Notes under the pieces: generated by a model
The model's database searches: none
What the model was told of the DNA's origin: nothing
What the model saw: the letters and a program-made list of their open reading frames with translations, nothing else
Source of the DNA: a virus
Virus record (IMG/VR): IMGVR_UViG_3300033112_000310
Span: 44,441 to 108,440 of that record
Length of the DNA stretch: 64,000 nt
Reading direction: 5' to 3' (one strand)
Made by a program: the position numbers and the translations under genes
Shown here: positions 1-64,000 of the stretch, one piece after another
How positions within the stretch are numbered: the stretch's first letter is position 1
Layout of the letters: every line of letters starts with the position of its first letter

Positions 1-200
1 CGCGATTCCCCTTCGGCCCGTCGCCAGCCGCACGATTGCGCCAGCTCGGGTTTCAAGCCACATGGTCGCCCCGTGGGGCATCGTCGGGGACACGAGGTCG
101 AACATATCGGTCGGCTCGCCCGTCACGACCAGCGGGATGAGTTGCCCGCGGACGTCCGTGCCGCGTAGCCGCACATGGTTGGGTGATGGCTTCGATGCGG

Positions 201-494
201 TCATCCGTCCGTCCCCGGTCGGTTGCTGAACGTGCTCTCCGTTCCGTCCGCCGCCGAACGGATGCGCTCGGCCGCCGTCCAAATGTCGCCGTAGGAACCA
301 ACGTAGGTCATCTGCTCGGTGTGGTCGCCGCCGTGCAACGTCTTGACGTAGGCCGAAAACCCGGACGCATCCGCTTCCCGCCGGATGTGGCCGATCAACC
401 AGTGTTCGTCGTGGAACATCTTGTTGACGTGCCACAGCCCGTCTTCCCACGATTCGACCACGCACAGGCGCCGGGGCTTCGGCTTGTCCGTCAT
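201..494 (-). CDS. hypothetical phage protein
   Basis: 97-aa ORF whose start overlaps the stop of the upstream ORF (ATGA), within a tightly packed minus-strand operon. Confidence 0.6.
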   Translation of the reverse strand: MTDKPKPRRLCVVESWEDGLWHVNKMFHDEHWLIGHIRREADASGFSAYVKTLHGGDHTEQMTYVGSYGDIWTAAERIRSAADGTESTFSNRPGTDG

Positions 495-862
495 TCGCCC
501 GTCTCCGCGAGCGCCGCCACGACTTCTCTACGGGCGACGTACAGGTCTAGCAGCGACGCGAACTCGGGTTGACGCTGGCGCAACCGCGTTTCGATCTTGC
601 CGATCTGCTCGTCCAGGTGGCCAAGGTAGTCGTGCAACGACATCGGGTCGGCGTGGCGTTTCAGCGCGCGGGTCACGACGCCGTTCGGTTTCAGCCGGGC
701 ATCGAGCTTGCCGACCGTCAGTTCAAGCGCGCGGTTCTCGGCGTCGGCCTGATTCTCCGCGTCCTGAACGGTGACAGACACCGACACCGTGACGCGGTAG
801 TCGCCCTTGTCCTTGTCGGTCGGCCGGCCCGTGGGGCTGTTCTTGCGTTGCGTCTTGGCCAT
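491..862 (-). CDS. hypothetical protein with C-terminal coiled coil
   Basis: Start reassigned to MAKTQRK (ATG at 862), coupled to the upstream stop. Confidence 0.6.
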   Translation of the reverse strand: MAKTQRKNSPTGRPTDKDKGDYRVTVSVSVTVQDAENQADAENRALELTVGKLDARLKPNGVVTRALKRHADPMSLHDYLGHLDEQIGKIETRLRQRQPEFASLLDLYVARREVVAALAETGE

Positions 863-1044
863 TACGCGGCCTCCACGAAGTCCGGGCATGTGCACCGCTG
901 GCCTTCCGGCGGTGGCCGTCCCGGCCTTTCGCAGTCGTAGCCGATGCACCGGAACGGGCAGTCCGGGTCGGTCACGTCGTGCGGGTCGGCATCGTCCTTG
1001 CGGTGCCAGTCCGCCGGGTGTCCGCAGCGGGCGCAGTTGCTCAT
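862..1044 (-). CDS. small Cys/His-rich (zinc-binding) protein
   Basis: CARCGH..H..C..C..C..CTCPDF in 60 aa; coupled on both sides. Confidence 0.6.
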   Translation of the reverse strand: MSNCARCGHPADWHRKDDADPHDVTDPDCPFRCIGYDCERPGRPPPEGQRCTCPDFVEAA

Positions 1045-1256
1045 GGCGACTCCAAGTAGTTTCGGACTTGATCGGGGAGCGGCGGCAATCCGTCATCCTT
1101 CACTTCCCAATAGCTCGGGTGCTCAAGATTGAGCGCCCGCAGTTCTTCGATGGTCTTTTCGACGGTACCGGCGGTCTGGTATTCGTCGCAGTAGAAGATG
1201 CCCTGCCAGCAACTCGCCTGTAGGCAGTGGTCGCACACCGTCACCGTAGTGGTCAT
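1041..1256 (-). CDS. small Cys-rich hypothetical protein
   Basis: MTTTVTVCDHCLQASCWQGIFYC; GGAG SD upstream. Confidence 0.55.
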   Translation of the reverse strand: MTTTVTVCDHCLQASCWQGIFYCDEYQTAGTVEKTIEELRALNLEHPSYWEVKDDGLPPLPDQVRNYLESP

Positions 1257-1401
1257 CGTCTCCCCTCCGCGTACCCTTCCTTCCATACCGCCCCACCAGC
1301 ATCCGTCAGCGTTCCCGTCCACCACAGACCGCCCATCGCGGTACCGAAGTGCATCCCCAGGAATCGACCCACGGCGTAGTGGTTGAGCCACGTCGTGAAC
1401 G

Positions 1402-1680
1402 TCACGCCGCTTGCGCCATGTCGGCCTCAACGCCGCGAAAACGGAACCTGTTGTATGGGGTGCTTACGTGGAACCACCCGTCATCGACATGCAGTCCGGC
1501 AAACTCTCGGTTGACGGAGCATGTGTAGTTCTGGCCTTTGACCTCGAACATCCCGTCCGGCTTGTCATCGAACGTGACGTCCGTGATCGTCGTCACTGGT
1601 GCAGCGCCGAAGTGCGGGTCCAAGTCCTGCAACTCGCCGCCGATGAACTGCTCTTTCTTTTCCGCGATCTCTTTCCACAT
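1402..1680 (-). CDS. hypothetical protein
   Basis: 92-aa ORF with protein-like composition and purine-rich SD. Confidence 0.6.
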   Translation of the reverse strand: MWKEIAEKKEQFIGGELQDLDPHFGAAPVTTITDVTFDDKPDGMFEVKGQNYTCSVNREFAGLHVDDGWFHVSTPYNRFRFRGVEADMAQAA

Positions 1681-1689
1681 AGCCTTCCC

Positions 1690-2415
1690 CTAGTTGAACG
1701 CCCTCCGTTTGAGCCACCCGTAGAACAGGTGCGACGCTTCGACAGCGCGCGTGTCGCCGCTCAGTACGGCCATCGACGCGAAGCGGTAGTGCACGCGTCC
1801 GTACCAGCGCCATAGCAGCTTGCACAGCTTGGCCGACGTCGGCAGCGGCCACTCCCCCCGGCCCCACGAATAGCCGTCCTGCATGTTGATCGCCGGGTAG
1901 TCGGGCACTTCGTCGTCCAGAAGGTTGCCCGTGCCGGCGCAGTCGAAACATCCGTGGCCGGTGCACTCGGGGCAGAGTTCGTCGTATGCGACGATGTACC
2001 GCTCAGGGGTGCCGTCGCCGAACTCCAACGCTAGGTTGTCCATGATCGTCGTGATGATCCGGTCCACGTCGAAGGCACCGGGCGGCTTGCGGTCGAGCAC
2101 CGACAACTCCCATGCGCTGTCAACGCGAACGAGCCAGAACGCCGGGCGGTCTTGAATGGTCGTGACGGCCAGCAGTGCCTTGCCGTCGCCGTAGACGACA
2201 TCCGACAAAGGCGGCTCGAACGTGATCGCGTCTTGGGGAACCCACAAGTAGCGGGTCGTCGGCCTTTCGATGCGCCACTTCAACAGCCGGTGCAGCACTT
2301 CCCACCGGCCCGCGACTCGCACCGACACCCAGGGTTCGCCATGCCATGACGGCGGTAGCCACTCGGGCTCGTAGTGGCGGAACGGCCACCGGTATCGCCA
2401 CCGCTTGAGATTCAC
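1690..2415 (-). CDS. hypothetical protein with CxxCxGxG-type zinc motif
   Basis: CPECTGHGCFDCAGTG; overlaps the upstream stop. Confidence 0.6.
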   Translation of the reverse strand: MNLKRWRYRWPFRHYEPEWLPPSWHGEPWVSVRVAGRWEVLHRLLKWRIERPTTRYLWVPQDAITFEPPLSDVVYGDGKALLAVTTIQDRPAFWLVRVDSAWELSVLDRKPPGAFDVDRIITTIMDNLALEFGDGTPERYIVAYDELCPECTGHGCFDCAGTGNLLDDEVPDYPAINMQDGYSWGRGEWPLPTSAKLCKLLWRWYGRVHYRFASMAVLSGDTRAVEASHLFYGWLKRRAFN

Positions 2416-2921
2416 GCGTCGTCTCCCATGCCCTGCATGAAGCTCTCGGCGTTCCAGTCGCGCGGCATGTACTCGGGGTGCCGTCCGTGCGACATCGCTT
2501 CGACTACCACGGCAAGCGCGCTGACCCGCTGTCGCAAGGTCGATAGCTGCGACGTGATGTCGCCGACGCTCCCCGGAAGCTCGTATGTGTCGTTCAGGAA
2601 GTCGACCGTGCTGTAGAGGTCGTCAAGGTGTCCGCCGTGCGCTCTTAGTTGGACGGCGAGCGCGCGCAGCCGCGGGTCGTTGTCGGGATCCGTCTCGCGC
2701 CCCGCCAGATCGACAAGGGCGTGCAAATCGACGTTGACCGCTCGCGCCAGGGCACGCAGCGTGGCGACGGTCGGATTGGTCACCTTGCCCGTCTCCAACT
2801 GGCTGATGTACGCGTTGCTCAGACCGGTCATGGTTTCGACTTGGCGCAGCGAGAAGCCGGCGTTCTCGCGGTTCGTCCGCAGGTACTCGCCGAGCGTCGG
2901 GATCAACGGTTCGGCACTCAT
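2412..2921 (-). CDS. XRE-family helix-turn-helix transcriptional regulator
   Basis: LGEYLRTNRENAGFSLRQVETMTGLSNAYISQLETGKVTNPTVATLRALARA is a typical HTH_3 signature; start reassigned to MSAEP at 2921. Confidence 0.85.
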   Translation of the reverse strand: MSAEPLIPTLGEYLRTNRENAGFSLRQVETMTGLSNAYISQLETGKVTNPTVATLRALARAVNVDLHALVDLAGRETDPDNDPRLRALAVQLRAHGGHLDDLYSTVDFLNDTYELPGSVGDITSQLSTLRQRVSALAVVVEAMSHGRHPEYMPRDWNAESFMQGMGDDA

Positions 2922-3211
2922 CCGTCCACATCCTCGGGCCATGTGAAGTGGACTTCGACGTACTCCCGTCTCACCGTGTGCTTGCGCAGATGGAGCACGT
3001 CGCCCAACTTGATCGCGTCGAACTGCTCGCGGCTCGCCATCAGCTCGGGTCGGGACTCGCCGCCCACGTCCAGCGTAACGCACAGTTCGACCGCCCCTTC
3101 CTTGACGAGTCGCGATTGCTTGCCGATGGGCGTCTGGCTTACAAGGCTCAGGGTTTCGGTCTTGCCGACCACGATGGCTTCGACGGTTCGGTGCAGGTGG
3201 TCGATGCTCAC
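2918..3211 (-). CDS. hypothetical protein
   Basis: Coupled 97-aa ORF. Confidence 0.55.
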   Translation of the reverse strand: MSIDHLHRTVEAIVVGKTETLSLVSQTPIGKQSRLVKEGAVELCVTLDVGGESRPELMASREQFDAIKLGDVLHLRKHTVRREYVEVHFTWPEDVDG

Positions 3212-3570
3212 GACTCAATCCCCAAGTCGGCGGCCGTCATGGGTTCCATGCGCGTCGGCTCGGCCATCGCCGCGCGTGCCCGTTCGTCGGCGATGGACGC
3301 TTCGATTTGAGCGCGTTTCGCGTCGTACAACCGACCGACCCGCTGTTGAACTGCGCGGTAGGCGGGCACGTCGGAGAGCCAGCCGATGCTTTCCCACCCG
3401 GGGTTGCCGGGCGATCCGATGGGTGAGCGGTGCGTTTCCTGTTGGAAGTGCGTTAGCGCCCGGTAGCCTACGCTGTCGTTCTGCCCGAGCATCCGCCACA
3501 ACTGTTCCCACGCGAGAATGGTCAGGGCGCGTTCCAAGGTCGGGTCCATTAGTGCCGTCTCGCCGCTCAC
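3208..3570 (-). CDS. hypothetical protein
   Basis: GTG start at 3570 overlaps the upstream stop; start uncertain. Confidence 0.5.
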   Translation of the reverse strand: MSGETALMDPTLERALTILAWEQLWRMLGQNDSVGYRALTHFQQETHRSPIGSPGNPGWESIGWLSDVPAYRAVQQRVGRLYDAKRAQIEASIADERARAAMAEPTRMEPMTAADLGIES

Positions 3571-3983
3571 GACTTGTCTTCCCTTGGTTGCCACGTCGGG
3601 CATGTGTCGCCTTCGGTCGGCAAGACCCACGTCCCGCGTTGCTTGGACATCGGCACGAATTCAAATGACTTGGTGAGCGATACCGGCATCGGGTAGTCGG
3701 GAACCTGGTAGGTGCACCGATAGGACTTGTCCTTCCGGGCGATGCGACGCCCTCGGCGGTCTGGTTCGATGTGCAGGAATCGGCATGACCGGCAGTTGCG
3801 CGTCATGCCCTTCGGCACCGACACGGTTTCCCCCGGCTTGTCCAGTTCCAGCCGGACGGCATCAACGACGTCGAAAGCGTGCGCCGCCGGCATGTTGCCG
3901 TTCGGGTAGTCGTTGTCCTGTTCCATCCGCTGGATGGTCTTGGCCAGCCCTTCGACCAGTTCGATGATGCGTGCCGGGTTCAT
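3567..3983 (-). CDS. hypothetical protein with CxxCxF...C...C motif
   Basis: NCRSCRF...RCTY...TCPTW; coupled. Confidence 0.6.
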   Translation of the reverse strand: MNPARIIELVEGLAKTIQRMEQDNDYPNGNMPAAHAFDVVDAVRLELDKPGETVSVPKGMTRNCRSCRFLHIEPDRRGRRIARKDKSYRCTYQVPDYPMPVSLTKSFEFVPMSKQRGTWVLPTEGDTCPTWQPREDKS

Positions 3984-4225
3984 GGGCGGGCTTGCGCCTC
4001 CGTCATCTTCGCCATCACGTCCTCGATCGGTGGCAAGGCGCGCGAGACTTCCGCGTCGATCGGCATGGGTGCCGGCATCACTACGTCGATGCTCGGAACG
4101 TCGGCCATCACCTTGGCCGCCGTCTTGGTTGAGCCGTCGCGGAATCCCTGCCGGTACGCTTCCTTCGCGTGCTCAAGGAAGAACTCGGCCGCCCACTCGG
4201 TGATCTTCTTTGTTCCTGCGTCCAT
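3980..4225 (-). CDS. hypothetical protein
   Basis: MDAGTKKITEW start with GAGGGG SD. Confidence 0.5.
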   Translation of the reverse strand: MDAGTKKITEWAAEFFLEHAKEAYRQGFRDGSTKTAAKVMADVPSIDVVMPAPMPIDAEVSRALPPIEDVMAKMTEAQARP

Positions 4226-4227
4226 CG

Positions 4228-4458
4228 CTACCCCCTCGGTATCAGGTCGTCTATGAACTCGATGCGGTCGCCGCGGACTTCCACCGTGGACACGACGGGA
4301 CGGCTCGCATCCTTGGTCACCAGCCGCCACCACACCCCTTCCTTGGTCACCGTGTCCGTTTCCAACTCCCACACGGTGCCTTCCGGGTGGTCGGGGAAGC
4401 TCGCAACGTCGAACTCGGGCGACCCGGTGTGCGGCGTGAAGTGCCGTTGCTGGTTCAT
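4228..4458 (-). CDS. hypothetical protein
   Basis: MNQQRHF start overlapping the upstream stop. Confidence 0.5.
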   Translation of the reverse strand: MNQQRHFTPHTGSPEFDVASFPDHPEGTVWELETDTVTKEGVWWRLVTKDASRPVVSTVEVRGDRIEFIDDLIPRG

Positions 4459-4715
4459 TGCGGCAACGCGTCCCGCACGAGTCCGTCCAACTCGGCCATC
4501 AGTTCGGCGATTCGTTCGTCGCAACGTGCTATGTCGTTGATCATCCGGTTGACCTCCCGCTGCCCGGGGTATTGCACCGGTGTTCGCCGTGACCCACGGG
4601 TCGCGGCATCCAGCATCGTGAACGCTTCGGCTCGGCTTTGTTCGTGCCGGGCGAGCGAGGCTTGCGCGGTTCGCAACTTCACGTAGAGCCGACCGATCTG
4701 CTCGTAGTCGATCAT
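4455..4715 (-). CDS. hypothetical coiled-coil protein
   Basis: MIDYEQIG start overlapping the upstream stop. Confidence 0.5.
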   Translation of the reverse strand: MIDYEQIGRLYVKLRTAQASLARHEQSRAEAFTMLDAATRGSRRTPVQYPGQREVNRMINDIARCDERIAELMAELDGLVRDALPQ

Positions 4716-4951
4716 TCGTCGCTCACCACGTGGCCGTGCTCTATGTGCGTATGCGGAACAACCCGCCCGTGCGCGCCGAGTTCCGATTCGTGCAAATGGA
4801 ACACTTCCCGCAGCGCGTCCGTCCGCCGCATCAGTTCGTCGTGCCGCTGCTGCGCCAGCTTGGCTTCCGTCAGCAGGATGATGTTCAGGCCGCCGGCGAC
4901 CGCCGATGCCAAGACGGCGACGTACAGCAGGGCGCGTTCTATCTTGCTCAC
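4712..4951 (-). CDS. small membrane protein
   Basis: N-terminal hydrophobic helix ALLYVAVLASAVAGGLNIILL. Confidence 0.55.
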   Translation of the reverse strand: MSKIERALLYVAVLASAVAGGLNIILLTEAKLAQQRHDELMRRTDALREVFHLHESELGAHGRVVPHTHIEHGHVVSDE

Positions 4952-4954
4952 GAC

Positions 4955-5413
4955 CTACGCCCCGTTGCCGTTCGCCTGGTCGTAGGGCAACTGCCCCTGA
5001 CTCTCGGCGACCGCCGCGTTGAACATCTCGATGTCCGCGAACCACGCCCCGTGGCGACGCACCACGTCCCGGAACTCCTCCAGATCGTGTCCGACAAGCC
5101 GATAGGTCATCTTGTCGTCGTCGTACTGCACGTGGCAGAACTCGTGGTCGAGAAGCGCGATACGCTTGTTCTCGTCAATCGCGTTCCAGACCATTTGGCT
5201 GACGATCAACACTAGGTGGAACTGGCCGATGAACCGCTCGGTGGCCGTCGCCTTCCTGATCTTGGCCATGACCGCCCGTCCCTTGTTCGGCGGCAACTGG
5301 TCTTGGAACAGGTAGAGAATCTTCGGCTTGCGCAGGTCGTCGTGCCAGCGCGGCAGAACGTCCCGTTCGGCAACCCGCTTGATTTCCGTCCCGTCGATGT
5401 ACTCGGTAGTCAT
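4955..5413 (-). CDS. phage putative metallopeptidase
   Basis: ALLDHEFCH (HExxH) followed by GHDLEEFRDVVRRHG, the pattern of the phage putative metallopeptidase family; start MTTEY at 5413. Confidence 0.8.
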   Translation of the reverse strand: MTTEYIDGTEIKRVAERDVLPRWHDDLRKPKILYLFQDQLPPNKGRAVMAKIRKATATERFIGQFHLVLIVSQMVWNAIDENKRIALLDHEFCHVQYDDDKMTYRLVGHDLEEFRDVVRRHGAWFADIEMFNAAVAESQGQLPYDQANGNGA

Positions 5414-5853
5414 GCCTTCTTCCCCCCTTTCTTCGGCTTGTTGAGCGACCGCGACTTCTCTCTCGCCGCCAAGGTGCGCGCTGCCCATTCGGCCCGCCTC
5501 GTCCGCAGCAACTCCCGTTGGGCGAACAGGTCGGCTTCGACCTTCGGGTTGCGTATCACCGTCCCCGGTCGCAGCTTGCCCTTCGGGATTTTGCGGTTGA
5601 GTCGGTTCAGCGCGGAGCACACCGATGGCAGCTTCACGGCGCGTACCCGCTCGCGGTCGGCATCGGACAGCCGCCCGTGCCGTTCGGCTTGGGCGAACTT
5701 CCGTACCTGGAACTCCCCCGGTCGCGTCCGGCGATGCGGTCGGTTGCGGCGCTTGAGCTCGGATGCCCGCCGGCGGTATCGCCGCAGGTGGGCGGTCGGT
5801 GCCACGCTTTGCAGAACCCGCCGCAGTTCGTCGCCCTCGAGCCGTCTGTTCAT
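5410..5853 (-). CDS. basic (Arg/Lys-rich) hypothetical protein
   Basis: Start MNRRLEG at 5853 just downstream of the tRNA-like element; coupled to the peptidase. Confidence 0.5.
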   Translation of the reverse strand: MNRRLEGDELRRVLQSVAPTAHLRRYRRRASELKRRNRPHRRTRPGEFQVRKFAQAERHGRLSDADRERVRAVKLPSVCSALNRLNRKIPKGKLRPGTVIRNPKVEADLFAQRELLRTRRAEWAARTLAAREKSRSLNKPKKGGKKA

Positions 5854-5872
5854 CAACCCTTCTCCCAAAAGA

Positions 5873-5943
5873 TGGCGCGCAGCGCGGGAGTCGAACCCGC
5901 TGGCCGTGGGATTGAAAGCCCTAGCCATGCCCGACAACTGCGC
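5873..5943 (-). tRNA. atypical D-armless tRNA-like element (loop CUUUCAAU; Glu UUC or UCA reading)
   Basis: Acceptor stem GCGCAGT/GCTGCGC, discriminator G, encoded CCA, T arm GCGGG-TTCGACT-CCCGC; only 9 nt where the D arm should be. Confidence 0.65.
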
Positions 5944-5960
5944 ACCCGTTCTTCCATCGC

Positions 5961-6287
5961 TTAGGCCGCCTGACTCCATTCGGTCAGTTCTTGCGCCACG
6001 ACCCGCTTGTCCGGCTGGATGCCGTACTTCGCGACGAGCGATACGACCCGGTCCCAGTCCGGGTGGTTGTCGTCTCGGCACTTGGCTTCCAACTGCCGGT
6101 AGTGGCGTCCCCGAAGGTAGCCGTAGGCGAGGCCGGCGGCCCGCGACTCCCGCCGCACGTCGCGAATCCTGTGCTCGCGCAACCCTGCGCGAGTGAAGGA
6201 CGGTCCCGGCCAACGGCGTTCTTCGCGTCGGATGATTCGGGATTCGGCGGCGAGCGACATAATTTTGATCTTCAAATACGTTTGCAT
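5961..6287 (-). CDS. conserved-looking phage hypothetical protein
   Basis: LKIKIMSLAAESRIIRREE...HRIRDVRRESRAAGLAYGYLRG, resembles a recurrent small phage protein; AAGGG SD. Confidence 0.7.
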   Translation of the reverse strand: MQTYLKIKIMSLAAESRIIRREERRWPGPSFTRAGLREHRIRDVRRESRAAGLAYGYLRGRHYRQLEAKCRDDNHPDWDRVVSLVAKYGIQPDKRVVAQELTEWSQAA

Positions 6288-6387
6288 GGTCTGTTCCCTT
6301 GCGGTTAGGTCGGTTCGGTTCGTGGTTCCGTCGCAACCCGCCCGGAGGGGAACGGCAGCGGTGCTCGGATTCAGGTCATAGGCATGG

Positions 6388-6666
6388 TCAACCCTTCCCT
6401 TCTTCGCGCGCCGCCACCACCTGGGGCGGTTCGACGCCTAGCACCAGCACCGGCGGCATGGCGTTGCCTAGCACCGACAGCCACACGACCCCGGTGCGGG
6501 CCACTTCGATCACTTCTTCCGGCGCCAGCTTCCACGCGGTGACGTTCACCATCGCGCCGTGGTCGGCGCTGAACGTCCGCAGCGCCCGCATGTCCTGAAC
6601 GTTGGCCGCCCCCTTGGGTGCCGCCCACGTCATGTTCGATTCCTGAAAGTCGGCGTGCTCAGCCAT
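6388..6666 (-). CDS. phage hypothetical protein
   Basis: AWKLAPEEVIEVARTGVVWLSVLG..MPPV; start MAEH at 6666. Confidence 0.65.
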   Translation of the reverse strand: MAEHADFQESNMTWAAPKGAANVQDMRALRTFSADHGAMVNVTAWKLAPEEVIEVARTGVVWLSVLGNAMPPVLVLGVEPPQVVAAREEGKG

Positions 6667-7037
6667 TAGGTGAAACTCACTTCGTAGTTGCGGTCCATCC
6701 AAATCGACGGCTCCCGGATCGGTGAAGCACACACAGCCACCACACACCAGGTGTCCTCGAACAGCGGTGCATTGCTGCCGTCCGTGAGCACGTTGCGGCG
6801 CGCGTCCGGGTTTCTCACCCTAAATTGCGCGTCCTCGCGCCTTTGCTCAATGAGCCTTTCCGCAGCATTCCTAACGCCGTCAAGGTCGAACCGCTCTGCG
6901 GATTCGATGTTCGTGATGAACCGGGCGCACCACGGCCACGGCTGGATGTTGTGTAGAAACAGGGTGCGTTGCTTGTTCGCAATCGTGTACCCGGCGAAGC
7001 TGCGGTTGCCGCCGGTGTAGTTCGGGATGGCGATCAC
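6666..7037 (-). CDS. hypothetical protein
   Basis: Protein-like 3' part of the listed ORF (IAIPNYTGG...), GTG start overlapping the upstream stop. Confidence 0.5.
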   Translation of the reverse strand: MIAIPNYTGGNRSFAGYTIANKQRTLFLHNIQPWPWCARFITNIESAERFDLDGVRNAAERLIEQRREDAQFRVRNPDARRNVLTDGSNAPLFEDTWCVVAVCASPIREPSIWMDRNYEVSFT

Positions 7038-7702
7038 AACTTCCCCCTGCGCGAATACCCGCGCGTCGATAGGCACTCGAAACGCCCGTAGGACGGGCAC
7101 GAACCAGTCCGGCAGAACCGCGACCGCGGATTCTCGGGCGGCGTGTCCAGCAGCAGCGCATCGACCATGTTGCCCGCCGCACCGATGTACGACCCGGCCA
7201 CGTCCGCGAGCAATGTCCGGTAGTGGGCGATCACCATGTCGGGCCGGCGGATCGTGTACGCCTTGACCCCGGCGATCTTCGGCATGTAGGCGGCCGCGAC
7301 CGCCCCGACCTCGACGCCCGAAATCGGAAGGTCCAGCCGCCACAGGTGCGCGTACCCGTCGCCGTCGAAGAACGTGGCCTGAACGGCGACCGTCGCATCG
7401 CCCCGGCTTATCTCCATCGGGTCGCGCAGCGTGAACGGCGGCTGGTCGCCCGCCTTCTTCATCGTGGTCGCCAGCCGTCGCGCGGCGAGCGACAGTTCCT
7501 CGGGCGTCCGGGTCGTCCCGTCGAACAACAGCCCGTCGATGTTCTGTGTCCGTTCGACTTCCCCGGTAGCCGCGAGCCGCGCCGCCTGGCGGACGATTTC
7601 CACCGCCACCGGCGTGCCGTGCGCCCCGTTCAGCCCGGCGATGCTGGCCGCGCGCCGGGCGCAGTCGGTCGCGAGTCCCAAGGTGTCGAGCGTCAGATTC
7701 AT
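7034..7702 (-). CDS. degenerate PD-(D/E)XK / Cas4-RecB-like nuclease homolog
   Basis: N-terminal DCARRA and C-terminal NPRSRFCRTGSCPSYGRFEC give a 1+3 Cys arrangement; no clear catalytic D..(D/E)xK. Confidence 0.4.
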   Translation of the reverse strand: MNLTLDTLGLATDCARRAASIAGLNGAHGTPVAVEIVRQAARLAATGEVERTQNIDGLLFDGTTRTPEELSLAARRLATTMKKAGDQPPFTLRDPMEISRGDATVAVQATFFDGDGYAHLWRLDLPISGVEVGAVAAAYMPKIAGVKAYTIRRPDMVIAHYRTLLADVAGSYIGAAGNMVDALLLDTPPENPRSRFCRTGSCPSYGRFECLSTRGYSRRGKL

Positions 7703-7938
7703 GGCAGCTCGGGCACCACCCACCAGCCGGCAAGCTCGCCGAGGAACGCGGCCACCGCGCCCGCGACAACGGCAACGACGACGGCAACCGCGAACACCAG
7801 CAAGCCGGTCACGAGTTCATCGAAGGCTTCAACGAACCCCACCACGGCGAACAGCACCGCGCATATCGTCACAACGAGACAGATCACGCAACCGCCGACC
7901 ACCAGGCCGTAGACGAGATATTCGAGGAGCGTTCCCAT
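7699..7938 (-). CDS. small two-helix membrane protein
   Basis: Almost entirely hydrophobic 79 aa. Confidence 0.6.
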   Translation of the reverse strand: MGTLLEYLVYGLVVGGCVICLVVTICAVLFAVVGFVEAFDELVTGLLVFAVAVVVAVVAGAVAAFLGELAGWWVVPELP

Positions 7939-7951
7939 TAGCGTTTCTCCA

Positions 7952-9654
7952 TCAGATGAACAGCACCGGCAGGGCCACGGCTTCGCCGCGTCCGGGATAG
8001 TCGATCAAGCCGAGCGAACGCAGCGAACCGCGCGTGTTGTTGAACGCGCCGCCGCCGCCCGCATACCCGGCCTCGTCCGCGCCAGTTCATCGACGGTCAG
8101 CGAGTCCGGGTAGGCGTCGATCAGCGGTTGCAGGATCCGTCTCTGCGGCCCGCTCAGCCTTTCCATCACCGCCTGTTGCAGTTGCCGCGTGGTCACCGGA
8201 ACGTCGGGCTGGCGCGCGATGGCCGTGCCCAGGTCGGTCAACTGGACTTCGCCGCTGTTCGGGTAGTCAACCAGACCGGCGGATCGCAACGCACCGAGAT
8301 TGTTGTTGAAGGCGCCGCCACCGGGCTTGTAGCCGGCCATGAACGCCACCTGCAGCCGACTGACCCGGTGGTAGCCGACCAGTCCCTTGAACCAAGCCAG
8401 CGCGTCCAGGATGCGCCGCTGCGGTGCCGTGACCTCCACTCCGTCCGGCAACGCGCTTTCCGGCGGCGTCTCCGGAGAGGCGTGTTTCGGTGCCCGCTTG
8501 GGTGCCGGGGTCGTTGTGTGGCGGGCTTCGACCTTCCGGCTTTCCAACCCGCCGGGCAACCAGTCGATGCCGGTCGCCAAGTCGCGTTCGAGAGACGCCA
8601 AGTCCGCGGCCACGCCCTTCACCCTTTCGTGCAGGTACTGGCGGTTGCGCTCGTGCCCGTCGCGCGCGGCGTTCAGTTCGCGCCGCAGTTCGTCCACTTC
8701 GGCCGACCGGTCGTCCGGGCGCGCCTCTAGTTCGCGCTCCAACTCGGCGATGCGCCGGCGCAGCCGCACCGGGTCGTCCGCTTCCATTTCGTCGCGGGCG
8801 GATTCGAGCTTGGCGGCGACTTCCTCGATGTCGATCGACGGCAGTTCAACCTTGTCCTGCGACTGGACGACGCCCGAATCGAACGTCGCGGCCAGCGGGC
8901 AGAAGGCTCGAGCAAGGTGGCCGATTTCCGGCGACCACACCCACGACTCCCCGGTCTTGAGCGTGGCCAGCGAAGCCTTCAACTCCGACGCGTCGCCGCC
9001 GGCGGCTTCCCCGACCCAATCGTCTATCGCGTTTCTGTCCTGCGGGGCGATCAGCCGCATCGCCACCAGCGTTTCCACTTGGGTGAGCGCGTCCTTGTGC
9101 AGCTTGGCCGGGCGCTGCGTAATCAGCACGATTCGCAGCCCGATACCCCGGCCAAGGGACACGAGGTCGTTTCCCGCGTGCAGCATCGCCGGTCGGCCGC
9201 CACCGCCACGGGCGCCGCTCTGCGGCATGAACGTGTGGGCTTCGTCAACGATCAGATGGAGTTCGCCCCGGTTCTCGGCAATCAGCGTTTCGGCGAAGTC
9301 GGTGAAGAACCGGGTGCGTCCGGCAACCCCGATCTTGCGGAGGTCGATGATCGCGGATGTCGCCGTCGTGCCCACCGCGCGGGCGATGGCCTGGCCGTGT
9401 TCCGCCCGGATCGGAAGGTCGCCGTGCTCGCCGCCGAAGATGGCGACGTTGTGGCCGGACGCCTTCTTGCCGTTCGCGGCGAGCCGCAAACCCCACCATG
9501 TGCCGGTCGGGTCGAGCACGCAGACGCGGGAGCCGCGACCTAGCAGATGCTCGGCGACCGTCTTGGCGAGATTCGACTTGCCCGAACCGGTCTTGCCGAG
9601 AATGCCGATGTGCTTGTCGAGCGCATCCGCGGGGATGGGGTGTTTCGGCGTCAT
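7952..9654 (-). CDS. HerA/FtsK-like P-loop ATPase (DUF87-type) with coiled coil and two C-terminal winged-helix-like repeats; frameshift near 8080
   Basis: Walker A GKTGSGKS, VLDPTG, Walker B LIVDEAH, GRGIG, TQRPA; the second C-terminal repeat continues in another frame to TGA at 7952. Confidence 0.85.
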
Positions 9655-9911
9655 ACGATGGGCATCGCCGGGCGGAACCATCCCGACTCCGACACGCGGT
9701 AGTCGTCGGGGCCGTCGGCTCGCAACCCGATGGCGGTCGTCTCGATGCCGAACCGGGGCATGACGAGCCGTTGATAGAGAAGGTAGGCCCGCCGCAGATC
9801 GGGAGCGGCGACCGTGTGGGTGCGGCCGCCGGCGTCGGTGAACACGGAAAGGCGCGGCACGTTCCGGGCCATCGGGCCGAAGCGTTGGGCGGCAAGTCTG
9901 CGGTCGCTCAT
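9651..9911 (-). CDS. hypothetical protein
   Basis: MSDRRL start coupled on both sides. Confidence 0.5.
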   Translation of the reverse strand: MSDRRLAAQRFGPMARNVPRLSVFTDAGGRTHTVAAPDLRRAYLLYQRLVMPRFGIETTAIGLRADGPDDYRVSESGWFRPAMPIV

Positions 9912-10144
9912 CGGCTGCGAACCTCCCGCATGGCCTCGTCGTACTTCTCGGCCGCCAACCAGAAGTCGCGGGCGAGAATGGCGAAGAAAAGGAAGCCGTG
10001 GACGAAGAACGCCCAAAGGTAGATGTTGACGGCGACGCCGACCGGCACCATCAGGACGTTCGGCACGACGAACAGGAGAAGGGCCGGACGGTCGAACAGC
10101 CACATGGCGCGGCACCCGACGTACATCATGCGTAGAAAGCTCAC
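9908..10144 (-). CDS. small membrane protein
   Basis: Two hydrophobic segments; GTG start overlapping the upstream stop. Confidence 0.5.
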   Translation of the reverse strand: MSFLRMMYVGCRAMWLFDRPALLLFVVPNVLMVPVGVAVNIYLWAFFVHGFLFFAILARDFWLAAEKYDEAMREVRSR

Positions 10145-10629
10145 GGCAGAAGGTTCGTGTAGTCGCGGTTTCGCGTCAGCGCCTTGCTGGACAACCACGG
10201 GAACATGAAACCGACCCCGGCGCCCACGTAAACGGCTTCAAACACGCCGAACGTTCCACTGCCGAGCCAGAATGCACACGCCATGCCGACCATGAGAGCA
10301 CCGCCCACCGCCATGCCGCCCGAGCCGCCACGAACGCGGAACGCGAGCATTCTCAAGAGTCGCCATCGGCGCTCCCGTGGGGTTTCAGTCGGCAGAAGAT
10401 GTTTGCGGTTGACGTAGAGCTTGCCGTTGGGGCCGCATATCGCGCCTTCCGACCGCATGGTGACGATGGCCTTGTACGTCGGCTCGTGCCACGTTGGCCG
10501 CCCGGTGAAGTGTTCCATGTGTCCTTGCGACAACACGCCATGCTCGTGCACGCAATCGGTCGCGCCTTTCAGCCATGCCGGCCCGCGCCAAAGGCAGTTT
10601 TTGCACGATGGATGTTCTCTGTCAGTCAT
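10141..10629 (-). CDS. Cys-motif protein with C-terminal transmembrane helices
   Basis: SCKNC...C...MRSEGAICGPNGKLY followed by two hydrophobic helices. Confidence 0.6.
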   Translation of the reverse strand: MTDREHPSCKNCLWRGPAWLKGATDCVHEHGVLSQGHMEHFTGRPTWHEPTYKAIVTMRSEGAICGPNGKLYVNRKHLLPTETPRERRWRLLRMLAFRVRGGSGGMAVGGALMVGMACAFWLGSGTFGVFEAVYVGAGVGFMFPWLSSKALTRNRDYTNLLP

Positions 10630-12503
10630 GCCGTTTCCTTCGCTTCGCAATAGGCCGCGAGCCATTCGGGCCGGTATCCCATGAGCCAGCCGCTGAACAG
10701 CGGGTTGAGCATCAGCCGTTCGCCGTCGTGGCCGTAGGCGCTGCCCGGCACTTGGCGCGGCAACTGGTCTAGCCGGGTGCGCGGAGTGCCGTCAGGGTTG
10801 ACACCTTCGGTGGCCATGCCGGGCGTGTCCTTGTAGTCGCGTGCGGCGGCGGTCGCCCACGGGTCAACCCCGTCGCGCCACAGAGATCCCAACGCCTGGT
10901 CTTCGATGCGCGCCCGCGCGTCGTGTCCGCGTTCAAGGCTCGCGCCCGAATGCGGCCCGTTGGTCGCCTTCGGCGTGCCCCAATTGGCGAGCACGGCAAT
11001 CTGCGTCAGCGGCTTGCCCTTGTCGTGCGGCCTTGAATCCCTGCCGCCGCGTCGGCCATCCATCGCAACCGGCGTCGGCCACACCGCCAGCTTGGTGACG
11101 ACTTCCAGTCCGACTTGCGCCTTGCGGCCCTTGTCCGTGTACCACGTCCCATTCTCAAGGTAGGCGTTCTGAATCGCTCGCCCGCCGTTCGGGACATTCG
11201 GGGTTGGCCAGATTGCAAGAACCGATACCGCGAGCGCCAAGTTCTGGTAGCCGTTCGCACCGCCGCGCCGCTCGAACTCCGCTTCGGCGCCTTCGATGGT
11301 CGGGCGGCTGTTCTGCGCATCGGCGAACGTCGCGGTAGGCCAGTTGGCCAACTGTGCAACGGTGCCTAGCTTGGGATTGCCTCGCGCGAACACGGACTCG
11401 TCGTCGGTGCGTTCGCCCATTACGGTTGGCCAGTGAGCGACGTCGACCGACTCGCCAAGCGCGAGCCGGGAACGTTCGTGCTGTTGTTCAGGGTCGAGAG
11501 TGCCCCGCTTTCCATCGACGGTGGCGGGCGTTCGCCATCCACCCATAACGCTAGGCCAAACGCCTCGTCTCGGTGTCGCGCTCAGCCGGGGAAACCCCGT
11601 CTCGGCAAACAACTCGTCCGGCGCTCCGGTGTCGTCGTCATCGTCTTCCATGCCGAACAGATCGCCCATGTCCGGCACCGCGCGCTGCGCCCGTCCCGAT
11701 GCCGGCACCCGCCACTTCAACCGGCATTCCGGCGAAGCGTCAACGTCGATCAGTTCCAGCAGAAGCCTCGTCAGCGCCCCTTGCATGTTCGACTCGCCGC
11801 TGACTTCGGCCAGCAGGCGAAGGAATATCTCGGCCACGTGCGGGACGATGGCGTTGCCGAACCCGCGCAGCATGGCCGCGCGACCCGCGACCTTCGGAGC
11901 CACCGGCGGGACGCCGGCGCGTCTTGCCTTCCCGTCCCGGCACGCGAGCACGAGGCTTTCGTCCCACGGGCGCGGCTGTCGGTTGGTCGGTGATTTGACT
12001 TCGATGCGATGGCCGGGCTGCACCGCCGCCCACCAGTTCCGCTGTCGGATGTGAGGGGCGGCGACGGTAGCGGCCGGCAGGTCGGCGGCGCAGAAACGGT
12101 ACCCGAGCTGTTCGACATCGGCACGAACGCCGGCGAGCCACTGCAAACCCTTGCGGCTGGTGACTTGCTCGCCGACGACGACGGGCGGCCGCGTGCGTTC
12201 GATGATCGCGAGCATGTCGGGCCAAAGGTGGCGCTCGTCCTTTTCGGCCTTGCCCTGGCCGGCGATGGAGAAGGGCTGGCACGGACACGATCCCGTCATC
12301 ACCGGCCCGTCCCACCCGGCCATTTCGAGAGCCAAGGGCCAGCCGGCGATCCCGGCGAACAGATGCAGTTGATCCGCCTTCGGAATCTTGGCGGTCGCGA
12401 TGTCGCCTTCGACAATCTCGCCGTCCGGGATCAGGCCGAAGGCCATGAGGCCGCGCATCCACGTTGCCGAGTGCGGGTCGTTGTCGTTGTACGCGGCTAA
12501 CAT
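10626..12503 (-). CDS. C5 DNA cytosine methyltransferase with repeated WPTP-type target-recognition segments
   Basis: Motif I LFAGIAG, IV GSCPCQPFS, VI GEQV, VIII HIRQR, X LRGFGNAIVP, IX-like LNPLFSGWLMGY; start MLAAYND at 12503. Confidence 0.9.
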   Translation of the reverse strand: MLAAYNDNDPHSATWMRGLMAFGLIPDGEIVEGDIATAKIPKADQLHLFAGIAGWPLALEMAGWDGPVMTGSCPCQPFSIAGQGKAEKDERHLWPDMLAIIERTRPPVVVGEQVTSRKGLQWLAGVRADVEQLGYRFCAADLPAATVAAPHIRQRNWWAAVQPGHRIEVKSPTNRQPRPWDESLVLACRDGKARRAGVPPVAPKVAGRAAMLRGFGNAIVPHVAEIFLRLLAEVSGESNMQGALTRLLLELIDVDASPECRLKWRVPASGRAQRAVPDMGDLFGMEDDDDDTGAPDELFAETGFPRLSATPRRGVWPSVMGGWRTPATVDGKRGTLDPEQQHERSRLALGESVDVAHWPTVMGERTDDESVFARGNPKLGTVAQLANWPTATFADAQNSRPTIEGAEAEFERRGGANGYQNLALAVSVLAIWPTPNVPNGGRAIQNAYLENGTWYTDKGRKAQVGLEVVTKLAVWPTPVAMDGRRGGRDSRPHDKGKPLTQIAVLANWGTPKATNGPHSGASLERGHDARARIEDQALGSLWRDGVDPWATAAARDYKDTPGMATEGVNPDGTPRTRLDQLPRQVPGSAYGHDGERLMLNPLFSGWLMGYRPEWLAAYCEAKETA

Positions 12504-12901
12504 GGTGTGTTGCCGTGGTTCGTGTCGATAAGCAATCGCCCGTGTCCGGCGCAGGCCCGACAACGCTCCAACGGAGAGTGGGTTCCGGGCTGAATGCCAT
12601 CGCCACCACAAACCGGGCAATGAACGTGTGGCTTTTCGGCATCGAAATCCATCTTGGACACCCATGCGGTGACCAACACCGACGCGAGCGCAAAGAGGAT
12701 CAACAATCCGAAGGTGACGCAGAAATACGTGACCGCCACGCTCGCCGATATTGACCCGTCAACACAAAACCCCGCCACCCCAGGGATGACTATGAAGGCG
12801 ACCACCCCGTATACCGAACCCAGGCCACCAAGCGTTTTTTCAACTCGATCCACCGTATGGCGTTTGTATATCCGGGTGATTTGGTAGCCCACCCTAAACA
12901 T
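12497..12901 (-). CDS. membrane protein with DnaJ-type zinc finger
   Basis: Two TM helices then CPVCGGDG...CRACAGHG. Confidence 0.55.
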   Translation of the reverse strand: MFRVGYQITRIYKRHTVDRVEKTLGGLGSVYGVVAFIVIPGVAGFCVDGSISASVAVTYFCVTFGLLILFALASVLVTAWVSKMDFDAEKPHVHCPVCGGDGIQPGTHSPLERCRACAGHGRLLIDTNHGNTPC

Positions 12902-13280
12902 CCTCTGCGTGCATGTCGCGAGCGCACCGCAGCGCGGTACGGTAGAAGATGCTGCGGACTCGCTGGTTGATGTCCGGCTGGCAAGCCAAGCGCATGTTGG
13001 CGTGCGCATGGCCGCGCCACTGGTCGGCGGTCAGGGCAGAGAATGGCACCGGGGCGTCTGCATTCGCGTTCGCGTCCTGACACCACTCGCGTGGGAGCGT
13101 TACGGTCGGGTCGATGTAGGGGTGGCTCCGAAACAACTCGGACATGAACCGGCGGAAGCGGCCCCATAGGGTGGGCGGTGGCGGCACTGCCCATTCCTCG
13201 GGCGTATGCGTCTCCCACGTCAGCAGGTCCGGGACGCCCGTTTCCGGGTTGGTCTGGCCTAAGCGGACGGCGCGCGGCAC
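12894..13280 (-). CDS. hypothetical protein
   Basis: 128-aa ORF abutting its neighbours. Confidence 0.5.
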   Translation of the reverse strand: MPRAVRLGQTNPETGVPDLLTWETHTPEEWAVPPPPTLWGRFRRFMSELFRSHPYIDPTVTLPREWCQDANANADAPVPFSALTADQWRGHAHANMRLACQPDINQRVRSIFYRTALRCARDMHAEDV

Positions 13281-13595
13281 CTAGACCGCTCCCCAACGTT
13301 CGGGCCAGTCGATGATGTCGAACACGCACGTCTGCGGCGGGCCGTCCAGGAAGGTATGACGCCAGCCGTTCTCGTACATGACGGCTTGGATCGGTCGCAA
13401 CACCGCGTCCCTGAAAACGACGGTCAGTTCATCCGCAAGCGCCCGTTCCAAGCCCATACACAGATGGTCGCTCAGCGCGCTGAAATCGAAGGCGACCGAC
13501 ACCGTAGTGTCCGGCAACGGCTGCGGCATCGGGACGGGCACCAGCGACATGGCCGCGCCCGCGCCTAGACCCTTCAAGATGCGACGCCGGTTCAC
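13281..13595 (-). CDS. twin-arginine-leader small protein
   Basis: GTG start overlapping the upstream TGA gives MNRRRILKGLGAGAAMSL. Confidence 0.65.
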   Translation of the reverse strand: MNRRRILKGLGAGAAMSLVPVPMPQPLPDTTVSVAFDFSALSDHLCMGLERALADELTVVFRDAVLRPIQAVMYENGWRHTFLDGPPQTCVFDIIDWPERWGAV

Positions 13596-13984
13596 TGCAG
13601 GCCGATTTCGACGTGGCTGTGCGGCGGCTGCACGACGAGCCAATCCGCGTTTTGCAGCCGTTCGGGGATGGATCGTGGCACGCACGAGTAGCGGTGCTCG
13701 TCTTGCGGCACCCCAAGGTTGTACGACTCGGGCTGCTGGTGGAGAAACACGGTGTTGAGGTCGTGCGCTTCGCAGATGGTGTCCGCGATGCGGTCGGCAA
13801 CTGCGCGGCGCTCCGATTCCGACGACTTGGCAGGGAACCGAATCGCGATGAAGTCCGGGTGCACGCTGCCAAGGTCGTACCTGATCGTGCCCAACGGGCG
13901 TTCCGGTTCTGCGGGTTGTCCGCAGCCAATCGCCGTCAGTAGGACGGCCAGACCTAGACAGCCGGGGATTTGGCTAGGGTTCAT
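13592..13984 (-). CDS. putative lipoprotein
   Basis: Signal LGLAVLLTAIG-C lipobox. Confidence 0.6.
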   Translation of the reverse strand: MNPSQIPGCLGLAVLLTAIGCGQPAEPERPLGTIRYDLGSVHPDFIAIRFPAKSSESERRAVADRIADTICEAHDLNTVFLHQQPESYNLGVPQDEHRYSCVPRSIPERLQNADWLVVQPPHSHVEIGLQ

Positions 13985-13987
13985 GGA

Positions 13988-14182
13988 CTACTCGCCGCCG
14001 TTGCCTTGCTTGAGCCACTTGCGTACAGCGCCTTCGCTGACGCCCGCTTCGGTGGCAATGGTCTTGATGCTGACGCCTGCGACATGCATTCGCTTGGCCT
14101 CCGCGATGGCGTCCGCGACGTTGGCATCGTGAGCTTCCCTGCTTTTCCGCATTCGGTTTCCGATGACCGCCATAGATGGCAT
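13988..14182 (-). CDS. small helix-turn-helix DNA-binding protein
   Basis: GVSIKTIATEAGVSEGAVRKWLK; first gene of the leftward operon. Confidence 0.75.
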   Translation of the reverse strand: MPSMAVIGNRMRKSREAHDANVADAIAEAKRMHVAGVSIKTIATEAGVSEGAVRKWLKQGNGGE

Positions 14183-14219
14183 TTCGGGTCCAGTTCCGTT
14201 GTTCCGACCGATGCCGCGC

Positions 14220-14280
14220 AGTCTACACGTACTCGGTACGGGCAAATCAACGGTGGAAGCGTACCGGCTGTGTTATAATG
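14220..14280. promoter_or_regulatory. divergent promoter region with extended -10 and palindrome
   Basis: TGTTATAAT at 14271-14279 (+), TAGACT at about 14220-14225 (-), palindrome CGTAC-TCG-GTACG at 14228-14240. Confidence 0.65.
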
Positions 14281-14316
14281 GCTACAGACGACTACAAATC
14301 TGCCAGGAGGGACACC

Positions 14317-14577
14317 GTGCAGATCGAACGCACCAACGCGGTAGGGCTTCGCCCGTCTCGCCAAACCCTAGTCCGGGACCGCGCCGAACTACCGGACATC
14401 CAACCCGCCGTGATCGGTTCCGTCGCCCTGACGGCGATCGACAACCACGGGCGCTACTACCGAGTCACCCTGTCTCGCGCCGACCTCGAACTGATAGACG
14501 AGGCCCGCGCGCGTCCCGAGTACCGCCGCTATCCGCGGACGGCAACCAACCCACCGGAAGGAAACAACGATGCCTGA
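14317..14577 (+). CDS. hypothetical protein, first gene of the rightward operon
   Basis: AGGAGG SD before GTG at 14317. Confidence 0.7.
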   Translation: MQIERTNAVGLRPSRQTLVRDRAELPDIQPAVIGSVALTAIDNHGRYYRVTLSRADLELIDEARARPEYRRYPRTATNPPEGNNDA

Positions 14578-14806
14578 CACCATCCAAGACGCGCACGACG
14601 CATACCAGAGCGACCCAAGCGACGAAACGCTCCTCACACTGAACCGGACGGTCCTTCGCGACGCATCCTTTACGGACGACAGCACCGCGTTCCCCGCCTT
14701 GGTCGTTCAGATGACGACCAACATGGTCACGTCCCACCACGCCCACCCGTCCGCCGTTCTGCAACTGGTGGCCGCTGCGGTTGCCGAACTCACGGCGGGC
14801 GACTAG
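14570..14806 (+). CDS. hypothetical protein
   Basis: Coupled ORF with GGAAGG SD. Confidence 0.6.
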   Translation: MPDTIQDAHDAYQSDPSDETLLTLNRTVLRDASFTDDSTAFPALVVQMTTNMVTSHHAHPSAVLQLVAAAVAELTAGD

Positions 14807-14808
14807 GC

Positions 14809-15051
14809 ATGGCCAAGAAAAGGGCCAAGCGTTGCGACGGCGAGTTCCACGACCAATACGAGGGGGTCGTGCAATGGCCGTCAGGCGAACGGCATCGCAC
14901 GGTTCCACAGCCAACCCGTGAATTGGCCCTACTGACGGCTCAAGATGACGCGAGAGGGTCCGGCGGCGCTGATGGGCGGTCTGTATGGGCGCGACGCTGC
15001 ACATGCTTACCCCACTCGTGCTGCCGCAACGGAGAGAGGGAGACGTACTAA
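14809..15051 (+). CDS. hypothetical protein
   Basis: 80-aa ORF; its stop overlaps the next start (TAATG). Confidence 0.45.
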   Translation: MAKKRAKRCDGEFHDQYEGVVQWPSGERHRTVPQPTRELALLTAQDDARGSGGADGRSVWARRCTCLPHSCCRNGERETY

Positions 15052-15230
15052 TGCGCAAGCCGTCGCCCCGCACGGTACGCCTTGACGAGACGCAGTACCG
15101 CCAGGTGGCGGCGCTCGCCAAGGCCGAGCAACGGTCGTGGCACAACACCCTATGCGTGATCGTGTCGCGCTACTTCCGGGACCACCCGGTGGAATTGGCA
15201 GAGAAGGAAGCGAACGATGCCCCGGTATGA
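15051..15230 (+). CDS. Arc-like ribbon-helix-helix DNA-binding protein
   Basis: RTVRLDETQYRQVAALAKAEQRSWHNTLCVIV. Confidence 0.75.
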   Translation: MRKPSPRTVRLDETQYRQVAALAKAEQRSWHNTLCVIVSRYFRDHPVELAEKEANDAPV

Positions 15231-15603
15231 CCTCAAGACGCCTTGCAAGAACTGCCCGTTCCGCAACGACGAAACGCGCATCCGGTTCCGCACCCGCGGA
15301 CGGGCAGAGGAAATCGAAGAACACGCCTACCGCAACGGCTTCGCTTGCCATATGTCAGCCGAGTCCGTCGAAGACCCGGAAGGCGGCACGCAGCTTGTGT
15401 TCGGCGAGAACACGCAGCACTGCGCCGGGTACATCATCCTTGCCCTGAAAGACCGCTATGCGGGCGGCTGGCCGGGGATAGACAACGACGACGAATTGGC
15501 CGACCGGCTCGCCGAGCAAGTCGATTTGGAAGCCCCGGTGTTCGAGACGGTCGAGGAGTTCTTGGACGCCAACACGCCTGACGGAGACGACCCCTATGCC
15601 TGA
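15217..15603 (+). CDS. Cys/His zinc-binding phage protein (DUF6283-like)
   Basis: PCKNCPFR...FACH...HCAG. Confidence 0.65.
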   Translation: MPRYDLKTPCKNCPFRNDETRIRFRTRGRAEEIEEHAYRNGFACHMSAESVEDPEGGTQLVFGENTQHCAGYIILALKDRYAGGWPGIDNDDELADRLAEQVDLEAPVFETVEEFLDANTPDGDDPYA

Positions 15604-15841
15604 TGAAGACTTCCGCGGCGGATTCGCCGAGAACCTAGACGGCGTGCACTTGATGAACGGCGAGTTCACCTTGTGCGGCGACTCGTTCGACATCGCCGAA
15701 ACCGAAGACGACTTCACCGCTGGCTCTATCCGCTCGACCACAAAACGGACGGTCACCTGTCGCCGGTGTGCGGAGATTATCTACCTTTGCCGGGGCGTGC
15801 GCGTCGGCCAGATCGTGGAAGGACAGCCGTTCGATGTCTAA
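15596..15841 (+). CDS. small zinc-ribbon protein
   Basis: VH...TLCG...VTCRRC. Confidence 0.65.
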   Translation: MPDEDFRGGFAENLDGVHLMNGEFTLCGDSFDIAETEDDFTAGSIRSTTKRTVTCRRCAEIIYLCRGVRVGQIVEGQPFDV

Positions 15842-16127
15842 GGCACGAGTCCGCTTCCCTCGCGAGTGCGCCGGCGTCTACGCCATCACCGTGGACGGCC
15901 ACCTTGAAGGCCACATCGAACACCAGCCGCGCGGATGGCTGCACGACGAAGAGGGCGCGGCCTTCCCGGAGTGCTGGCTGTTGTCCTGCGGCTCAGCCGA
16001 GACGAACGTCGCCTTCGCGGCGGAAGGCAACTATCCCCTATTGCGCGACGCCAAGGCCAAGGTCAGGGCCGTCGTGTTCAACGAAACCCAATCCCAAGAA
16101 ACCACTAGGAAGGAAACCAGACCATGA
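15834..16127 (+). CDS. hypothetical protein
   Basis: MSKARVRF start overlapping the upstream stop. Confidence 0.55.
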   Translation: MSKARVRFPRECAGVYAITVDGHLEGHIEHQPRGWLHDEEGAAFPECWLLSCGSAETNVAFAAEGNYPLLRDAKAKVRAVVFNETQSQETTRKETRP

Positions 16128-17563
16128 CAGACGTTCAAACTCTCATCCGGCAGAAGATAGACACGCTCGGCGAAGCCATCGGCGAGACGCGCGAGTTGAT
16201 CGCCGGCAACATCCTGTCCGACAAGCTCACCACCCTGTTCACCCGGACGAACGAGACGCACGCCGACATGCTCGCGCTGGTCGGCATGGTCGTGTCGTCC
16301 CGAGACACCGGCTCGTCCACCGAGCGCAGCAGCCCGGACGCCGACTGGTACCTGACCATCCGGCGGTTCGTCACGTCTCTCACCGAGGCGCTGCATGAAA
16401 TCGCGGGCGATGGCGAGTTCAGCGCCGACTTCGTGCACAAGGTCGCGCACATGGCCGACTGCCTCATCGAATCCGAGTTGGAGCACGGCCAGCCGGCCCG
16501 CCGGTACGCCACCGTTCTTGAGCGCGACCATTGGGTGCGCGGGCGTCGGCAACTGGTCGAGGAATTGCGCGAGAAGATGGCGGAAGACAGCTACCTAGCG
16601 GACACGTCCACGCCGGACGTGGTTTCCAGGATGGCCTACGCGCTCATCGAATCCGACCCGCCGCCCGTCGTGGTGCCGCCGCTCGGCCCGAAACCGGACG
16701 AAGCCCGGCACGCCCCGAATCAGTACCACATCGTGACCATCGCGGACACGCTGCGCGCGCCAAGGAAGCACATCGCATCGTTCGACCCCGAATCGCCGAG
16801 CTATGCCGGCAGGGACGGGGCCGTTGCCGAAGCCCGGCTCTTGGCGGACAAGGCAGAGCGTGGCCACCGCTTCATGGTGATTTGCGGCCCGACGTGGAGT
16901 GACGGTCGCACCGTGTGGTCTGGCGGCCGCAACTTCGCCGGGCAGTATTGGGAGCGTGGCGACGACGACGAAGACATGCGCCCCTTGATCCGGTACGCGT
17001 TCTGCATGGTCGGCGTCCACGCCGAACCCGGCACGTTCGCCGATCATCTGCGGGAAGGCGGCACCTGCGACCCGATGCACGAGCTCGTCGTGAAAGAGTT
17101 CGGAGCGGTGGCGTCGCATTCCAGCTTCACTCTCGAACTGCTGAGCGACGCGATGAACCGCCCGGCGAACGACAACCTTTGGCGAGCGGTGCAAGGCACG
17201 CCGCTGACCGTGGCGGTGCTGAGTTGCCGCGAGGTCTTGGCGCGCGAAACCAATGGCGACCTGATCTTGCCAAGCGAGTTCGACCAAGCCAGCCTGACGC
17301 TGATTCGGGCGGTGAAGGGCGAAGTCGCGGATGGCACGGACGGGGAGCAATTCGTCACCTGCGACGCGAAGAAGGCGATACAAATGCAAGTGCTGGACAT
17401 GCCGCTTGCGTGGCTGTCGCTCAGTTGGAAGCGCCCGCTCTCGCCCGTGCACTACGCGGTGGGCGACCAGATCGCGTGCGGCAAGCCGATACGGGATTGC
17501 ATGGCCTTCTCCCGCGAGCGCCGCAACGTCGATTGCCGCCGCTGCCTACGGGCGACCAAGTGA
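16124..17563 (+). CDS. large hypothetical protein with C-terminal zinc ribbon
   Basis: 479 aa, AAGGA SD; ends VHY...IACG...VDCRRC. Confidence 0.7.
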   Translation: MTDVQTLIRQKIDTLGEAIGETRELIAGNILSDKLTTLFTRTNETHADMLALVGMVVSSRDTGSSTERSSPDADWYLTIRRFVTSLTEALHEIAGDGEFSADFVHKVAHMADCLIESELEHGQPARRYATVLERDHWVRGRRQLVEELREKMAEDSYLADTSTPDVVSRMAYALIESDPPPVVVPPLGPKPDEARHAPNQYHIVTIADTLRAPRKHIASFDPESPSYAGRDGAVAEARLLADKAERGHRFMVICGPTWSDGRTVWSGGRNFAGQYWERGDDDEDMRPLIRYAFCMVGVHAEPGTFADHLREGGTCDPMHELVVKEFGAVASHSSFTLELLSDAMNRPANDNLWRAVQGTPLTVAVLSCREVLARETNGDLILPSEFDQASLTLIRAVKGEVADGTDGEQFVTCDAKKAIQMQVLDMPLAWLSLSWKRPLSPVHYAVGDQIACGKPIRDCMAFSRERRNVDCRRCLRATK

Positions 17564-17691
17564 CCGGCGGGTCTAGCCGACCCGAAGCCGCGGCAAAAAA
17601 ACGAAGCGGCATTTTTCTCCACGCGGATCCCGGCTGCAGGGTTCTGGCTGTTGCGCCTTCCGACTAATGGGTAGGAACCGGAGAAACCGCC

Positions 17692-17913
17692 ATGAGCTAC
17701 CGCAAGGCCAACATGAGAGCCAGCGCCGCCGCCCGGTCTGCTAGGTCGAAGCGGTCGGCCACCGCGAGACAGTGCCCGAGCTGTGGCCGCAAAGGCGCGC
17801 TGAGACGCGACGTCGCTGAGAACGCGCCCCCGCCAGTCGTGTTCTACGAATGCCGGTGGTGCGGGTGGGCCGGCAGCGGCGACGAACTGCGGGCCATGAG
17901 AAAGGGCGCATGA
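17692..17913 (+). CDS. small zinc-finger protein
   Basis: CPSCG...CRWCG; GGAG SD. Confidence 0.6.
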   Translation: MSYRKANMRASAAARSARSKRSATARQCPSCGRKGALRRDVAENAPPPVVFYECRWCGWAGSGDELRAMRKGA

Positions 17914-17922
17914 CGCGCCCTT
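17902..17922. terminator. hairpin at the point where the two transcription directions converge
   Basis: AAGGGCGC-ATGAC-GCGCCCTT. Confidence 0.55.
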
Positions 17923-17929
17923 CGCTCGT

Positions 17930-18019
17930 TGGAGGAAGCGGTGGGATTTGAACCCACGGGGCAGTCACGCCCTTCGGTTTTCAAGACCGCTGCCTTAAAC
18001 CAGACTCAGCCACGCTTCC
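17930..18019 (-). tRNA. tRNA-Ser (anticodon UGA)
   Basis: Full cloverleaf: GGAAGCG/CGCTTCC acceptor, CT-TGA-AA loop, long variable arm, TTCAAAT T loop, encoded CCA. Confidence 0.95.
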
Positions 18020-18023
18020 ACGG

Positions 18024-18216
18024 TGGCGGAAGGGAAAGGATTCGAACCTTCGTGCGCGGCGACCCGATTACCTATTCTGTTTCCGTTCAAACCCTAGGCT
18101 CTGAAAGGAAACAGAAAGGAATCGACGCGAGGAAACCGGCATGACCGACACCGACCCGAGGGCAACCGCCCTCCCGGTTAGCAACCGGGTGCTTTAGACC
18201 GCTCAGCCACCCTTCC
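18024..18216 (-). tRNA. tRNA-Ser (anticodon GCU) with a 121-nt structured variable region
   Basis: GGAAGGG/CCCTTCC acceptor, G73, CCA, D arm, CCCGG-TTGCTAA-CCGGG, GAAGG-TTCGAAT-CCTTT; positions 18052-18172 lie between the anticodon and T arms. Confidence 0.85.
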
Positions 18217-18226
18217 GGGCAAGAGA

Positions 18227-18246
18227 AAGGGCGCGTGTGCGCCCTT
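18227..18246 (-). terminator. hairpin upstream of the tRNA pair
   Basis: AAGGGCGC-GTGT-GCGCCCTT followed on the minus strand by a pyrimidine run. Confidence 0.55.
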
Positions 18247-18269
18247 CCCCGAACTCCGACGTTGGCCGG

Positions 18270-19139
18270 TTAGAACCGACGCTCGACGCCGAAGCCGTAG
18301 TTGTAGCTTCCGGTCGGCGGGTTCCCCGGCGCCTTGCCGTCGTGCCAGTCGACGCCATCCGGCACGTTGTCCAGCCCGTGGGTCGTGCCGACGTGGGCGG
18401 TCACGCCCCACCCGGCCGCCAGTTCGTGCGACCAGGCCACGCGCAGCGACCAGTACACGCCGGTCGACGGGAAGCGTTGCCCTTCGGCCTCGGCCGAGAA
18501 GCCGTGGTCGAAGTCCCGCTCCCACGCGATGCGCGGCGCTTCCTTGAGCACGTTCCAACCGATGGTCGCGCCGGCAAGCGGACCCTCGGCGAACGCGTAG
18601 CCCAGGGCGGCGGTTTCGGCAATGGACGTGCCGTAGCGCACGACCCGGCCTTCGGCTTCGGTCACTTCCTGCACGGACACGGCCCGGCGGTCGTATCCGA
18701 GCGTGACGGCGAATCCGTCGAGCACCGCGTGAAGCTGCACGTCGGCGCTGTCGGCGTTCTTGCACGCGAGATTCCCGCCCGTCCACGCTCTGCCGTGGCC
18801 GTCGACCGCCACGTCCTGGTATTCGCCTTCGGCCTCGTATGCCAAGGTGACCGCCGGGATGTCGCAGCCGTCGGAGTCGTCGCCCGTGACGGAAACGGAA
18901 AGGAACTGCTCGAACGGGAAGACTTCGACTTCGCGTTCGGGGCCGGGCACTTCGCGTTCGATTTCGACCACTTCGGCGACGGGCAGATCGGCGACCGCTT
19001 CGGCCACGCCGGCAGCGACCCCTTGGGCCACGCCGTCCGCGATTGCAGCGGCGAGTTCTTCCCGTTCGATGTGCGTGCCTTCGGACGCGAAGGCCATTGC
19101 GCCGGCGAGCAAGAACGCCAGCAATGCGATTGGTTTCAT
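18270..19139 (-). CDS. putative outer-membrane beta-barrel protein
   Basis: Signal peptide MKPIALLAFLLAGAMAFA, alternating-polarity strands, C-terminal YNYGFGVERRF ending in Phe. Confidence 0.65.
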   Translation of the reverse strand: MKPIALLAFLLAGAMAFASEGTHIEREELAAAIADGVAQGVAAGVAEAVADLPVAEVVEIEREVPGPEREVEVFPFEQFLSVSVTGDDSDGCDIPAVTLAYEAEGEYQDVAVDGHGRAWTGGNLACKNADSADVQLHAVLDGFAVTLGYDRRAVSVQEVTEAEGRVVRYGTSIAETAALGYAFAEGPLAGATIGWNVLKEAPRIAWERDFDHGFSAEAEGQRFPSTGVYWSLRVAWSHELAAGWGVTAHVGTTHGLDNVPDGVDWHDGKAPGNPPTGSYNYGFGVERRF

Positions 19140-19288
19140 CGGAAAAGCTCCTGCAGGTGTCTGTGGAACAACAGGTGTTGAGCGGCGAACTCTACCACGG
19201 CGGGGAATCCGGCGATTTTGGCCAGCGACGGGGACCGGGCGCGTTCCGGCCATTGCCCGGGTTCAACCGGTCCCGACCCCCGCCGCCG

Positions 19289-19753
19289 TCAGTCCTTGCC
19301 GTGCGGCGCTACCGAGTGGATCGGCATGTCGTCGCCGAAGATCGCCCGCACCACGCCGCGGACTTCATCGTCGGTGTCGAACCCCCTCGAGCGCGCTGTC
19401 TGCGCCAAGGTCTGGTACTCGTCCAACGTCCCGTCCCTGAGCACCCACCGGAACTTGCCGTGGGCACCGGTGGTGATGAAGGCGTAGTGGGTGTCAGGCC
19501 GCTCGATGCTCTTGGGCTTGTCGGCGAGTTCGCGCCGCAGTTCGGCGATCTGGCCTTCCTGGGCGGCGGTGCGGCGCCGCTCGGCCGCCAGTCTGGTGTT
19601 GGCCGTCTCCGTTGCCGTTGCGTTGGTCTTGGCCGTGCGCTTGGCGCTTTTCAGGGCGTCTTCGGCGTTCCGGCGGCGCCACCGGGCATAGAAGATGTAG
19701 AGCGCGGCCAGAACGAGTGCGAACCAGTAGTAGGCGTCGGCGACAATTTCCAT
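19289..19753 (-). CDS. membrane-anchored coiled-coil protein with YegP/DUF1508-like domain
   Basis: N-terminal TM helix, coiled coil, GKFRWVLRDG...LAQT..RGF. Confidence 0.6.
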   Translation of the reverse strand: MEIVADAYYWFALVLAALYIFYARWRRRNAEDALKSAKRTAKTNATATETANTRLAAERRRTAAQEGQIAELRRELADKPKSIERPDTHYAFITTGAHGKFRWVLRDGTLDEYQTLAQTARSRGFDTDDEVRGVVRAIFGDDMPIHSVAPHGKD

Positions 19754-19781
19754 CGGTCCCCCCTAGCAGCCTAGCCGACGC

Positions 19782-20412
19782 TCAGTCCGCCTTGTGGCCG
19801 AACAGTTCGATCGAGAAGACCGCCGCGGCGTCGTCGCCGACAAAATAGAGCGTTCGGCCATCGGCTGAGCGTGACACGACGATGTTGCCAACCTTCGGAA
19901 TGGTCAACGTGGAACGCGGCTGCAACACCGGGTTGGTATTGATCGGGATGTCCGCCCGGTCAACGGCGATCCTGAACGGTTCCGCCACGGCCAGAACCGC
20001 ACCGGCAGTCGCCCCCGCCTTGCCCACAAACTCGATTCCGTCGTACCCGTCCAAGGTTGCCACGGTCACACTGGTGACTTGCGTGTTCGCCGCGGCGTGC
20101 GCGTGCCCGATCCGTGCCGGAGGAGTCGGCGGGTCGCCGAGGCGGTCGGCAGCGATGCGGCGTTCGAGTTCGGCCACTATCTCGGTGGCCGTCCCTTTCA
20201 CATAGTAGATGCCGGGCTGTGCCGCCATCGCGAGTGAATCGCTGTGTAGGTAGAGGGCGACTCTCCCCGTCTTGACATACTTGGCGTCGCGCAGATCGTA
20301 TTCGTCGCTGACCTCATCGATCCCGTAGATGTTGACGTGCCGCGTTGTTTCGCGATGGAAGGGAGAGTCGTGTAGTCGCGTCGTCTCTGCTTCGAGCTTC
20401 CAAAATCTCATC
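19782..20412 (-). CDS. hypothetical (tail-associated?) protein
   Basis: GGAGG SD before MRFWKLE at 20412. Confidence 0.65.
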
Positions 20413-20445
20413 GTGTAGGCCTCCTGCTCCGGTCCCGCTCGTCGC

Positions 20446-20649
20446 TCAGCTTTGCGGGGACGTGTTGTAGTTTTCGATGAAGAACAGGCGGGCGCTGAAC
20501 TGCCCCGCCTGCTTTTCCAGTTCGGCGAGCTTTTCGGCGTCGGCGTCGGTCCACGGTCCCGTCTTGCGGGCGTGCTTGTCGCCTGCGGCCACGATCTTGT
20601 CGTATTCCGCTTCAAGCTCCGTTTTCGTGAGCAATGCCGGGTCTGCCAT
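20446..20649 (-). CDS. small hypothetical protein
   Basis: 67 aa directly after the FN3 gene. Confidence 0.55.
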   Translation of the reverse strand: MADPALLTKTELEAEYDKIVAAGDKHARKTGPWTDADAEKLAELEKQAGQFSARLFFIENYNTSPQS

Positions 20650-20662
20650 GCCTATGCCTTCG

Positions 20663-23600
20663 TTACGTTACGGTCGTGCGGCCGGTGCCTCTTTGATTGA
20701 TGGACACGCCCGCGTCGTTCCCGGACCACACCTGCGCTTCCACGACATCGCCGATATTAAGGCCGCTCACCGAGGCAGACGTGCCCGATGTGCGTGTGGC
20801 GGAAGATCCGGTTCCAGCACTCCACCGCGGCACTCTCGCGCTACGGTTGATCCAACGCCAATAATACACATCCGCGTCCGCAACGGACGACCACGTAATC
20901 GTGCCCAGGCGCAACCCGGAGGGGTCGTTCGGTATCGTCGAGAACGTCCACGCAATGCTCGCGGGACGGGCCGGGACCGGCTGCGCCGCGGTCGTAAATA
21001 CCGTCCCCCGGAATGTGGTCGCAGGGGTGCCTCCTGCCACGTTGGTCGCGTAGACCTGGACATCGTAAGGGGTGCTCGGGGAGAGGCCCGGCAGTCTGCG
21101 AGAGAGAGAGCCCGACGACGCGCTGCCCATCGTGATCCACGACGACCACCGCCCGGCCGATGTTTGCCCCGCCGCCGATGTCCGATAGCGCACGAACAAC
21201 TCGAACGGAGTCGTGCCCGTTGACGGAACGGCTGCGCTGACCGTGGCCGCGTAGGCGGTGATGGACGAGACGGATGGCGTCCCCACCCGCCCCGGGGGTG
21301 TTTGGACGACCACCGGGGTCACGGTGAACGTGTCCGTGTCCACGGCTATCCCGTCCACGTAGAGGGTCACCGTCACGGACGTGTTGGTCGACACGTCAGG
21401 CGGCTCGAACTCGCCCGTGGTGCGGTCGATGTCGCCCGCCGAGCTTCCCCAGGTGGGCGAGCCGCCCGATACCCCCGTGGGCGTGAAGTCGTGCGTCTGC
21501 GACTCCGCGATGCTCGTCAGCTTGTTCTGGATGGTGCCGGTCGGCGCGGGTGCCGTCTGCCTTCCGCTGCCACCCACGGGCGAAAGCTGGTCTCTCGGCG
21601 AGCGGCCCGGGTCGGTGTTCCACGCCCACACCTGCACCTGCACTTCGTCGCCCGGCCCGCACGTGAACGTCCCGCTGGTAGCCGCACCCGCGTTGGTTGC
21701 GGACGTGCCCGTGGCGTTCGGCATCCACTGAGGACGCGAAGAGCTTCGGTTGATCCACCGCCAGTAGTAGCGGTGCGCGCGCAGCGCGCTCCAGGACGCC
21801 GTGACCGTCACCACGGAACCGCGGCGCACGAACGTGAGCGTCACGGTCGGGCGGGACGGGGCGGCGAGGAAAATCGTGTTCAGGTAGTCGAACGTGTACT
21901 CGCACTTGGCCGTCTGCCCCTCCCGCGTCACCGTCGCTTCCACCGTGACTTCCCAATCGCGGAAGATCGCGATGCCGGTCCACACGCCGGCGTTCGTGAT
22001 GCCGCCGACGCCGGCCTTCACCCGCCATGTCGTGGTGATGGCTCCCGTCGCGGTGCCGGTGACCTCCACGTCGAACGTGTGCGATTCGCCTTCGTCCAGT
22101 TCGTCGCCCGACGGCGTGTCCACGATCTTGCAGTCGAGCGTCGGGGTCGGCGAGTCCTCGACCGTCGCCGTCTGCGTGTCCGCGTCCTTCTCGGCGGTCG
22201 TTCCCGAACGGGCGGTCGTGCCGTCCCCCGACACTTCGACCGTCAAGTCTATGTCGACGTCCGTGTCGTCGTCGACATCGGGACGGGTCCACGTCGGCTC
22301 GGCCAAGGTGTCGTCGTCCAGTTCCCCGCTTCCCACCGCCCACTTGTACGTTGGATCCCCGTCGTACAGGCCGGTGCCCTTGGTCACCGTGGCGCCGAGC
22401 TTGACCGTCGTTCCTTCCAGACCCGTCGCGACGGCCTTGATCGTCACGGTCTGCGGCGGGCGGGCCACGGGCAGCGGGTCGGTGAGGATGCGTGCGCTGT
22501 CCGTCCATCCCGACTCCGCGTCGTCAGCGCCCGTCGCCTTGACGCGGGCGTCGTAGCGCGTGTCGGCCGCCAGCGGCCCCGCGTCGTAGGTCAGGACGTT
22601 GCGTCCGGTGTTCGCGTTCGCGATGCGCCCCGTTCGTCTCAGCAGCAGGCGGTCGAGACGCCACACCTCGACGGTCCAGCCGGTGATGCCGGTCGCGACG
22701 GTCGGTGCCGTCCACGTCACCGTCCCGTCCTTCGCCAGCACCACCGTCGCCGGGGAATTGAGCGCCGGCACGTAGTTCTCCACCGTTACGGCGAAGGTCG
22801 CCAAAGTCGCGGTCGCCGACGTGCCGGCCCGGGCCTTGCCGCCGGTGCCGCTGACGGTCACCGACAGACGAACTTCGATGTCGGTATCCGACGACACGTC
22901 GTCGGGAGCCGTGTAAATGGCACTGGCGCGCTGGCCGAGGATCGTGCCCACTGCCAACGACACCGACCACGCATAGGCGATCTCGTCGTAGGTGCCGCCC
23001 GTCACGGTCGCGTCGTAGTCCCCGGTGTTGCCTTCCCTGACGGTCGCGTCTCCATCGATGGAAACGGTCGGCGCGGAGGCCACGGGGCGCACCACCGGCG
23101 CGTTGGTCACTGTGAACGTGTCGGTGTCCACGGCAGTGAGCCCCCCTCGGGTCACCGTGAGCCGCACCGTGACCTCAAGGTCCGCATCCACGTCCGGCGG
23201 GGTGTAGACCCCGGACGACGTGATGGAGCCGACGTCGACCCCCGTCTGCGGGTCGACGCTCCAACGTATCGTCGTCGCCCCGGTGGACGTTCCCGATACC
23301 GTCGAGTTGAAGTCGTGGGTCTGGTCGTCCGCCAGCGACGTGATTTTGTTGGCGATGGTCGCCCCGAGTCGCACGGTCTTGGCGATCCAAGGCTGCGTCT
23401 CGGGGTCGAATGCCCACGCCGTGGCGCTGTCGAACGTAGTCGTGCGCGTCAGTCGTTCGGGCGTCGTCCAGACAGCGCCACCGGGTCCGACGCTCAGGAT
23501 TCGCGAACCCCACAGCGCGGCGGTGCCCGACGGAATGGCACCAAGAGTCCAGCCGGCAGGAGCATTGCCGGTCGGCTCCGCGGGACGGCTCGCTGCGCGA

Positions 23601-24319
23601 CGATAGACCCATGTGCTCAGCGGGTGGCTGCGGTTGTCCGCCCACGACACCGTGTCCGTGCGCTTGCGGCCAATCCGGTAGACGGCCATTGTCCCGGTAG
23701 CCGACGGTCGGGTGCTCCCCGGTTCCCACTTGATCCAACCCGCTGGTATCGCCTCCGCCGTCGATGTCGGCAGGGACGGTTCCGTTGCCGCCAGCATGTA
23801 GGCGAACTCGTTCGAGTCCGCCGTCGACTCCGTTTCCAGGTCGGCCACCTTCGCGGCGAGGTCGCCTGCCGATGTTGTCGGCGTGATGCGCACCTGCCGG
23901 GTACCGTCGGGTGCCGCGTAGCTCGTCGACGTCTGTGCCGGACGGGAAGTCCAGGCGCCGTCTGCGGTTTCCCGGGTTTCGATCCGGTAGCGGGTCGGAA
24001 TGCGCACCAGCCCCTGACGCGGCGTGTCGAACACCGGCGGTTCCCAGGTGACGGTGCCGTCGTCTATCTCGACATCGCCTATCGTGTAGGTGGCCAACGC
24101 CAGATTGACCGCTGCCGCGTACTCGTCGATGGTCACGCCGACGCTTGCTGCCGACACCCCTTGGGCCACCGGGGTGGCGGTCAGTTCGAGCACGGCGGCC
24201 AGCTTGTCGGCGTACACGCCGAGCGACGACGACCCGCCCGACAGGCCGAGCGTCGAGTAGGCGTCGGATTCCAGGATTCCCTTGGAGCCGTCGACGTTGG
24301 CAGGCTTCGCGATGCTCAC
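20663..24319 (-). CDS. large Ig/PKD/fibronectin type III repeat protein (tail-associated adhesin)
   Basis: Thr/Val-rich beta repeats; FN3 signatures GLSPSTPYDVQVYATN and LAADTRYDARVKA. Confidence 0.8.
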   Translation of the reverse strand: MSIAKPANVDGSKGILESDAYSTLGLSGGSSSLGVYADKLAAVLELTATPVAQGVSAASVGVTIDEYAAAVNLALATYTIGDVEIDDGTVTWEPPVFDTPRQGLVRIPTRYRIETRETADGAWTSRPAQTSTSYAAPDGTRQVRITPTTSAGDLAAKVADLETESTADSNEFAYMLAATEPSLPTSTAEAIPAGWIKWEPGSTRPSATGTMAVYRIGRKRTDTVSWADNRSHPLSTWVYRRAASRPAEPTGNAPAGWTLGAIPSGTAALWGSRILSVGPGGAVWTTPERLTRTTTFDSATAWAFDPETQPWIAKTVRLGATIANKITSLADDQTHDFNSTVSGTSTGATTIRWSVDPQTGVDVGSITSSGVYTPPDVDADLEVTVRLTVTRGGLTAVDTDTFTVTNAPVVRPVASAPTVSIDGDATVREGNTGDYDATVTGGTYDEIAYAWSVSLAVGTILGQRASAIYTAPDDVSSDTDIEVRLSVTVSGTGGKARAGTSATATLATFAVTVENYVPALNSPATVVLAKDGTVTWTAPTVATGITGWTVEVWRLDRLLLRRTGRIANANTGRNVLTYDAGPLAADTRYDARVKATGADDAESGWTDSARILTDPLPVARPPQTVTIKAVATGLEGTTVKLGATVTKGTGLYDGDPTYKWAVGSGELDDDTLAEPTWTRPDVDDDTDVDIDLTVEVSGDGTTARSGTTAEKDADTQTATVEDSPTPTLDCKIVDTPSGDELDEGESHTFDVEVTGTATGAITTTWRVKAGVGGITNAGVWTGIAIFRDWEVTVEATVTREGQTAKCEYTFDYLNTIFLAAPSRPTVTLTFVRRGSVVTVTASWSALRAHRYYWRWINRSSSRPQWMPNATGTSATNAGAATSGTFTCGPGDEVQVQVWAWNTDPGRSPRDQLSPVGGSGRQTAPAPTGTIQNKLTSIAESQTHDFTPTGVSGGSPTWGSSAGDIDRTTGEFEPPDVSTNTSVTVTLYVDGIAVDTDTFTVTPVVVQTPPGRVGTPSVSSITAYAATVSAAVPSTGTTPFELFVRYRTSAAGQTSAGRWSSWITMGSASSGSLSRRLPGLSPSTPYDVQVYATNVAGGTPATTFRGTVFTTAAQPVPARPASIAWTFSTIPNDPSGLRLGTITWSSVADADVYYWRWINRSARVPRWSAGTGSSATRTSGTSASVSGLNIGDVVEAQVWSGNDAGVSINQRGTGRTTVT

Positions 24320-24320
24320 G

Positions 24321-27300
24321 TCAGGACACCGTGAACGAGACCCCGGAGAACAGGCCGGCGACGATGGCGTCCCGGTCCACGGCTAGGCCGTCGTCGTCCT
24401 TGCCGGTGCCCGTGAGATAGCTGTTGGTCTTGGCCTTCGCGACCTCGACATTTCCGCCTAGCGCGTCGGCGTCCACAGCGAGCTTGTCGGTGGCGGTGCC
24501 CTTGCCCGTCAGGTAGCTCGTGTCCTTCTTCTCCACCCCGGTGAACGCGGCCACCGCCGCCCGGTGGTCTGCGGACACGATGATCTTGACCTTCGTTCCC
24601 GGGTTGATGGACACGGCACCGGTATTGCCCGTCTCGTCCTCGGCGATGAGTTCGATGCCCCATTCGCGCCCGCCCGTGACGGACGCATTGGATGTCACTT
24701 CCCACGCCATCCAGCGGTGGTCGCCGACGAGCCACGTCACGACCTCCCCCGGTTCGACGCTCTCGATGACCTTGGTCGTATCGTTCCCGTCGCTGTCGGC
24801 GTCGCCGATTCGGAGGAACGCGGCGTTGTTGCGGACGTCGCTCCAATTCCCGCCGATGCCGGACTTGTCGGCCTCCCGGAACTGGTAGCCCCCGTTGTTG
24901 TTGATGTTTCCGATGTCGTCGTAGTTGAGAATCGTCCCCGCAGCCGGGCGGCCCGCCACCCCCTTGGGGGCCTTCGAGAAGCCCAGGCGGATCGAGCCGT
25001 TCGGGATGCCGCCCGCCAAGCGGTGCTCCACATGACGGACGTTGACGACGACGAAGCCGGACGAGACCGCGTTCCGGGACGTTACGAGGTAGTCGATCCA
25101 GTTGGCGTCGTCCAGCCACATGACCACGATGTCGCCCTGCTCGACTTGCGTCAGGAAGGCGTGCATGGCGCTGCCGTCCGGTGCCTGGATGGTGAGTTGG
25201 GAAACGGACTCCGCGTTGTCCTCGTCGAGTTCGTCCGTGAAGGACGCCGGACTGCCGAGCGGGACGAACAGATCCCCGTCCGCAGGGGTGCCCGAATCCC
25301 GGAACTGCGAATCGACCCACGTCGACACCCCCGCGCGCCCCGGACGCCCGTCCTTGCCGGGGTCGCCCTTCGGCGTGTAGTGCAGTTCGGCTTCCCCCGA
25401 CGCCGGCGGCTTGCCGAAGCCTTCGACGAAGGCGAGCGACAACGCCGCCGTCCGACCAGTGCCGGACCCCGTGAAAGCCACGGATGTCAGCGTGTAGTCG
25501 GCCCAATTGTCCTTGTCCCGGTAGATCGTGACGAGCGCGCCTGCGCCGATCAGCCCGATGGCCGTTTCCTCCGCTTCCGTCACCCGGATGGAGAACGTCC
25601 GGTTGCCCGTCCAGTCGGTGGCCGCACCGTCCAGATGCCACCGGGTGGCGTTGAGGTTCGCCGTGGAACTGGCCTTGGTCGTGCGGGCGATGACGGCGCC
25701 GTAGCCTGCAAGCCCGCGGATGCCCGGTAACCCCCCCGGCGTGTAGCGAATCTCCACGGCACCGCTGTCGGGCACCGTGCCCTTGTGCCGCACATGGGTG
25801 AGCTCGAACGTGGCCGTGCGGGCCGCGCCGGTGCCGGCGAACGCAACCGCACCCTTCAAGATGTACTGCCCGTAGTTGTCGGCGTCGGCGTATACGGTCA
25901 AGGGCGACCCGGCCACCAGAGCCTTGATGTCGTTTTCGTCGTCCTCCGACACCCCGATGCGCAGGGTCTTGGTCCCGTCCCATCGGCTGGACGAAGGCAG
26001 GTCCGTGACCGTGGACGAGACGGTCGCGGCGTCGGCGGTCGCCGTTCCCGCGTGGCTCTCGCCGTCTCCGGTGACGGTGACGCGCAGGTCGATGTCGTAG
26101 TCCGTGTCGCTCGTCACGGACGGACGCGTCCACAGCGGGCTCGCGGAGGTCGCGTCGTCCAGCCCGGTGGTCGCGTCGTCTATCGTCCAGGCGTAGGCGT
26201 AGGTGACGCCGCTCGATCCACCGGTCAGCCTGGCGGTCAGGCGAACACCGACGCCCTCGTTTCCGTCCGGGACGGGGTTGATGACCACCGTCGGCGGCGT
26301 CGGAGCCGGAAGGGATGTCGTCGGCACCGTCGCCGTGCCGCTCGGCGACCACTGCGCTGCCGCGCCGACGCGGTTGCGTGCCTTGAACTGCGCCTCGTAC
26401 CGCTGGCCGGCCGTCAGGCCGGTGCGGGTCAACGTTCTTCCGGTCGTCGATATGGTCGTCCACGACTGCGTGCCGACCCGCCGCCAACGCCAGTCGTACC
26501 CGGTGATGGCCGCGCCGCCGTTGTTCGGTGCCGTCGCCGTCCATGCGATCCTGCCGGCGGACGCGTTGGCGGCGGGAGCCGTCCCCCGCGCAGGCACCGT
26601 GGCCACCGGCGGGGCGGGAACGTTCTCGACCGTGGTGGTGACGGCGGTCGCCGCCTTCGTCGCCGATGTCCCGTTCCGCGCCGTCGTGCCGTTCCCGCGG
26701 ACGGTCACGGACAGTCCGACCGTGTAGTCCGTGTCTGCGGACACCTGGGGCCGCGTGAACGTCGGACTGGCAAGCGTGGCGTCGTCCAGCACCGCGCTGG
26801 TCACGTCCGTGTTGCCCTGCCTCACCGTCCACGCGTAGACGGGACCGGTGTCGTACAGGCCGGTGCCCTTGGTCACCGTGGCGCCGAGCTTGACCGTCGT
26901 TCCTTCGTCCCCGTCGGCTACCGGGCCGATCGTCACGGTCTGCGGCGCGGACGCGACCGGGAGTGACGCGCGGGGCGTCAATGCGCCGGACGGCGACCAT
27001 TGCGCGGCCGCCCCGACCGAGTTGACCGCCTTGAACTGCGCCTCGTAGACGCTGCCGTTGGTCAGCCCGCTGAGATTCAGCGTGTTGCTCGATTCGTTGG
27101 AACTGGTCCACGCCTGCGCGGAAGTGAGCTTGTAGCGCCACTGGTACCCGGTGATGGCCGAGCCGCCGTCGTCCGGCGCCGCCGCCACCCATTTGCCGGA
27201 CCCGTCGCCCGGCGTGGTGGTCGGCGTACCGCCGCGAGCCGGAGCCGTCGCCACCTGGCCGTCGTCCAGAACGAGGGTTCCTGCCTGGTTCGTCTGCGCG

Positions 27301-27737
27301 GCTTCCGCGAACGCGATGAGCGCCGTGGCTTCCGCGTCGGTCAGGGCCGCGTTGGTACCCTGGTTCGACCAGGTGTACGGCTCGTTCCTGTCGGAGGAAC
27401 CCGGAGCTTGGATGGTCACGGAGCGCGTGCCGTTCGTCAGCGTCAGCGTGCCGCCCGTCTCCCAGGCGTCCGAAAGCTCGCGGTTGTTGTTCCCTGTGTC
27501 CGTGGGCGTCTGGCCTATCTCCAAGTCCAGGGATACGCCGCCCACGCCGTCCACGAGGATGTTCAGTTCCGAGGGGTAGGCGGTTCCGCCCGCGCCCGCG
27601 CCCGACGCCTTGCGCAGGTCCGACACGACCTGCTCGTCCGAAATCCTGCCCGCGTCGTAGGAGACGAAGGTGGTTCCGGGTCCGAGGGCCGCGCTCTTGG
27701 AGAATCCGGCGGAAAGCGTCCAGGTCTGGCTAGCCAT
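24321..27737 (-). CDS. FN3/PKD and collagen-linker modular tail fibre protein
   Basis: DDGGSAITGYQWRY...GLTNGSVYEAQFKAVNSVG type FN3 unit twice; Gly-X-Y linkers; modules shared with neighbouring genes. Confidence 0.8.
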   Translation of the reverse strand: MASQTWTLSAGFSKSAALGPGTTFVSYDAGRISDEQVVSDLRKASGAGAGGTAYPSELNILVDGVGGVSLDLEIGQTPTDTGNNNRELSDAWETGGTLTLTNGTRSVTIQAPGSSDRNEPYTWSNQGTNAALTDAEATALIAFAEAAQTNQAGTLVLDDGQVATAPARGGTPTTTPGDGSGKWVAAAPDDGGSAITGYQWRYKLTSAQAWTSSNESSNTLNLSGLTNGSVYEAQFKAVNSVGAAAQWSPSGALTPRASLPVASAPQTVTIGPVADGDEGTTVKLGATVTKGTGLYDTGPVYAWTVRQGNTDVTSAVLDDATLASPTFTRPQVSADTDYTVGLSVTVRGNGTTARNGTSATKAATAVTTTVENVPAPPVATVPARGTAPAANASAGRIAWTATAPNNGGAAITGYDWRWRRVGTQSWTTISTTGRTLTRTGLTAGQRYEAQFKARNRVGAAAQWSPSGTATVPTTSLPAPTPPTVVINPVPDGNEGVGVRLTARLTGGSSGVTYAYAWTIDDATTGLDDATSASPLWTRPSVTSDTDYDIDLRVTVTGDGESHAGTATADAATVSSTVTDLPSSSRWDGTKTLRIGVSEDDENDIKALVAGSPLTVYADADNYGQYILKGAVAFAGTGAARTATFELTHVRHKGTVPDSGAVEIRYTPGGLPGIRGLAGYGAVIARTTKASSTANLNATRWHLDGAATDWTGNRTFSIRVTEAEETAIGLIGAGALVTIYRDKDNWADYTLTSVAFTGSGTGRTAALSLAFVEGFGKPPASGEAELHYTPKGDPGKDGRPGRAGVSTWVDSQFRDSGTPADGDLFVPLGSPASFTDELDEDNAESVSQLTIQAPDGSAMHAFLTQVEQGDIVVMWLDDANWIDYLVTSRNAVSSGFVVVNVRHVEHRLAGGIPNGSIRLGFSKAPKGVAGRPAAGTILNYDDIGNINNNGGYQFREADKSGIGGNWSDVRNNAAFLRIGDADSDGNDTTKVIESVEPGEVVTWLVGDHRWMAWEVTSNASVTGGREWGIELIAEDETGNTGAVSINPGTKVKIIVSADHRAAVAAFTGVEKKDTSYLTGKGTATDKLAVDADALGGNVEVAKAKTNSYLTGTGKDDDGLAVDRDAIVAGLFSGVSFTVS

Positions 27738-27740
27738 GCG

Positions 27741-30700
27741 TCACCCCAGGAACCATTCGGTCGCCTTGTCCACGTCGCCGATGGCGTCCTCGCGCACGCT
27801 GCGCGTCAGCATCTTGGCGTAGCCGGCTTCCCCGTCGGCGCCCGGCTTGCCGTCCGTGCCCTCGATCTTCTGCCACCGCTGCCACCGCCACACGTCCTGG
27901 TTCGGCCGCCTGTTCCCCACCGCAACCCATGCCGCGCCAACCCCGTCCGGCAGGCTGCTTTGCACGTCGTAGGTATTGGCCGGCACCGCGTCCGTACCGT
28001 CCGGGAGACGCGACGGCTCGTCCACGGAACGCCGGAACACCGCGTTGATGTCGCCGGCTTCCTCGCACAGGCGGGCCACACCCACAACCGACGCCGTGTT
28101 GTCCGAACGGACCACGACGATCACGCACGCGACCTTCTCGGTTCGTGGGTCGTAGCCGGTCGGGAACGCCCGCGCCCACTGGCCGAGCCCGCCGAGCGTC
28201 TGCGCGGAATCGTTCCAGGTCGGCGCCGGGAGGTCCAGGTCGGCAACCTTCTTGCCCCGGTCCAGCTTCTGATAGACCGGGATGTCGCCAAAGCCCACTC
28301 CGTCCTTGCCTGCCGGCGTGTAGTGCAATGCGACCGCCCCGGTGGTCGGCGGGGAACCGAAGGACTCCACATGCGCGAGCGACAGGGTGGCCGTGCGGGC
28401 CGCGCCGGTGCCGGCGAACGTCGCAGCCGACCGCAAGGTGTAGTCGGCCCAATTGTCCTTGTCCCGGTAGATCGTGACGAGCGCGCCTGCGCCGACCAGC
28501 GACAACTGCGCCTCTTCGGTAGCGGACACCCCGACCTTGAGCGATCGGTTGCCGGACCAGTTGGACGTGGAACCGCCCAGGAACCATTCGGACGCGCTGT
28601 CCACGGCGGCGGCGGTCGCCGCACGCGTCGGGCGCGACAGCGAACGGGCATACCCTGCCAGTCCGCGAATGCCGGGGATGCCGTCGATGCCATCGAGAGA
28701 CGGGGCAATGCCGAAGGTCACGGGATTCGTGGTCGCGGTTTCGACGACGTGCTCCAGATGGACGACCGCGAGCGTCACCTTCCGCGTCGAGTCGTCCACC
28801 GCGGCGGGCGTTCGCGCGGTGACTTCGTAGTCGGCCCATGCGGTTATCGGATTCCCGTCGCGCACCGTCACCACGTCGCCAGCGCCCAACGCCCCGTAGG
28901 CGCGGCGGCGACGCACCGTGGCCGCCGCGTCTCCCGAGCTGATGCCAAGCTCGATGGTGTCGATGTCTGCGGCGTTCGCATCGGTCAGCGACGCGATGTT
29001 CGTCGTGCCGTCGCGCAGCCGGATTTCGGAATTGGCATCCGGGTCCGCCGTGCCCGCGTTCACGGTGAAGGTCTGCGCGATGCCGGCCCGCCCGGGTTTG
29101 CCGTCGATGCCGGCGGTCCCGCTCGGCGTGAAGTGCAGGGACACCGCCCCCGACGCCGGCGGCTTGCCGAAGCCTTCGACGAAGGCCAAGGACACGGTGG
29201 CGGTGCGGGTGCTGCCGCTCCCCGCGTACACGACGGCGGATCGCAAGGTGTAGTCGGCCCAATTGTCGCGGTCGTGGTAGACCGTCAAAAGGGCGCCGAC
29301 ACCGACGCGTCTCAGCTTGTCTTCCTCCGCTTCCGTCACCCGGATGGAGAACGTCCGGTTGCCCGTCCAGTCGGTGGCCGCACCGTCCAGATGCCACCGG
29401 GTGGCGTTGAGGTTCGCCGTGGACGACGCTCTGGACGCCCGCGAAATAGACTCCGCATAGCCGGACAGCCCTCGGGTTCCCGGTATGCCGTTGATTCCGT
29501 CGAGCGCCGGCGCGATGCCGAATATGGCACTCGCCTCGATGGCCGACTCCAACGCGTGTTCCAGATGTTCCACCGTCAGGACGACCTTTCCCTTCTTGGT
29601 GTCGTCCGCGATGAGGTCCGCCGGCGATGTCGAAGCGGCGGTCACCTGGTAGTCGGCGAACTTGGTGTTCCCGCCCTCGTCGAGGGCTTCGCGCACCGTC
29701 ACCACGTCGCCGGCGTTCAGCGCCCCGTATGCCCTGCGACGCCGCACCGTGGCCGCGTCCGTACCCGAGCCGATCCCGAGTTCGATGGTGTCCACGTCCG
29801 CCGCGTTGTCCGCCGTCAGCGACGTGACGTCGGTGCTGCCCTCGCGCAGCCGCATTTCCGAGTTGGCGTCCGGGTCGGCGGCACCGATGTTCACCGCGAA
29901 CCGCTGCGCGATGCCGGCCGCTCCGGGTTTGCCGTCGATGCCAAGCCCTTCGGCGACGGACACGGTGTTTGATTCGACCTGCTCCGATGTTCGGCGCCCC
30001 GCCCGGGTCTGTATGCGATAGGCGACTTCGTATGCGCCCCCGCCTAGCGTCTCGCCGTAGCCTATTTGACCGACCACGGCGGCTTTGACTTCGGCATCGT
30101 CCGCGATGGTTGCGGGCTGCGTGCCTTCCTGACCCCGGCTGACGGTTAGCGTGTTGCCCGTCTTCGCCGTCACCAGCAGGACTTCGGTGCCGATGTAGAC
30201 AAACGCGTTCAGCTCGATGGAAGTGGCGTCGTCAACGACGATGCGCGTCGCACCGGTGCCGTATCCACCCGCTTGGTTGACGCGGGTAAGCCGCGAACCA
30301 GCGGCGCTGTGAATCGTGAGGTCAGGGACGCCGAGCGTGGCGTGCGGTTGCCAGGTGGCCTTGTTGTCGAGGCTGCGTTCGATGTCGAAGCCGGTCAAAT
30401 CGAGAGCGGCGGACGCGTCGATTTGCCATCGGAGGTCCGTTTCCCGCGTCGTTTGATCGACGGTTAACTGCACGTTGGTGGGTGCGGGGACGGCTGCACC
30501 GGCGGGCGCGTCCGCGACCACCGGCGTGTTGGCGGACGGGCGCCATGCGAAGTCGGTGCGCACGAAGCGCCGACAGACGACATCGAAGTACCCGTCAGAC
30601 CGCGGACGCCACGCGATGACCATCGCGTACACGTTGATTCCCTGCTTGTCGGAGTCGATTTCCACGATGTCGCCAAGTTCCAGCAGCAAGGCGATGGTGC

Positions 30701-32198
30701 GCATCGGAAGCGTGTAGACCTCGCGCCGACGCAGCAGGGTCGACGTCGCTCCCGCCGTGTACGCGTGGAACTCGTTGTTGACGAACTGGAAGTCGAACGT
30801 GTCCTGCAGGGTTTCGCCGTCCGCCGTCTCGAACTGCATCTGCGCCGGGGATCCTTCTGGCGGCCACTCCCGGTCGTCGCCCGCGTAGTCGAGCGCCGCT
30901 GACGGAAACCGCATCGCGATGCTGTTGGACAAGTCGTCCGGCTGGCCAACCTGAATCTCGTCCACGAGGTCGGTGTCGCGGATGGTCTTGACCACCTGGT
31001 TGGCTTCCGGCGTGTTCGCGTCCGGCAGCTTGATTCCCAACTTGCCGTTGAACCGCTGGAAGACGAACGAACCGGGCGCGATCTGCCGTAGCTGGTTCTG
31101 CAAGTCGCCGAAGGAAAGCGCCGTGTCGATGATCCCGTTCGGCTCGTAGCGGCGCAGCTTCCGGGTCGCCGCATTGTCCCGGTGGGCGGCGTTCGTCGGG
31201 AACCGCGGACGGGTCGGGAACAACCCGTAGGTGAGTTGCCCAATGCCATCGAGCGTCCTGACATCCTCGGGAATCGACGTGTTGTCGGCGGCGTCGAAAC
31301 CAGGCACGAACGGCTCGGCTATCAGCCGGGCCGCGTTGAACAAGTCGAAGTCGATTTCCGACGCGGCGAGTTGGACGCCGAACCGCGGATGCGAGGCGAC
31401 GCCGGCGATGACCGTCGCCAAGTCGTTCTGCGTCGTGTCGGCACCGAACCCCGCCGCCGTGATCGACTTCCACTGGCCAGCGCCCGTCAGGAACAGGAGT
31501 ACGCCCGGCAACCGGTCGGTCGCCAACTGGACGTTCTGCGGTTCCTGCTTGCCTAGCAGATGGACGAACGACAGGCCGGTGAACTTCGCGTCGGCCCGGC
31601 CCGGGTCGAAGGTCGCGGCGCACGCCGACGGGCTGCCCGACACGCCGACTTCCACGATCACATGGCCGAGCACGTCGTTGGCGCGCTGGTCGAAGTTGTA
31701 GGTCGGGCCGACCCGGATGTCCCGGTCTTCGACCCATACTTCGCTGACCGTCCCCATGTGCCCGCCGCCGGCGCACATGGGCACCAGAAGGTACTGGTTG
31801 TTGCGGCCACGGCCCGCTTCGATGATCGCGCCGAAGGATTCGACATTGTTGCCGCGCACGTTCTTCGGAGTCCGCGACGTCGGCTGGCCGTTCGGGAACA
31901 CCGCGCCGCGCATCCGGCTGATGGCCGTGCTGACATCCGCGCCCTGATGCCAGTCGACCGGGATCGCGTGGAAGGCGGTATCCCCGACCGGCATCTGCAC
32001 GTCGGTTGCGGACGGCGTGTCCCGGATGGCGAACCGAGCGCGCTCGATTGCTCTCGATTCGAGTTCCCGTTGCTGGCGCTTGGCACTCAGCGTCGTATAG
32101 GTCGCGCTTGCCGCCGCAATCGACAGCGCGACCCAATTCGCCTCAACGAACTTGAAGGCGGCGATGGTCGCCTTGATCGCCCACAGGGGAAGGGCCAT
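27741..32198 (-). CDS. tail tip / host-specificity (central fibre) protein
   Basis: Position after tape measure and two small tail genes; tip-like N-terminal part (LLELGDIVEI), FN3-like region, then repeats with collagen-like linkers. Confidence 0.8.
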   Translation of the reverse strand: MALPLWAIKATIAAFKFVEANWVALSIAAASATYTTLSAKRQQRELESRAIERARFAIRDTPSATDVQMPVGDTAFHAIPVDWHQGADVSTAISRMRGAVFPNGQPTSRTPKNVRGNNVESFGAIIEAGRGRNNQYLLVPMCAGGGHMGTVSEVWVEDRDIRVGPTYNFDQRANDVLGHVIVEVGVSGSPSACAATFDPGRADAKFTGLSFVHLLGKQEPQNVQLATDRLPGVLLFLTGAGQWKSITAAGFGADTTQNDLATVIAGVASHPRFGVQLAASEIDFDLFNAARLIAEPFVPGFDAADNTSIPEDVRTLDGIGQLTYGLFPTRPRFPTNAAHRDNAATRKLRRYEPNGIIDTALSFGDLQNQLRQIAPGSFVFQRFNGKLGIKLPDANTPEANQVVKTIRDTDLVDEIQVGQPDDLSNSIAMRFPSAALDYAGDDREWPPEGSPAQMQFETADGETLQDTFDFQFVNNEFHAYTAGATSTLLRRREVYTLPMRTIALLLELGDIVEIDSDKQGINVYAMVIAWRPRSDGYFDVVCRRFVRTDFAWRPSANTPVVADAPAGAAVPAPTNVQLTVDQTTRETDLRWQIDASAALDLTGFDIERSLDNKATWQPHATLGVPDLTIHSAAGSRLTRVNQAGGYGTGATRIVVDDATSIELNAFVYIGTEVLLVTAKTGNTLTVSRGQEGTQPATIADDAEVKAAVVGQIGYGETLGGGAYEVAYRIQTRAGRRTSEQVESNTVSVAEGLGIDGKPGAAGIAQRFAVNIGAADPDANSEMRLREGSTDVTSLTADNAADVDTIELGIGSGTDAATVRRRRAYGALNAGDVVTVREALDEGGNTKFADYQVTAASTSPADLIADDTKKGKVVLTVEHLEHALESAIEASAIFGIAPALDGINGIPGTRGLSGYAESISRASRASSTANLNATRWHLDGAATDWTGNRTFSIRVTEAEEDKLRRVGVGALLTVYHDRDNWADYTLRSAVVYAGSGSTRTATVSLAFVEGFGKPPASGAVSLHFTPSGTAGIDGKPGRAGIAQTFTVNAGTADPDANSEIRLRDGTTNIASLTDANAADIDTIELGISSGDAAATVRRRRAYGALGAGDVVTVRDGNPITAWADYEVTARTPAAVDDSTRKVTLAVVHLEHVVETATTNPVTFGIAPSLDGIDGIPGIRGLAGYARSLSRPTRAATAAAVDSASEWFLGGSTSNWSGNRSLKVGVSATEEAQLSLVGAGALVTIYRDKDNWADYTLRSAATFAGTGAARTATLSLAHVESFGSPPTTGAVALHYTPAGKDGVGFGDIPVYQKLDRGKKVADLDLPAPTWNDSAQTLGGLGQWARAFPTGYDPRTEKVACVIVVVRSDNTASVVGVARLCEEAGDINAVFRRSVDEPSRLPDGTDAVPANTYDVQSSLPDGVGAAWVAVGNRRPNQDVWRWQRWQKIEGTDGKPGADGEAGYAKMLTRSVREDAIGDVDKATEWFLG

Positions 32199-32201
32199 GA
32201 C

Positions 32202-32741
32202 CTAGACGTTCACCGCGCGCTGCGGGCGCTTCTTGGACACGTTGTCGATCGAACTGTCCGCCTTGTCGACAACGGTGCGCTGGTGGTTGCGCGACAGCCG
32301 CCACCGCTGCTCGCGGTTCGCCGCGAACCGGTCGCGCCATTCCACCGTGATGAACCGTTCGTCGTACTGCGCCGGCTCGGCCCGCAGGGTCAGGAACTGG
32401 AAGGGCGCGAGAAACACGCCGTTCTCCTCGTCGTACAGGGAGAACAGCAGCTTGCATACCGCGTTCGCCGTCTTGATGTTCCCGGCGTTGTCCACGAACC
32501 AGCCCTTGCGGGATATGTCGGAAACCATCTGGTAGCGCGCCGTGCCGATGCCGCTGAATTCGGTGGTCTGCCGCCAACTGATGTTCTGCGTCGCCACGTA
32601 CACGTCCGACCCGACCGTGATGGCGTAGTCGCCAATGGCGATCTTGCGGTTGCCGCTGAACGTCGTGATGTCCAGGAGGGACACGCCCCTCGCGTCGTCG
32701 CTGTTGAGCACGCGCTGATGCGCGGCAGACACCTGAAGCAT
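32202..32741 (-). CDS. minor tail protein (tip hub, gpL-like position)
   Basis: Synteny and size; QR..VDKADSS C-terminus. Confidence 0.6.
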   Translation of the reverse strand: MLQVSAAHQRVLNSDDARGVSLLDITTFSGNRKIAIGDYAITVGSDVYVATQNISWRQTTEFSGIGTARYQMVSDISRKGWFVDNAGNIKTANAVCKLLFSLYDEENGVFLAPFQFLTLRAEPAQYDERFITVEWRDRFAANREQRWRLSRNHQRTVVDKADSSIDNVSKKRPQRAVNV

Positions 32742-32743
32742 GG

Positions 32744-33316
32744 CTAACCCGTCCTTGCTTCGATCAGGGACACGCGCGGGACCGCGATGCCGTGGTCGTT
32801 GGTTCCGAAGGTCAAGCCGCTGCCCGCCCGGTGCTTCACCCGGACGGTCGGCGTGAAGTCCACGGCCGCCCCGTTGGTCACGGCGTTGACGAGCGCCGGT
32901 TCGATGTACCGGGTACGCCCGGTTCCCGCTTCGGCGATCTGGTACAAGGGCCGCGCGCCTGACACCTGGAAGAACGCGCCGACCGGTACGGCCACGCTGA
33001 ACACCACTTCCTTCGCGCCAATCGCCTTTCCCCCGTTGAAGGTCGCAGCCGCCGGGGGTTCGATGCCAAGTCCCTGGAACCAGTCGAAGTCGAAGGCCCG
33101 TCCCGTGCCGTAGCGGTTCTTGTGGCCCATCAGGACCATTTGGGCGCCGCTCGCTTCGACTTCCGTTTCGGCCTCAAGGTCGAACGCGAGCGTGTACCGC
33201 TTGTTCATCCCGCCGGTGGACACCTGCTCGACACCGCCCGCCCGCGCGTCTTCGGAGTCGTCCTCCCATCCGGGCGTCGCCGGGTGCATGATCGTGTAGC
33301 CGAGAAACGTGGCCAT
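32744..33316 (-). CDS. distal tail protein (putative)
   Basis: Directly after tape measure; GRAFDF and IEPAL motifs. Confidence 0.6.
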   Translation of the reverse strand: MATFLGYTIMHPATPGWEDDSEDARAGGVEQVSTGGMNKRYTLAFDLEAETEVEASGAQMVLMGHKNRYGTGRAFDFDWFQGLGIEPPAAATFNGGKAIGAKEVVFSVAVPVGAFFQVSGARPLYQIAEAGTGRTRYIEPALVNAVTNGAAVDFTPTVRVKHRAGSGLTFGTNDHGIAVPRVSLIEARTG

Positions 33317-36300
33317 CAGCGCAGAATCCCCCGCGCCCGTAGCTGACGCTCGACCACATGGCTGTACTCCTCGGCCTTCTGGTAGAACACGTCGTCAACC
33401 TGGTCGTCCAGGCGACCGACCAGTTGCGGCGCGAACACGAACTGGTTGCCGCCGCGTATCTGGTCGAGCGGTATCACCGTGCCTTCGACCTGCGGCAACA
33501 GCACTTCCGGCCCGGCTTCGCCCACGGTGTAGAACTGGCCCGGTCGTACAGGGCCGCCGTACTGGCGCCCGCCACCGAACCCAAAGCCGCTGGCGATGGA
33601 ACCGAGGATGGCACCGAAGTCGATGTTGGAGAAAACCTCGTCCAGCGACCGGCTCAATAGCGAAGCCGCGATGGCATCCAGTACGCGCCGTCCGAAGTCG
33701 TCAAAGTCGGCTTCGCGTATCGATTCCTCCAAGCTGCCTCGAATGGCGTCGCTCACGTCGTCCCCGTAGAGGGCGAAGTCGCCTAGTTCGATCCGCCGCT
33801 GCTCGCGTTCCAACTCTGACTGCGCGGCCGCCAGCAGCCGGGCTCCTTCTTCCGTTTTGATGAAGGAGTCGTCGAGATTGAGTATCGCCTCCGACAACTC
33901 GTTCGCGCGGCGTCGGGAGTCGGATCGCACGGCAAATCCGGGGTCGGTTTGCCCAAGGATGGATTCGAGGATGTCGGCATTCGTTCGGGCGGCTCGTCGT
34001 CGTGCATCGCCGATCCGCTTCTCCAATTCGACGACGATTGCCGACTCGCGGCCTAATTCCCGGCGGATGGGGATCAATGCGCGGTCGTACTCGGCGACCT
34101 GTTCCAACGCACGGATTTGCGGGTCGAACTGGCCCAACAGCGATTGCGCCAAAGCGCCCGGCAGTCGCTCGAAATCGGCCTCCATCTCCGCCAACGCTTC
34201 CCGAGCTGCTTTCACCGCAGCCGCCGATGCGTTGCCGCTATTGGCGAGCGCATCGAATTCCGCTTGAAGCGTCTCGATTTGGAGGCCCGCACGTAGGATG
34301 GGGTCGTCCTGAGCCGCAAGCCTGCGCAACTCCCGATCCGTCGCATCGCCGCCGGCTTCCCGTGCCAGCGTCAATCGCCGCTGAGCACGTATCAACAGTT
34401 CCGTTCCGGCCACCGTTGCGAGGAGGCTAGGGGCCAACAGGTCCAACGCGCGTTGCTGTTCCTCCACTTGCAGCAACGCCTGGCTGGTCGGATCGCCGAT
34501 GATTTGGCGGGCCTGATCGGTAGGCAGACGGGCAGCGGACTCGCGCAGACGTTCCAGTGCGTCCCTTGCCGCTTGGATGGCCGGTGCCGATGCGTTGCCG
34601 GACGTTTTCAACAAGTCGAACTCGTGTTGCATGTCGGCCACTGCCAAGGACGCCGCCACGATGGGATCGTCGCGCCCGGCCAAGGACAGTAGTGCGCGGT
34701 CGGTCGCAGCCAGCGCCGCGGAACGGCGGATGTCCAAGGCGTCTTCGGCACGCTCCAACAGCATCGCTCCTGCTGCCGTCCTCTCGAGGCTTCTGGTCAG
34801 CCGGTCGAGTTGCCGGGCTTCGTTCTCGACCGCTAACAATGCCGTTCCGGTCGGGTCGCCGACGACGCGACGGGCCTCATCAATCGGAAGACGTGCAGCG
34901 GAGTCGCGCATCCGATCGATTGCTTCTGTCGCGGCACCGACGTCCGTCCCGGCATCCCCGGCCGTCTCGGCGAGCTTGCCCAACTGTTGGGTCAACCGAT
35001 CCGCTTGGAACAGGGCTTCCGCCTCCGGGTCGCCACGCACGGCGATGGCCCGTATCTGCTCGGCAGCTTGCTGCCGCTCGGCCTCCTGTGCTTGCGCCGA
35101 GTTGATGGTGCGGATGATTTTCCGCAGTTGGCTCAGTTCCTTGGTTGTGAGTTCGGAGACGGCAGCTTCGTAGTCGAGAGTCCCGGCGGCTGCTTGAGTG
35201 ACGGCCTGCGACAGTTTGCCGGACGCATCGCCGAGTATCTGGTCGGCGACCGCGAACGCGGATGCCAATTCAATGCTGCCAGCCGAAATCCCACCGGTCG
35301 CGTCCTCGAATGCCGCTCTCGCGGCTGCAATCTCGGCCTGCCGGGCGGCATCAACCGGCGGAACGGCGGCAGCGGCAGTCGCCGCTGCGCTCGCACGGTC
35401 GAATGCGGTCGAGACTTCATCGAGTCGCCGTGTGAGTTCCCGAAGGCGAGGTCCGAAAACATCCTCTGCGGCGGTCCTTGATCGCTGATCGGGAGCTCGC
35501 GCGATGTCATTGTTGATGTCTCGTATCTCCCGACGAAGGCGTAGCTCCTCCAGAGAGAGGTCGGTCAGATGCTGGTACGAGTCGATCAGATCGTCGGTTT
35601 CCCTGCGGATGTCAGTCGAATCCCGGGGCGGGGTGATGCCAAACGAGCCTGTGACGAATGCAAGTTGGAGCCGGTCGTAGTCGAACGCCGCCCCGGCAAC
35701 CCTTTCCTGCCGCCCGATCTGTTCGGCGATTTCGCCGACCAACGCACGAAAGCCACGCACCCCCCGTGCGCGGGCGGCCAACTCATCACCGACACCGATG
35801 AGTACCTGGCGGAGGTTGACGGCATCCGCCGCCATGTTGCTGATTTCCGCCGTCAAGGCCGTGGCACCGTTAGCCGCCACTTGAAACGCTTGGCCGAAGG
35901 TGCGGGTCAGGTTCTGGAAGTCACCGTCGATGTCTTCGGCCTGTGTCTCAATCGCCGCAAGGACGCGCTGTGTCGTCAGCAGGCCGGCTTCCGCCTGCTC
36001 GCGCAGTTCGCCCACGCCGCTCAACCCGAGTCCTTCGGCCAGCGCCCGCGACAGGCGGGCGTTGCCTTCCAGCACGCCGCGCAGTTCGTCGCCAGCCAGC
36101 CGGTTGGACGCCAAGCCCTGGGTGAACTGGATTGTCGAGTTGACCGACTCCCGGATGGTCGCGCCGGACAACGCGTAGGTCTGCTGGATGGCGCGCGCGA
36201 TCCGCAGTTGCCGTTCCTGACTGATGTTGAACTGCTGCGTGGTCAGCGCGATGCGCGAGACGAGAACGCCGGTCGCCTGGATGGACGTGAGCGTGTCGTT

Positions 36301-36615
36301 GGACAGGCCCACCACGTCTTCCAGCGTGGCCGACGCCCGGGCGGAGCGCAGCCGGTTCTGGATGTTGGTGATTTCGTCCGCCGCGTTGACGAGCGCCCGG
36401 GCCGTCCGCCGCGCAGCCTCGAACCCGACCAACGCGACGGCACCGCTGCGGAACGTCGAGAAAACGGAGTCGGAGAACTGGCGACCCGCACGACTGCCAA
36501 CCTGGAAGTCCCGGCGGGCCGAGCGGACGAACCGGTTGATGGCCTGTTCGGCTTCGCGCGACCCCCGGCGGATCCCTCTGGTGTCGGCGGTGAATCGGGT
36601 TATGTAGTCAGGCAT
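33316..36615 (-). CDS. tail tape measure protein
   Basis: IQFTQGLASNRLAGDELRGVLE tape-measure domain; Ala-rich helical repeats; C-terminal GGPVRPGQFYTVGEAGPEVLLP. Confidence 0.95.
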   Translation of the reverse strand: MPDYITRFTADTRGIRRGSREAEQAINRFVRSARRDFQVGSRAGRQFSDSVFSTFRSGAVALVGFEAARRTARALVNAADEITNIQNRLRSARASATLEDVVGLSNDTLTSIQATGVLVSRIALTTQQFNISQERQLRIARAIQQTYALSGATIRESVNSTIQFTQGLASNRLAGDELRGVLEGNARLSRALAEGLGLSGVGELREQAEAGLLTTQRVLAAIETQAEDIDGDFQNLTRTFGQAFQVAANGATALTAEISNMAADAVNLRQVLIGVGDELAARARGVRGFRALVGEIAEQIGRQERVAGAAFDYDRLQLAFVTGSFGITPPRDSTDIRRETDDLIDSYQHLTDLSLEELRLRREIRDINNDIARAPDQRSRTAAEDVFGPRLRELTRRLDEVSTAFDRASAAATAAAAVPPVDAARQAEIAAARAAFEDATGGISAGSIELASAFAVADQILGDASGKLSQAVTQAAAGTLDYEAAVSELTTKELSQLRKIIRTINSAQAQEAERQQAAEQIRAIAVRGDPEAEALFQADRLTQQLGKLAETAGDAGTDVGAATEAIDRMRDSAARLPIDEARRVVGDPTGTALLAVENEARQLDRLTRSLERTAAGAMLLERAEDALDIRRSAALAATDRALLSLAGRDDPIVAASLAVADMQHEFDLLKTSGNASAPAIQAARDALERLRESAARLPTDQARQIIGDPTSQALLQVEEQQRALDLLAPSLLATVAGTELLIRAQRRLTLAREAGGDATDRELRRLAAQDDPILRAGLQIETLQAEFDALANSGNASAAAVKAAREALAEMEADFERLPGALAQSLLGQFDPQIRALEQVAEYDRALIPIRRELGRESAIVVELEKRIGDARRRAARTNADILESILGQTDPGFAVRSDSRRRANELSEAILNLDDSFIKTEEGARLLAAAQSELEREQRRIELGDFALYGDDVSDAIRGSLEESIREADFDDFGRRVLDAIAASLLSRSLDEVFSNIDFGAILGSIASGFGFGGGRQYGGPVRPGQFYTVGEAGPEVLLPQVEGTVIPLDQIRGGNQFVFAPQLVGRLDDQVDDVFYQKAEEYSHVVERQLRARGILR

Positions 36616-37419
36616 CGCTTGTCAGCCCGTCAGCCCACGCGTTCCAACGCGCCGCCTGGTTGCCGCCCATCACCGCGCGCCGACGCGCGCGTGCTTCCTT
36701 GTCGTTCGCACGCAAGCCGAGTTCCTGCAACTCCCGTTGGAACACCTTGTTGAACGGCAACGTCTTGTCCTTCGCCGAGAAGCGCGGTCGCATCCGGTAG
36801 AGGGCGTACCAGCCGTGAAGGTCGGCCACCGGGCCGTAGCGGCCAAGGGCGCAGTCCACGACGATTTCCGCGAACTCCGTCCCCGGGATGCTGTCTACGT
36901 CTGCGCCGTTGCTCCGGAGCCATCTGCGGACGATGGCCGGGAAGTCCGGTTTTGTTCCATCCGCTTTCCCATGCCGGCGCGCGTCTCCCGCACCGCCGTC
37001 ATGATCGCGTCGCGTTCGTCGTGGCCGATTTCAAGCCACTTCTCGACCGTCTGGAAGTTGTCGAAGGCCTCGCCGTTCCCGTCGCTGGCGAACGCCGTCA
37101 GGATGGCGACATCCACGGCGTCGCTCGCGGCGACCAGAGCGTTCGTATCCGGCGCTTCGACCGGCTCGGTGCGCTTCTCGTCCTTGGCGGCTTCGACGGC
37201 GACGTTCATCGCTTCGTCGTACTTCTTCAATTCGGCCTGCTGCGCCTGACGCAACGGCGTCAGCGTTTCGTCGTTGAACGCGTCCAAAAGCTTGTCGTTG
37301 AGGTCGCGCACGTACAGCGGCGGGTCGAGGAAGGTCTTGGTGCCGGCTTCGCGGTCGGCGGGGCTGGCGTAGTAGTACGCCCGGATCAGCCCGTTGTTCG
37401 CGGTGCGGTAGTCGCTCAT
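36608..37419 (-). CDS. tail assembly chaperone, frameshifted long form (gpGT-like)
   Basis: In-frame slippery G GGA AAG at 36964-36970; the -1 frame stays open to 36608. Confidence 0.8.
36895..37419 (-). CDS. tail assembly chaperone, short form (gpG-like)
   Basis: Lies between tail tube and tape measure genes. Confidence 0.8.
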   Translation of the reverse strand: MSDYRTANNGLIRAYYYASPADREAGTKTFLDPPLYVRDLNDKLLDAFNDETLTPLRQAQQAELKKYDEAMNVAVEAAKDEKRTEPVEAPDTNALVAASDAVDVAILTAFASDGNGEAFDNFQTVEKWLEIGHDERDAIMTAVRETRAGMGKRMEQNRTSRPSSADGSGATAQT

Positions 37420-38009
37420 GCGTGGTCAATCATCGGCGTGATGGCCGCCGGGGTGAACTGCAGGACGTACTGCACGAACCCGCCGTCCGCAATCACGTCG
37501 TAGCCCCCGTTCTTGGTCGCCTGAATGTACCGGACGCTCGCGTCGTCGAGGGTCGCCGGGATGGTCAAGTTGCCGTCCGTGCCGCGCACGACGTTGTTCG
37601 CGGGCGTGCTCGTAGGTGCCTGCAGGAGGTACGCCAAGTTGAATTGCGACCCTTCCGCAAGGTCCATGATCGCCTTGATCGCCGCCTGCTGCTCCGACGA
37701 AATCGCGAACCCGTCTGCGTCGTTACGCGCGAGGTAGACGTTGATGGTCGCCTGGTCGAAGGTCGATGCGCCAGCCTTCGACAGCGCCCGCTTGCGTCCG
37801 ACCGGGGTCTGCTGAACCTGCGACGGCGTTTGCGACAACGCCGATGGCGCGTCGCAGACGATTTCGTTGGCAGGGATGACCAGCGAACTGCCACCAACGA
37901 TGTCGTCGAAGTCGTACTTCTTGCCGCTGTCGCCGGTCGCCGTGAGCGGGCCACCCGACTTGATGAACACGTAGGTTTCGGTCGAATCGACCAGTTGGGT
38001 TCCTGCCAT
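37416..38009 (-). CDS. major tail (tube) protein
   Basis: Synteny upstream of chaperone and tape measure; 197 aa, beta-rich. Confidence 0.7.
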   Translation of the reverse strand: MAGTQLVDSTETYVFIKSGGPLTATGDSGKKYDFDDIVGGSSLVIPANEIVCDAPSALSQTPSQVQQTPVGRKRALSKAGASTFDQATINVYLARNDADGFAISSEQQAAIKAIMDLAEGSQFNLAYLLQAPTSTPANNVVRGTDGNLTIPATLDDASVRYIQATKNGGYDVIADGGFVQYVLQFTPAAITPMIDHA

Positions 38010-38100
38010 TGGAGTTTCCGCGCTGGCTGAGACGAGCCAACACTACCACATGGCATGGCGTGTTTGACCACTTGTTGGCGAAAACCGCCAACCCGGTGTT

Positions 38101-38652
38101 TCAGTCGACGGTTTGCGGGTCCAGGGAGCTTGACGCCTCGAATACGACCAGGCCGGCGGTCGCGTCCAGGCCGCGCTGGATGCTGTCCACGACGGACGTC
38201 GGCACGAGGTTCCAGCGCAGGAGTCGCTGACCGCCGGTGAGCCACGGCCGAATGTCACCGGCGATGAGCGACCGGGCCATGACGAGTATCTTGGCGCGTT
38301 GTTTGCGGGACGGGTCGTCTTTGTCCGCGAGCCGCGCCAGTTCGTCGACCACTCGTTGTTGCTGTCTCGGGTTCCGGCGATCCGACGGGTCCGTCGTGAA
38401 ATCCGTGACCGCCACCGTAATCACCAGGTCGAACGTCCAGACGAAGCCGCGCGGACGGCCCGTCGGCCCTTGCCCCGCTTCGTTGCCGACGCGGTCCACG
38501 GAGACCCCGACGTTGCCCGAGGCCGCTGCGGTTACCCGCGCTCGCGCGACAACGCGGGGGCCGGGCGTGTCGGGGGGCAGCAGGGGCAGAATCCCGGACT
38601 TGTCCAGCTTGTCCGCAAGGACACTGACCACCGCTTCGTCTATCGCCCGCAT
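38101..38652 (-). CDS. putative tail completion/terminator protein
   Basis: Synteny upstream of the tail tube gene only. Confidence 0.45.
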   Translation of the reverse strand: MRAIDEAVVSVLADKLDKSGILPLLPPDTPGPRVVARARVTAAASGNVGVSVDRVGNEAGQGPTGRPRGFVWTFDLVITVAVTDFTTDPSDRRNPRQQQRVVDELARLADKDDPSRKQRAKILVMARSLIAGDIRPWLTGGQRLLRWNLVPTSVVDSIQRGLDATAGLVVFEASSSLDPQTVD

Positions 38653-39269
38653 CCGCCTTCTCCCCTGCGTGCTTCGTCACGCCACCGCGCGACCACCCCG
38701 GCTTCGACGCCTGCGTGTTCGGGCACATGCCACCAGCCCCACAGCTCGGGCCTGTCGCATACCAGCAGGCACGGCCACCCCTTCGCCGCAAGGCGCTCGA
38801 CCGTCTCGCGGTCGTCTTCCACCGCCAACGCCACCCGGTTGCTTCCGCGGGCCGCGTAGGCGAGCTTGAGTTCCGGGTTCCGTCTCGTGTCGTCGTTGGC
38901 CCGACAGAGCGTGAACGACGGCACCACCCCGTGCCGGCCAAGCCACTCGTCGGCAAGATCCCGGTGGCGCGTCGGCTCGCCCGTCCACACGCAACACTCG
39001 GTGCCAGCGTCCTGCAGGCGATGGAACAGGTCGATCACCGCGGGTCGCGGCGGATCGTCCAGCAGCCGGGCGAAGTATTCGGGCCACGACGGCGCAGAAG
39101 CGCGACGCTGCGCGTTGTCCGAAAGGGTGCCGGCGAGGTCGAAGTAGACGCGCTCGCCCGTAGGGTCAACGCCGGCAGGTCGGTACTGGTGTTCGTCGCA
39201 GTACCAGCCGTCGACAAGCCGGGGGCACCCCGGCCAGTCGCATTCGAGAAGGCTCGAGCCTTGTCCCAT
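38640..39269 (-). CDS. HAD-family phosphatase-like protein (PseT/PNKP phosphatase type) with N-terminal zinc motif
   Basis: FDLAGTL, WTGEP, K, VEDD motifs; N-terminal CDWPGCPRLVDGWYCDEH. Confidence 0.75.
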   Translation of the reverse strand: MGQGSSLLECDWPGCPRLVDGWYCDEHQYRPAGVDPTGERVYFDLAGTLSDNAQRRASAPSWPEYFARLLDDPPRPAVIDLFHRLQDAGTECCVWTGEPTRHRDLADEWLGRHGVVPSFTLCRANDDTRRNPELKLAYAARGSNRVALAVEDDRETVERLAAKGWPCLLVCDRPELWGWWHVPEHAGVEAGVVARWRDEARRGEGGCGR

Positions 39270-39272
39270 CCG

Positions 39273-40055
39273 TCACAGTGCGGCAGACAGCCGTTGCGCC
39301 CGCGCCCGCTTCGGCCCGGTGATGCCGCGCAACGCCACTGCCGCCTCGCTCACCGCCCCCCACTGTGCGCAGCCCCACACGTAGCAGGCCTCGATGCACG
39401 CCGGCGTCTCGCACGACAGATACCGCTTGGCGCGTATCTGCGCGCTTTCGATGTCCTGGTCGAGCACGAGTTCGCATTCCTCGACCGTCAGCGTCCGGTT
39501 CGCGAACCGCGCCCTGTCGCCGTTCTGTACCACGCTGTGGCCCCAACAGACGTGCCCGTTGGCCGACACCCGCAGCAGCGGCCCGTTTCGCGATTCCGCG
39601 TCCTTGATCGTCTGACGCAGATCGACGGCCTCCGGCGACGGGGCCACGTCTTCCTGTGCCCCGTCGCCGGTGTTCCCGCTGGTTGAGGTATTCGCGTGTC
39701 TCGATGACAGGGCGAGAGCGTGTTCGACGATCCCGGCGCACGGCCCGTAGGTCGGGTTCGCCATGCAGAAGGCCATGCGGCGGTGCTCAAGATCGGCGGC
39801 GGCCGCGCGGTCGCGTGCCGCGCCGGCGCGCTCCGCGAGCCATTGGCGTCGCCCGTCGATGCCGTCCAGCAGTTCGGTTCCGCCCGGCGCGATTCCTAGC
39901 GCCGTCGCACATGCGACTCGTCCGACCACGCCTAGCGCCGTGGCGCAGCCGTCAGTGATTACGTGCCGGGTCGGCTTGATGGGCGTTGGTTCCACCGGGA
40001 CGACCGTACAGCCGGCGGCGGTGCAGACAAGGGCGATGGCCAGTAGCGCCTTCAT
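39273..40055 (-). CDS. lipoprotein with C-terminal lysozyme-like (GH24-like) domain, putative endolysin
   Basis: MKALLAIALVCTAAG-C lipobox; LRQTIKDAES...VCWGHSV...LTVEECELVLDQDIESA; AGAGGA SD. Confidence 0.6.
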   Translation of the reverse strand: MKALLAIALVCTAAGCTVVPVEPTPIKPTRHVITDGCATALGVVGRVACATALGIAPGGTELLDGIDGRRQWLAERAGAARDRAAAADLEHRRMAFCMANPTYGPCAGIVEHALALSSRHANTSTSGNTGDGAQEDVAPSPEAVDLRQTIKDAESRNGPLLRVSANGHVCWGHSVVQNGDRARFANRTLTVEECELVLDQDIESAQIRAKRYLSCETPACIEACYVWGCAQWGAVSEAAVALRGITGPKRARAQRLSAAL

Positions 40056-40082
40056 GTGTGTGTCCTCTGTTTTGAAGGTTGA

Positions 40083-40144
40083 CGCCCGGACGCCTTTTCG
40101 GCTGAGGCAGCCGCGTCCGCCTTGCGGTTGGGACCGTCCGGGCG
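40083..40144 (-). ncRNA. structured intergenic RNA candidate (three-way junction)
   Basis: Perfect 10-bp outer stem CGCCCGGACG/CGTCCGGGCG enclosing two hairpins. Confidence 0.4.
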
Positions 40145-40159
40145 GATGGAGTCTACCGC

Positions 40160-40510
40160 CTAGCAGGGGTCGTGCAGAACCTTCGTCTCGCGAGCGACGA
40201 GTTCGCCATCGACGATGGTGTCGATATGGCTCTTGCCGACCACGCACTTGTTCTCGTCGTCCCGGAATACGTTGTCGTACAGAAGCCACGCGGCGCCAAC
40301 GCCGAGAACAGTTAGCCCGGTGGCGACTAGGATGTCCTCGTTGTGCTCGGAAAGCCGGTACGAATCCGTCGAGGAGCGTTCCCGCTCCAATCCGGGGTAG
40401 TAGCCGATCTGCACGCCCGGCATGTCGGTCGCCGGCGTTATGGCCACCGGGGCGGTCGCGCACGACGCGAGTAGGAATGCGGCCAGCGCCGCAACGAGTG
40501 CTTTGGTCAT
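40160..40510 (-). CDS. lipoprotein with internal TM helix (unimolecular spanin-like?)
   Basis: MTKALVAALAAFLLAS-C lipobox plus later TM ILVATGLTVLGVGAAWLLY; located in the lysis cluster. Confidence 0.55.
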   Translation of the reverse strand: MTKALVAALAAFLLASCATAPVAITPATDMPGVQIGYYPGLERERSSTDSYRLSEHNEDILVATGLTVLGVGAAWLLYDNVFRDDENKCVVGKSHIDTIVDGELVARETKVLHDPC

Positions 40511-40520
40511 TGTTGCTCTC

Positions 40521-40943
40521 CTAGATGACAAGGTAGCCGTGCTTGGCCATCCACGCGGCGACCACCGCCACGGCAACCGCAGCGACGAACGGCAGGATGT
40601 CCGAACGCGACATCGCGTCTAGCCGCTTCTCCTCCAGTTCGAGGAACCGGTAGGCCAGATTGAACAGTTGGTTGATGACCGCCCCGCCGATGCCCCACAG
40701 GACTTCCGGTATCTCGGCCTGCGTCCAGGCCTCGATGACGAACACCGAAAGGAACACGACGACGCCCGACGACGCCACGGTCAGAACGTTCTTGTACCAG
40801 GGGCGGAACGTGTTTGGGCGACCGTCGCCCGAGTCCCCCGTAGGCGCCGGCGGCGTCTTGCGTGCCAGCTTCACCGCGAGCACGACAACGGCGATGAACA
40901 GCGCGCCGCTCAGCAACGCCAGAGTTGCAGTCCAGTCGATCAT
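40521..40943 (-). CDS. multi-pass membrane protein, holin candidate
   Basis: Three to four hydrophobic helices in 140 aa next to the lysozyme-like gene. Confidence 0.55.
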   Translation of the reverse strand: MIDWTATLALLSGALFIAVVVLAVKLARKTPPAPTGDSGDGRPNTFRPWYKNVLTVASSGVVVFLSVFVIEAWTQAEIPEVLWGIGGAVINQLFNLAYRFLELEEKRLDAMSRSDILPFVAAVAVAVVAAWMAKHGYLVI

Positions 40944-41009
40944 CTTTCCTCCCGTGGAAACTGACGTATTGCAGTCCGGCGTCGACTCGCCGACGAACTG
41001 ATGCGGTTT

Positions 41010-41282
41010 CTACTCGCCTTCCCGCGCATCGTCAAATCGGGGCCGGGCGTCATGTTCGCCACGGTGGTGCCCCAACTGGTCGGCGACGTAGACCTTCAGG
41101 TCGCTGATGTCCCGCCGCAGTTGTTCGTTGCCCGCCTCCAGCGACTCGAACTTGGCGTTCTCGATGGACATCCAGTAGGCGTCGTGCATTCGCTCGTAGA
41201 CGAAATAGCCGACGACGGCGGCGACGAGGGTTCCGAAGGCGATCCAGCCGGAAAGGCCGTCGATTCGCTCGCGCAGCGTCAC
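41010..41282 (-). CDS. membrane-anchored coiled-coil protein
   Basis: GTG start at 41282; TM WIAFGTLVAAVVGYFVY then coiled coil. Confidence 0.55.
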   Translation of the reverse strand: MTLRERIDGLSGWIAFGTLVAAVVGYFVYERMHDAYWMSIENAKFESLEAGNEQLRRDISDLKVYVADQLGHHRGEHDARPRFDDAREGE

Positions 41283-41602
41283 TAGGTCTGGCGCATCATT
41301 TCGATCATGCGCGTATGCGACGCGACGTTTTCTTCGGTATGGCGTTGGTGCGTATTTTCGATCCGTTCGAGGCCCTCGCCGATCTTGGCCATTTCCTGCT
41401 GCACTTCCCGGAGGACTTCGGTCTGCCGCTGGTTGGCTGCCGTCTGCGCCTTGTTCGCCTCGATCTGCGCGGCGGACGCGTCGAGAATCGCCCGGTGTTC
41501 GGATGTCGTCTTCGACTGCCACTTGACGAGCCAAACGGCAAACGGCACGACCACGGACGCGACGACGGCGACGACGATTCCTAGCACCCAAGGGATGTCC
41601 AT
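41282..41602 (-). CDS. membrane-anchored coiled-coil protein (holin/antiholin-like)
   Basis: N-terminal TM helix, coiled coil; GAGGA SD. Confidence 0.65.
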   Translation of the reverse strand: MDIPWVLGIVVAVVASVVVPFAVWLVKWQSKTTSEHRAILDASAAQIEANKAQTAANQRQTEVLREVQQEMAKIGEGLERIENTHQRHTEENVASHTRMIEMMRQT

Positions 41603-41684
41603 GTTTCCTCAGTCCCTCGCCTTTCTGCGCCAACGCTTCCCGGATAATAGCAGCACCGTTGCGTCGTAGTGGCTCAGCGCGTCC

Positions 41685-42047
41685 CTATTTCGCGCCACCC
41701 GGACATGCCGCGTCGTCGCACATCGTCGCCACCCCGTTTTCCACCAGGAAGTGGCACCAGTTCGCCGGCAGGTCGGACAGGTTGCGACCGTGCACGCGCC
41801 GGAAGTCCGGCGACGGGCCAACGCGACGGCTGCCCACCGAACCGTCCAGCGTCAGCGCACCTTCGGCGTCGAACGAAATCAGGTGGGGCGGGGACGTGAC
41901 GTAGACCTCGCGTCCGCCGCACGGACAGACGAACACGATTGCCTGCGGGGCGTCGGAACCGAACGGCCAGTGGATCACCGTGCCGTCCGCGTCCGACGGG
42001 CGGTGGTATTCGGTGGCCGTGTCCCGAGACTTCCGGTAGATGGTCAC
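41685..42047 (-). CDS. DUF6527-like protein
   Basis: FVCPCGG...LTLDGSV...WCHFLVENG. Confidence 0.65.
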   Translation of the reverse strand: MTIYRKSRDTATEYHRPSDADGTVIHWPFGSDAPQAIVFVCPCGGREVYVTSPPHLISFDAEGALTLDGSVGSRRVGPSPDFRRVHGRNLSDLPANWCHFLVENGVATMCDDAACPGGAK

Positions 42048-42736
42048 GGCTTCTGCGGCACGCCCCGCTCGTCCGCGTCGACCTTGCACCCTCCCTTGCC
42101 GAACACCGCGGCCAGCGCGTCCCGTTCCGCCCGGTCCACGGACAGCCCGTGCTTGCGCTTGACCGCAACCCATGTGCCGACATACCAGCGCACCCGCTTT
42201 TTCGGCAGCCACTCGGCGGGATCCTTGTCCACCTTCTCGTAGCGATTGACGCTCGGCAACGCCAAGGTCAGGTTGTCGAGGTCGCGGGCGAATGCGGTGC
42301 GCGTCGCGCGGTCGGCCCGGCACAAACCGCTGTCATGCGCTTCCGCCGCCGCGACAATGTGCTCGATGTCGGTGTCCCGGAGCGAGCGGACGCGGACACC
42401 AGGCATATAGGGGGACGGGAAGGGTCGGTCGAGCCACGCGCATCGGCTTTTCGGCTCGCCGCCGCATAATTCCTCGTCGAGTCCGTACCCCGCCCGCTCC
42501 GCGATTCTCCATTCGATGCCGCTGACATCGTGGTCGTAGTCCCTGTCGCGGTTGTAGTCAGAACAGCGGTGCTCCGGTTCGACCACCAGGCCGCACCACG
42601 TCTCCGCTTTCGACTCGTCTGCCGCAGCGCATTCGGCGATGAAGCCGACCGCGACAAGGCCGCACAGGGCCAGCACGGCGACCACGCCGATTGGTTCGAC
42701 CTTCTCGTAACGTGGCTTTATTGCGATTCCCTCCAT
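42044..42736 (-). CDS. secreted HNH-type nuclease (DUF1524-like)
   Basis: Signal/TM helix; DIEHIVAAAEAHDSG...FARDLDNLTLA..VNRYEKVDKDPAEWLP. Confidence 0.8.
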   Translation of the reverse strand: MEGIAIKPRYEKVEPIGVVAVLALCGLVAVGFIAECAAADESKAETWCGLVVEPEHRCSDYNRDRDYDHDVSGIEWRIAERAGYGLDEELCGGEPKSRCAWLDRPFPSPYMPGVRVRSLRDTDIEHIVAAAEAHDSGLCRADRATRTAFARDLDNLTLALPSVNRYEKVDKDPAEWLPKKRVRWYVGTWVAVKRKHGLSVDRAERDALAAVFGKGGCKVDADERGVPQKP

Positions 42737-43371
42737 TCCAGGTACGCCTTGTCGCGCTCGGCGGAACTCACCCGGCGTCCGACGGCGCGGCTGAGCGCCA
42801 AGCACTTGGGCTTTCCCCTGGATGTCCAGAACGCCCGGTTGCCCGGCTCGGCGTTGCGGATCGCTTCCACGACATCGTTTCCCGTATCCCTCGACTGCGC
42901 TTCATGGTCGAGCAGCCGGGTCTTGATGTTCGCCTTCGCGGACAGGATGCCCCCGGGGTCGTTCGCCATGTCGCGTTCCAGCCGCGCCCACAGTTCCCTC
43001 GCCGCGTCGTTCGCCGTGTCGTTGAGCTTGAGCGGGTGTTCGGAGGGGTCCGCCGGGCCGATCATGCCCGACCGCATGACGCGGCACGCCTCGTCGTAGA
43101 TGTCCGGCAGATAGTTCATGGGCAGTCCGCCGCCGAGGTCGCGCGCCCTCGCGTCCGCTTCCGCCCTGCGCCACTCGTCGATCGTCATGCCCGCGTCGGC
43201 GGCAAGCCGTTCCTCTTCCCGCAGAAGGTCGGCGGCACGCCGGTCGGCGTCAGACGTGTCCGGCGCGGCGTTCTGCTCGGCCATGTAGCGGTCCAGTTCG
43301 TCCTGCGCCCAATCGGTGCCCTGCGCAATTTCGCGCTTGAGATAGTCGATGTAGCCCTGGTCGATGCTCAT
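42718..43371 (-). CDS. hypothetical protein
   Basis: Start MSIDQGY at 43371; helical and acidic. Confidence 0.6.
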   Translation of the reverse strand: MSIDQGYIDYLKREIAQGTDWAQDELDRYMAEQNAAPDTSDADRRAADLLREEERLAADAGMTIDEWRRAEADARARDLGGGLPMNYLPDIYDEACRVMRSGMIGPADPSEHPLKLNDTANDAARELWARLERDMANDPGGILSAKANIKTRLLDHEAQSRDTGNDVVEAIRNAEPGNRAFWTSRGKPKCLALSRAVGRRVSSAERDKAYLEWRESQ

Positions 43372-43382
43372 GGGGGGGCGTC

Positions 43383-45370
43383 CTACTGGCACAGGTCGAT
43401 GGTTGGCGAATCGGCTACGTCCTGCCACTCGCGGCCGCCGGAGTAGAAGCGCACGTAGGGGCGTACAGCCAGCCATTCCCTACGATCAGTTATGCATATC
43501 CTCAGGTCTTCCTTCGCCTTCGGGTTGCAATCTTGCTCCGTCCGCGGGCCGTCTATACACCTCTGCCTCTTGGCTTCGATTTCCGCCGCGCAATCGTCCG
43601 GGTCCAAGTCCGCCAATCCCAATTTGATTTTGCCCTCGCGATCATCCGCACAACTGAACACGTCGTTCGGTACGTCGAGATAGGTTCGACTCTCCCACCG
43701 AAACACTGCGCGGTGGCCCGCCCCAAAGTCGCCGAAGGACCGTAAACGCACTGGCGACGGACTGTCAGTGGCGTCGGGCAAACGCCACGCTGAATTGTCC
43801 GACGCCTGCGCCCACACCTGCATGTTGATTGCGCCGTGGGTTGCGTTGATTTTCCCGCTCGCCACGTCGACGGGAAATTGGATTTTGCGGGAGAACTCGT
43901 ATATCCACTTGCCCTCGTACTTCTTGACCTCGATGAATGCAATGTCGTCCTCTCGCAGCGTCGGTGCTCGAAGCACGTTGTCCTCGTCGAACCAGCGCAG
44001 CGAAAGCGCGTTGGCACAATCCACCGAAGCATCGCCTTCGATGTCGGGGTGACATTGGTGGCCCGTTCCCGGATCGCGAATGAAGACGATGGGCGACCGG
44101 TCGCCCCTCACGATGTCGTCGTCCCACGTCGAGTAGGCTATGCCCGTCTCCCACACCACCGGGCCGGCTTGGCGCTCCGTGGTGTTTCGCGTACCCGTGT
44201 GCGGCGACCTCCATGCGGGGCCGAACAGGTCAGGCGCCCGGACGGGTATCGTGCCCTCGTAGTTCCACGTAGCCTCGAACTTGATGCCGTCGTCGAAGTA
44301 GTCGCCCTCCGTTCCTAACGGGTAGGGCTCTGGTTCTGGATCGGAAGTAACCAGGAACTCGGGCGAAATCCCGTAGATCGAATGCTGGTGGTCCTTGGCC
44401 TGATTGGTTCCGCCATCGATAGGATGGTTCGGCGGCAGCCTCCCGCTCCACGGCATGTCGGATCCGAGTCCGTGTCCGGTCTTCGCCGTGCCACCAGCAC
44501 CGCAGCCGGTCAAAGGCCAGTCCCCTTGCGTGCCTCTGTTGCTCGGCTGGCCAAGATGGTTCCTCCTGTCGGTCCCGGCGTAGTTGGTCCAGTCCCCGTC
44601 GATGAAGTCGGCGTAGTTGTCCGCCACCTTTAGGCCTCCGATCCAGTGCACGGAGGCACCCGTATAGGCGCGGTTGATGTCATAGTTGCTTCCGGCTGTT
44701 CCGATTTCGTAATCCCCCTGCGCCGTGCAAACGACGGGTCGAAAGCGAACCGCATGGCTGCGCAAATCGGCGTGCCCCTTGGCGATTGCGGCTCGGATGT
44801 GGCCCACATAGGGGATTTTTGTCTTGCAAAGCGGGCAGTTCGGCCTGATCCAATCGTCCGTGATGAACAGCAACCGGAACCTTCCTCCACGGTTAATCCC
44901 CCTCGGTCGCAACGACCAGTCGCCGGGAACTTCGACCGCCGGTCTGGTTCCGCTGTCGTCGGCGCCGACGACCGTCGCCGACCCCTGGTCGGTCCCCTCG
45001 CGACAGCGCGTCATGTGTTCCACGGTGTTGTAGACCCGGCGGAATATCCGTGCGCTGCGGCGACTCTGTTCGTCGTAGGCCTCGTCCTCCGTGATGCCGT
45101 CGGGCTGGTCGTCAAGGAAGCTCTGCAACTTGGTCCAGTATGCGCACAGTTCACCGTCCGCATCCTTGGCGCATTGCCGTTGCTGCTTTCGTTCCACTTC
45201 GGCCGCCGTCACGTAGTCGTCGCCTTCGGGGATGGGGCACACCCCCCCCCCCCGGCGCGGGCCGATTGGGCCGCCAACAGGACGATCACGAGAAGCGCGG
45301 CGCTCGCGGCGCCGAAACCGGTAGCTACCCGCAGCAATCGCAGCAGGACTGTTTCCGTTCGGTTGGTCAT
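43383..45370 (-). CDS. secreted Cys-rich lectin-like protein, frameshifted at a G12 tract
   Basis: GGAG SD and signal peptide from 45370 are out of frame with the 619-aa body at the G12 run (45242-45253); body has RFRLLFIT...GHADLR...VHWIGGLKVADNYADFIDGDW. Confidence 0.7.
45242..45253 (-). repeat. G12 homopolymer
   Basis: 12 consecutive C on the plus strand. Confidence 0.95.
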
Positions 45371-45509
45371 TGCAGACTCCATCTTATCCGCTGGCAGCGC
45401 GGCCCCGCCCCCTATCCGATGTGTCGTCGGGCAGAATGGAGCGGGGCGGGGCCGCGAAACCAGACCTCATTTGACCCGACGACACCGCCCAATCCTAACA
45501 CCCGACACG

Positions 45510-48500
45510 TCACAGGTAGTGCTCTGCCCATACCTCCATGACATCGCCGTCCTTGATGGCGATAGGGCCGCCCGAAATGACGACCTTGTTGTCAGCCGGA
45601 TCCCACCGCATCATTTCGTCGCGCCCGCTGCCCCAATGGGCGGCAAGAGCGTAGTTGTTCGAGTCCGCCAACGCCCGCTGCGCCTGGAGCGGGATCGTTC
45701 CCGCCATCCTGGCGTTCCCGTCCGTCTTCCGAACCACGACGTACAGCGAAATCAGGCTTTCCCGATGCACCGCGCCGATGGGGTTGACGTTCAGGGCGAT
45801 CTCCGACACGTTGCGGTCGGCAAGGACGCGCTCGTAGTAGCACTTGGTGTCGCGGATCAGCCCCGGCACCAGGGTCACCTGCGGCGGGAAGCGCGTGTCG
45901 ACGTTGGTGTTGATCTCCAAGTGCAGGTTTCCGGCTGCGGCTGTCGTTGCGGGCGGGTCGCCCTCGACCACGATGGCGAATCTCTGGCCGGCCTTGACCG
46001 CGCCCAAGTCCCAATAGAGGTTGTAGGACGCCCGCGTGTAGCCGATGATCTTGTGCACGTGCGGCCTCACCAGCCCGTCGATCCACGACCACAGCGTCAG
46101 GCGGAAGTTCGTCTTCGTCGCGTTGATCTGCGTGTAGAGGTTGACGAGCACGTTCCGCATGTCCTGGGTGAACATCATCGAGCCCTGCACGTTGTCGATC
46201 ACGGCCGCCCGCGTCTCGATGTGCAGACCCTTGATGCTCTGCGGCACGGAAATGCTGGATGCCACGAACGAGAACACCCAATACTCGAACCCGCCGTTGG
46301 TCGTCAGGTGATACCAGCCCGACGTGCCGATCACCGTGCTTTGGGGCTGATTCGAGGAATTGACCCATGCGGCCCGGTACTGCGCCGGAATTTCGTTCGT
46401 CTTTATTCGGGCCAGAAGGAACTCGACCCCCGTCTGGTCACCCGCCGATACCGGGTACGAGCCGGAAGCCACGTTTCCGGCGGCAGGCGCACTGCCTTCC
46501 GCCGCAATCCCCGCTTTCGCCGCATCGGTCGCGTCCCCCCACTTGCCGGGGTTGTCGTGTCCAAGGACGATGAAGTTGTCGTTCAGGTAGTCGGTGTTTC
46601 CGCCCAGGGCGATTGGCATGATGCGGCCAGGTCCGAGCGAGTGCTCGTCGCCGCCCGAGGCGGGCGCGTCCACGTCCAGCGTCTGATGGCTGACGAAGTT
46701 GACGTGGGGCAGGGAGAACTTGATCCAGATCGGGTCACGGACGAGCGCGTACCCGAGGCTCCCGCTGGCGTAGTGCAGTTGCAGCTTGACCTGCGACCCC
46801 GCGTTCGGCAGCGAGCCGGGGGCGAACACGTAGCGGTGGGTCCATCGGTAGTAGCCCGTCTGGCCCTGCGGGATCGTGAACGGAACGTCCGTCGAGCGGG
46901 TGCGCCCGAACCATGTGTCGTCGGTGGCGTACATGTGCAGGTTGTAGGTGTCGCCCGGCGCGCCGTTGATGTCCACGGTGATGTCCATCACAAGCTGACG
47001 CTCGGTCGTTCCGGCGCTCTGGTTGCTCCACTCCACGCCGTTGAACTTCAGCGTGTAGTGGTCGTGGTCCCAGGTGAAGCCCGGGCGCTGCGACTCGTAG
47101 CCGACGATCTGGTTGTTGAGGACCACGATGTCGATCTTCTGATGGATGTTCAGCCGCCGCGCATGGGTGCCTCCGGGAAGGTTCGGGAACAGGTTCTCGC
47201 GCAGGCTGTACCCGTTCTGCCAGTAGTATTCGTAGCCCGGCTGCTGGCCGCGCTGGTCGTCCACGCGGATTTCCTTCATCCGCATGGCCTTGACCACGCC
47301 GTCTTCGTCCGATCCCCACAGGCCGAAGGGGAAGTCGGTGTGGCGGATGGAGATTCGCCCCCGGTCGAGTTCGATGCCCGTTCCCGCGTCGTTCTCGCCG
47401 GATGTCAGGCTTTGGTGCAGACCGAAGTAGGCGACCAGGTTCAGGCCGTGGAAGATCGGGTCGTTGTTGTCGATCACGTCTCCGGCGGGAAGCTCGAAAG
47501 ACATCTTGTAGTAGTCGTACCCGGCCACGGTCGCCAGCTTCGCGAGCGGCGCCGGGTCGGTGAGCCAGTGGCGGCTTTCGCCTGCGGTGTCCTGCGCGCG
47601 GATGGACCGCGCCTGGATTATGGACCCGTCCGTCTTCCGGTAGATGACCAGCGCCGCGTCCTGCTCGTAGCCTTCGTCGTGAGCGTTCGCAGGAACTCGC
47701 AGGTAGACGTAGACCGTCGCCTGGGCGTGGAAGCCAGTTTCAGCGTTGACAACGTAGTAGATGCTGTTGACGTTGGTCTCATCCCTGTCTCTCGAATCAA
47801 CCTGCACCTTGTAGTTTTCGTCGATAGGCCCGGTCAGCAGTCCCCGCTGGTAGTGCTCCAGCAGACGTCGGAACACCTCGGGGTCTTCGTCGGCCAATTC
47901 CCCGTCGAGCCGCACGAACCTGCCGAAATAGGCGTTGTAGACGTTCGGGGCGCCGTCGTCCCCCGAACCGGCGAACGTTATTTCCCAGGTGTCCCACGTC
48001 GCATCCGACCAGTACTTTGAAAGGACGACGTCGTTGGTCTGCCAGTGCCGGGGGTCGGGTGCGAGCGGGTCCTGCAGACCGGCCCCGGCAATCGGTCGCG
48101 AGGCGATCATCAAGTAGTCGCTGCGATCCGTCTGCTGGATGACGTTGAGCGATGTCGTCTTCTCGAAATCCGCGTCGCGATCCGCTTTCCTGACCCGCAC
48201 GTAGGCGTACCCGGACGTGTTGCCGACGTTGATCGAGCCGTTGTCCCGGTCGAACGCGGGCAGCCAATCCCTGTTGTCGTCGATCAGGGACGCCTTCGTT
48301 GCCTGTCTCCGAGTCGTGGTGGCCAGCACTTCGTACTTGGCGCTTTGCGGCCCGGTATAGAAGCCCGTCCTGAAACCAGCGACAATCGAGGCAAGTTCCC
48401 CGTAGTTGCCGGCGTCGATTCCCAACTCGTCTGCGAGGCGCTGGACCTCCGCGTCGAGGCGGGTTTCGTCGTCGAAGTGGTACAGGACCCAGTGCTTCAC

Positions 48501-49220
48501 TCCGTCCTGGTGTACGAGCAGGGGCGTGGTGGTGTCCTCTCCCTCGAAGAGGCGCATCGTCCACGCGGTGCCGTCCGGGACGCGCCAGTAGTTCAGGTCG
48601 CCGTCGTTGTCGGCGTACTCGAACACGAGGTAGTCGATTCCGTCGTCGGAATAGTCGTTGCCCGGCTTGCGCGACAGCGTGATGGTGTCCGTCTTGGACG
48701 GGGTGCCCGCGCTGATGACCGCCGTGATCTTGTCCGAATCCGCGACGGCGGAACCCTTCCCCGTCTCGTAGGCGGTCTTCTTGACCAGTAGCTGTAGCTC
48801 GCCGATGGTGTGGGCCACCACCCCCGCGAGGGCGTTGTCGGGGTTCGACGTGAACTGCCCGTAGATCGCAATGGCGCCCGCATGGCTGTTCGTCGTGGCG
48901 GAGAGGTGGTCGTGCGAGCCGGTGACTATGCCCGCAAAGGTGTTCGTGCCCGGCGCCGCCCTGACGATGTGCGTCTCCCCGCCCACGGTCACCATGTCGC
49001 CGAGAGCGAACTTGGACAGGTCGGTCGGCAGGGCGGACAACTCGGCGGAACGCAGCGAATTGAGGTATTGAGCCACCGAATCCGCGTCGTTGTCGCCGCC
49101 CGGCACCGCCAGACCGCCCTGGATTTCATCGGCGAAAGCGGTCGGCAGGACGCCGTTCGCGGACCTCAGCGTTCCGTTGTATGGGCTGGCGCCGGCCTTG
49201 TTCTGAGAGTATCTAGCCAT
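45510..49220 (-). CDS. large virion-associated fibre/adhesin-like protein
   Basis: 1236 aa, beta-rich, coupled to the upstream fibre gene. Confidence 0.65.
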   Translation of the reverse strand: MARYSQNKAGASPYNGTLRSANGVLPTAFADEIQGGLAVPGGDNDADSVAQYLNSLRSAELSALPTDLSKFALGDMVTVGGETHIVRAAPGTNTFAGIVTGSHDHLSATTNSHAGAIAIYGQFTSNPDNALAGVVAHTIGELQLLVKKTAYETGKGSAVADSDKITAVISAGTPSKTDTITLSRKPGNDYSDDGIDYLVFEYADNDGDLNYWRVPDGTAWTMRLFEGEDTTTPLLVHQDGVKHWVLYHFDDETRLDAEVQRLADELGIDAGNYGELASIVAGFRTGFYTGPQSAKYEVLATTTRRQATKASLIDDNRDWLPAFDRDNGSINVGNTSGYAYVRVRKADRDADFEKTTSLNVIQQTDRSDYLMIASRPIAGAGLQDPLAPDPRHWQTNDVVLSKYWSDATWDTWEITFAGSGDDGAPNVYNAYFGRFVRLDGELADEDPEVFRRLLEHYQRGLLTGPIDENYKVQVDSRDRDETNVNSIYYVVNAETGFHAQATVYVYLRVPANAHDEGYEQDAALVIYRKTDGSIIQARSIRAQDTAGESRHWLTDPAPLAKLATVAGYDYYKMSFELPAGDVIDNNDPIFHGLNLVAYFGLHQSLTSGENDAGTGIELDRGRISIRHTDFPFGLWGSDEDGVVKAMRMKEIRVDDQRGQQPGYEYYWQNGYSLRENLFPNLPGGTHARRLNIHQKIDIVVLNNQIVGYESQRPGFTWDHDHYTLKFNGVEWSNQSAGTTERQLVMDITVDINGAPGDTYNLHMYATDDTWFGRTRSTDVPFTIPQGQTGYYRWTHRYVFAPGSLPNAGSQVKLQLHYASGSLGYALVRDPIWIKFSLPHVNFVSHQTLDVDAPASGGDEHSLGPGRIMPIALGGNTDYLNDNFIVLGHDNPGKWGDATDAAKAGIAAEGSAPAAGNVASGSYPVSAGDQTGVEFLLARIKTNEIPAQYRAAWVNSSNQPQSTVIGTSGWYHLTTNGGFEYWVFSFVASSISVPQSIKGLHIETRAAVIDNVQGSMMFTQDMRNVLVNLYTQINATKTNFRLTLWSWIDGLVRPHVHKIIGYTRASYNLYWDLGAVKAGQRFAIVVEGDPPATTAAAGNLHLEINTNVDTRFPPQVTLVPGLIRDTKCYYERVLADRNVSEIALNVNPIGAVHRESLISLYVVVRKTDGNARMAGTIPLQAQRALADSNNYALAAHWGSGRDEMMRWDPADNKVVISGGPIAIKDGDVMEVWAEHYL

Positions 49221-52200
49221 GTTCGATTCCGAAGTATTCGCCGTTGTTCGCGGACGTGACGCGGTTCAGCGGTCGGTTGATCCAGATTTTGTAGTCCACG
49301 CCTTCCACGGTCTTGTCCTGCGCGGGCCAGAAGCTGTTGGTCGCGGGAAGACCTGAACTCGTGAACCCGGTCGGCAGCGGCTGGTCGCTCTTGACCGCCA
49401 GGTACAACTGGTAGGCGCCCGTCGTCGGCACCGCGACGACCATGCGCGACGGGATCTCAGTCGCCGTCGCCGTGTCGTTGTCGAAGTCGGTCAGCCGCGC
49501 CAGCGTCTCGGCCGCCGTCTCCGCGTCTGACGAATACGGGATGTAGCCCACGCGGTACGCGGCGGTCGCGGGCGCGTGCGCCGTGATCCGGGCGTCCTTG
49601 TAGCTGACCGGCTGGTCGGTCGCCGGGGTCTGCCCGCTTTCGTAGACTTCCAGCCGGACGGTGTACGTCTCTCCTGCTGCGAGGCTGACGCCGCCGGGTA
49701 TCGCGACGCTGCCGCTGCCGCCGTGGTAGTCCGCCGCAGCGATCGCCTTGAGAACTGCGACGGCGTCCGGGCTCGCGTCCGTTCCCTTGAACCCGACGAT
49801 GCGGGCCGCCGCGACGTGCGAGGACTGGCTGATTTCGAAGCTGTAGCCGTAGGCGAGCGTGCCGATGGAACCCGCCACGGGATCCGTGTTTCCAGTCAGT
49901 GCGAACGCCGAGACGTGGGGATGGACGACTTCGATTTCCGGTAGTCCGAGGCCGACCGGGATGACCTGCATCTGTACGATGTCCATCCAGTAGGCGTTGC
50001 TCGTCTGCGATGCGGACGCGGCCCCGTCGCCGCGGCTCTGACCGAAGCTGCGACCCTTGGCGATCCGAAATCGCACCTTCGTCTTCGCCGCGAGATACAG
50101 GACCATGAACAAGGCGTTGGTCGTGTTCGAGTCTATGCCGGTGTAGTTGTCGTCGCTGTCTAGGTTGAGTCCCACTGAGGAATTGGACGGGTCCGCGGTG
50201 CCGCGCACGTAGGGCGCCTGGCTAGCCGTCAGGAATGTCCATCCGCCGCGTCCGCCGGACATTTGAGCCATAATGGGCGAGGCGGAAGACGACCATGTCA
50301 CCGTGTCGGTTCCGGCACCCGAAAAGCTCACGACCTCGATGGGCGAATCTGCCATTGGATTGTCGAAGGCCGCAACGATGCTGTTGATCGTGTTCACGCC
50401 CCTGATTCGGCATTCGACAACGCTGTTGTCGACATGTACGGACACGCCGTTGGATGTGCTGCCGGACACGTATACGAACCGGACGGTATACTTGTTGGCA
50501 CCGGGTCCATTGTTCCGAGCAGCGAAGTGGAACACGGTGGTACCTGCTCCCGGTTCGATGTCAAGGCTTGCTTCGGCCTTGGCCATTACCGGATCGTCCC
50601 ACTCGGTGTAGATTTCCGGAGCGGCCCTGGACGAACCGTCGTCGCCCGTCCAGATGTTGCCCAGGGAAGCGCCGACGATATAGGTACCCGGAGAAAAGCG
50701 AACTGAATACTCGGTGTCATCCAAATCGGTCACGTCGCCCGCCATGCTTTGCACGGCTATAATGGGCACGATCTGATTGTTGTCCTCGGTTACGTCGTCG
50801 TCGTCGCGGAATACGGACGCGAAGATCGGCGAAGTCTGTCCGCCAGCTGCAACGGGCGTCTCCAGAGCCGTTGATCGTCCGACAAGAACGGACGGCGGAT
50901 GGTTGGCCCCTTCGGCGCGTTTGGTCGTGTCGGCGCTGCCCTGCTGGAAGAACTCCACCTTGATGTTGCGCAGTTGGACGCCGGCGCTCCCACCGGAGCG
51001 CACGGCCAGGACGTTGAGAGACGTTTCCGTGTCCAAGAAGATCGCGGCGAGAGCCGAAATCGTCTGCCAACTGTCGGGCACTTTCGGGGCCGTTGTCGAT
51101 CCACCCTCCAGTACCGAGTTGTCGGATGCCCGTCGAAGCTGGAAGGACAGCGCGGCGTTGCGGGCTTCGGAAACGCTCTGCGCCCGAATCTCGGCAACGA
51201 GGTCGACGATGTAGGCGCCCGGAAGCAAAGAGATGTCGTTGCCGGACAGCCCGGTGAGTAGCCGGTTGGAGCCTTGGCCGAAGACGACGCTGAAAGGCGA
51301 CGCCGCCACCGGTTGGAGTTCCACGTCGGTCTGTGCCCTGCTCACGTCCTGCATCGACACGGCTTCGACGCGGGCTATGGACGACGCGTCGGGCAACGCG
51401 ATCTCGTGCTCGTTTCCGCCGCGCTCGGTGAAGGTCATCACCCCGTCTTCGAGGTCGGGTGCGCCGACAAGCGACGAAGGAGCCCCGTCCTCGTAGCCCG
51501 AGCGGTACCAGAACGTGGACCACGACGCGCCCTTGCCCGGTTCGCTCGCGGCCGCCGTGTTGGCCGCCACGTTCGTGCGGGCCACGTAGAAGGCCCATGC
51601 GCCGTCGCCGTTGTGGCGCACCACGTCGTACTGCGCCGACGCGTTGGCCGACGCCCAATCGCCCTTGAACTTGAGAACCGAGCGGACGGCAGCCGCGAGT
51701 TGCGTCGGCGTGGCGAAGTCAGCCCATTCGAGGCCGTCTTCGGCACTGTTGGGGGAGAGGGCCTTCGCGGCCTGTCCGGCGAGAGCGGGCAACGCGTCGA
51801 GAAGCGTCTTGAGTGCCGTGTTCCACTCGGTGTCGGACCCGTCGCTTTTGCCGCGCAGAACGCCGTCCGCCACGATGGGCGTCGCCACCCCGGTCGGAAC
51901 GGCCGACAGGCCAAGCGCATCGAGCACCTTGCTCCGGAGCAGGTTTCCGTCGAACCGGGACGTTCCGTGGTGCGCCGAATCCCCGGTGGCCTGAAGCTTG
52001 ATGCTCACAGTACCGAACAGGCCCGGCGGGGTGTAGAACTGCCAGTTGCCGTCCGCGGACAACCCGATGTTCGTCCAGTTGGTCAGGTCGCCGTAGCCCA
52101 CCGGAGAGCCGTCCGAGGCCAGACCGGTGAACTCCAGCCGGTAGTTCTGCGCGCTGGCCGTGGCGGGAATGCGGATCAGGCCGTACTGGAACTGCGCCTG

Positions 52201-53292
52201 CTCCTCGGTGAGCGCGAGACGCCATTGGTTCGTCTGCACCGCCCTCGCGCTCGCCAAGGTCCACTGCGCGCTGCCTACGCTCTCCCTGATGCCGCCCTGC
52301 GAGGCGCTGGAAATGTCGCTCCATCCCGTCGCGGGTGAACCTGCGTGCAGGTCGGATGTCAGGTTGAGCAGGTTGGCGACGGTCTGCGAGAGGTTGACGG
52401 GAACCTTCCTGTAGATGGCCCGGAAGGTCTTGACCACGGTCATGAACTTGGAGTCGTCCGTCTCCGCGTCCACGTCGTCGTTCAACGCTTTTCCCGGCGG
52501 CTCGTTGTCGTCGACGTACTTCTTGGTCGCCGGGTGCAGGTCTTCGGTCGGGGCGCCGTCGAGTACGATCTTGCCCGTCATGGTGCCGCCGGCCTTCGGC
52601 AGCGCGGCGTCGGCGGTAGCCTGCGCCGCCGCCGCCGCATCCCTGGCTTCCTGGTCTACATCGCTCCCGGCGTTGTCGTCCACGTACTTCTTGCTGGCTG
52701 CATGAAGATCGCTGGTCGGTGCCCCGTCGAGCGTCAGCTTGCCGGTCAGCGTGCCGCCCGACTTGGGCAACGCGGCTTCGGCCAGGGTCTTGACGGGATC
52801 AACTATCGCGTTGACCACCTTCTTGACGTGCGAGATGCCCCATGCGAACCACGCCGTGGACGTGTCGGCGTCAATGATGTCGTTCGTGATGCCGACAACG
52901 CCGCCCCTGACCTTCGCCGTGGCCGCAGGCAACGTGTACGGGTCGGGGAGCGCGGCGTTGCCGAAGGGCTGCCAGCCCCGGGAGTCGTCAGGCGGGGCAT
53001 TCGCGTCCGTCTTCTGCCGTCGCTGCTGGCAAATCCAGAAGGACACCTCGACGCCGGCGACCGTGTAGGTGATGTTGCCGACGAGAAAATCGCCCGCCTT
53101 CCATCGGCCCTTGAAGTTGTCGACGTTGGCGAGAAGGTGGGCGATCCAATCGTCCAACGTGTCGCCGGCGTCCGGCGGGTTCGGCACCCCGACCTTAACG
53201 CCATCGCCTTCGACGGCGATTCCGTCCTCGTTGGCGCTGCGAATGCGTCCGGAGAAGTCCGCGTAGCCGCCTTCGTAGGATTCGTCGGTCAT
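49213..53292 (-). CDS. fibre protein
   Basis: YTLPAAT...GGV; two copies of ALPK.GGT.TGK..LDGAPT.DLH.A.KKYVDDN; FKGDW...YDVVRHNG carbohydrate-binding-like motif. Confidence 0.75.
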   Translation of the reverse strand: MTDESYEGGYADFSGRIRSANEDGIAVEGDGVKVGVPNPPDAGDTLDDWIAHLLANVDNFKGRWKAGDFLVGNITYTVAGVEVSFWICQQRRQKTDANAPPDDSRGWQPFGNAALPDPYTLPAATAKVRGGVVGITNDIIDADTSTAWFAWGISHVKKVVNAIVDPVKTLAEAALPKSGGTLTGKLTLDGAPTSDLHAASKKYVDDNAGSDVDQEARDAAAAAQATADAALPKAGGTMTGKIVLDGAPTEDLHPATKKYVDDNEPPGKALNDDVDAETDDSKFMTVVKTFRAIYRKVPVNLSQTVANLLNLTSDLHAGSPATGWSDISSASQGGIRESVGSAQWTLASARAVQTNQWRLALTEEQAQFQYGLIRIPATASAQNYRLEFTGLASDGSPVGYGDLTNWTNIGLSADGNWQFYTPPGLFGTVSIKLQATGDSAHHGTSRFDGNLLRSKVLDALGLSAVPTGVATPIVADGVLRGKSDGSDTEWNTALKTLLDALPALAGQAAKALSPNSAEDGLEWADFATPTQLAAAVRSVLKFKGDWASANASAQYDVVRHNGDGAWAFYVARTNVAANTAAASEPGKGASWSTFWYRSGYEDGAPSSLVGAPDLEDGVMTFTERGGNEHEIALPDASSIARVEAVSMQDVSRAQTDVELQPVAASPFSVVFGQGSNRLLTGLSGNDISLLPGAYIVDLVAEIRAQSVSEARNAALSFQLRRASDNSVLEGGSTTAPKVPDSWQTISALAAIFLDTETSLNVLAVRSGGSAGVQLRNIKVEFFQQGSADTTKRAEGANHPPSVLVGRSTALETPVAAGGQTSPIFASVFRDDDDVTEDNNQIVPIIAVQSMAGDVTDLDDTEYSVRFSPGTYIVGASLGNIWTGDDGSSRAAPEIYTEWDDPVMAKAEASLDIEPGAGTTVFHFAARNNGPGANKYTVRFVYVSGSTSNGVSVHVDNSVVECRIRGVNTINSIVAAFDNPMADSPIEVVSFSGAGTDTVTWSSSASPIMAQMSGGRGGWTFLTASQAPYVRGTADPSNSSVGLNLDSDDNYTGIDSNTTNALFMVLYLAAKTKVRFRIAKGRSFGQSRGDGAASASQTSNAYWMDIVQMQVIPVGLGLPEIEVVHPHVSAFALTGNTDPVAGSIGTLAYGYSFEISQSSHVAAARIVGFKGTDASPDAVAVLKAIAAADYHGGSGSVAIPGGVSLAAGETYTVRLEVYESGQTPATDQPVSYKDARITAHAPATAAYRVGYIPYSSDAETAAETLARLTDFDNDTATATEIPSRMVVAVPTTGAYQLYLAVKSDQPLPTGFTSSGLPATNSFWPAQDKTVEGVDYKIWINRPLNRVTSANNGEYFGIEHG

Positions 53293-54173
53293 CGCGTGTA
53301 TCTCAGGGTCAGTATGCGGTCGCCAGTGCCCAAGACCTTGTGGTTCTGCAAGACCCGCGTGCTCATCACGCTGTACTCCAACCCCCCACGTTCGTGTGTT
53401 CCGCGCGCCTGGTAGCCGCTCGCGAGAATGTCGAACATGCTGCCGTCGTAGTACGCGTCACGCGGAAGTCCCGGGTCCGACGTGACGCCGAAGAACAGGT
53501 ACCCAGGTGTTGTGCGCTCGGGAATCGACAAATCGTTGTCGGTGGTTTGCAATGCCGCGTCCAGTTCGTCCTGCGTCGGCGTAGGCCCCGCCGACCAGCC
53601 GACGATACGCTGATGCATCCCTTCGGGATGCGCCGTCACATCCGGGCCGTGGCCGTACCGTGCCAGGAAGCGTCGAATCCAGGTGTTCGGATTGCGGGAG
53701 TCGGAAACCTCCAGGTGCACTTCCGCAACCGGCACCGTCTCCGCGCCGAAGGCCGGGTTGGCCGGCGGCATGTCCGCCGGCAGTTCCATGCGGATTAGGC
53801 CCGCGCGGGCGTTCACCGTCGCCACGACCACGGGGAAGTCAGTGTCTTTCCGCGTCGCCAGCCACGGGACGGGCGCGATGTTCGCGGGGGCGTCGTAGAA
53901 CTTCGCCTCCGCTCTCAACCGAAACATGGAGATGTCGGTGGCCGCGGGTAGCGGGTTGCCTTCGGCGTCCACCACGTTTGCGAGGAGTTCTTCTATCGCT
54001 CCTTCGTCGCCCGCTGACACCCACGGGGAAATCGCCAAATCGTCGCCCTGCCGGTCGATGCGCGCGACCACTTCGCGCGATTCCCCGTAGAGAAGATCCC
54101 ACTCGATAGAGCGCGGCGGCGAGAAGAAGTGCCGGTCGGGACGCTCGACAATTCTCGGCTGCGCCGTGTTCAT
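53289..54173 (-). CDS. fibre-attachment (BppU-like) structural protein
   Basis: Start MNTAQP overlapping the adaptor stop; beta-sandwich-like N-terminus; C-terminus resembles that of the next gene. Confidence 0.5.
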   Translation of the reverse strand: MNTAQPRIVERPDRHFFSPPRSIEWDLLYGESREVVARIDRQGDDLAISPWVSAGDEGAIEELLANVVDAEGNPLPAATDISMFRLRAEAKFYDAPANIAPVPWLATRKDTDFPVVVATVNARAGLIRMELPADMPPANPAFGAETVPVAEVHLEVSDSRNPNTWIRRFLARYGHGPDVTAHPEGMHQRIVGWSAGPTPTQDELDAALQTTDNDLSIPERTTPGYLFFGVTSDPGLPRDAYYDGSMFDILASGYQARGTHERGGLEYSVMSTRVLQNHKVLGTGDRILTLRYTR

Positions 54174-54796
54174 CCCGCACCCACCCGGTTGATGATCCAC
54201 GGGTCGAGAAGGTCTGCCAGATCGGGCATCGTCACGTCTTCGCCGGCGGTTCTCCGGTACCTAGCGCCGACCCACTCGTATACCGCTTCGCGTATCGAAT
54301 TGGCCGCTTCCGAAACGTCCGTCTGGTAGGCGATGCGCACGAAGTTCGACCACACGTCCACCGTTTCGGCGATGGCCACGAGGCGCGGCCCCGCGAGCGT
54401 GACCGACGCGGCCGCCAGTTGGGTTTCCGTACCGCCGTCCGTCTCCCGGTAGTACACCGTCGGGACGTGCTCGTCCGCCCGGCTGGCCGGTGCGCTCAGC
54501 TTCATCAGTTCCGTAAGAGCTCGGTAGCCGTCGCTCCGTTCCACCGGGGCCGGCGGGTAGTGCAGGGTTGCTTCGACTTGTTCGACCGCCGTGACCTGCA
54601 GCCGCTCGAGCCGATTGTCGTAGGCGTCGTTGCTGCCGAGTCCGCACGCATCCCGGAGTTCCTGCGTGGACAGGGGCTGGTACTCGTAGTCGCCGTTCCG
54701 GGTACGCCCGTACACGGGCGGTGTCGCCCGTTCGGGGTCGGACCTTAGATGGTCGGGGTAGTCGTACCAGTACCACCGGTCGGACGAGTAGGCCAT
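54170..54796 (-). CDS. head-tail connector/adaptor protein
   Basis: LSTQELRDAC...D.RLERL..TAVEQVE...IREAVYEWVGARY..R...DLLDPW, gp6/gp15-like pattern. Confidence 0.8.
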   Translation of the reverse strand: MAYSSDRWYWYDYPDHLRSDPERATPPVYGRTRNGDYEYQPLSTQELRDACGLGSNDAYDNRLERLQVTAVEQVEATLHYPPAPVERSDGYRALTELMKLSAPASRADEHVPTVYYRETDGGTETQLAAASVTLAGPRLVAIAETVDVWSNFVRIAYQTDVSEAANSIREAVYEWVGARYRRTAGEDVTMPDLADLLDPWIINRVGAG

Positions 54797-54843
54797 TCAC
54801 GCCAACAGTTGGTCAATTTCACCAACTGTACCACCACCGACCG

Positions 54844-56661
54844 CTACAGCGGGATTGTCTCGATCTTCGGCACCGGCTCGTCCGCCTCAAGGTTCATGGC
54901 CCGCCCGCATCCCATCGTGCAGCAGATCGCCCCGTCGATCTTCTTCGCCCGGTTCTTCGGTCGCGGCGGCTTCACGGTGTCGTCGTCGTACCGCTTGCCC
55001 ACGAAATTGTCCACCATCCAGTTCAACACGGGGTTGTCCGGGTGCCGGAAGCGCCCGGAGTCCACGGCGCTTTGGAACTCGTACATGGCGTTCGTGTACG
55101 TCGCCGCGCCCTGGCCGAACCGCACGATCTCCGTCCATACAACCGACTCCCCGACCGTCTGTTCCACGCCGCTCGATCGGTTTGGGTCGGTGATGTATTC
55201 CTTGGCCAGAAGATCGTTGAGCCAGTTGGTGATGGTCGCCGCCACCTTGAGAATGTCGATTTCCTCGCCTTCGTGAAGCGTGATGTACGGCTCCCACGGC
55301 TCGTAGCGCCGCACCTTCTCGAACGTGGCGCGCGGCAGCCAGAAGAACGGGACGGCCCAATAGATGCGCGGCCACTTCTTGGTGCCGTCCGCGAGCACCG
55401 CCGGCGTCACGTCCTTGTCGTCCTCGTAGAACAGGACCACTGCGGCGGTGAAGTCGATCTTGGCCGCTAGGTCGGTGACCACCACGCACGGCAGATGCTT
55501 GAGCATGTCGAACACCCGAGGGTCGTCCGGAGAGACGATTTCGGCGTCGGGATCTCCGTCCGTCCACCCTTCCTCGCGTTCCTTGTCTTCGTATTCGCGG
55601 TGCACCGGCAGCATGTCGTAGCCGTTCTGCGCCCAGGCGTTCATGTCGATCCAAGGGTCGGCCTGGCCAATCCAGATGTTCAGGTTCTTGGTCTTGAACG
55701 CCGTCTGCTGGTGCCGCGAGCGGATCGCTTCCTGCTGGTCTTCGCGCAGCGTCCCGATGAAGGTCGAATGGCCGATGTTCGGGTTGGCCTCGTACAAGGC
55801 CTCGTCGGTCTTCCAATGATCCGGGTCGGCATCGTCCTTGATCGTGTAGATGATGGCGAACTGGCGGTCGGCCTTCGTGTCGGTGAGCGTGCCGGCTAGA
55901 ATGTCCACCATGTCGCCGCGCAGCCGGTGGCACGGCCCGTCGATGTTGTCGCCCGCAGTGGTGATGACGAACAGCATGGCCCGGCGCCGTGCCCCGGTGC
56001 CGGTCTTGAACGTCTCGTAGGCCCGGGCGTGGTCGTGCTCGTGGTACTCGTCAATGACCACGAACGACGGGCTGTCGCCGTCAGGCGGATCCCCGACCAC
56101 CGGCTTGAAGCTCAGGTTCTCGCTGTCGTTGTAGATCGACTTTTGCAGCACGTCGAGACTCAGGTGCTGCCGCAGTTCGTCGTCGTCCCGGAGCATCTGG
56201 TACGCCGGGTGGAACACCTTGTAAGCCTGCTTCTCGTTCGTGGCCGCGCAGTAGACCTCCGCGCCCGGCTCGCCGTCCATCGTCAAGAAGTAGAGACAGA
56301 ACCCTGCAGCGAAGGTTGATTTGCCCGACTTCCTGGGGACTTCGACGTAGGCTTCCTTGTACTTCCGAAACCCCTTGTGCTCGCCCTCGGCGTAGTGCAA
56401 CCCGATGATGTTGGCGATGATGAAGCACTGGTAGGGGGACGGCTCGAAACGCTGGCCCCGCCACTCGCCGCTGACGTGCGGCAACCAGGTGAAGAACTCG
56501 CCGCAGTCGCTGACCGCCTGGCTGTCGTAGTAGAGGTCCGGGCGTTGCAGGTCGTCCGCGAACCGCTGGCACGCCTGGACTACGAACTTGCACGCCGGGA
56601 TGTTGCCGTGAAGGACGCCTTCGGCGTAGTCGAATGCGGTTTCGGTGAACCGGTCAGCCAT
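54844..56661 (-). CDS. terL: terminase large subunit
   Basis: VPRKSGKS Walker A, VVIDEYH Walker B, ITTAG, DLAAKIDFTA, KIDGAI. Confidence 0.97.
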   Translation of the reverse strand: MADRFTETAFDYAEGVLHGNIPACKFVVQACQRFADDLQRPDLYYDSQAVSDCGEFFTWLPHVSGEWRGQRFEPSPYQCFIIANIIGLHYAEGEHKGFRKYKEAYVEVPRKSGKSTFAAGFCLYFLTMDGEPGAEVYCAATNEKQAYKVFHPAYQMLRDDDELRQHLSLDVLQKSIYNDSENLSFKPVVGDPPDGDSPSFVVIDEYHEHDHARAYETFKTGTGARRRAMLFVITTAGDNIDGPCHRLRGDMVDILAGTLTDTKADRQFAIIYTIKDDADPDHWKTDEALYEANPNIGHSTFIGTLREDQQEAIRSRHQQTAFKTKNLNIWIGQADPWIDMNAWAQNGYDMLPVHREYEDKEREEGWTDGDPDAEIVSPDDPRVFDMLKHLPCVVVTDLAAKIDFTAAVVLFYEDDKDVTPAVLADGTKKWPRIYWAVPFFWLPRATFEKVRRYEPWEPYITLHEGEEIDILKVAATITNWLNDLLAKEYITDPNRSSGVEQTVGESVVWTEIVRFGQGAATYTNAMYEFQSAVDSGRFRHPDNPVLNWMVDNFVGKRYDDDTVKPPRPKNRAKKIDGAICCTMGCGRAMNLEADEPVPKIETIPL

Positions 56662-57277
56662 CCTTGGCCGGCGGCTTCTTCGCGAACCGCTTGGACGCTT
56701 CGATCACCGCCCCCCGGTCGGCACGTTCGACGGCTTTGTCGCCGGCCTTCGGACGCGCCGGCGCGCTGCCGCGGCCGCGGGACTGGCCTTCGACACCGGA
56801 GAACCTGCCGGCGTCCTTGGGCGGCGGTGCCGCTTCCAGCCGTTGGCGACCGACCGGGTTGCGCCCGAAGTCCGTCCACTGGCCGCGGAGTTGCTGCAAT
56901 AGCTGGACGGCGAGACGCGCGCTAGGCGCGGGCATCGGGCCGGCAGTGCGTTGCACCGTCAGTCCGTTCTCCGAAACGTCCTGCGCCGCCTGCCAGAAGG
57001 TGAACGTGGCCCAACACTCGGCCGCCACCGCGTCCCGGTCGGGGTTCTGCATCACGCCGGCGGTCGCGTACTCCCTCACCCGGTCGCGGTACATGGCCCG
57101 CAGTACCCGGGCCTTGTCGGGCGGCTGCGTCTTGACGAGCGCCGCGAAGCCGGGCGGCAGACGATTGATCAGGTGTGTTTCGTAACGCGGTTGCAGCGGG
57201 TTCATCCGGCTCGGCTGAGCCGTGCCCCGCCGTTCCTTGGTCGCGTCCGGGAGCGCCTTTCCCGTCTTGTTAGCCAT
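56654..57277 (-). CDS. terS: terminase small subunit (P27 family)
   Basis: Overlaps the terL start; K..RGT...R.N...P N-terminus; DFGRNPVGRQRL. Confidence 0.85.
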   Translation of the reverse strand: MANKTGKALPDATKERRGTAQPSRMNPLQPRYETHLINRLPPGFAALVKTQPPDKARVLRAMYRDRVREYATAGVMQNPDRDAVAAECWATFTFWQAAQDVSENGLTVQRTAGPMPAPSARLAVQLLQQLRGQWTDFGRNPVGRQRLEAAPPPKDAGRFSGVEGQSRGRGSAPARPKAGDKAVERADRGAVIEASKRFAKKPPAKDG

Positions 57278-57419
57278 CGTTAACCCCGCCGATCAAACTA
57301 GCGACAAGCGTCCTGCGGATGTGGTCGTATGCGCGCTTGGCGAGCGCGTGTTGGTGGACGAAGCCGACGACGTAGCCGACGACCACGGCCGCCACGAGCC
57401 ACCACCAGTCAACCACCAT
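57270..57419 (-). CDS. small membrane protein (49 aa)
   Basis: Read manually: MVVDWWWLVAAVVVGYVVGFVHQH...; stop overlaps the terS start region. Confidence 0.55.
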   Translation of the reverse strand: MVVDWWWLVAAVVVGYVVGFVHQHALAKRAYDHIRRTLVASLIGGVNDG

Positions 57420-57427
57420 GATCGAGC

Positions 57428-57700
57428 CTACTGGACGTGCTGAACCACAACGGAGATTGTGCCTCGGGTATCCACCGCGACCACTGGCGGCACGTAAGCG
57501 ACCACCGATGGATCGTCGGGATCAGGAACGATTGCGCCGGGGTCGGCCGACCAGGTGTATCGCGTCGTCCGGGGAATCTCCACGTCGCCGACCAACTTTG
57601 GTTGCGTGTTCGGTGTCTTGCGAGCATCCGCTAACGCGCGGACCCCGACGCCGGCGAACGGCAATAGCGCCAACAGCCGGAACAATCCTCTTCGGTTCAT
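57428..57700 (-). CDS. twin-arginine-leader protein carrying a major-capsid-like peptide
   Basis: MNRRGLFRLLALLPFAG leader; LVGDVEIPRTT matches capsid LVGDVAIPRQT; GGGAG SD. Confidence 0.7.
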   Translation of the reverse strand: MNRRGLFRLLALLPFAGVGVRALADARKTPNTQPKLVGDVEIPRTTRYTWSADPGAIVPDPDDPSVVAYVPPVVAVDTRGTISVVVQHVQ

Positions 57701-57762
57701 CCGTCTTCTCCCGTCATCCAAGTCGCCCGGAGCGTGGCTGACCATTTTGCGAATGGAACGAG

Positions 57763-57948
57763 TCACGCGCAAATCGGGTCTTCGCCTTCCGCGTCCCTGA
57801 TGTCAGCGCGCAGCATCCACCCGTCCTGCAACGCCTGCACGTAAGACTCGTACCGATCCGCGTTCGCGCGTGTAACAAAGCTGCGGCCAACAAGGGCAAT
57901 CGGCAACAGCCCCAACACGCGCCGGAACAGTCCCCTTCGGTTCATCAT
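57763..57948 (-). CDS. twin-arginine-leader protein carrying a portal C-terminal-like peptide
   Basis: MMNRRGLFRRVLGLLPIAL leader; 16 of 25 residues identical to the portal C-terminus; GGAG SD. Confidence 0.75.
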   Translation of the reverse strand: MMNRRGLFRRVLGLLPIALVGRSFVTRANADRYESYVQALQDGWMLRADIRDAEGEDPICA

Positions 57949-57995
57949 CTCTCTCCGTCATTCGAGCCGAACAGGCGCGAACATACCACGACTCG

Positions 57996-58328
57996 TCAGC
58001 GCCGCCGGTAGTCCCATCCGGTCTGGCGCTCACTGGCGGATTTCCGCCCGTGGCAGGACGAGCACATCGAAACGAGGTTGTTTGGGTCGAAGAACAGCTC
58101 GGGATCGCCCCGGTGGGGCGTGTCGTGGTCGGCGACCGTCGCCTTCCTGCCGCAATCGCACCACGGCTCGCGGGCCAACTGGTCGGCCCGCAGCCGGCGC
58201 CATTCGGCGGTGCCGTAGAGCCTAGCGCGGTTCGCGGGTTCGGCGTCGGCGTGGTCGCCGCAGTACCGCCCGCGCGTCAGGTTCGGGCATCCGGGGTGTT
58301 CGCAAACCTGGCGCGGACGGGTGGCCAC
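57996..58328 (-). CDS. HNH endonuclease (HK97 gp74-like packaging cofactor)
   Basis: CEHPGC...YCGDH; LAREPWC..ATVADHDTPHRGD..LFFDPNNLVSMCSSCHGRKS. Confidence 0.92.
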   Translation of the reverse strand: MATRPRQVCEHPGCPNLTRGRYCGDHADAEPANRARLYGTAEWRRLRADQLAREPWCDCGRKATVADHDTPHRGDPELFFDPNNLVSMCSSCHGRKSASERQTGWDYRRR

Positions 58329-58331
58329 GGC

Positions 58332-58853
58332 TCAGGCGATGGAGACTGTTTCCGTCTTGAAGGTGCCGTTGTCGTGCCGCGTGATGTCCGTTCGACGCTT
58401 GCTTCCTCTCGGTACCGTCAACGTCTTGACGCCGTGCACATCGAAGAACGACGACAGCTTGCGGTGAAGGGTGTCGACGTGTCTCTGGGCTTGTTCCAAG
58501 CCGTCCCGCGCGTGCTCGACTTCTTCAAGCGCATGAACGTAGCGCACTGGAATCTGAACGTCCAAGGCCACCACCGATGCGATGTCGGGATCAAGCCCCA
58601 TGCGCGTCAACTGGTCGCGCTGCATGGCGCCGAACTCGATGGGCGTCCTGCCTTCGGACGGCGGCGGCGGCGGCTTGTCGATAACGCTAAAGCCGTGCGT
58701 CTCACGGTAGGACGCCACGGGTTCCGCCTGAGCCGACGGTTCCGCCTCGGCAAAGACCAAAAGCCGTCCACCACCCATGTCGCGGATGTACCGCCCTTCA
58801 ACGTCCACGAACGCGGATTGGTGGGGTGCGAGAAAGATTCGGTAGATTCTCAT
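58332..58853 (-). CDS. hypothetical protein
   Basis: 173 aa with GGAG SD. Confidence 0.65.
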   Translation of the reverse strand: MRIYRIFLAPHQSAFVDVEGRYIRDMGGGRLLVFAEAEPSAQAEPVASYRETHGFSVIDKPPPPPSEGRTPIEFGAMQRDQLTRMGLDPDIASVVALDVQIPVRYVHALEEVEHARDGLEQAQRHVDTLHRKLSSFFDVHGVKTLTVPRGSKRRTDITRHDNGTFKTETVSIA

Positions 58854-58908
58854 GTCAAGTCTCCGTTGTAGGTAAAGTCGGATGCCCGACCGACCCTAAC
58901 CACAACGC

Positions 58909-59226
58909 CTAGCATTCCCGCAGAACGCCGGCCTCGACCCAACCGTGCCATATGGTCCGCTCGCCGCTCTCGAACCGCACCTTGTGGTGCAGCGACGGGT
59001 GCAGCGTCGGCGCGTCGTCCGGCCCGTCGCACGTCCAGGTGTGCTCGCTGCCGTCGCTCGCCTTGACCGTCCGCGGACTGATCGGCCACGCCGCCATCAC
59101 CTTCTTGCCGTTCAGCCGGTCGGGCGTGCAAAGGTAGAGTTCGCGGGTGCCGTCCCGGTGCCGTATCCAGTGGAAGTCGCCCGGTTCGCGAACCGCTTCC
59201 ATCGAGAACCGCTCGTGCATTCGCAC
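58909..59226 (-). CDS. DUF6527-like protein
   Basis: WTCDGPDDAPTLHPSL...WHGWVEAG. Confidence 0.7.
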   Translation of the reverse strand: MRMHERFSMEAVREPGDFHWIRHRDGTRELYLCTPDRLNGKKVMAAWPISPRTVKASDGSEHTWTCDGPDDAPTLHPSLHHKVRFESGERTIWHGWVEAGVLREC

Positions 59227-59235
59227 GGCGACGGC

Positions 59236-60558
59236 TCAGCTCGGGTCGCGCGGCTGCAACGCGCCGATGAAGTGGCGCTGGAAGAACGCCAGCAGGAAGG
59301 CGCGCTGCTCGTCCGTCAGGTTGTCCATGCCCGGCACCATGTCGCGGTTCGCCGGAACCATGTTGGCCGGGACAAGCACTTCGTCCATGCCGGCGACCAT
59401 CGGCTTGCCTTCCTTCCCACGGACTTCCGAGCGCAGAAGCCAGCCGTCCATCAACGCCTGGTGGTAGGCCTCGTAACGGTCCTTGATGTTCGCCTCGAAG
59501 ATCACGTCGTGGTCGAACTCGTAGAACAGGCCGTGGCCGCGCTCGCGCCGCGTCAGCAGCTTCCGGGTGCACTCCTCTTCCCACACGATGTAGTTCGGAA
59601 TCATCGTGTGCTTGCCGAAGTGCGCGTCCTGTTCGATCGCGTTGGTGAACGTGTTGTGCTCCAAATCCTGCACGAACACCGGCGGCACCCGGTAGATGCC
59701 GCACACTTCCGACCGGTTGAATTGAAGCCACTGCAACGTCTGCGCATCGACCGGGCTTATCATCGTCGGCTTCCACTGAGCGCCCCTCGGGAGAATCGGC
59801 GTCTGGTTGGACGAACCCCCGTCCTGGCCGAACTTCTCCCGCCAGTTCTCCGCGAACTCATCGATCGCCCTGACGGTCATGTCGGTTTCGACCACGCCCT
59901 TGGGACTGCCGCCGCGCGCGTAGAACCGCCCCGTGTGGATGTGCGCGGCCAACCCCTGGCCGATGACCTCGCGCGCAATGCGGATCGGTGAATAGCCCTG
60001 AATGCCGTTGAACCCTAGATTGGGGATGTGCAGCACGTCGTCGGCCATCAGCCGGCGCGTCTTCCTGTCCTTGCCCGGCCCGCGATGGTCGCCGGTCACC
60101 AGGTAGACGAGCGACCCATCCTTGAGGTACTCGGGGGTGACCTGCTCGGCGTAGAGCATCCGCACTTCGATTGGGAACGGCCCGTCGCGGATGATTTCAG
60201 CGTAGCCGTTGCCCCAACCCTGACGTTGCGCCTCGACCGACTGCTTGAACGTGTACGGCGTCTGGTCTTCGTTGGGCAGCGACGACATCAACCCGAACAG
60301 CCGGTGGTTCACCGCCGGCTCGGCGCCCCGACCGTCCGGCAGACGGCGCATCAGCCGCAAGGGGGTGCGCGCCAGCGTCTCGCTCAGAACCTTGATGCAC
60401 GCGTGGACGTAGCTCAACTGCATGGCGCGCGTCACGTTGACCGCGACGCCCGACGAGTTCTCGCCTTCCTGCTTTAGCAGCCACTCCGCGTACTTCGACG
60501 CGTTGCCGATCGCCTGGAAGTAACGCTTGGTCGCGTAGAAGAAGTTCGTCAGTTCCAA
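59236..60558 (-). CDS. HK97-family portal protein
   Basis: YVHACIKVLSETLA, GWGNGYAEI, DVLHIPNLGFNGIQGYSPI, IYRVPP. Confidence 0.97.
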   Translation of the reverse strand: MELTNFFYATKRYFQAIGNASKYAEWLLKQEGENSSGVAVNVTRAMQLSYVHACIKVLSETLARTPLRLMRRLPDGRGAEPAVNHRLFGLMSSLPNEDQTPYTFKQSVEAQRQGWGNGYAEIIRDGPFPIEVRMLYAEQVTPEYLKDGSLVYLVTGDHRGPGKDRKTRRLMADDVLHIPNLGFNGIQGYSPIRIAREVIGQGLAAHIHTGRFYARGGSPKGVVETDMTVRAIDEFAENWREKFGQDGGSSNQTPILPRGAQWKPTMISPVDAQTLQWLQFNRSEVCGIYRVPPVFVQDLEHNTFTNAIEQDAHFGKHTMIPNYIVWEEECTRKLLTRRERGHGLFYEFDHDVIFEANIKDRYEAYHQALMDGWLLRSEVRGKEGKPMVAGMDEVLVPANMVPANRDMVPGMDNLTDEQRAFLLAFFQRHFIGALQPRDPS

Positions 60559-60670
60559 AGGTCGCGCCCTCGCCGTTCACCGATGGTCGGGCGGAACGGA
60601 CCCGCCGAGAGCAATCGGCCGCCGGCGGGCGACCGGGCGGGACCGTCCGCCCGCCCGTCGAATCGAACCG

Positions 60671-60961
60671 CTACTTCTTCGGCGTCGGCTTCCGGGTGCC
60701 GTCGCCGCTCTCGCCGCCGCCGTTGTCGCCGCCGTTGTCGCCGTTGCCGCCGTTGTCGCCGCCGTTGTCGCCGCCCGGATCATCGTCCGTAGGCTGACGG
60801 CGGCGGTTGCGCGGAGCCGTCGAATCCTCGAACAGCGGCACGCCTTCACGCGACCGGTGCTTGAGCGCGTTGTAGTCGTTCGCCGGCATCTGCACGCGGT
60901 CGCCCTTGCTGCGCGCCCTGCCTTGAACGTACATGTTGAAGTTCAGTTTTACCCACTTCAT
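60671..60961 (-). CDS. small head-associated protein with GGDN repeats
   Basis: GGGAG SD; KGDRVQM motif; low-complexity tail. Confidence 0.65.
   Translation of the reverse strand: MKWVKLNFNMYVQGRARSKGDRVQMPANDYNALKHRSREGVPLFEDSTAPRNRRRQPTDDDPGGDNGGDNGGNGDNGGDNGGGESGDGTRKPTPKK
60712..60776 (-). repeat. imperfect 12-bp tandem repeat (GGCGGCGACAAC) encoding GGDN
   Basis: Visible in the sequence. Confidence 0.85.
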
Positions 60962-61007
60962 GGTTGTTGTGCTCCCGTCAACTCGTTTGGGTGTGTGCCG
61001 CCGCGCG

Positions 61008-61412
61008 CTAGGTGTACTGGCCGCGCGTCAGCAGGAACGCGGCGCCGACGTTCAGCGATGCCCCCGTTCCCGTCTCGGTAACCACCGCACGGACGTACCG
61101 CTTGCCGCCCAGGTAGGCATCGAGAATCGCCGCTTGGTCGACGGTCGTCGCATTGATGACGCGGGACGCCTCGCCGGAAGCCATCATCCCGGCCTCCACG
61201 TCCGCCCAGGCGGTGCCGTCGTCGCTGTCCTGCACCTTCAAGGTGTAGTAGTTCGCCGCGGTGAGGCTCGCGCCCGCCCCGACGACCCAAACGACGCCGA
61301 CCCCGCCGTGCTCGACCGTGTCGACCGATTCGCCGTTCGCCGAGGCCGACGCATTCTGCGCATCCAGCGAGCGCACCACGTCGACGTTGCCGAAGTCCTT
61401 CTTCTGAAACAT
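61008..61412 (-). CDS. capsid decoration/cement-like protein
   Basis: Directly after the capsid gene; LKVQDSDDGTAWADV...YLGGKRYVRAV. Confidence 0.65.
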   Translation of the reverse strand: MFQKKDFGNVDVVRSLDAQNASASANGESVDTVEHGGVGVVWVVGAGASLTAANYYTLKVQDSDDGTAWADVEAGMMASGEASRVINATTVDQAAILDAYLGGKRYVRAVVTETGTGASLNVGAAFLLTRGQYT

Positions 61413-61495
61413 GCCCTTCTCCTTTCGTTTCGGGTTGGGGCGGAACCCGATATTAGGCCCGCCCTTGTTTCACTTTGCGTTCGTGCCGTCTCCGC

Positions 61496-62983
61496 TCAGG
61501 CGAAGATCGCGAACGATTCCGGGTGCCGAACAGCCACGTCGCACGAGTGGAAGATGATCACCCGGACGGCACCGGCGGTCGAACGGCTGTAGGGGTCAAC
61601 CAGAATGTCCAGCATCCCCCATTCCCCGACAATGACGTCCGACCAGTTCCCGAAGAACAGTTCGTTCAACGTGATTTGGTTCGATTCGGCCAACGGATAG
61701 GGCAGCTTGTCCGCCAGGAACACGCCCGACCCCGGGTCGACACGCCTGCGCATCATGTTGGTCGTGATCGTGGCCCCGCCCGTGAACCCGAGGTTGCCCA
61801 TCAAGGCGTTGTCCGTCGCGATCTCCTTGCGGAGTTCGAGAACCCCCAACCACGTCGGGTCGCCCTCGTCGCCCTTCTTCGTGTCGATCTCGTTGATCGC
61901 CGTGTCTTCGTGCGTGACCGAACCGACGCCGGTTACGTTCTTGACGCCCAACGGTTGCCCGTTCACGCCCGTACCGCGGAACGCGGCCCGGTCTTCGGCG
62001 AGCGCCACTTCCGTCATCAGGTCGCGACGGATGAAGTTCTCCACGGCCACCGACGACTGCAACCGCAGCGCGCGGGTGTAGTCGGTGTACGCGCCGACCG
62101 TCCGCGGGGTCATCGTGATCTGGCCGACAGCCTGGTCGGTGTTGCCGACGTCGGCCCCGTCCTTCGGCACCCACGAGACGACGCCCGCGCCCGTCTGCCG
62201 CGGAATCGCCACGTCGCCCACCAGACCGGTAAGCATCGTGGCACCGAGCATCGGCAACGCCTGGTTGTTGCGCAGCAGTTCGATCATCGACTGCGGCCGC
62301 CAATCGACCCCCACCAGCGCGCCGGCGCCGGAGAAGTCGTCGGCCGACAGATCCCGCTGTTCGATGCCCCAAAGGTCCATCAGGGCACGGCCCGCTTCCC
62401 GCGCCATATCGCTCTTGTTGAAGATCAGGCACTTGAGCCGGGCAATCGCGGCCGCCCGCTGGCCCGTCACCACGTCGCCGTACACGTCGGGCGGAACGTA
62501 GAAGCCGAGCGGCGCATCCTTGATCTGCGCCGAGTACGCATCGACGGCCTCAAGTTCCATGCGCGCCGCCTCGCGGTCGGCGTCGATCGCACCCTTCGAC
62601 CGGGCGATGATCAGCTTGTTGAACGAGAAGTCGCGCATTTCCCGGTCGCTCAGGCCGATGGGGTCGGTCAACCGGTTGCTGTACTGGCCGACTTGAAGCT
62701 GACGCTTGATGGCCTGGCGCTGTTCGTGGATTTCGCCGCATTCCCGCTCAAGTGTCTTCTGCTCCTCGATTTCGTCCGGGGTCAGGTTCCTTGATGCGAG
62801 AAAATCGCCGATTTCCGACAATCTCACGCGTTTCTCGTGTTCCTGCTCGCGCAGCCGGCTTTCCCGCGTCCGCAGGTTGCCGCGCTGTTCTTCCGCAGTC
62901 GTCGTCGGGCCACCGCCGCCGGGGTTGTTCCCGCCGCCGTTGTTCCCGTCGCCGTTCCCGCCGTTGTTCGGTTCATCCGGCAT
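61496..62983 (-). CDS. HK97-fold major capsid protein
   Basis: N-terminal coiled-coil delta domain; GDVAIPRQT, AFRGTG..GQPLG, FFGNWSD, DVAVRHPESFA. Confidence 0.97.
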   Translation of the reverse strand: MPDEPNNGGNGDGNNGGGNNPGGGGPTTTAEEQRGNLRTRESRLREQEHEKRVRLSEIGDFLASRNLTPDEIEEQKTLERECGEIHEQRQAIKRQLQVGQYSNRLTDPIGLSDREMRDFSFNKLIIARSKGAIDADREAARMELEAVDAYSAQIKDAPLGFYVPPDVYGDVVTGQRAAAIARLKCLIFNKSDMAREAGRALMDLWGIEQRDLSADDFSGAGALVGVDWRPQSMIELLRNNQALPMLGATMLTGLVGDVAIPRQTGAGVVSWVPKDGADVGNTDQAVGQITMTPRTVGAYTDYTRALRLQSSVAVENFIRRDLMTEVALAEDRAAFRGTGVNGQPLGVKNVTGVGSVTHEDTAINEIDTKKGDEGDPTWLGVLELRKEIATDNALMGNLGFTGGATITTNMMRRRVDPGSGVFLADKLPYPLAESNQITLNELFFGNWSDVIVGEWGMLDILVDPYSRSTAGAVRVIIFHSCDVAVRHPESFAIFA

Positions 62984-63017
62984 GGTTCTTCCCTCTAGCT
63001 GTTGGTTACCCGCTCGA

Positions 63018-63896
63018 TCATTTCAGGGAATCGAGCAATCCCTTGTTCTCCCGCTTCTTGGCATCCAGCGCGCCCTTGAGCCGGTCGCGCTCGCCTTCGA
63101 GCTCGGTGATCTTCTCCCGCTGCGCCGCCGCGAGGTCGCGCAGGTTGTTCAACTCGACCATTTCCTGCGCCCGTTCCAGCGTCGTCGGCGCCGCCGGCGG
63201 AGGATTCGGATTCGGCTCGGACGGCGAGGGTCGCGAACCCCCTCCGTTCCCGCCGCCGTTGTTCCCGTCGCCGTTGTTTCCGTTCCCGTCGCCGCCGCCA
63301 GCCGCAGCCGCAGCCGCAGCCGCAGCCGCAGACCGCGCGTCCCGCCATTCCTGGAACGAACGCTTGGCGACCTCGCACGACGTGTCCGAATAGGCCGCGA
63401 ACGTCACCGGGCCGACATCGTAGAGTTCGTCGACCCGCGTGATGGTCCGCAAGTAGTCGTCGTCCGCCCGCTCGTCCCACTCGTAGGCGCCGGTGCGGAA
63501 GCTGAACGACGACTGCGAAACGTCCCCGCGCTTGATCGCCTGGTAGACCATTTCGGCGTTCGCGCCCGGCGGCATCTTGTTCCGGTAGCGCAGCCCGGTG
63601 TCGTCCACCGACAGTTCCAGGCTTTCGCTGATCTTCGTCCGGCCTAGCGGAAAGTTCGTGTCGTGGTTGAACAGGCACCTGCAGTCCGGGCCGTCCGCGA
63701 GCACGTCATCGAACGCCCCTACGGCGATCTTCTCGCTGTGCCCCGGCCAAAGCTCCGTCTCGGAATCGAAGACCGCCGCGTACCCTTCGATGAAGACCGC
63801 GGCGTCGTCGCCGTCGCCTTCGGCCCGTATCTCGATTGGCCCAAGGGCCGTGTCCAGCGTCCGGCGCTCGATCACGTTCGTCACTTCGTCCGGCAT
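63018..63896 (-). CDS. HK97-family prohead protease with C-terminal extension
   Basis: IEGYAAVFD, LFNHD, GLRY, SSFSF, ELYDVGPVTFAAY. Confidence 0.95.
   Translation of the reverse strand: MPDEVTNVIERRTLDTALGPIEIRAEGDGDDAAVFIEGYAAVFDSETELWPGHSEKIAVGAFDDVLADGPDCRCLFNHDTNFPLGRTKISESLELSVDDTGLRYRNKMPPGANAEMVYQAIKRGDVSQSSFSFRTGAYEWDERADDDYLRTITRVDELYDVGPVTFAAYSDTSCEVAKRSFQEWRDARSAAAAAAAAAAGGGDGNGNNGDGNNGGGNGGGSRPSPSEPNPNPPPAAPTTLERAQEMVELNNLRDLAAAQREKITELEGERDRLKGALDAKKRENKGLLDSLK
63301..63330 (-). repeat. (GCCGCA)5 hexamer repeat encoding poly-Ala
   Basis: Visible in the sequence. Confidence 0.9.
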
Positions 63897-64000
63897 CTCG
63901 CTCTCCTCAGTCGTGCGGTCGCCCGTAGGTTTCGCCGCCGCCGTCGTGGCGTGGCCCGTGCCGCTGCCTGTCTCTCGGCTTGACTCGCCGCTCGCCGCCG

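What the first reader, a model, noticed from the sequence alone, without database searches (positions are those of the whole stretch)
18024..18216. 193-nt tRNA-Ser(GCU) with a 121-nt structured variable region
Acceptor stem, G73, CCA, D arm, anticodon arm and T arm are all intact. Between the anticodon and T arms lie a normal-looking Ser hairpin (AGGGC-GGTT-GCCCT), a small hairpin, and a long imperfect hairpin with a perfect TTCTGTTTCC/GGAAACAGAA core flanked by CGATT/AATCG, CCT/AGG and TTCAGA/TTTGAA. The insert is too short for a group I intron and is not in the anticodon loop. SerRS recognises the long variable arm rather than the anticodon, so the RNA might still be charged. It could be a tRNA-scaffolded ncRNA, a new intervening sequence excised by an RNase III-like cut, or a decoy for tRNA-targeting defences (inference). 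Standard tRNA finders may miss it.
Basis: partly seen in the sequence, partly recalled or inferred. Interest (0 to 1): 0.85.

Follow-up and report, generated by a model that had tools for sequence, protein, structure and literature searches.

The report
Phage serine tRNA with 107-base insertion
A phage from a sponge metagenome has a serine tRNA gene with a folded 107-base piece at the base of its side arm, and a matching sequence from another sample lacks exactly that piece, so it is likely a recent DNA insertion that probably weakens the tRNA rather than an evolved giant-armed RNA.

Summary
The 193-nt tRNA-Ser(GCU) is real, on the minus strand of a 112-kb tailed phage from a sponge metagenome. 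A 151-nt record from another sample and study (run X2) matches both flanks with no differences and joins window 18052 directly to 18160. The '121-nt variable region' is therefore a 14-nt Ser arm plus a precise 107-nt insertion before C48, with no target duplication. That insertion-free allele rests on one low-depth record. The insert folds (z about -3), but it fails the junction tests for group I, II, III and BHB introns, has no closing stem for RNase III-type removal, and no homolog turned up. It keeps the cloverleaf no better than shuffled inserts and sits where tRNA-Ser geometry is nearly invariant. Best reading (0.55): a recent insertion of a pre-folded DNA piece, probably a small passive hairpin element or a captured gene start, giving an unspliced and impaired tRNA. 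Rivals: tolerated giant-arm tRNA or decoy (0.22); new intron type (0.12). The scan noted giant-arm tRNA-like RNAs on other DNA before; none matched this sequence.

The parts
18160..18216 (-). 5' part of tRNA-Ser(GCU): acceptor 5' strand, D arm, anticodon arm, native variable hairpin (57 nt)
   Evidence: identical in the insertion-free record of X2
18180..18182 (-). Anticodon GCU
18160..18171 (-). Native variable hairpin, 4 bp with a 4-nt loop; same stem as in the neighbouring tRNA-Ser(UGA)
18053..18159 (-). 107-nt insertion between the variable stem and C48; no target duplication, junction cannot slide
   Evidence: joint 18052 to 18160 in run X2, 'both' = 0; slide 0/0
18131..18157 (-). Small G-U-rich hairpin of the insert
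   Evidence: MFE folds
18064..18125 (-). Long imperfect hairpin (10-bp perfect core, two single-base bulges); also folds on the other strand and as DNA
18152..18159 (.). 8-nt direct repeat, copy at the very start of the insert
   Evidence: D19; 19 of 5000 shuffles have a terminal 8-mer repeated
18060..18067 (.). 8-nt direct repeat, second copy, 7 nt from the other end of the insert
   Evidence: D19
18054..18065 (-). Insert 3' end that can pair 10 of 12 with the native variable-arm sequence, giving an alternative long arm
   Evidence: 103 of 5000 shuffled inserts do as well
18131..18197 (+). Antisense ribosome-site-like motif plus ATG of the type used at this phage's gene starts, opening only an 18-codon frame
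   Evidence: motif in 29 of 5000 shuffles, but start-site matrix score not significant (115 of 1000)
18024..18052 (-). 3' part of the tRNA: C48, T arm, acceptor 3' strand, G73, CCA (29 nt)
   Evidence: identical in X2
17930..18019 (-). Uninterrupted tRNA-Ser(UGA), 4 nt downstream; the only other tRNA gene called in the contig at default settings
18227..18246 (-). 8-bp hairpin just upstream of the tRNA pair
   Evidence: I25
17902..17922 (-). Hairpin with the same 8-bp stem just downstream of the tRNA pair
   Evidence: I24, D2
18270..19139 (-). Upstream gene, 289 aa, predicted outer-membrane beta-barrel-like protein; likely on the same transcript

Best explanation
An ordinary phage tRNA-Ser(GCU) gene carries a 107-base piece between its variable stem and C48 that a matching sequence from another sample lacks, and this piece is likely a recent DNA-level insertion that is probably not spliced out and probably impairs the tRNA. 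Shown: the two alleles, the exact ends, the lack of a target duplication, the folded insert, the missing intron signatures. Inferred: the insertion-free allele is the ancestral one; the piece was already folded when it arrived (its hairpin arms differ at 4 places while the two phage alleles differ at 0 of 302 flanking bases); it came as a small passive hairpin element moved in trans by a single-strand (HUH-type) enzyme, or as a fragment of a gene start patched into a break. The 193-nt RNA would be made with the neighbouring tRNA-Ser(UGA), fold largely into the cloverleaf with an extra domain, and be a poor substrate for SerRS; the phage would tolerate this because host tRNA can read AGY.
For: Insertion-free allele: X2 record of 151 nt, 34 + 117 nt, 0 differences, joint 18052 to 18160; a second X2 record matches 18353-18503 with 0 differences. 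It includes 60 nt upstream of the tRNA and the 4-nt spacer, so it is this phage lineage. Without the insert the variable stem abuts nucleotide 48, as in 112 of 127 parsed tRNA-Ser genes, and the cloverleaf costs 0.2 kcal/mol over the MFE against 2.8 with it. The real insert protects the cloverleaf no better than shuffles (48 of 150 as good). No intron signature at the junctions. No homolog in phages, plasmids, IMG/VR, JGI contigs, GTDB contigs, the own genome or 31 bacterial genomes. No other tRNA-Ser(GCU) with a long insert among 16, 115, 12 and 9 pattern hits. The hairpin folds on both strands (z -3.02 and -2.59) and as DNA. The phage encodes Ku, a RecT-like and an SbcC-like protein and two HNH nucleases. 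IS200/IS605-type elements insert without target duplication and depend on end hairpins (PMC7290912, passages).
Against: The insertion-free allele rests on one record at depth 3, found at likeness settings of 80 and 90, which the tool warns about. No second copy of the insert and no mobilising enzyme was found, so 'mobile element' is untested. The insert folds better on the tRNA strand (-42.2 vs -32.1 kcal/mol; 6 G-U pairs vs 0). Its 3' end can re-close the variable arm with 10 of 12 pairs (103 of 5000 shuffles), which hints at selection at the RNA level. The filled allele is the only one seen in X1. The insertion-free variable region is 14 nt, one below the 15-22 range of the 127 genes. Identical flanks leave no time for decay, so impairment is inferred, not seen.
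Confidence: 0.55

Rival explanations
1. A tolerated or selected giant-arm tRNA: the insert's 3' end re-closes the variable stem, the L shape survives, and the RNA is charged or acts as a decoy or escape form against host enzymes that recognise tRNA-Ser by its variable arm.
For: Acceptor, anticodon and T helices keep pairing probabilities of 0.99, 0.78 and 0.76; the long-arm fold (-81.7) is as stable as the native-arm fold (-80.8); 10 of 12 pairs close it. Serine identity rests mainly on the variable arm (PMC9976931, passages). The toxin MenT3 selects tRNA-Ser by its long variable loop (PMC11162799, abstract and passages). Phage tRNAs are proposed to evade host tRNases (PMC10264068, abstract). 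Both tRNA genes of this contig are Ser.
Against: The near-identical relative lacks it; no conserved family found; shuffled inserts keep the cloverleaf as often; the long-arm fold leaves one unpaired base before C48, seen in 1 of 127 genes. The MenT3 passages read do not mention phage.
Confidence: 0.22
2. A new kind of short tRNA intron, removed precisely at the RNA level by self-splicing or a host enzyme, so the phage makes a normal tRNA; the X2 allele is the intron-less form.
For: Ends are exact, with no base lost or duplicated, as expected of an intron; both exon parts are intact; folding favours the transcribed strand; the filled allele is the only one seen in X1.
Against: No U at the 5' junction or G at the 3' end; no GUGYG...AY on either strand; BHB central helix 1 of 4 pairs; no terminal stem; no Rfam family at its curated score; no ligase, splicing endonuclease or reverse transcriptase among 140 of 159 predicted proteins (Pfam) or 28 of them (PHROGs).
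Confidence: 0.12
3. An rRNA-style intervening sequence cut by RNase III without ligation, leaving a two-piece tRNA.
For: A helix of about 25 bp with bulges is present.
Against: The helix lies inside the insert (positions 35-96), so a cut there would leave at least 34 and 11 extra bases on the two halves; the insert ends do not pair.
Confidence: 0.05
4. Artefact: either the filled gene is a misassembly or the insertion-free record is a chimeric read.
For: X1 may be the source of the window, so its contig is not independent; the X2 record is single, read-sized, at depth 3.
Against: The insert has no copy elsewhere in the genome to mis-join from; the X2 joint has no microhomology and gives standard tRNA-Ser junction geometry.
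Confidence: 0.05

Closest known systems
Class II bacterial and phage tRNA-Ser(GCU), e.g. Stenotrophomonas phage vB_SmaS_Bhz55 (OR797042.1)
   Same: All arms, GCU anticodon, G73, CCA; two pieces at 90.5% identity cover the two exon parts.
   Different: Variable region 121 nt against 15-22 nt in 127 genes; gene 193 nt against 78-95 nt.
IS200/IS605-family elements and their ends-only derivatives (PATEs); PMC7290912, passages
   Same: Short, no coding frame, no terminal inverted repeats, no target duplication, DNA hairpin near one end.
   Different: Single copy, no TnpA found in the phage, only one strong DNA hairpin, guide rule inconclusive.
Archaeal non-canonical tRNA introns (BHB motif); PMC3978253 and bioRxiv 10.64898/2026.10.13.758758, passages
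   Same: Precise interruption outside the anticodon loop; variable-region insertions occur in archaea.
   Different: No BHB at these junctions; the phage looks bacterial (ribosome sites, CsrA, outer-membrane-like protein).
Group I introns of bacterial tRNA genes (features recalled; cited in the reference list of PMC3978253)
   Same: Structured insert in a tRNA gene; a short stretch resembles the P7 helix (by eye, motif recalled).
   Different: 107 nt, wrong junction bases, no Rfam match.
Long-arm tRNAs: tRNA-Sec, selC* and allo-tRNAs; PMC7609411, passages
   Same: Enlarged variable arm on a SerRS-type tRNA.
   Different: Here the acceptor/T fold is the plain 7/5, the extra domain is branched and about 100 nt, and it is present in one allele only.

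Membership tests
Class II tRNA-Ser | 7/5 cloverleaf, G1-C72, G2-C71, G73, CCA, Ser anticodon | tested here: met
Class II tRNA-Ser | Variable region of about 15-22 nt with the stem directly against nucleotide 48 | tested here: not met
   121 nt in the filled allele; 112 of 127 comparison genes have no unpaired base there. The insertion-free allele has the geometry, at 14 nt.
Class II tRNA-Ser | Charged by SerRS and used on the ribosome | not testable with these tools
   needs aminoacylation assay
Group I intron | 5' exon ends in U, intron ends in G (recalled) | tested here: not met
   exon ends in C, insert ends in A, junction cannot slide
Group I intron | Catalytic core P3-P9 / Rfam match | tested here: not met
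   no intron family among 14 matches at E <= 10
Group II / III intron | GUGYG...AY ends, or NUNNG start (recalled) | tested here: not met
   both strands tested for group II, sense strand for group III; the antisense strand reads GTGCG only if one exon base is counted in
Archaeal/eukaryal BHB intron | Two 3-nt bulges around a 4-bp helix at the junctions (PMC3978253) | tested here: not met
   central helix 1 of 4, outer helices 0 of 3 and 1 of 3
RNase III-excised intervening sequence | Insert ends pair into a long closing helix (recalled) | tested here: not met
   summed pairing probability of first 6 with last 6 bases 0.02
IS200/IS605 PATE | No target duplication, no terminal inverted repeats | tested here: met
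IS200/IS605 PATE | Hairpin at each end with a guide tetranucleotide at its 5' base | tested here: inconclusive
   one strong DNA hairpin; guide-like 4-mers occur at several places, one at the foot of the long hairpin, about as chance predicts; pairing rule recalled
IS200/IS605 PATE | Further copies and a cognate TnpA | tested here: inconclusive
   none in the phage contig, estimated 89% complete; host genome unknown
MITE or tRNA-targeting integrative element | Terminal inverted repeats with target duplication, or duplicated att core | tested here: not met
   no shared bases at the junction; likeness of insert to the 3' exon reached by 209 of 3000 shuffles
Conserved tRNA-scaffolded ncRNA | Homologs with covariation in the extra domain | tested here: inconclusive
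   no homolog found, so no covariation test; nearest relative lacks the insert

The most novel reading that the evidence does not exclude
The 107-nt piece is the first member of a new class of short mobile tRNA intron in phages: it inserts precisely before C48 without duplication, uses its 3' end to pair with the 5' exon as a guide, and is removed from the RNA by chemistry unlike group I, group II or BHB splicing.
Probability: 0.12. Interest if true: 0.88.

Novelty: new variant of a known kind. Interest (0 to 1): 0.45.

Why it matters
A natural pair of alleles, with and without a 107-nt domain at the hinge that SerRS reads, makes two questions directly testable with two short transcripts: how large a variable arm a bacterial tRNA-Ser tolerates, and whether a 107-nt insert with none of the known splice signatures can be removed. 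If it is spliced, it is a new intron class. If it is charged unspliced, its variable region is about five times the largest in my comparison set (22 nt) and a natural scaffold. If neither, it still shows how giant-armed tRNA look-alikes can start as single insertions, and that a default tRNA finder mis-calls such genes.

Tried and rejected
Expression: no RNA holder listed. X3 and X4 hold no part of the insert or its junctions; this shows nothing. Exact hairpin patterns: 6 unrelated IMG/VR hits without tRNA genes, 0 in JGI contigs, 0 in GTDB contigs; exact patterns miss diverged copies. blastn of the insert: 30 phage and 7 plasmid records, none covering 80%, all within short GC-rich stretches. 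One-sequence covariance model: only the locus itself, a weak own-genome hit (E 0.078) and 1 of 31 genomes at E 0.044. Screens for other long-insert tRNA-Ser(GCU): 16 of 16 tandem tRNAs; 112 of 115 normal tRNA ends, the other 3 a tandem pair and two isolated 3' fragments; 12 of 12 normal genes or isolated 3' fragments; gaps of 71-89 and over 142 nt were not screened; 0 IMG/VR hits for the 5' half; 9 of 9 JGI hits uninterrupted. Related phages through neighbour or terminase proteins: none in IMG/VR, one GTDB contig without tRNA; the closest protein relatives lie on ENA and Logan contigs whose DNA I could not fetch. Insert as a copy of another part of this genome: best local scores matched by 3 of 20 and 8 of 60 shuffles, nhmmer E 0.39. 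Insert as a copy of a tRNA part: not significant. Hammerhead core in the insert: absent; an HDV-like loop and a group I P7-like stretch were considered by eye and dropped because the partner helices are missing. One search had D-arm and anticodon-arm indices off by one; those values were redone. Literature: six searches for such an insert (listings and abstract starts only) showed no description of a phage tRNA with a variable-region insert; the library lacks most subscription journals, and I read no supplements, where lists of odd phage tRNAs could lie.

Full report
Observation. The window is part of a 111,982-base single contig, 65% G+C. It encodes terminase, portal, prohead protease, capsid and tape-measure proteins, so it is a tailed phage. 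The best holder of the DNA is a sponge metagenome run, X1, which may be its source. The gene lies on the minus strand, 18216 to 18024. Rfam's tRNA model covers it whole at 47.2 bits. Default ARAGORN mis-calls a 94-nt gene. Acceptor, D, anticodon and T helices all pair, with GCU, G73 and CCA, and 121 nt lie between anticodon and T stems. The 193-mer folds at z -3.48. One X1 contig spans 17000-19500 at depth 30.7 with no differences. An uninterrupted tRNA-Ser(UGA) follows 4 nt downstream; these two are the only tRNA genes called at default settings.

The key result is an insertion-free allele. Run X2, another sample and study, has a 151-nt record whose first 34 bases match 18019-18052 and whose last 117 match 18160-18276, with no differences and nothing between. 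A second X2 record matches 18353-18503 exactly. The joint skips 107 bases and shares no base between the two sides; the junction cannot slide. The record includes sequence outside the tRNA on both sides, so it belongs to this phage lineage and not to a host tRNA. Caveats: it is a single read-sized record at depth 3, and I laid it at likeness 80 and 90, below the 95 the tool advises, although the pieces themselves are exact. Removing the 107 bases gives an 86-nt tRNA whose 4-bp variable stem abuts C48. That geometry is found in 112 of 127 tRNA-Ser genes that I could parse out of 137 distinct genes from 169 fetched loci; their variable regions are 15-22 nt, so this allele's 14 nt is one short of the range. 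The neighbouring Ser(UGA) gene has the same stem. I infer that the short allele is ancestral.

Anatomy of the insert. It has a small G-U-rich hairpin, a long imperfect hairpin at positions 35-96 and short tails. It folds at z -3.02 on the tRNA strand (2 of 300 shuffles as good) and -2.59 on the other (0 of 300); 0 of 60 random genome windows reached -3. The tRNA strand has the lower energy and 6 G-U pairs against 0. Three side features were picked after looking, so their counts overstate significance: its first 8 bases recur 7 bases from the other end (19 of 5000 shuffles); its last bases can pair 10 of 12 with the native variable arm (103 of 5000); and the opposite strand has the ribosome-site-plus-ATG motif of this phage, which marks predicted gene starts in 14 of 20 genome occurrences and appears in 29 of 5000 shuffles, although a start-site matrix did not single it out (115 of 1000). 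The hairpin arms differ at two substitutions and two bulges, while the two phage alleles differ at 0 of 302 flanking bases, so the hairpin is probably older than the insertion (inference).

What it is not. The junctions lack the group I, II and III signatures and a BHB motif, and the ends do not pair into a closing stem (BHB definition from PMC3978253, passages; the other signatures recalled). No Rfam family reaches its curated score on the insert. There is no duplication of the kind left by DDE transposons or integrases. No reverse transcriptase, transposase, integrase, RNA ligase or splicing endonuclease was found among 140 of 159 predicted proteins in Pfam or 28 in PHROGs; the contig is estimated 89% complete. 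Ku, RecT-like, SbcC-like, RusA-like and two HNH proteins are present.

Relatives. The insert has no homolog by blastn in phages or plasmids, by exact hairpin pattern in IMG/VR, JGI or GTDB contigs, or by a one-sequence covariance model in the own genome and 31 bacterial genomes. Pattern screens for other tRNA-Ser(GCU) genes with long inserts gave none among 16, 115 and 12 IMG/VR loci and 9 JGI loci. Protein relatives of the upstream gene (38-55% identity) lie on ENA and Logan contigs whose DNA I could not fetch, so the most informative genomes remain unseen. Covariation could not be tested.

Would the RNA work? With the insert, pairing probabilities are 0.99 (acceptor), 0.07 (D), 0.78 (anticodon), 0.96 (variable) and 0.76 (T), against 0.99, 0.32, 1.0, 0.95 and 0.73 without it. 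The cloverleaf costs 2.8 kcal/mol over the MFE, against 0.2; 48 of 150 shuffled inserts cost as little. So the frame can fold, but the insert shows no clear tuning to keep it. Serine identity rests mainly on the variable arm and on tertiary shape (PMC9976931, passages), and arm orientation is thought to matter (PMC7609411, passages). The insert sits exactly at that hinge. The alternative long-arm fold leaves one unpaired base before C48, seen in 1 of 127 genes. I infer reduced charging. AGC is the second commonest Ser codon in the predicted genes (503 of 1726), but host tRNA can read it (established knowledge).

Mechanism. Most likely (0.55): a recent DNA insertion of a pre-folded piece, unspliced, leaving a weakened tRNA. 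A blunt, duplication-free insertion of a hairpin fits IS200/IS605-type single-strand transposition (PMC7290912, passages) or capture at a break; I could not tell these apart, and membership of the IS200/IS605 group is not shown. Rivals: a tolerated giant-arm tRNA or decoy (0.22), plausible because enzymes such as MenT3 select tRNA-Ser by its long variable loop (PMC11162799, abstract and passages) and phage tRNAs are proposed to evade host tRNases (PMC10264068, abstract); a new intron type (0.12); an RNase III cut (0.05); artefact (0.05).

Novelty. Six literature searches (listings only) showed no phage tRNA with such an insert. Variable-region insertions are reported in Asgard archaea (bioRxiv 10.64898/2026.10.13.758758, passages). 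Earlier notes of this scan describe giant-arm tRNA-like RNAs and duplication-free hairpin insertions in tRNA genes on other DNA; a sequence look-up found none like this insert. I rate it a new variant of a known kind, an insertion-interrupted tRNA gene, with interest 0.45: singular and probably incidental, but with exact ends and a natural control allele that make the intron and giant-arm readings cheap to test.

Noticed in passing
L024:1155-13925 (G000:C1, outside the window), + strand: An array of type II hammerhead ribozymes, about one before each short early gene: 22 pattern matches, 4 above Rfam's RF02276 gathering score, most with a repeated AAGCGGCA box and a common ribosome site. Hammerheads flanking prophage genes are described (PMC3088659, passages), but 22 in a row seems a lot.
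   Followed up: partly
window 18227-18246 and 17902-17922: The tRNA pair is bracketed by two hairpins with the same 8-bp stem (26-nt direct repeat, 81% alike): possibly duplicated terminators or processing sites, or a trace of how the tRNA cassette arrived.
   Followed up: no
window 17930-18019, - strand: tRNA-Ser(UGA) has U as discriminator and a G-A mismatch at the top of the anticodon stem. Both tRNA genes of the contig are serine.
   Followed up: no
window 18270-19139, - strand: 289-aa secreted, outer-membrane beta-barrel-like protein with no Pfam or PHROG family; 6 relatives on ENA/Logan contigs and one in a gammaproteobacterial bin.
   Followed up: partly
window 61499-62983 and L027:1523-2467: Two separate genes match the HK97-type capsid family PF05065 (495 aa and 315 aa).
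   Followed up: no
L024:8848-15026; L025:117-2180; L026:5889-6089; window 10629-12503: ArdC-like anti-restriction protein, Ku, at least four DNA methyltransferases (one with a weak intein match) and a CsrA homolog.
   Followed up: no
L039 and L143: IMG/VR tRNA-Ser genes called with an ACU anticodon.
   Followed up: no

Follow-up and report, generated by a model that had tools for sequence, protein, structure and literature searches.

Two adjacent small phage genes with a common twin-arginine-like leader, one of them carrying a divergent copy of the C-terminal portal segment of the same phage

Results and Discussion

The DNA analysed here, referred to as the window, is a stretch of 64,000 nucleotides with a GC content of about 65% that corresponds to bases 44441–108440 of a linear virus record of 111,982 bases (IMGVR_UViG_3300033112_000310), the completeness of which is estimated at 89%. 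Around the two small ORFs described below, ORF A and ORF B, the minus strand is the coding strand for every gene (Table 1). In the order of transcription the prohead protease, the major capsid protein 1, two small genes and the portal are followed by a DUF6527 gene, a gene for 173 aa, the HNH endonuclease, ORF A and ORF B, and then by a 49-aa hydrophobic ORF, the small and the large terminase and large tail-fibre-like genes. The 49-aa ORF starts 8 nt past ORF B and overlaps the start of the small terminase gene, and it may belong to the same cassette as ORF A and ORF B. Just outside the window there is a second capsid paralogue with 29% identity over 293 residues. Searching the record with the portal profile revealed one full portal gene and ORF A as the only other place touched. 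A tatA gene was not found in the phage, the scan for promoters and terminators gave nothing exceeding shuffled sequences, and the Rfam scan gave two sub-threshold chance matches only. Among sequencing runs this DNA was found in a single data set, which is probably the source sample, and no RNA data set was listed with it. For the large terminase no relatives were found in the viral contigs or the metagenome contigs, and the C-terminal region of the portal, compared with the protein collection, matched only itself.

Table 1: Genes and sequence features discussed in the text (positions in the window).
Feature	Position	Strand	Remarks
Prohead protease	63018–63896	minus	
Major capsid protein 1	61496–62983	minus	
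Portal protein (HK97 family)	59236–60558	minus	sole full portal in the 112-kb record
Source-like portal segment	59389–59493	minus	residues 356–390, end of the Phage_portal domain
HNH endonuclease	57996–58328	minus	upstream neighbour of ORF A
ORF A leader cassette	57853–57980	minus	upstream stretch of about 35 nt containing GGAG, followed by MNRRGLFRRVLGLLPIALVGRSFVTRANA and, after the predicted cleavage site, D; aligned to the ORF B cassette
ORF A	57763–57948	minus	61 aa from the first ATG; stop codon included
ORF A portal-like cargo	57766–57867	minus	A28–A61, core DRYESYVQALQDGWMLRADIRDAEGE
ORF B leader cassette	57626–57735	minus	upstream GGGAG, then MNRRGLFRLLALLPFAGVGVRALA and, after the predicted cleavage site, D
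ORF B	57428–57700	minus	90 aa; stop codon included
Island in ORF B, LVGDVEIPRTT	57563–57595	minus	11 residues, 9/11 identical to capsid protein 1 (LVGDVAIPRQT); 27/32 nt
PKD-like half-repeat stretch (marginal)	57440–57562	minus	ORF B residues 47–87, second half of the repeat
49-aa hydrophobic ORF	57270–57419	minus	one helix; coding score 0.36 bits/codon
Small terminase subunit (terS)	56654–57277	minus	downstream neighbour
Large terminase (terL)	54844–56661	minus	
Third twin-arginine-type leader ORF	13281–13595	minus	MNRRRILKGLGAGAAM...; GTG start overlaps the upstream stop codon

An earlier note on this DNA had described two adjacent small ORFs between the HNH gene and terS, each with its own Shine–Dalgarno sequence. 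Both points hold: the positions on the minus strand are exact, and a GGAG (in ORF B as part of GGGAG) stands 7 nt before both ATGs. In ORF A the ATG concerned is the second one (57945). It is the likely start and gives a protein of 60 aa beginning with MNRRGLF that is also an entry in the public protein collection. The distance from the HNH gene to the start of ORF A is 48 nt, that from ORF A to the start of ORF B 62 nt.

To judge the coding potential, a codon model was derived from 28 long genes, and a second training set was used for the comparison with rival ORFs. ORF A scored 0.22 bits/codon in frame (remaining frames −0.38 and −0.48) and ORF B 0.09 bits/codon (−0.19 and −0.41). As reference, real windows of 60 and 90 codons average 0.34–0.35 bits/codon with 5th percentiles of −0.06 and 0.01, and spurious overlapping ORFs average −0.21 bits/codon with a 95th percentile of 0.22; ORF B is located near the 5th–10th percentile of real 90-codon windows. 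With the second training set all six overlapping rival ORFs and an adjacent one (57803–58033) scored below ORF A and ORF B, with an antisense ORF close behind ORF B (−0.02 vs 0.02). From these scores ORF A looks coding and ORF B weakly so.

A search of 5.8 billion clustered proteins of comparable length with ORF A returned nothing but ORF A, and among longer proteins no match was found at E ≤ 10, where a 26-residue match cannot reach significance among 5.8 billion sequences. No relatives of ORF A or ORF B were found in the viral or metagenome contigs searched; one match of ORF B in the viral contigs was rejected as a chance match inside a tape-measure protein. The language-model neighbours of ORF A (0.84–0.87), which are leads only, comprise small hypothetical clusters, a TAT_signal cluster and the small subunit of a periplasmic hydrogenase. 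Structure models from the Atlas are of low confidence (0.57 and 0.42), and the same applies to the single-sequence AlphaFold2 model of ORF B (pLDDT 57).

ORF A and ORF B begin with the identical sequence MNRRGLFR, followed by a hydrophobic stretch and by RA(N/L)A-D at the end of the leader. The likeness at the DNA level begins about 35 nt ahead of the ATG and reaches into the hydrophobic region (h-region), with 67 of the 87 alignment columns identical, 13 mismatches and 7 gap columns, and the repeat finder reports it as a repeat of 26 nt at 92% (D1) together with D3 and D4. A leader common to both ORFs at the protein and the DNA level, as had been noticed before, is thereby confirmed, and the modular design of one constant cassette with different tails is supported. 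Both indels between the leaders are in frame and comprise one and four codons. Over 25 aligned codons, which is a small sample, we counted 9.2 synonymous and 9.8 non-synonymous differences, corresponding to a pS of 0.44, a pN of 0.18 and a ratio of 0.41. This ratio, the whole-codon indels and the preserved start signals fit a leader peptide that would have been maintained since a duplication that was not recent. A pattern scan of the record revealed no such leader besides those of ORF A and ORF B. We also considered that the leader might derive from a 'RRERGHGLF' stretch in the portal, and rejected this as there is no DNA similarity.

The last approximately 30 residues of ORF A are a diverged copy of the C-terminal segment of the phage's own portal. 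Residues 31–56 of ORF A are identical to portal residues 360–385 in 16 of 26 positions with a Smith–Waterman score of 96, which none of 2000 shuffled sequences reached (24.7 ± 3.8, maximum 43), and the portal is found from ORF A in a six-frame search of the genome with an E value of 8.3e-9. It is also the best match of this cargo in the whole proteome, with the runner-up scoring 38 and shuffled cargo never above 51, so the earlier claim that one of the two cargoes matches the portal stands. At the DNA level the match covers about 87 columns, and of 26 codons 17, 22 and 15 agree at the first, second and third position, respectively. The portal likeness is absent from the leader (score 8 vs 6.3 ± 2.4 for shuffled sequences) and was not found past the stop codon of ORF A. 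It starts right at the predicted signal-peptidase site, between ANA and DRYE, where short stretches of bases, GCGAAC and then GA(T/C)CG, are shared with the portal.

The same relationship is seen from the side of the portal family. PF04860 (E 0.042) and TIGR01537 (E 0.0093) both match ORF A with their last approximately 30 positions, for PF04860 only positions 293–321 of 321 at 13.5 bits with a cut-off of 39.1. Below this curated cut-off, ORF A does not contain a full portal domain with clip, stem, wing and crown. Compared to the HK97-family portal C-terminal segment, residues 28–59 of ORF A match these last profile positions and retain the R, Y, G-W, R, D/E-I/V-R and E-G that are found in distant portals; the difference is that ORF A covers about 7% of a portal, lacks clip, stem and wing and is fused to a leader. 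When the 35-residue cargo was compared with 50,697 phage records, 89 of them matched at E ≤ 10, and among the best 30 of these matches 19 are annotated as portal, 5 as hypothetical, 6 carry no annotation and none is annotated otherwise. The phage's own portal segment found 129 records in the same search with similar scores (36 vs 34 bits). ORF A is nearest to its own portal, and none of the portals found in these searches is closer (all below 60% identity).

Comparison of the portal with solved structures gave the HK97 portal 8cez (8cez_A, E 1e-20) and 9lbn (9lbn_H, E 1.3e-30), and the copied segment aligns with about residues 366–398 of the 424-residue HK97 chain. The available part of the structural report states that the HK97 portal model covers residues 32–398 and that the portal crown faces the packaged DNA (PMC10359639). 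From its position in the alignment and the domain order, the copied segment would correspond to this crown. A complex prediction with two portal copies and ORF A residues 27–61, which was run without controls, gave a score of 0.00.

In order to see which portal positions had changed we aligned ORF A, its own portal segment and eight distant portals, four from the hit list of each query. Every portal chosen from the ORF A list was a later entry and not a top one, and the same holds for two of those chosen from the portal list. ORF A differs from its own portal at 15 of 33 columns. The eight distant portals agree with the own portal in 18% at these differing columns and in 50% at the 18 unchanged ones (permutation 73/20000), and for the four portals from the portal query, which are the less biased set, the values are 33% and 57% (681/20000). 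The changes in ORF A avoid positions conserved in the family (p 0.03–0.004), and at the differing columns ORF A often has residues that are found in other portals. From this substitution pattern the patch is a valid variant of the portal segment and not a decayed copy, which shows selection on a portal-like shape during divergence. This selection could have acted on the mini-gene or on a second portal gene shortened only recently.

The cargo of ORF B had been proposed to match the major capsid protein, and this did not rise above chance when the whole genome was considered. Taken as a chosen pair, ORF B and the major capsid protein score 50, a value reached by 2 of 2000 shuffles, with a weak extension beyond the short island of near identity (Table 1). 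In the ranking of the proteome, the capsid is third behind terL (53) and a 1218-aa protein of the tail region (51), and shuffled ORF B cargo reaches at least 50 against the proteome in 33 of 200 trials. The nucleotide match of the island has a blastn-short E value of 0.11 genome-wide, level with five other matches. Capsid profiles including PF05065 did not match ORF B, and PF05065 finds only the two capsid genes in the phage. Nothing was found between ORF B and the second capsid paralogue, whose score is reached by 714 of 2000 shuffles. Of the two, ORF A alone has a leader followed by a demonstrable copy of a piece of one of the phage's virion proteins within the head or packaging module.

No Pfam match was obtained for the ORF B cargo. 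In a HMMER pass against 1.84 billion representatives the only matches besides ORF B were two giant proteins made of repeats. In one of these, which contains ten K319L-like PKD repeats, each repeat in turn matches residues 47–87 of ORF B, and the E value of 1.5e-6 for the whole library is the sum over the ten repeats. A profile built from the repeats of the giant protein scores 13.8 bits on ORF B (0 of 2000 shuffles, maximum 10.7), and within the phage it finds two giant proteins of the tail region, one of 1138 aa (E 1.9e-7) and the one of 1218 aa (E 0.0026), and ORF B in third place (E 0.022). Using five of the phage's own repeats for the profile instead gives 10.7 bits with a shuffle maximum of 10.5, and ORF B is then the best frame outside the source proteins with a genome-wide E value of 0.09. 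The tail of ORF B might resemble half a PKD-like repeat at least as much as a capsid protein; given the evidence for each, both readings are marginal.

The sequence N-R-R-G-L-F in both ORFs fits the twin-arginine (Tat) motif of a polar residue, two arginines, any residue and two hydrophobic ones. Read by eye from the translations, the leaders show a short h-region, a c-region with basic residues and, before D, an AxA site, namely VLGLLPIALVG...TRANA before D in ORF A and LLALLPFAGVGV-RALA before D in ORF B. From these features we predict that both products are exported by a twin-arginine-type signal peptide, cleavage of which would release peptides of 31 residues (ORF A) and 66 residues (ORF B). 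Neither leader matched PF10518 or TIGR01409 at E ≤ 10. The Tat-like character assigned to the leader in the earlier note is supported by the motif and by the occurrence of the same start on Tat substrates (see below), and not by these profile models. ORF A and ORF B share with known Tat signal peptides the RR motif and, as judged by eye, the short h-region, the basic c-region and the AxA before the cargo, and differ from them in a cargo of 31 or 66 residues with no cofactor domain, in being encoded by a phage without tatA and in remaining below the profile models. A third ORF with a twin-arginine-type leader is located elsewhere in the window. Its leader is different from those of ORF A and ORF B and reaches 21.8 bits with the Pfam TAT_signal model (cut-off 22.7), and its cargo has no match in the proteome (127/200 shuffles).

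The exact genes were found nowhere else in the collections searched, while the expected architecture does recur loosely. The back-translated start of the leader gave 20 loci in the viral contigs, and five distinct small leader ORFs (70–98 aa) with a signal-like stretch were found there. Three of the five are located within about 1.3 kb of terS or terL, in phages whose terminases belong to three different families, and at one of these loci (L022) both terminase subunits are of the same families as in this phage; the remaining two come after a portal-like gene. Compared with their own contigs, which are 8–50% complete, the cargoes of these five ORFs gave no significant match (1/100 to 94/100), the one at 1/100 being short, free of gaps and of low identity and therefore not trusted. 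One of the five shows a faint match to a tail fibre (E 0.22). In the metagenome contigs at least 119 stretches carry the leader start. Among the metagenome matches listed, MNRRG(F/L)FR is found at the start of Tat-type enzymes, namely a molybdopterin oxidoreductase (Molybdop_Fe4S4 and Molybdopterin), a β-carbonic anhydrase (Pro_CA) and a metallophosphoesterase (Metallophos), and on further small leader ORFs, of which, among four whose surroundings were compared, one is located amid tail genes, one close to an endolysin, one close to a phage family of unknown function and one gave no match. In one open-ended ORF (L164) the leader is joined directly to the start of a Gp23 capsid domain (31.2 bits, cut-off 24.4; phrog_138 E 2.3e-5), and this may be a full capsid protein that continues beyond the sequence analysed.

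Taken together, the pair most likely represents young, chimeric accessory genes for mini-proteins with a predicted export signal. We tentatively favour a scenario, the chance of which as a whole appears to us somewhat short of even, that combines a duplicated cassette of ribosome site and leader, a portal copy and Tat-type export, and in which ORF A imitates the portal crown outside the cytoplasm. A small gene bearing the leader would have captured a portal patch of about 90 nt at the short shared GCGAAC...GA(T/C)CG stretch, and the 5' part of this gene (about 125 nt) would then have been duplicated before a different tail, giving rise to ORF B. Both products would be exported through the twin-arginine-type signal peptide, and that of ORF A would present a look-alike of the portal crown outside the cytoplasm, likely against incoming related phages. 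As its target, guessed because of the predicted location only, we suggest virion proteins of incoming relatives that normally attach to the inside of the head, with superinfection exclusion as the outcome.

Among known phage proteins the T4 antiholin RI, according to the available part of its description (PMC8385771), is an exported protein that acts in the periplasm. It is similar in its small size, in a signal peptide that can be cleaved, as is predicted here, and in the nearness of late genes, and ORF A and ORF B may likewise act on superinfection or lysis events. It differs in that there is no sequence relation and that RI carries no virion-protein fragment, and the features of ORF A and ORF B are of the Tat and not of the Sec type.

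It is also conceivable, though less likely, that both ORFs are functionless products of illegitimate recombination and duplication in the gap between the HNH gene and terS, the portal patch being left over from a second head module or from a foreign one and the ORFs being open by chance in GC-rich DNA. Both are orphans in the collections searched, the coding score of ORF B is weak and its fold is not predicted with confidence, and the short shared bases at the junction agree with such an origin. The rearranged head module and the second capsid paralogue point in the same direction, as they indicate that head genes have been duplicated or imported before. A point against the favoured scenario is that the constraint pattern might go back to a second portal that once functioned, instead of having been kept up in the mini-gene. 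Speaking against debris, both ORFs keep the GGAG site, the ATG and what looks like the full n/h/c layout of a signal peptide despite a pS of 0.44, the two indels span whole codons and pN is lower than pS. Moreover, the portal patch is sharply bounded at both sides and does not trail off as in a decaying gene, it retains the residues conserved in the family, and rival frames score lower.

Two further possibilities would place the function of the peptides in the cytoplasm. In the first, which we regard as improbable, they are decoys or sponges that show short virion motifs to host defence sensors, with the leader as a membrane tether or as a means to drag a bound sensor to the Tat translocon. 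The conserved portal motif kept in ORF A would suit this, and portal, capsid and terminase are known triggers of defence. According to the available part of a recent preprint, Lit and CapRel alone are said to read short motifs, namely of the capsid, and the Avs sensors of the portal wrap folds through extended interfaces (bioRxiv 10.64898/2026.01.04.697583). It is unlikely that 30 residues could imitate a fold wrapped by Avs4-type sensors, the capsid copy is unsupported here, and an export leader would move the peptide out of the cytoplasm, where the sensors sit.

In the second, for which we see just as little chance, the crown-like peptide binds the portal or a partner of the crown in the cytoplasm and thereby tunes assembly of the phage's own heads or the termination of packaging, or poisons competing phages or satellites. 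Satellites and prophages do interfere with the assembly of helper phages, and ORF A and ORF B are located in the packaging module next to terS and terL. That the crown faces the packaged DNA, as stated in the available part of the HK97 work (PMC10359639), would also agree with such a role, and the signal-peptide layout argues against it and for export.

In HK97-type phages the cos site is located between the HNH gene and terS, and ORF A and ORF B might be incidental to DNA signals of a packaging region such as binding sites of the small terminase, in line with direct repeats 233–245 nt apart; this is very improbable, as the repeat keeps the frame, the start codon, the ribosome site and the protein-level pattern with pN below pS, and as there are two copies only with no further repeat structure or terminator found.

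Returning to the crown mimic outside the cytoplasm, a broader version would make ORF A and ORF B members of a widespread and undescribed class of phage mini-proteins, in which a constant Tat leader is combined with swappable virion motifs (portal crown, capsid or tail repeats) for mimicry across the membrane. We consider this version doubtful. Its members might trap proteins that are ejected by a superinfecting relative and dock inside the head, or cytoplasmic sensors that read such motifs might hitchhike with them to the Tat translocon. In the literature, as represented by titles and the opening parts of abstracts, no phage proteins joining a Tat-type signal with virion fragments were found.

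Conclusion

In summary, ORF A joins a twin-arginine-like leader to a copy of the phage's own portal segment, and the same leader cassette precedes a different tail in ORF B. The observation that prompted this analysis is partly confirmed as real and the interpretation given to it at that time is partly supported. Should the two ORFs be recombination debris, they would be a clear example of patches of structural genes being copied and fused into new phage ORFs. If the proteins are made and exported, the split into a constant leader and a swapped cargo would offer a way to find more such genes. In that case the phage sends a conserved piece of its head interior out of the cytoplasm, and mimicry between phages or between phage and host would then take place in the envelope and not in the cytoplasm.

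Leader ORFs in other contigs

Some ORFs in other contigs have the same twin-arginine-type start as the paired leader mini-genes of the window. In the viral contig L022 (G002), which shares the PHROG families of its terS and terL with the window phage, the best match of the leader ORF within its own contig is the 'NLPA' stretch of the portal, a match that is not significant (35/100 shuffles). This stretch comes directly after the crown segment, the counterpart of the C-terminal portal piece copied by ORF A, whose placement in the crown is presumed. In the metagenome contig L164 a MNRRGFFR leader is joined to the very start of a capsid domain of the T4 Gp23 type (31.2 bits in Pfam), and this open-ended ORF may encode either a complete capsid protein or a mini-protein. 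The leader ORFs of two further viral contigs, L013 and L018, are 71 aa long and end in '...LTAADLNHNF...', which faintly matches the N-terminal end of the tail-fibre family phrog_33320 (E 0.22).

Gene content of the window phage

Two major-capsid paralogues exceed the PF05065 cut-off and are 29% identical across 293 residues. The head module occupies one strand in the unusual order protease, capsid, portal, HNH, terS, terL, with the head genes located upstream of the terminase and not downstream. All three giant tail-region proteins share internal paralogy. In two, fn3 domains occur together with PKD-like repeats that follow the pattern Y-x-W...P-x-V-x-x-D-T. Late genes surround the phosphatase and GmrSD-type nuclease genes.

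Features of the window phage and of other contigs
Feature	Sequence	Coordinates	Strand
Major-capsid paralogues, either side of prohead protease	window; whole record, outside window	61496-63896; G000:C1:108523-109482	
Head module	window	54844-63896	
Giant tail-region proteins (1218, 1138, 1485 aa)	window	20663-32198	
Polynucleotide-kinase-type phosphatase gene; gene with GmrSD C-terminal nuclease domain	window	38640-39269; 42044-42805	
Two adjoining tRNA-Ser genes (anticodons TGA, GCT)	window	17930-18217	
Third leader ORF (region) and coupled upstream ORF	window	13281-13984	
Leader ORF, 98 aa, between terS and terL	L022 / G002	2730-3023 (locus)	
Open-ended leader ORF	L164	3-323	minus

A third twin-arginine-type leader ORF of the window scored 21.8 bits for PF10518 against a cut-off of 22.7, and its translation is coupled to that of an upstream ORF whose start resembles a lipoprotein's (...LLTAIGC...). 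The two together look like a small accessory gene cluster whose products are predicted to be targeted to the envelope.

Follow-up and report, generated by a model that had tools for sequence, protein, structure and literature searches.

Does a 90-codon open reading frame (ORF) in the late-gene block of this phage carry a piece of the major capsid gene and, if it does, could that piece act on the capsid? The ORF, here called sB, is indeed present on the minus strand with an ATG start, and a preliminary description saw in it a mimic of the capsid E-loop region, a free copy of which was thought to cap or poison capsid assembly or to titrate a capsid sensor. The first half of the resemblance is as had been described: LVGDVEIPRTT of sB and LVGDVAIPRQT of the capsid agree at 9/11 residues, and the agreement extends to the DNA, where 12 codons have 28/36 nt identical and the core aligned by blastn has 27/32. 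The reading that we prefer, and to which we give an even chance, is that sB is a lineage-specific chimeric mini-gene that arose by short-patch illegitimate recombination, encodes a protein predicted to be exported, and is likely to be without action on capsid assembly.

The late-gene block and its small ORFs

The window, that is, the whole stretch of DNA analysed (64 kb, from base 44441 to base 108440 of a linear virus record of 111,982 bp, estimated to be 89% complete), has a G+C content of 65.5%, and its minus strand carries most of the genes. Among public runs, the stretch was met in a single one, a sponge metagenome that may be its source, and no RNA run was listed. The genes of the minus strand follow in the order protease, capsid, two small head genes, portal, DUF6527, a 173-aa ORF, HNH, three small ORFs, terS and terL; from HNH to terS, the three small ORFs are named sA, sB and sC (Table 1). 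The order of the relatives, as revealed by tblastn, is the canonical HNH-terL-portal-protease-capsid (12 loci tabulated, those reaching far enough; terS was too diverged for detection), and in the three closest relatives among these tabulated loci two small head genes also follow the capsid gene. The arrangement of the present phage, protease-capsid-..-portal-..-HNH-sA-sB-sC-terS-terL (window 54844-63896), amounts to the three blocks of the relatives in reversed order. Where ORFs were listed for the relatives' loci, the gap between HNH and terL holds terS alone in most; L027 and L028 have additional small ORFs between the two genes, and the slot thus tolerates accessory genes.

Table 1. Features of the locus and of related genes elsewhere in the genome (window positions unless stated otherwise)
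Feature	Position	Strand	Remarks
sA, 61-aa ORF (60 aa from second ATG)	57763..57948	-	paralog of sB over first ~20 codons
Portal-derived patch, sA residues 28-61 (..ANADRYESYVQALQDGWMLRADIRDAEGEDPICA)	57766..57867	-	matches portal 360-389
Shine-Dalgarno-like GGGAG	57708..57712	-	7 nt before sB ATG
sB, 90-aa ORF	57428..57700	-	ATG at 57700, TAG stop at 57428-57430
sB leader, residues 1-24, MNRRGLFRLLALLPFAGVGVRALA	57629..57700	-	RR n-region, 12-residue hydrophobic core, ALA at -3..-1
Capsid-like patch, sB residues 36-46 (LVGDVEIPRTT)	57563..57595	-	matches capsid residues 254-264
Weak match to second half of PKD-type (K319L-like PKD) Ig repeat, sB residues 46-87	57440..57565	-
sC, 49-aa orphan ORF	57270..57419	-	one hydrophobic segment; begins 8 nt past sB, overlaps terS start
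terL	54844-56661	-
terS, small terminase subunit	56654..57277	-	downstream border of ~680-nt insert
HNH endonuclease	57996..58328	-	upstream border of ~680-nt insert
Portal gene, 440 aa, PF04860	59236..60558	-	source-like stretch of sA patch at 59392-59482
Major capsid gene, 495 aa, PF05065	61496..62983	-	source-like stretch of sB patch at 62192-62224
Prohead protease	63018-63896	-
Second capsid paralog	L084:180-1127, genome 108520-109467		just past window 3' end
TMP_3-fragment ORF	L085:448-786, genome 40247-40585		~40 kb from tape-measure gene (window 33316-36615), adjoins CsrA homolog

Immediately upstream of the protease gene is a second HK97-type capsid gene, a paralog of 315 aa (PF05065) with ~30% identity to the main capsid, so that a capsid-family gene stands on either side of the protease. 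A G/N/D-rich low-complexity tract (GNNGDGNNGGG) is common to the N-terminus of the capsid (62900-62983) and the C-terminal part of the protease (63200-63330), and the 96-aa head gene (60671-60961) has a similar G/N/D-rich tract. Elsewhere on the minus strand of the window are three large paralogous tail-fibre-like proteins of 1218, 1138 and 1485 aa (20663-32198), with repeated Ig/FN3-like modules in common (up to 46% identity over ~280 aa), and a pair of tRNA-Ser genes, side by side, with the anticodons TGA and GCT (17930-18217).

The capsid-like patch of sB and the portal-derived patch of sA

The capsid stretch to which sB had been compared comprises residues 254-283 (62135-62224). Its second part, in which W, G, A, V and D were said to fall in register, comes to 5/15 residues and 22/45 nt, about what random sequences give, and is unsupported. 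The motif of the first part, L-[VR]-G-[DN]-V-x-I-P-[RK], is present in the capsids of all 10 relatives recovered and is conserved in the lineage. A comparison of profiles, which the preliminary description had suggested as a check, turned out against it, with no capsid match of sB in Pfam, PHROGs or NCBIfam, even at E 10; over the domain of the HK97-fold major capsid (PF05065) sB has no profile match, and what it shares with that protein is 11 residues only. The AF2 model of capsid residues 215-495, built from a 12-sequence alignment, is unusable (pLDDT 31.7); the order of its elements is an N-arm helix, a hairpin (266-273/291-299) and a long helix, and from HK97 topology we take this hairpin to be that of the E-loop. 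By the element order in this unusable model, the capsid motif should sit just before the first strand of the putative E-loop hairpin. The ESM-Atlas model of sB is of low confidence (pLDDT 0.42).

By itself, the 9/11 match is only moderately significant. Pairwise BLASTP of sB and the capsid gives an E of 0.003, and the Smith-Waterman score was reached in 3/2000 shuffled controls; against such controls, which the preliminary description had named, the significance of the alignment is moderate and varies with the null used. Ranked by shuffle p among 136 predicted phage proteins, the capsid comes second against sB (p 0.0011), after TerL (0.00076) and before a 119-aa protein (0.0031), and since the matches to TerL and to the unrelated 119-aa protein are judged to be due to chance, these p-values are optimistic. 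The TerL-like piece of sB (terL residues 370-402; 2/2000 shuffles, rank 1/136) has 24/42 and 22/48 nt identical, is without a blastn match and overlaps the PKD-like segment described below. Also attributed to chance was a g173-like patch (57498-57524 vs 58567-58593, 31 bits), equalled in 148/400 shuffles.

An all-against-all scan of the proteome yielded 34 pairs of 11-mers at 9/11. For 33 of these, paralogy, internal repeats, low complexity or a repeated 5' element provides the explanation, and only the pair of sB and the capsid is left without one. Shuffled proteomes hold 0.4 such pairs per genome (at least one pair in 7/20 shuffles), so that in comparing everything with everything a reader would come upon a chance pair in roughly one genome out of three. 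For sB and the capsid specifically a chance 9/11 pair is expected ~2e-5 times, and for sB and any protein ~1.5e-3 times (hand calculation). These rates bear in opposite directions on the possibility that the resemblance is a coincidence, in which case sB would encode no more than a small orphan protein, exported and carrying a degenerate PKD/Ig-like segment, and sA alone would hold a genuine piece of a structural gene: the rate per shuffled proteome suits it, and the expectations for sB itself do not. The same TerL match that was put down to chance adds to its case, having scored equally well yet lacking DNA support, as does the missing capsid profile match.

At the DNA level, blastn of the 751-nt region against the rest of the genome gives the portal match as the best, with 41.0 bits, and the capsid match as the second-best, with 36.5 bits. 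Dinucleotide shuffles reached 36.5 bits in 6/400 cases, and as second-best match in 0/400. Of the real 750-nt windows outside repeat families, roughly 26 of ~216 (~12%; hand classification) reach this score, and DNA similarity alone is therefore not decisive for the capsid patch. Coincidence would account well for a score often reached by real windows, and poorly for a capsid match that stands second to the portal patch, is in frame and on the same strand, and falls in an ORF that shares its leader with the ORF carrying the portal patch. It would also find some room in the PKD repeats of the protein P0006 (see below), in which an L-x-G (..SLDGS..) shortly before Y-x-W lines up, by eye, with LVGD of sB. 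On balance, we regard a purely fortuitous match as unlikely.

The capsid match is convincing mainly because the adjoining paralogous ORF, sA, holds a strong portal-derived piece. The last 31 residues of sA are identical to portal residues 360-389 at 18/31 positions, with 25/31 positives (E 1e-10), and none of 2000 shuffles reached the score (96, as against a shuffle maximum of 45). The top matches of sA are PF04860 Phage_portal in Pfam (293-321/321), PHROG 12 and 5929, and TIGR01537 portal_HK97 in NCBIfam (310-341/343), the Pfam and NCBIfam scores lying below threshold (13.5 bits vs 39.1; 15.1 vs 112); as sA covers only the last ~30 positions of the portal profiles, it is a fragment and not a portal. 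The piece is closer to the portal of the same phage, with 16/26 residues identical, than to any other portal compared, the 48 distinct pieces from 79 loci reaching 12/26 at most. For the portal, the AF2 model is usable (pLDDT 80.2), and in it the source segment forms two short helices (358-371 and 376-382) after a long helix (307-334), close to the C-terminal limit of the region alignable to HK97-type portals of solved structure. Identity of sA to the portal by codon position is 0.65, 0.85 and 0.58, the second position being the most conserved, and the ten differences from the portal miss all 6 family-conserved positions (P 0.035). This pattern hints at constraint at the protein level on the portal-like piece, which may then be more than raw material; alternatively, the piece could have come from a foreign, related portal.

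The borders of both patches are informative as to how the copies were made. In sB, the core of the capsid patch is flanked by stretches with 7/30 and 3/30 nt identical; in sA, the core of the portal patch (40/52 nt) has a left flank of 6/30 and a right flank of 15/30, so that the tract extends over ~78 nt at 55/78. Random flanks beside cores 77-84% identical are unlike what a long insert would leave on neutral decay, which argues that the copies were short from the start. Moreover, both patches lie on the strand and in the reading frame of their sources (chance 1/36, hand estimate), and both are in frame with their own ATG. We conclude that the 11-residue core of sB probably derives from a capsid gene, as a real but tiny copy of one of its motifs. 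Listed by source base, the mismatches are C7 A6 T5 G5 of 23 in the portal tract and G2 C2 A1 of 5 in the capsid tract, and a reverse-transcriptase family was found in none of the 138 predicted proteins scanned; with mismatches that are not adenine-specific and no reverse transcriptase encoded, a diversity-generating retroelement is excluded.

The remainder of sB, the shared leader and coding status

A phmmer search with sB of 1.84 billion representative proteins returned sB itself, a PKD protein of 1542 aa (P0006) and a Rib-repeat protein (P0007) only. P0006 contains ten K319L-like PKD repeats and matches with an E of 1.5e-6, summed over the repeats; residues 44-87 of sB are 33-41% identical to single repeats. 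A profile of nine P0006 repeats matches sB residues 46-87 with 16.1 bits, over profile positions 35-75 only, as against a maximum of 9.5 bits in 5000 shuffles, and it is also matched by tail-fibre proteins of the phage. Pfam's own K319L-like PKD model (PF22352) has no match in sB. A weak motif amounting to half a PKD/Ig-like domain is the better explanation for the second stretch of the preliminary description, and this PKD-like segment accounts for the look-alike of TerL as well.

The two ORFs begin alike. Both leaders open with MNRRGLFR and continue into a hydrophobic core that contains LLP, 15/20 aa being identical (E 1e-6); a GGAG precedes the ATGAACCGAAG start by 7 nt in each, and a 26-nt repeat, 92% identical and present in two copies 245 nt apart, spans the ATG of sA and that of sB. 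The layout read from the sequence is MNRRGLFR / LLALLPFAGVGV / RALA in sB and MMNRRGLFRR / VLGLLPIALVG / RSFVTRANA in sA, with hydrophobic cores of 11-12 residues and an AxA (ALA in sB, ANA in sA) immediately before the cargo; the best 11-residue Kyte-Doolittle window within the first 45 residues scores 2.16 in sB and 2.50 in sA. Both leaders conform to the layout of Tat and Sec signal peptides, in which a basic n-region with RR leads into a hydrophobic core 7-15 residues long and small residues stand at -3 and -1, and the RR, the hydrophobic core and the AxA are kept despite ~33% nucleotide divergence, with indels in frame. The curated Tat models of Pfam and NCBIfam (PF10518, TIGR01409) gave no match to the leaders at E 10; the ESM-Atlas neighbours of sA include Tat-signal clusters (scores 0.84-0.85), a weak result and a lead only. 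Taken together, the leaders of sA and sB are predicted to be signal peptides of the Tat/Sec type, which would direct export from the cytoplasm. No other ORF of the genome has a leader of the MNRRGLFR type. A canonical Tat-like NRRRILKGLGAGA motif is present in another ORF (13281-13685). Two further candidates for envelope targeting lie at 13281-13984 on the minus strand, where one ORF has an internal Tat-like NRRRILKGLGAGAAM motif that would become N-terminal if a GTG start were used, and the next, overlapping ORF has a lipoprotein-like start (..LLTAIGC).

Among 5.8 billion proteins sA, sB and sC matched themselves only, and nothing like these ORFs was present in 161 related loci. Viral contigs searched with sB gave one false match, in a tape-measure gene; portal scans of viral and metagenome contigs gave portals at best 47% identical and no sA- or sB-like ORFs; TerL patterns, tried as a route to relatives, gave nothing, and the phage GenBank collection gave a match to HNH only. 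Thus, sA and sB are seen in a single genome. When all six frames are scored by codon usage, the annotated one comes first in sA (0.226 bits/codon), sB (0.106) and sC, the score of sB being low when set against the small-gene median of 0.224. GC3 is 0.76 in sA and 0.71 in sB, as compared with 0.84-0.89 in neighbouring genes, as expected for decaying or young sequence. The small ORFs are compactly spaced on the same strand, in the manner of an operon; no terminator or promoter consensus was found on the coding strand between HNH and terS.

Could the interval between HNH and terS then be an untranslated, decaying scar of recombination or repair, perhaps beside the packaging site, its frames and Shine-Dalgarno-like sequences being leftovers? 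The orphan status of all three ORFs, their low GC3, the low codon score of sB and its mere half of a PKD-like domain would suit such a scar, and so would the other fragments and rearrangements of the genome and the Ku that it encodes. A scar would leave unexplained, however, why two diverged leaders both retain the order of n-region, hydrophobic core and c-region with indels in frame, why both patches are in frame with an ATG, why codon usage favours the annotated frame over the other five in each of the three ORFs, and why the spacing is as compact as in an operon, with sC overlapping the start of terS; moreover, a phage genome would presumably have shed such sequence, by now 16-30% diverged from its source, if it were useless. 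We therefore hold that a scar of this kind is doubtful.

Other kinds of element were also considered for the interval. The sole notable repeat is the two-copy, 26-nt repeat over the ORF starts, and there is no array of short direct repeats with spacers of about 30-40 nt, as expected of a mini CRISPR; Rfam matches are sub-threshold only, which leaves no known RNA element; and the spacer between sA and sB folds no better than shuffles (z 0.45). The frames of sA and sB are compatible with a fusion by -1 frameshift, but no slippery heptamer was seen by eye.

Origin and possible role of sA and sB

The two ORFs sA and sB share a leader cassette (Shine-Dalgarno sequence, ATG, MNRRGLFR, hydrophobic core and AxA) that is duplicated in tandem. 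In sA the cassette is joined, in frame, with ~78-100 nt copied from the part of the portal gene that encodes the conserved C-terminal helices, and in sB with what is most likely a 32-nt copy of the capsid LVGDV-IPR-T, followed by the degenerate half PKD/Ig-like segment. In the reading that we prefer, the patches may have been copied via template switching or (Ku-dependent) end joining, mechanisms that we infer because the phage encodes a Ku homolog (PF02735, E 1e-35; L086:12164-12940) and bears other scars of duplication and rearrangement. The mini-genes would have arisen in the accessory slot upstream of terS, and their products would be translated from the late operon and exported via Tat or Sec to the envelope, where an accessory role, for example in superinfection exclusion, is conceivable; the pieces of structural genes would have served as raw material and not as functional mimics. 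A further fragment of a structural gene occurs in a 112-aa ORF: over 80 aa, its tape-measure (TMP_3) piece shares 35% identity with residues 171-246 of the 1099-aa tape measure that the phage itself encodes.

HK97-like and lambdoid phages have mosaic joints and accessory 'moron' ORFs that stem from illegitimate recombination. The present locus resembles these in having small lineage-specific ORFs between conserved late genes and abrupt borders of homology; it differs in that the ORFs are in part 30-100-nt in-frame copies of the portal and capsid genes of the phage itself or of a close relative, joined to a duplicated signal-peptide cassette. Small phage proteins with an N-terminal signal or anchor that takes them to the envelope, as predicted for sA and sB, include the exported superinfection-exclusion proteins Ltp of TP-J34 and HK97 gp15. 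These are expressed from prophages and have no similarity to head proteins, whereas sA and sB lie in a late packaging operon and have no sequence relationship to them. Ig-like domains (PKD, Big, FN3) occur on phage virion proteins, and the fit of sB residues 46-87 to the second half of a repeat of the K319L-like PKD kind (PF22352), together with the matches of the phage's own tail fibres to the same profile, recalls them; in sB, in contrast, what is found is half a domain, undetected by the Pfam model and fused to a signal peptide and not to a virion protein. With respect to Ku, all of 11 Ku-encoding phages have had a part in recent genetic transfers, according to the portion of PMC8136500 that is accessible, and the present phage is like them in that a phage-encoded Ku goes together with recent gene exchange.

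If the preferred reading is true, the locus captures orphan phage genes in the making: a duplicated cassette of start and signal peptide has been joined, in frame, with stretches of 30-100 nt from essential late genes, in a genome with a Ku gene and other scars of rearrangement. To our knowledge, visible intermediates in the origin of ORFans are rare. That origin is still described as unresolved in the available part of PMC12315717.

For the action that had been proposed, in which a free copy caps or poisons capsid assembly or titrates a sensor, we found no positive support, because 11 residues only match and because the leader predicts export: a signal-peptide-like leader ending in ALA before the mature part would place sB away from capsid assembly, which is cytoplasmic. 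The closest precedent for such an action is offered by CpmA and CpmB of the SaPIs, cytoplasmic, conserved and satellite-encoded mimics of scaffolding that redirect capsid assembly; like the protein envisaged there, they are small, look like part of a protein of head assembly and disturb the assembly of capsids. In sB, by contrast, the likeness to the capsid is confined to 11 residues, the leader is of the export type, and the gene is an orphan that belongs to the phage itself. The pattern of conservation in the portal-like piece leaves the proposed action a small probability. Short capsid motifs can act on host defence, as in the case of the T4 Gol peptide with Lit and of the triggers of CapRel (PMC13581612, in the text available to us). 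In this respect there is a likeness to sB, in that a short capsid segment can be biologically active. The Gol and CapRel segments act inside the cell, as parts of the real capsid protein or fragments from it, and we know of no separately encoded, exported copy of such a segment.

It seems improbable that the capsid- and portal-like peptides are interface mimics or decoys, whether to poison head assembly in competing phages or to blunt the host's sensing of capsid and portal: although both copied pieces represent the best-conserved motifs of their respective families, all 6 family-conserved positions are retained in sA with mostly conservative substitutions, a stray ORF with a tape-measure fragment exists, and Avs sensors are triggered by portal, capsid, TerL and tape measure while Lit and CapRel sense short capsid motifs, the leaders predict export from the cytoplasm, the site of assembly and of the known sensors, the capsid piece is 11 residues, one strand in length, Avs sensors recognise whole folds over extended interfaces, and a literature search turned up no such decoy (for Avs, Lit and CapRel, the accessible sections of PMC13581612). 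In its most specific form, with sA and sB as tandem leader-plus-cargo mini-proteins whose cargos, the best-conserved interface motifs of portal (crown-side helices) and capsid (E-loop base), are deliberate mimics that would either sabotage the heads of competing, related phages or act as decoys for host receptors of portal, capsid and tape-measure proteins, and with the tape-measure piece as a stray elsewhere, the idea is in our view equally improbable. Were the pieces functional mimics after all, they would represent a new class of phage decoys or assembly inhibitors, aimed at proteins sensed by the pattern-recognition defences of bacteria.

Several other features of the genome were noted. 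A family of ~80-150-nt repeats recurs at 1-14 kb of the genome (L086:1100-14000), preceding many plus-strand ORFs or extending over their starts; the repeats read ..LTMAS.. in one frame and give the strongest intragenomic DNA matches, of up to 93 bits. An N6/N4 DNA methylase of 803 aa (L087:2114-4525) has a split domain and a sub-threshold match to intein splicing (22.8 bits vs a cut-off of 35.8), and possibly contains an intein. In addition, the phage encodes several more methylases, as well as an ArdC-like protein and, at window 42044-42805, a GmrSD_C-like domain.

Follow-up and report, generated by a model that had tools for sequence, protein, structure and literature searches.

Phage genomes are mosaic, and 'moron' insertions and chimeric open reading frames (ORFs) arise in them by illegitimate recombination and partial gene duplication. 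In HK97-like cos phages, HNH endonuclease, terminase and portal genes reportedly form a packaging module, an arrangement that is said to have been described by Kala and co-workers in 2014. Portal proteins of the HK97 family belong to the models PF04860 and TIGR01537 and are represented by the solved portals of HK97 (8cez, 8fql) and phiXa (9lbn). According to the passages cited here, portal domains follow the order clip, stem, wing and crown (PMC10359639, PMC7296036), and the crown is oriented towards the inside of the capsid with its packaged DNA rather than towards the terminase (PMC10359639). In the cited part of a further study, portal proteins trigger the bacterial immunity system RAZR, and Avs4 is mentioned in the same paper (PMC13017515).

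Here, we focus on ORF61, a reading frame of 61 codons in a phage packaging module, in which a fragment homologous to the C-terminal part of the resident portal follows a leader homologous to that of a neighbouring small gene, ORF90. We assign a probability of roughly 55% to the reading that ORF61 is a chimera left as a by-product of recombination, probably translated and possibly exported, which would be under relaxed constraint and likely has no role in DNA packaging. A titles-level search of the literature, which is weak evidence of absence, yielded no earlier description of an export leader combined with a fragment of a portal crown.

The head module around ORF61

The window, i.e., the whole stretch of DNA that was analysed, is 64,000 nt long and corresponds to positions 44441-108440 of the 111,982-nt IMG/VR virus record IMGVR_UViG_3300033112_000310, which has 65% GC and a CheckV completeness estimate of 89%. 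The sole public run containing the stretch is a DNA run from a sponge metagenome, which may be the source, and the public-run look-up listed no RNA run containing it. A 16.8-kb Logan contig with a depth of about 28 matches window positions 56500-60700 at 100%. This contig is an independent assembly of the sponge run, possibly of the same sample, and hence the ORF61 sequence is not an assembler artefact. The genes of the module are as follows:

54844-56661, minus strand: large terminase (TerL)
56654-57277, minus strand: small terminase subunit (TerS), downstream of the small-gene cluster (PF05119, E 3.6e-9)
57270-57419, minus strand: ORF49, with a hydrophobic N-terminal helix, third small gene between HNH and TerS
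57428-57700, minus strand: ORF90, neighbouring small gene and second parent of ORF61
57763-57948, minus strand: ORF61 (from the ORF list; source gene call P0001)
57996-58328, minus strand: HNH endonuclease, directly upstream of ORF61 (phrog_144, E 4e-25)
59236-60558, minus strand: HK97-family portal, 440 aa (PF04860, E 1.3e-79, 268 bits)
61496-62983, minus strand: major capsid protein, 495 aa
63018-63896, minus strand: S78 prohead protease
108520-109467 of the record (window-equivalent 64080-65027), minus strand: second capsid-family gene, 315 aa (PF05065, E 1.8e-24)

Read along the minus strand, the order is protease, capsid, two small head genes, portal, a DUF6527 protein, a 173-aa orphan, HNH, ORF61, ORF90, ORF49, TerS and TerL. 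As in the packaging modules of HK97-like cos phages, HNH, TerS, TerL and an HK97-type portal are neighbours, but here three small ORFs lie between HNH and TerS. Against the Pfam HNH model, the endonuclease scores slightly under the cut-off (E 7e-4). ORF49 overlaps the TerS start by 8 nt, and family-profile searches returned no match for ORF49 or ORF90. Together with ORF61, these two genes form a cluster of three small genes in the HNH-TerS interval that are predicted to be likely envelope-directed.

In a relative with a portal 45% identical to the resident one (L005), TerL is followed by portal, protease and capsid, which is the canonical order. Here, by contrast, the genes for protease, capsid and portal are all located upstream of HNH, TerS and TerL rather than downstream of TerL, which shows the head module (54844-63896) to be rearranged. 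The second capsid-family gene lies past the right end of the window, directly upstream of the prohead protease, and its product shares 30% identity with the major capsid protein of 495 aa (E 1e-31); hence, the head module has two HK97-fold capsid paralogues. Three head proteins carry low-complexity tracts rich in Gly, Asn and Asp, all encoded on the minus strand: in the C-terminal part of the protease after an Ala run (63018-63300), at the N-terminus of the capsid protein (62850-62983) and at the C-terminus of a 96-aa protein (60671-60760).

A portal fragment behind a leader of the ORF90 type

Within and next to ORF61, and in the portal gene, the following elements can be delimited:

57949-57956, minus strand: Shine-Dalgarno-like purine run immediately 5' of two ATGs, found by sequence inspection and conserved at the head of ORF90
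57859-57948, minus strand: leader of ORF61 (aa 1-30), its first 20 or so codons paralogous to the ORF90 leader
57766-57858, minus strand: portal-derived segment of ORF61 (aa 31-61), with a gap-free core of 25 codons at 57784-57858
59404-59481, minus strand: donor-type segment in the portal gene (residues 360-385), encoding a pair of short helices that come after the long wing helix

In a pairwise BLASTP comparison, ORF61 matches residues 360-389 of the resident portal with 18/31 identities and one gap (41.6 bits, E 1e-10), and in a six-frame search of the complete record with ORF61 the portal was the only other strong match (E 8.3e-9). The first-pass annotation had described the C-terminal half of ORF61 as a diverged copy of the conserved C-terminal motif of portals, with 16/25 identities free of gaps. 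Both points stand: our recount gave 9 differences over 25 residues and placed the portal codons at 59407-59481, within the interval of about 59401-59496 given before, and the matches to the portal families fall on their end positions. Specifically, ORF61 residues 27-55 match positions 293-321 of the 321 positions of PF04860 (Phage_portal, E 0.042) and residues 28-59 match positions 310-341 of the 343 positions of TIGR01537 (E 0.009), so that the homology covers residues 27-59 of ORF61 and the final 29-32 positions of the two models. Because the portal part of ORF61 is a fragment only, these matches remain well under the family cut-offs (13.5 vs 39.1 bits for PF04860, 15.1 vs 112.05 bits for TIGR01537). 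Unlike HK97-family portals, ORF61 comprises only about 7% of a portal, is devoid of clip, stem, wing and tunnel loop, and begins with an unrelated hydrophobic leader. Modelled alone, it is a single low-confidence helix (pLDDT 67) rather than a full portal fold. Judged by its sequence, ORF61 is portal-derived and not itself a portal. Several of the differences had also been presented as conservative: the five listed as such are present, but the other four (H/V, M/Q, G/D and K/A) are not conservative.

At the DNA level, the homology extends from 57781 to 57867 in ORF61 and from 59404 to 59493 in the portal gene and ends sharply on both sides. Beyond these limits, no portal similarity was found in any frame, neither upstream in the leader nor downstream, and an extension past the ORF61 stop is not significant. 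This extension, in which the stretch from the ORF61 stop into the ORF90 leader (57621-57780, minus strand) aligns colinearly and with many gaps to the 3' tail of the portal gene (59247-59403, minus strand), is equalled in score by 124/500 shuffles. Over the core, 53/75 bases are identical and 22/75 differ. Among codons for identical residues, 4/15 differ in the portal piece against 7.3 expected (P 0.054) and 9/29 in the portal piece and the leader pair together against 15.4 expected (P 0.008), where the expectation comes from redrawing synonymous codons from the phage's own codon usage. This excess of common synonymous codons argues for shared descent at the DNA level and against convergence. 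With 25-31 residues the segment is short, as it might be if the similarity were a chance match or an assembly artefact; given the E values, the common synonymous codons and the identical sequence in the independent assembly, the probability of this explanation is negligible.

The second parent of ORF61, which the earlier annotation had missed, is ORF90. The leaders of the two ORFs are identical at 15/20 residues (E 2e-6), and the homology of their DNA starts upstream of the ribosome site and continues over about 20 codons, interrupted by a 3-nt indel that keeps the frame. The first 8 residues, including the twin arginines, are identical despite 2 synonymous changes. Over 19 codons of the leader pair, differences are distributed 4/2/6 by codon position with a dN/dS of 0.21. 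Both ORFs have a purine-rich ribosome site and Ala-x-Ala-Asp at the end of the leader. ORF90 likely starts at the ATG at 57700 (90 aa), and the listed 114-aa form with a TTG start is unlikely; the protein consists of the signal-like leader and a 64-residue orphan cargo. As leader and ribosome site copy the head of ORF90 and the tail copies the portal, ORF61 is a chimera of two parents. Its similarity to the portal sets in at the Asp codon that follows Ala-x-Ala; by eye, G-GA-pyrimidine is read there in both parents, and it is plausible that this codon represents a microhomology joint.

ORF61 comprises 61 aa when read from the first ATG (57948) and 60 aa from the second (57945), and its stop is the TGA at 57763-57765. 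The second ATG is better spaced relative to the ribosome site than the first, and the source gene call (P0001, 60 aa) begins there. In the called frame, GC by codon position is 0.63/0.47/0.76; GC3 is thus 0.76, compared to 0.73-0.82 in the neighbouring small genes and 0.84-0.90 in the core head genes. According to the ORF list, spurious long ORFs are abundant in all frames of the region. The sole Rfam match in the ORF61 region is a snoRNA model at 22 bits, below its gathering score of 40, the RNA fold z-score of the region is -0.64, and no promoter or terminator around ORF61 scored above the shuffled background.

The leader had been called Tat-like. By inspection, it has arginines at positions 4-5 and 9-10, followed by a hydrophobic core of 11 residues that includes Gly and Pro and then by a basic c-region that ends in Ala-x-Ala at 28-30; in its basic N-region with consecutive arginines, hydrophobic core, basic c-region and Ala-x-Ala it is comparable to Tat/Sec signal peptides. 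However, in Pfam and NCBIfam neither the Tat-signal models (PF10518, TIGR01409) nor any other signal HMM gave a match to ORF61 or ORF90 with E up to 10, in searches in which the HMMER filters discard most matches above E of about 0.1. Neighbours in the ESM Atlas with a TAT_signal or an assignment as Tat substrates score 0.84-0.85 and serve as a lead only; all Atlas matches of ORF61 are below 0.9, and no structural match was found there. Typical Tat cargo is a folded protein, whereas the cargo of ORF61, for which export is predicted only, would be a 31-residue peptide. 'Signal-peptide-like' is a fair description of the leader, while Tat dependence would be a guess.

Cleavage of the leader would leave an acidic product of 31 residues with a net charge of about -5, compared to 0 for the portal segment. 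Each of the four differences that alter the charge makes ORF61 more acidic, a direction that is not significant (about P 0.125). ORF61 might therefore be viewed as a small exported or membrane peptide under selection, e.g., for superinfection exclusion or envelope modification, in which the portal helices merely provide a soluble acidic tail. The well conserved leader and the uniform acidification are in line with this view, as is the company of ORF90, with the same leader type, and ORF49, with its hydrophobic N-terminus, in a moron-like slot. Yet no family, PADLOC-independent annotation or homolog backs any such function, and given that the charge direction falls short of significance we consider a selected envelope peptide rather unlikely.

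Constraint on the portal-derived part

Modelled with AlphaFold on an alignment of 78 sequences, the resident portal reaches a pLDDT of 86 and a pTM of 0.79. The portal sequence matches PDB entries 9lbn_H and 8cez_A (phiXa and HK97 portals), and the model superimposes on solved portals including these two with TM values of 0.64-0.83. In the model, the copied segment forms helices 358-371 and 376-382 (pLDDT about 94), which follow the long helix 304-334. From the usual domain order, we infer that this helix-turn-helix is the start of the portal crown. Residues R361 and E383 of the segment are invariant and Y365, G372 and R380 nearly so, and ORF61 keeps the invariant Arg and Glu as well as the nearly invariant Tyr, Gly and Arg.

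The differences between ORF61 and the portal had been taken to suggest selection at the protein level rather than decay, with a codon alignment as the proposed check. This alignment gives a divided answer. Differences in the portal piece are distributed 8/4/10 by codon position, which is indistinguishable from even (p 0.28), and 12/6/16 when the leader is included (p 0.11). In contrast, the Nei-Gojobori method yields a dN/dS of 0.41 for the portal piece, which falls to 0.34 when the leader is included, and in the latter set non-synonymous changes are fewer than their neutral share predicts (P 0.025), although in such parent-versus-copy statistics part of the measured constraint belongs to the branches of the parents. 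A dN/dS of 0.41 is far above what would be expected for a portal segment at sub-saturated synonymous divergence.

Comparison with other portals is similarly two-sided. When random mutations were placed onto the portal segment, eight conserved residues, which had been hand-picked by eye from 39 sequences, were all kept in 5% of cases when 10 hits were assumed and in 0.04% when 22 were assumed. Among 77 other portals, five columns are at least 70% conserved, and ORF61 changes none of these (0/5, P 0.08); at a threshold of 60% it changes 2/8 (P 0.37), and the match was noticed in the first place precisely because conserved residues survive. Over the 25 core columns, the resident portal differs from ORF61 at 9 positions and from the closer portal P0003 at 6, while ORF61 and P0003 differ at 11. 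These distances place about 7 changes on the ORF61 branch and 2 on that of the portal, which corresponds to an approximately 3.5-fold faster rate. Four of the nine ORF61 replacements are common at their column (22-40% of the 77 portals), whereas five are rare or absent (0-4%). The helix-capping polar position, Asn in 68% of the 77 portals, is Ala in ORF61 and in none of the 77, and Val at column 7 and Ala at column 18 are among the ORF61 residues that do not occur in them. Hence, the evidence on selection rather than decay is mixed: dN/dS and the spared columns speak for it, but the faster ORF61 branch and the rare replacements do not. Evidence for constraint on ORF61 at the protein level is suggestive only, and on our reading of the alignments the portal-derived part has been under relaxed or altered constraint since the fusion.

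The same observations bear on the idea that ORF61 is maintained as a mimic of the crown helix-turn-helix, which would bind a portal or crown partner and modulate or poison the assembly of its own or a competitor's ring, or titrate a host sensor of portals. Retention of all five strongly conserved columns, the dN/dS values and the four replacements that are common in other portals would fit such a role, as would the location of ORF61 within the packaging module between HNH and TerS and, in the passages cited above, the triggering of bacterial immunity by portals (PMC13017515). However, export or an N-in, C-out topology would take the portal-like part out of the cytoplasm, the compartment of portal assembly, which weakens a role in that process. 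Moreover, the crown is turned towards the capsid interior and its DNA in the cited text and not towards the terminase (PMC10359639), the helix-capping Asn is lost, the ORF61 branch is the faster one, and on its own ORF61 is modelled as one helix of low confidence. In addition, no homolog of ORF61 is present in the clusters, representatives and metagenome contigs searched. A maintained mimic is therefore improbable in our view. Still less probable, and in fact very doubtful, is the more specific proposal that the leader was welded to the phage's own crown helices and kept for crown recognition, so that the product would block the assembly of competitor portal rings or act as a decoy for a host portal sensor.

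Origin of the chimera

Searches of 5.8 billion protein clusters returned only ORF61 itself at near lengths and, at longer lengths, 89 candidates, none of which was a relative at E up to 10. A phmmer search over 1.84 billion representatives found ORF61 alone, and 596 pattern matches in JGI metagenome contigs included no relative. In a tblastn search of 80 portal-bearing viral loci, ORF61 matches portal genes: nine of its ten best matches are within the 3' portion of the portal match and the tenth, in L057, is 1.4 kb beyond a partial portal match. Protein and contig searches found no homolog of ORF90 either; its sole match, in L084, lies within a 1042-aa ORF and was rejected as spurious.

The closest portals to the resident one are 34% identical in genome contigs and 47% in viral contigs, and the closer portals P0003, P0004 and P0005 are 68, 55 and 53% identical, respectively. 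Over its core, ORF61 shares 16/25 residues with the resident portal and 14/25 with each of P0003, P0005 and P0006. Three states are common to ORF61 and the resident portal alone. On the other hand, ORF61 has Gln at column 11 as in P0003, P0005 and P0006 but not the resident portal, and it does not have the one-codon deletion before Pro that is common to the resident portal and P0003. Both features indicate that the split between ORF61 and the portal is not recent, and it could be about as old as the divergence of the resident portal from P0003. Synonymous divergence is alike in the two halves of ORF61 and below saturation (pS 0.46 for the portal piece, 0.43 for the leader), which is compatible with one event having made the chimera.

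Several of these features would also be accommodated if the portal-like part were a decaying remnant of a second portal, foreign or ancestral, left after shuffling of modules and kept open by the rarity of stop codons at 65% GC. The head module is rearranged and has a second capsid-family gene, long spurious ORFs occur in all frames, ORF61 retains states no longer seen in the resident portal (Gln at column 11, no one-codon deletion), and it is only two residues nearer to the resident portal than to P0003, P0005 and P0006. A remnant, however, does not readily explain why the homology ends sharply on both sides with no portal similarity in any frame, nor why a duplicated leader with its ribosome site precedes the piece in the same frame. 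Furthermore, synonymous sites are unsaturated, which is unexpected between portals so different in protein sequence, GC3 is still specific to the frame, and the Val at column 7 and Ala at column 18 that no other portal shows argue against recent capture from a working portal. We thus regard the remnant as an unlikely origin.

Segmental duplication has been active in this genome, as indicated by 6 intragenomic paralogous pairs among 226 filtered ORFs of the record. Two adjacent minus-strand ORFs of 1138 and 1485 aa (24321-27737 and 27741-32198), probably duplicated tail or fibre modules, have a common 285-residue region with 46% identity (E 3e-48); a 44-aa pair on the opposite strand (25528-25704 and 29317-29460, 82% identical) is probably the same repeat read antisense. 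A 1099-aa ORF (33316-36615, minus strand) and a 112-aa ORF about 37 kb apart from it (record 40247-40585, minus strand) are 34% identical over 83 residues (E 2e-8). The N-termini of the HNH endonuclease (57996-58328, minus strand) and of a 209-aa protein with a PNKP phosphatase domain (38640-39269, minus strand) share an 18-residue motif rich in Cys and His (10/18, E 2e-5), another short module common to unrelated genes of the phage.

For ORF61, a single tandem duplication does not fit because the portal-type segments are 1,623 nt apart and the leaders 245-248 nt. A simple 245-nt tandem duplication was also rejected on inspection: at the matching offset, ORF90 has no counterpart of the portal-like part of ORF61. 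Each part of ORF61 does have a parent in the same genome, with sharp boundaries and descent at the DNA level, as is the case in chimeras made by partial duplication. ORF61 further resembles mosaic phage ORFs in its position at a module boundary (HNH/TerS) and in the presence of other segmental duplications in the record.

In the by-product reading that we favour, ORF61 would likely have arisen between HNH and the terminase genes when illegitimate recombination or partial duplication joined an ORF90-type ribosome site and leader in frame to 26-31 C-terminal codons of the portal, with the joint presumably at the Asp codon after Ala-x-Ala. The product is predicted to be translated and to be exported or inserted into the membrane, as one of what would be three small envelope-directed proteins encoded at this interval. 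After the fusion, the portal-derived part would have come under relaxed or changed constraint and turned acidic, and ORF61 probably has no role related to the portal or to packaging. Based on the two alignments, we consider ORF61 a real chimera of the gene-birth type with a hypothetical functional role.

If ORF61 was kept because it shares the binding partners of the crown helices, no earlier mimic peptide derived from a portal would be known to us, and ORF61 would provide a link to the sensing of portal proteins by bacterial immunity, as far as the cited passages describe it (PMC13017515). If it is a by-product, as we favour, ORF61 would be a clean, small example of the birth of a phage reading frame, in which a ready-made translation start and leader were fused in frame to a short stretch of an essential structural gene, with both parents still close by in the genome.
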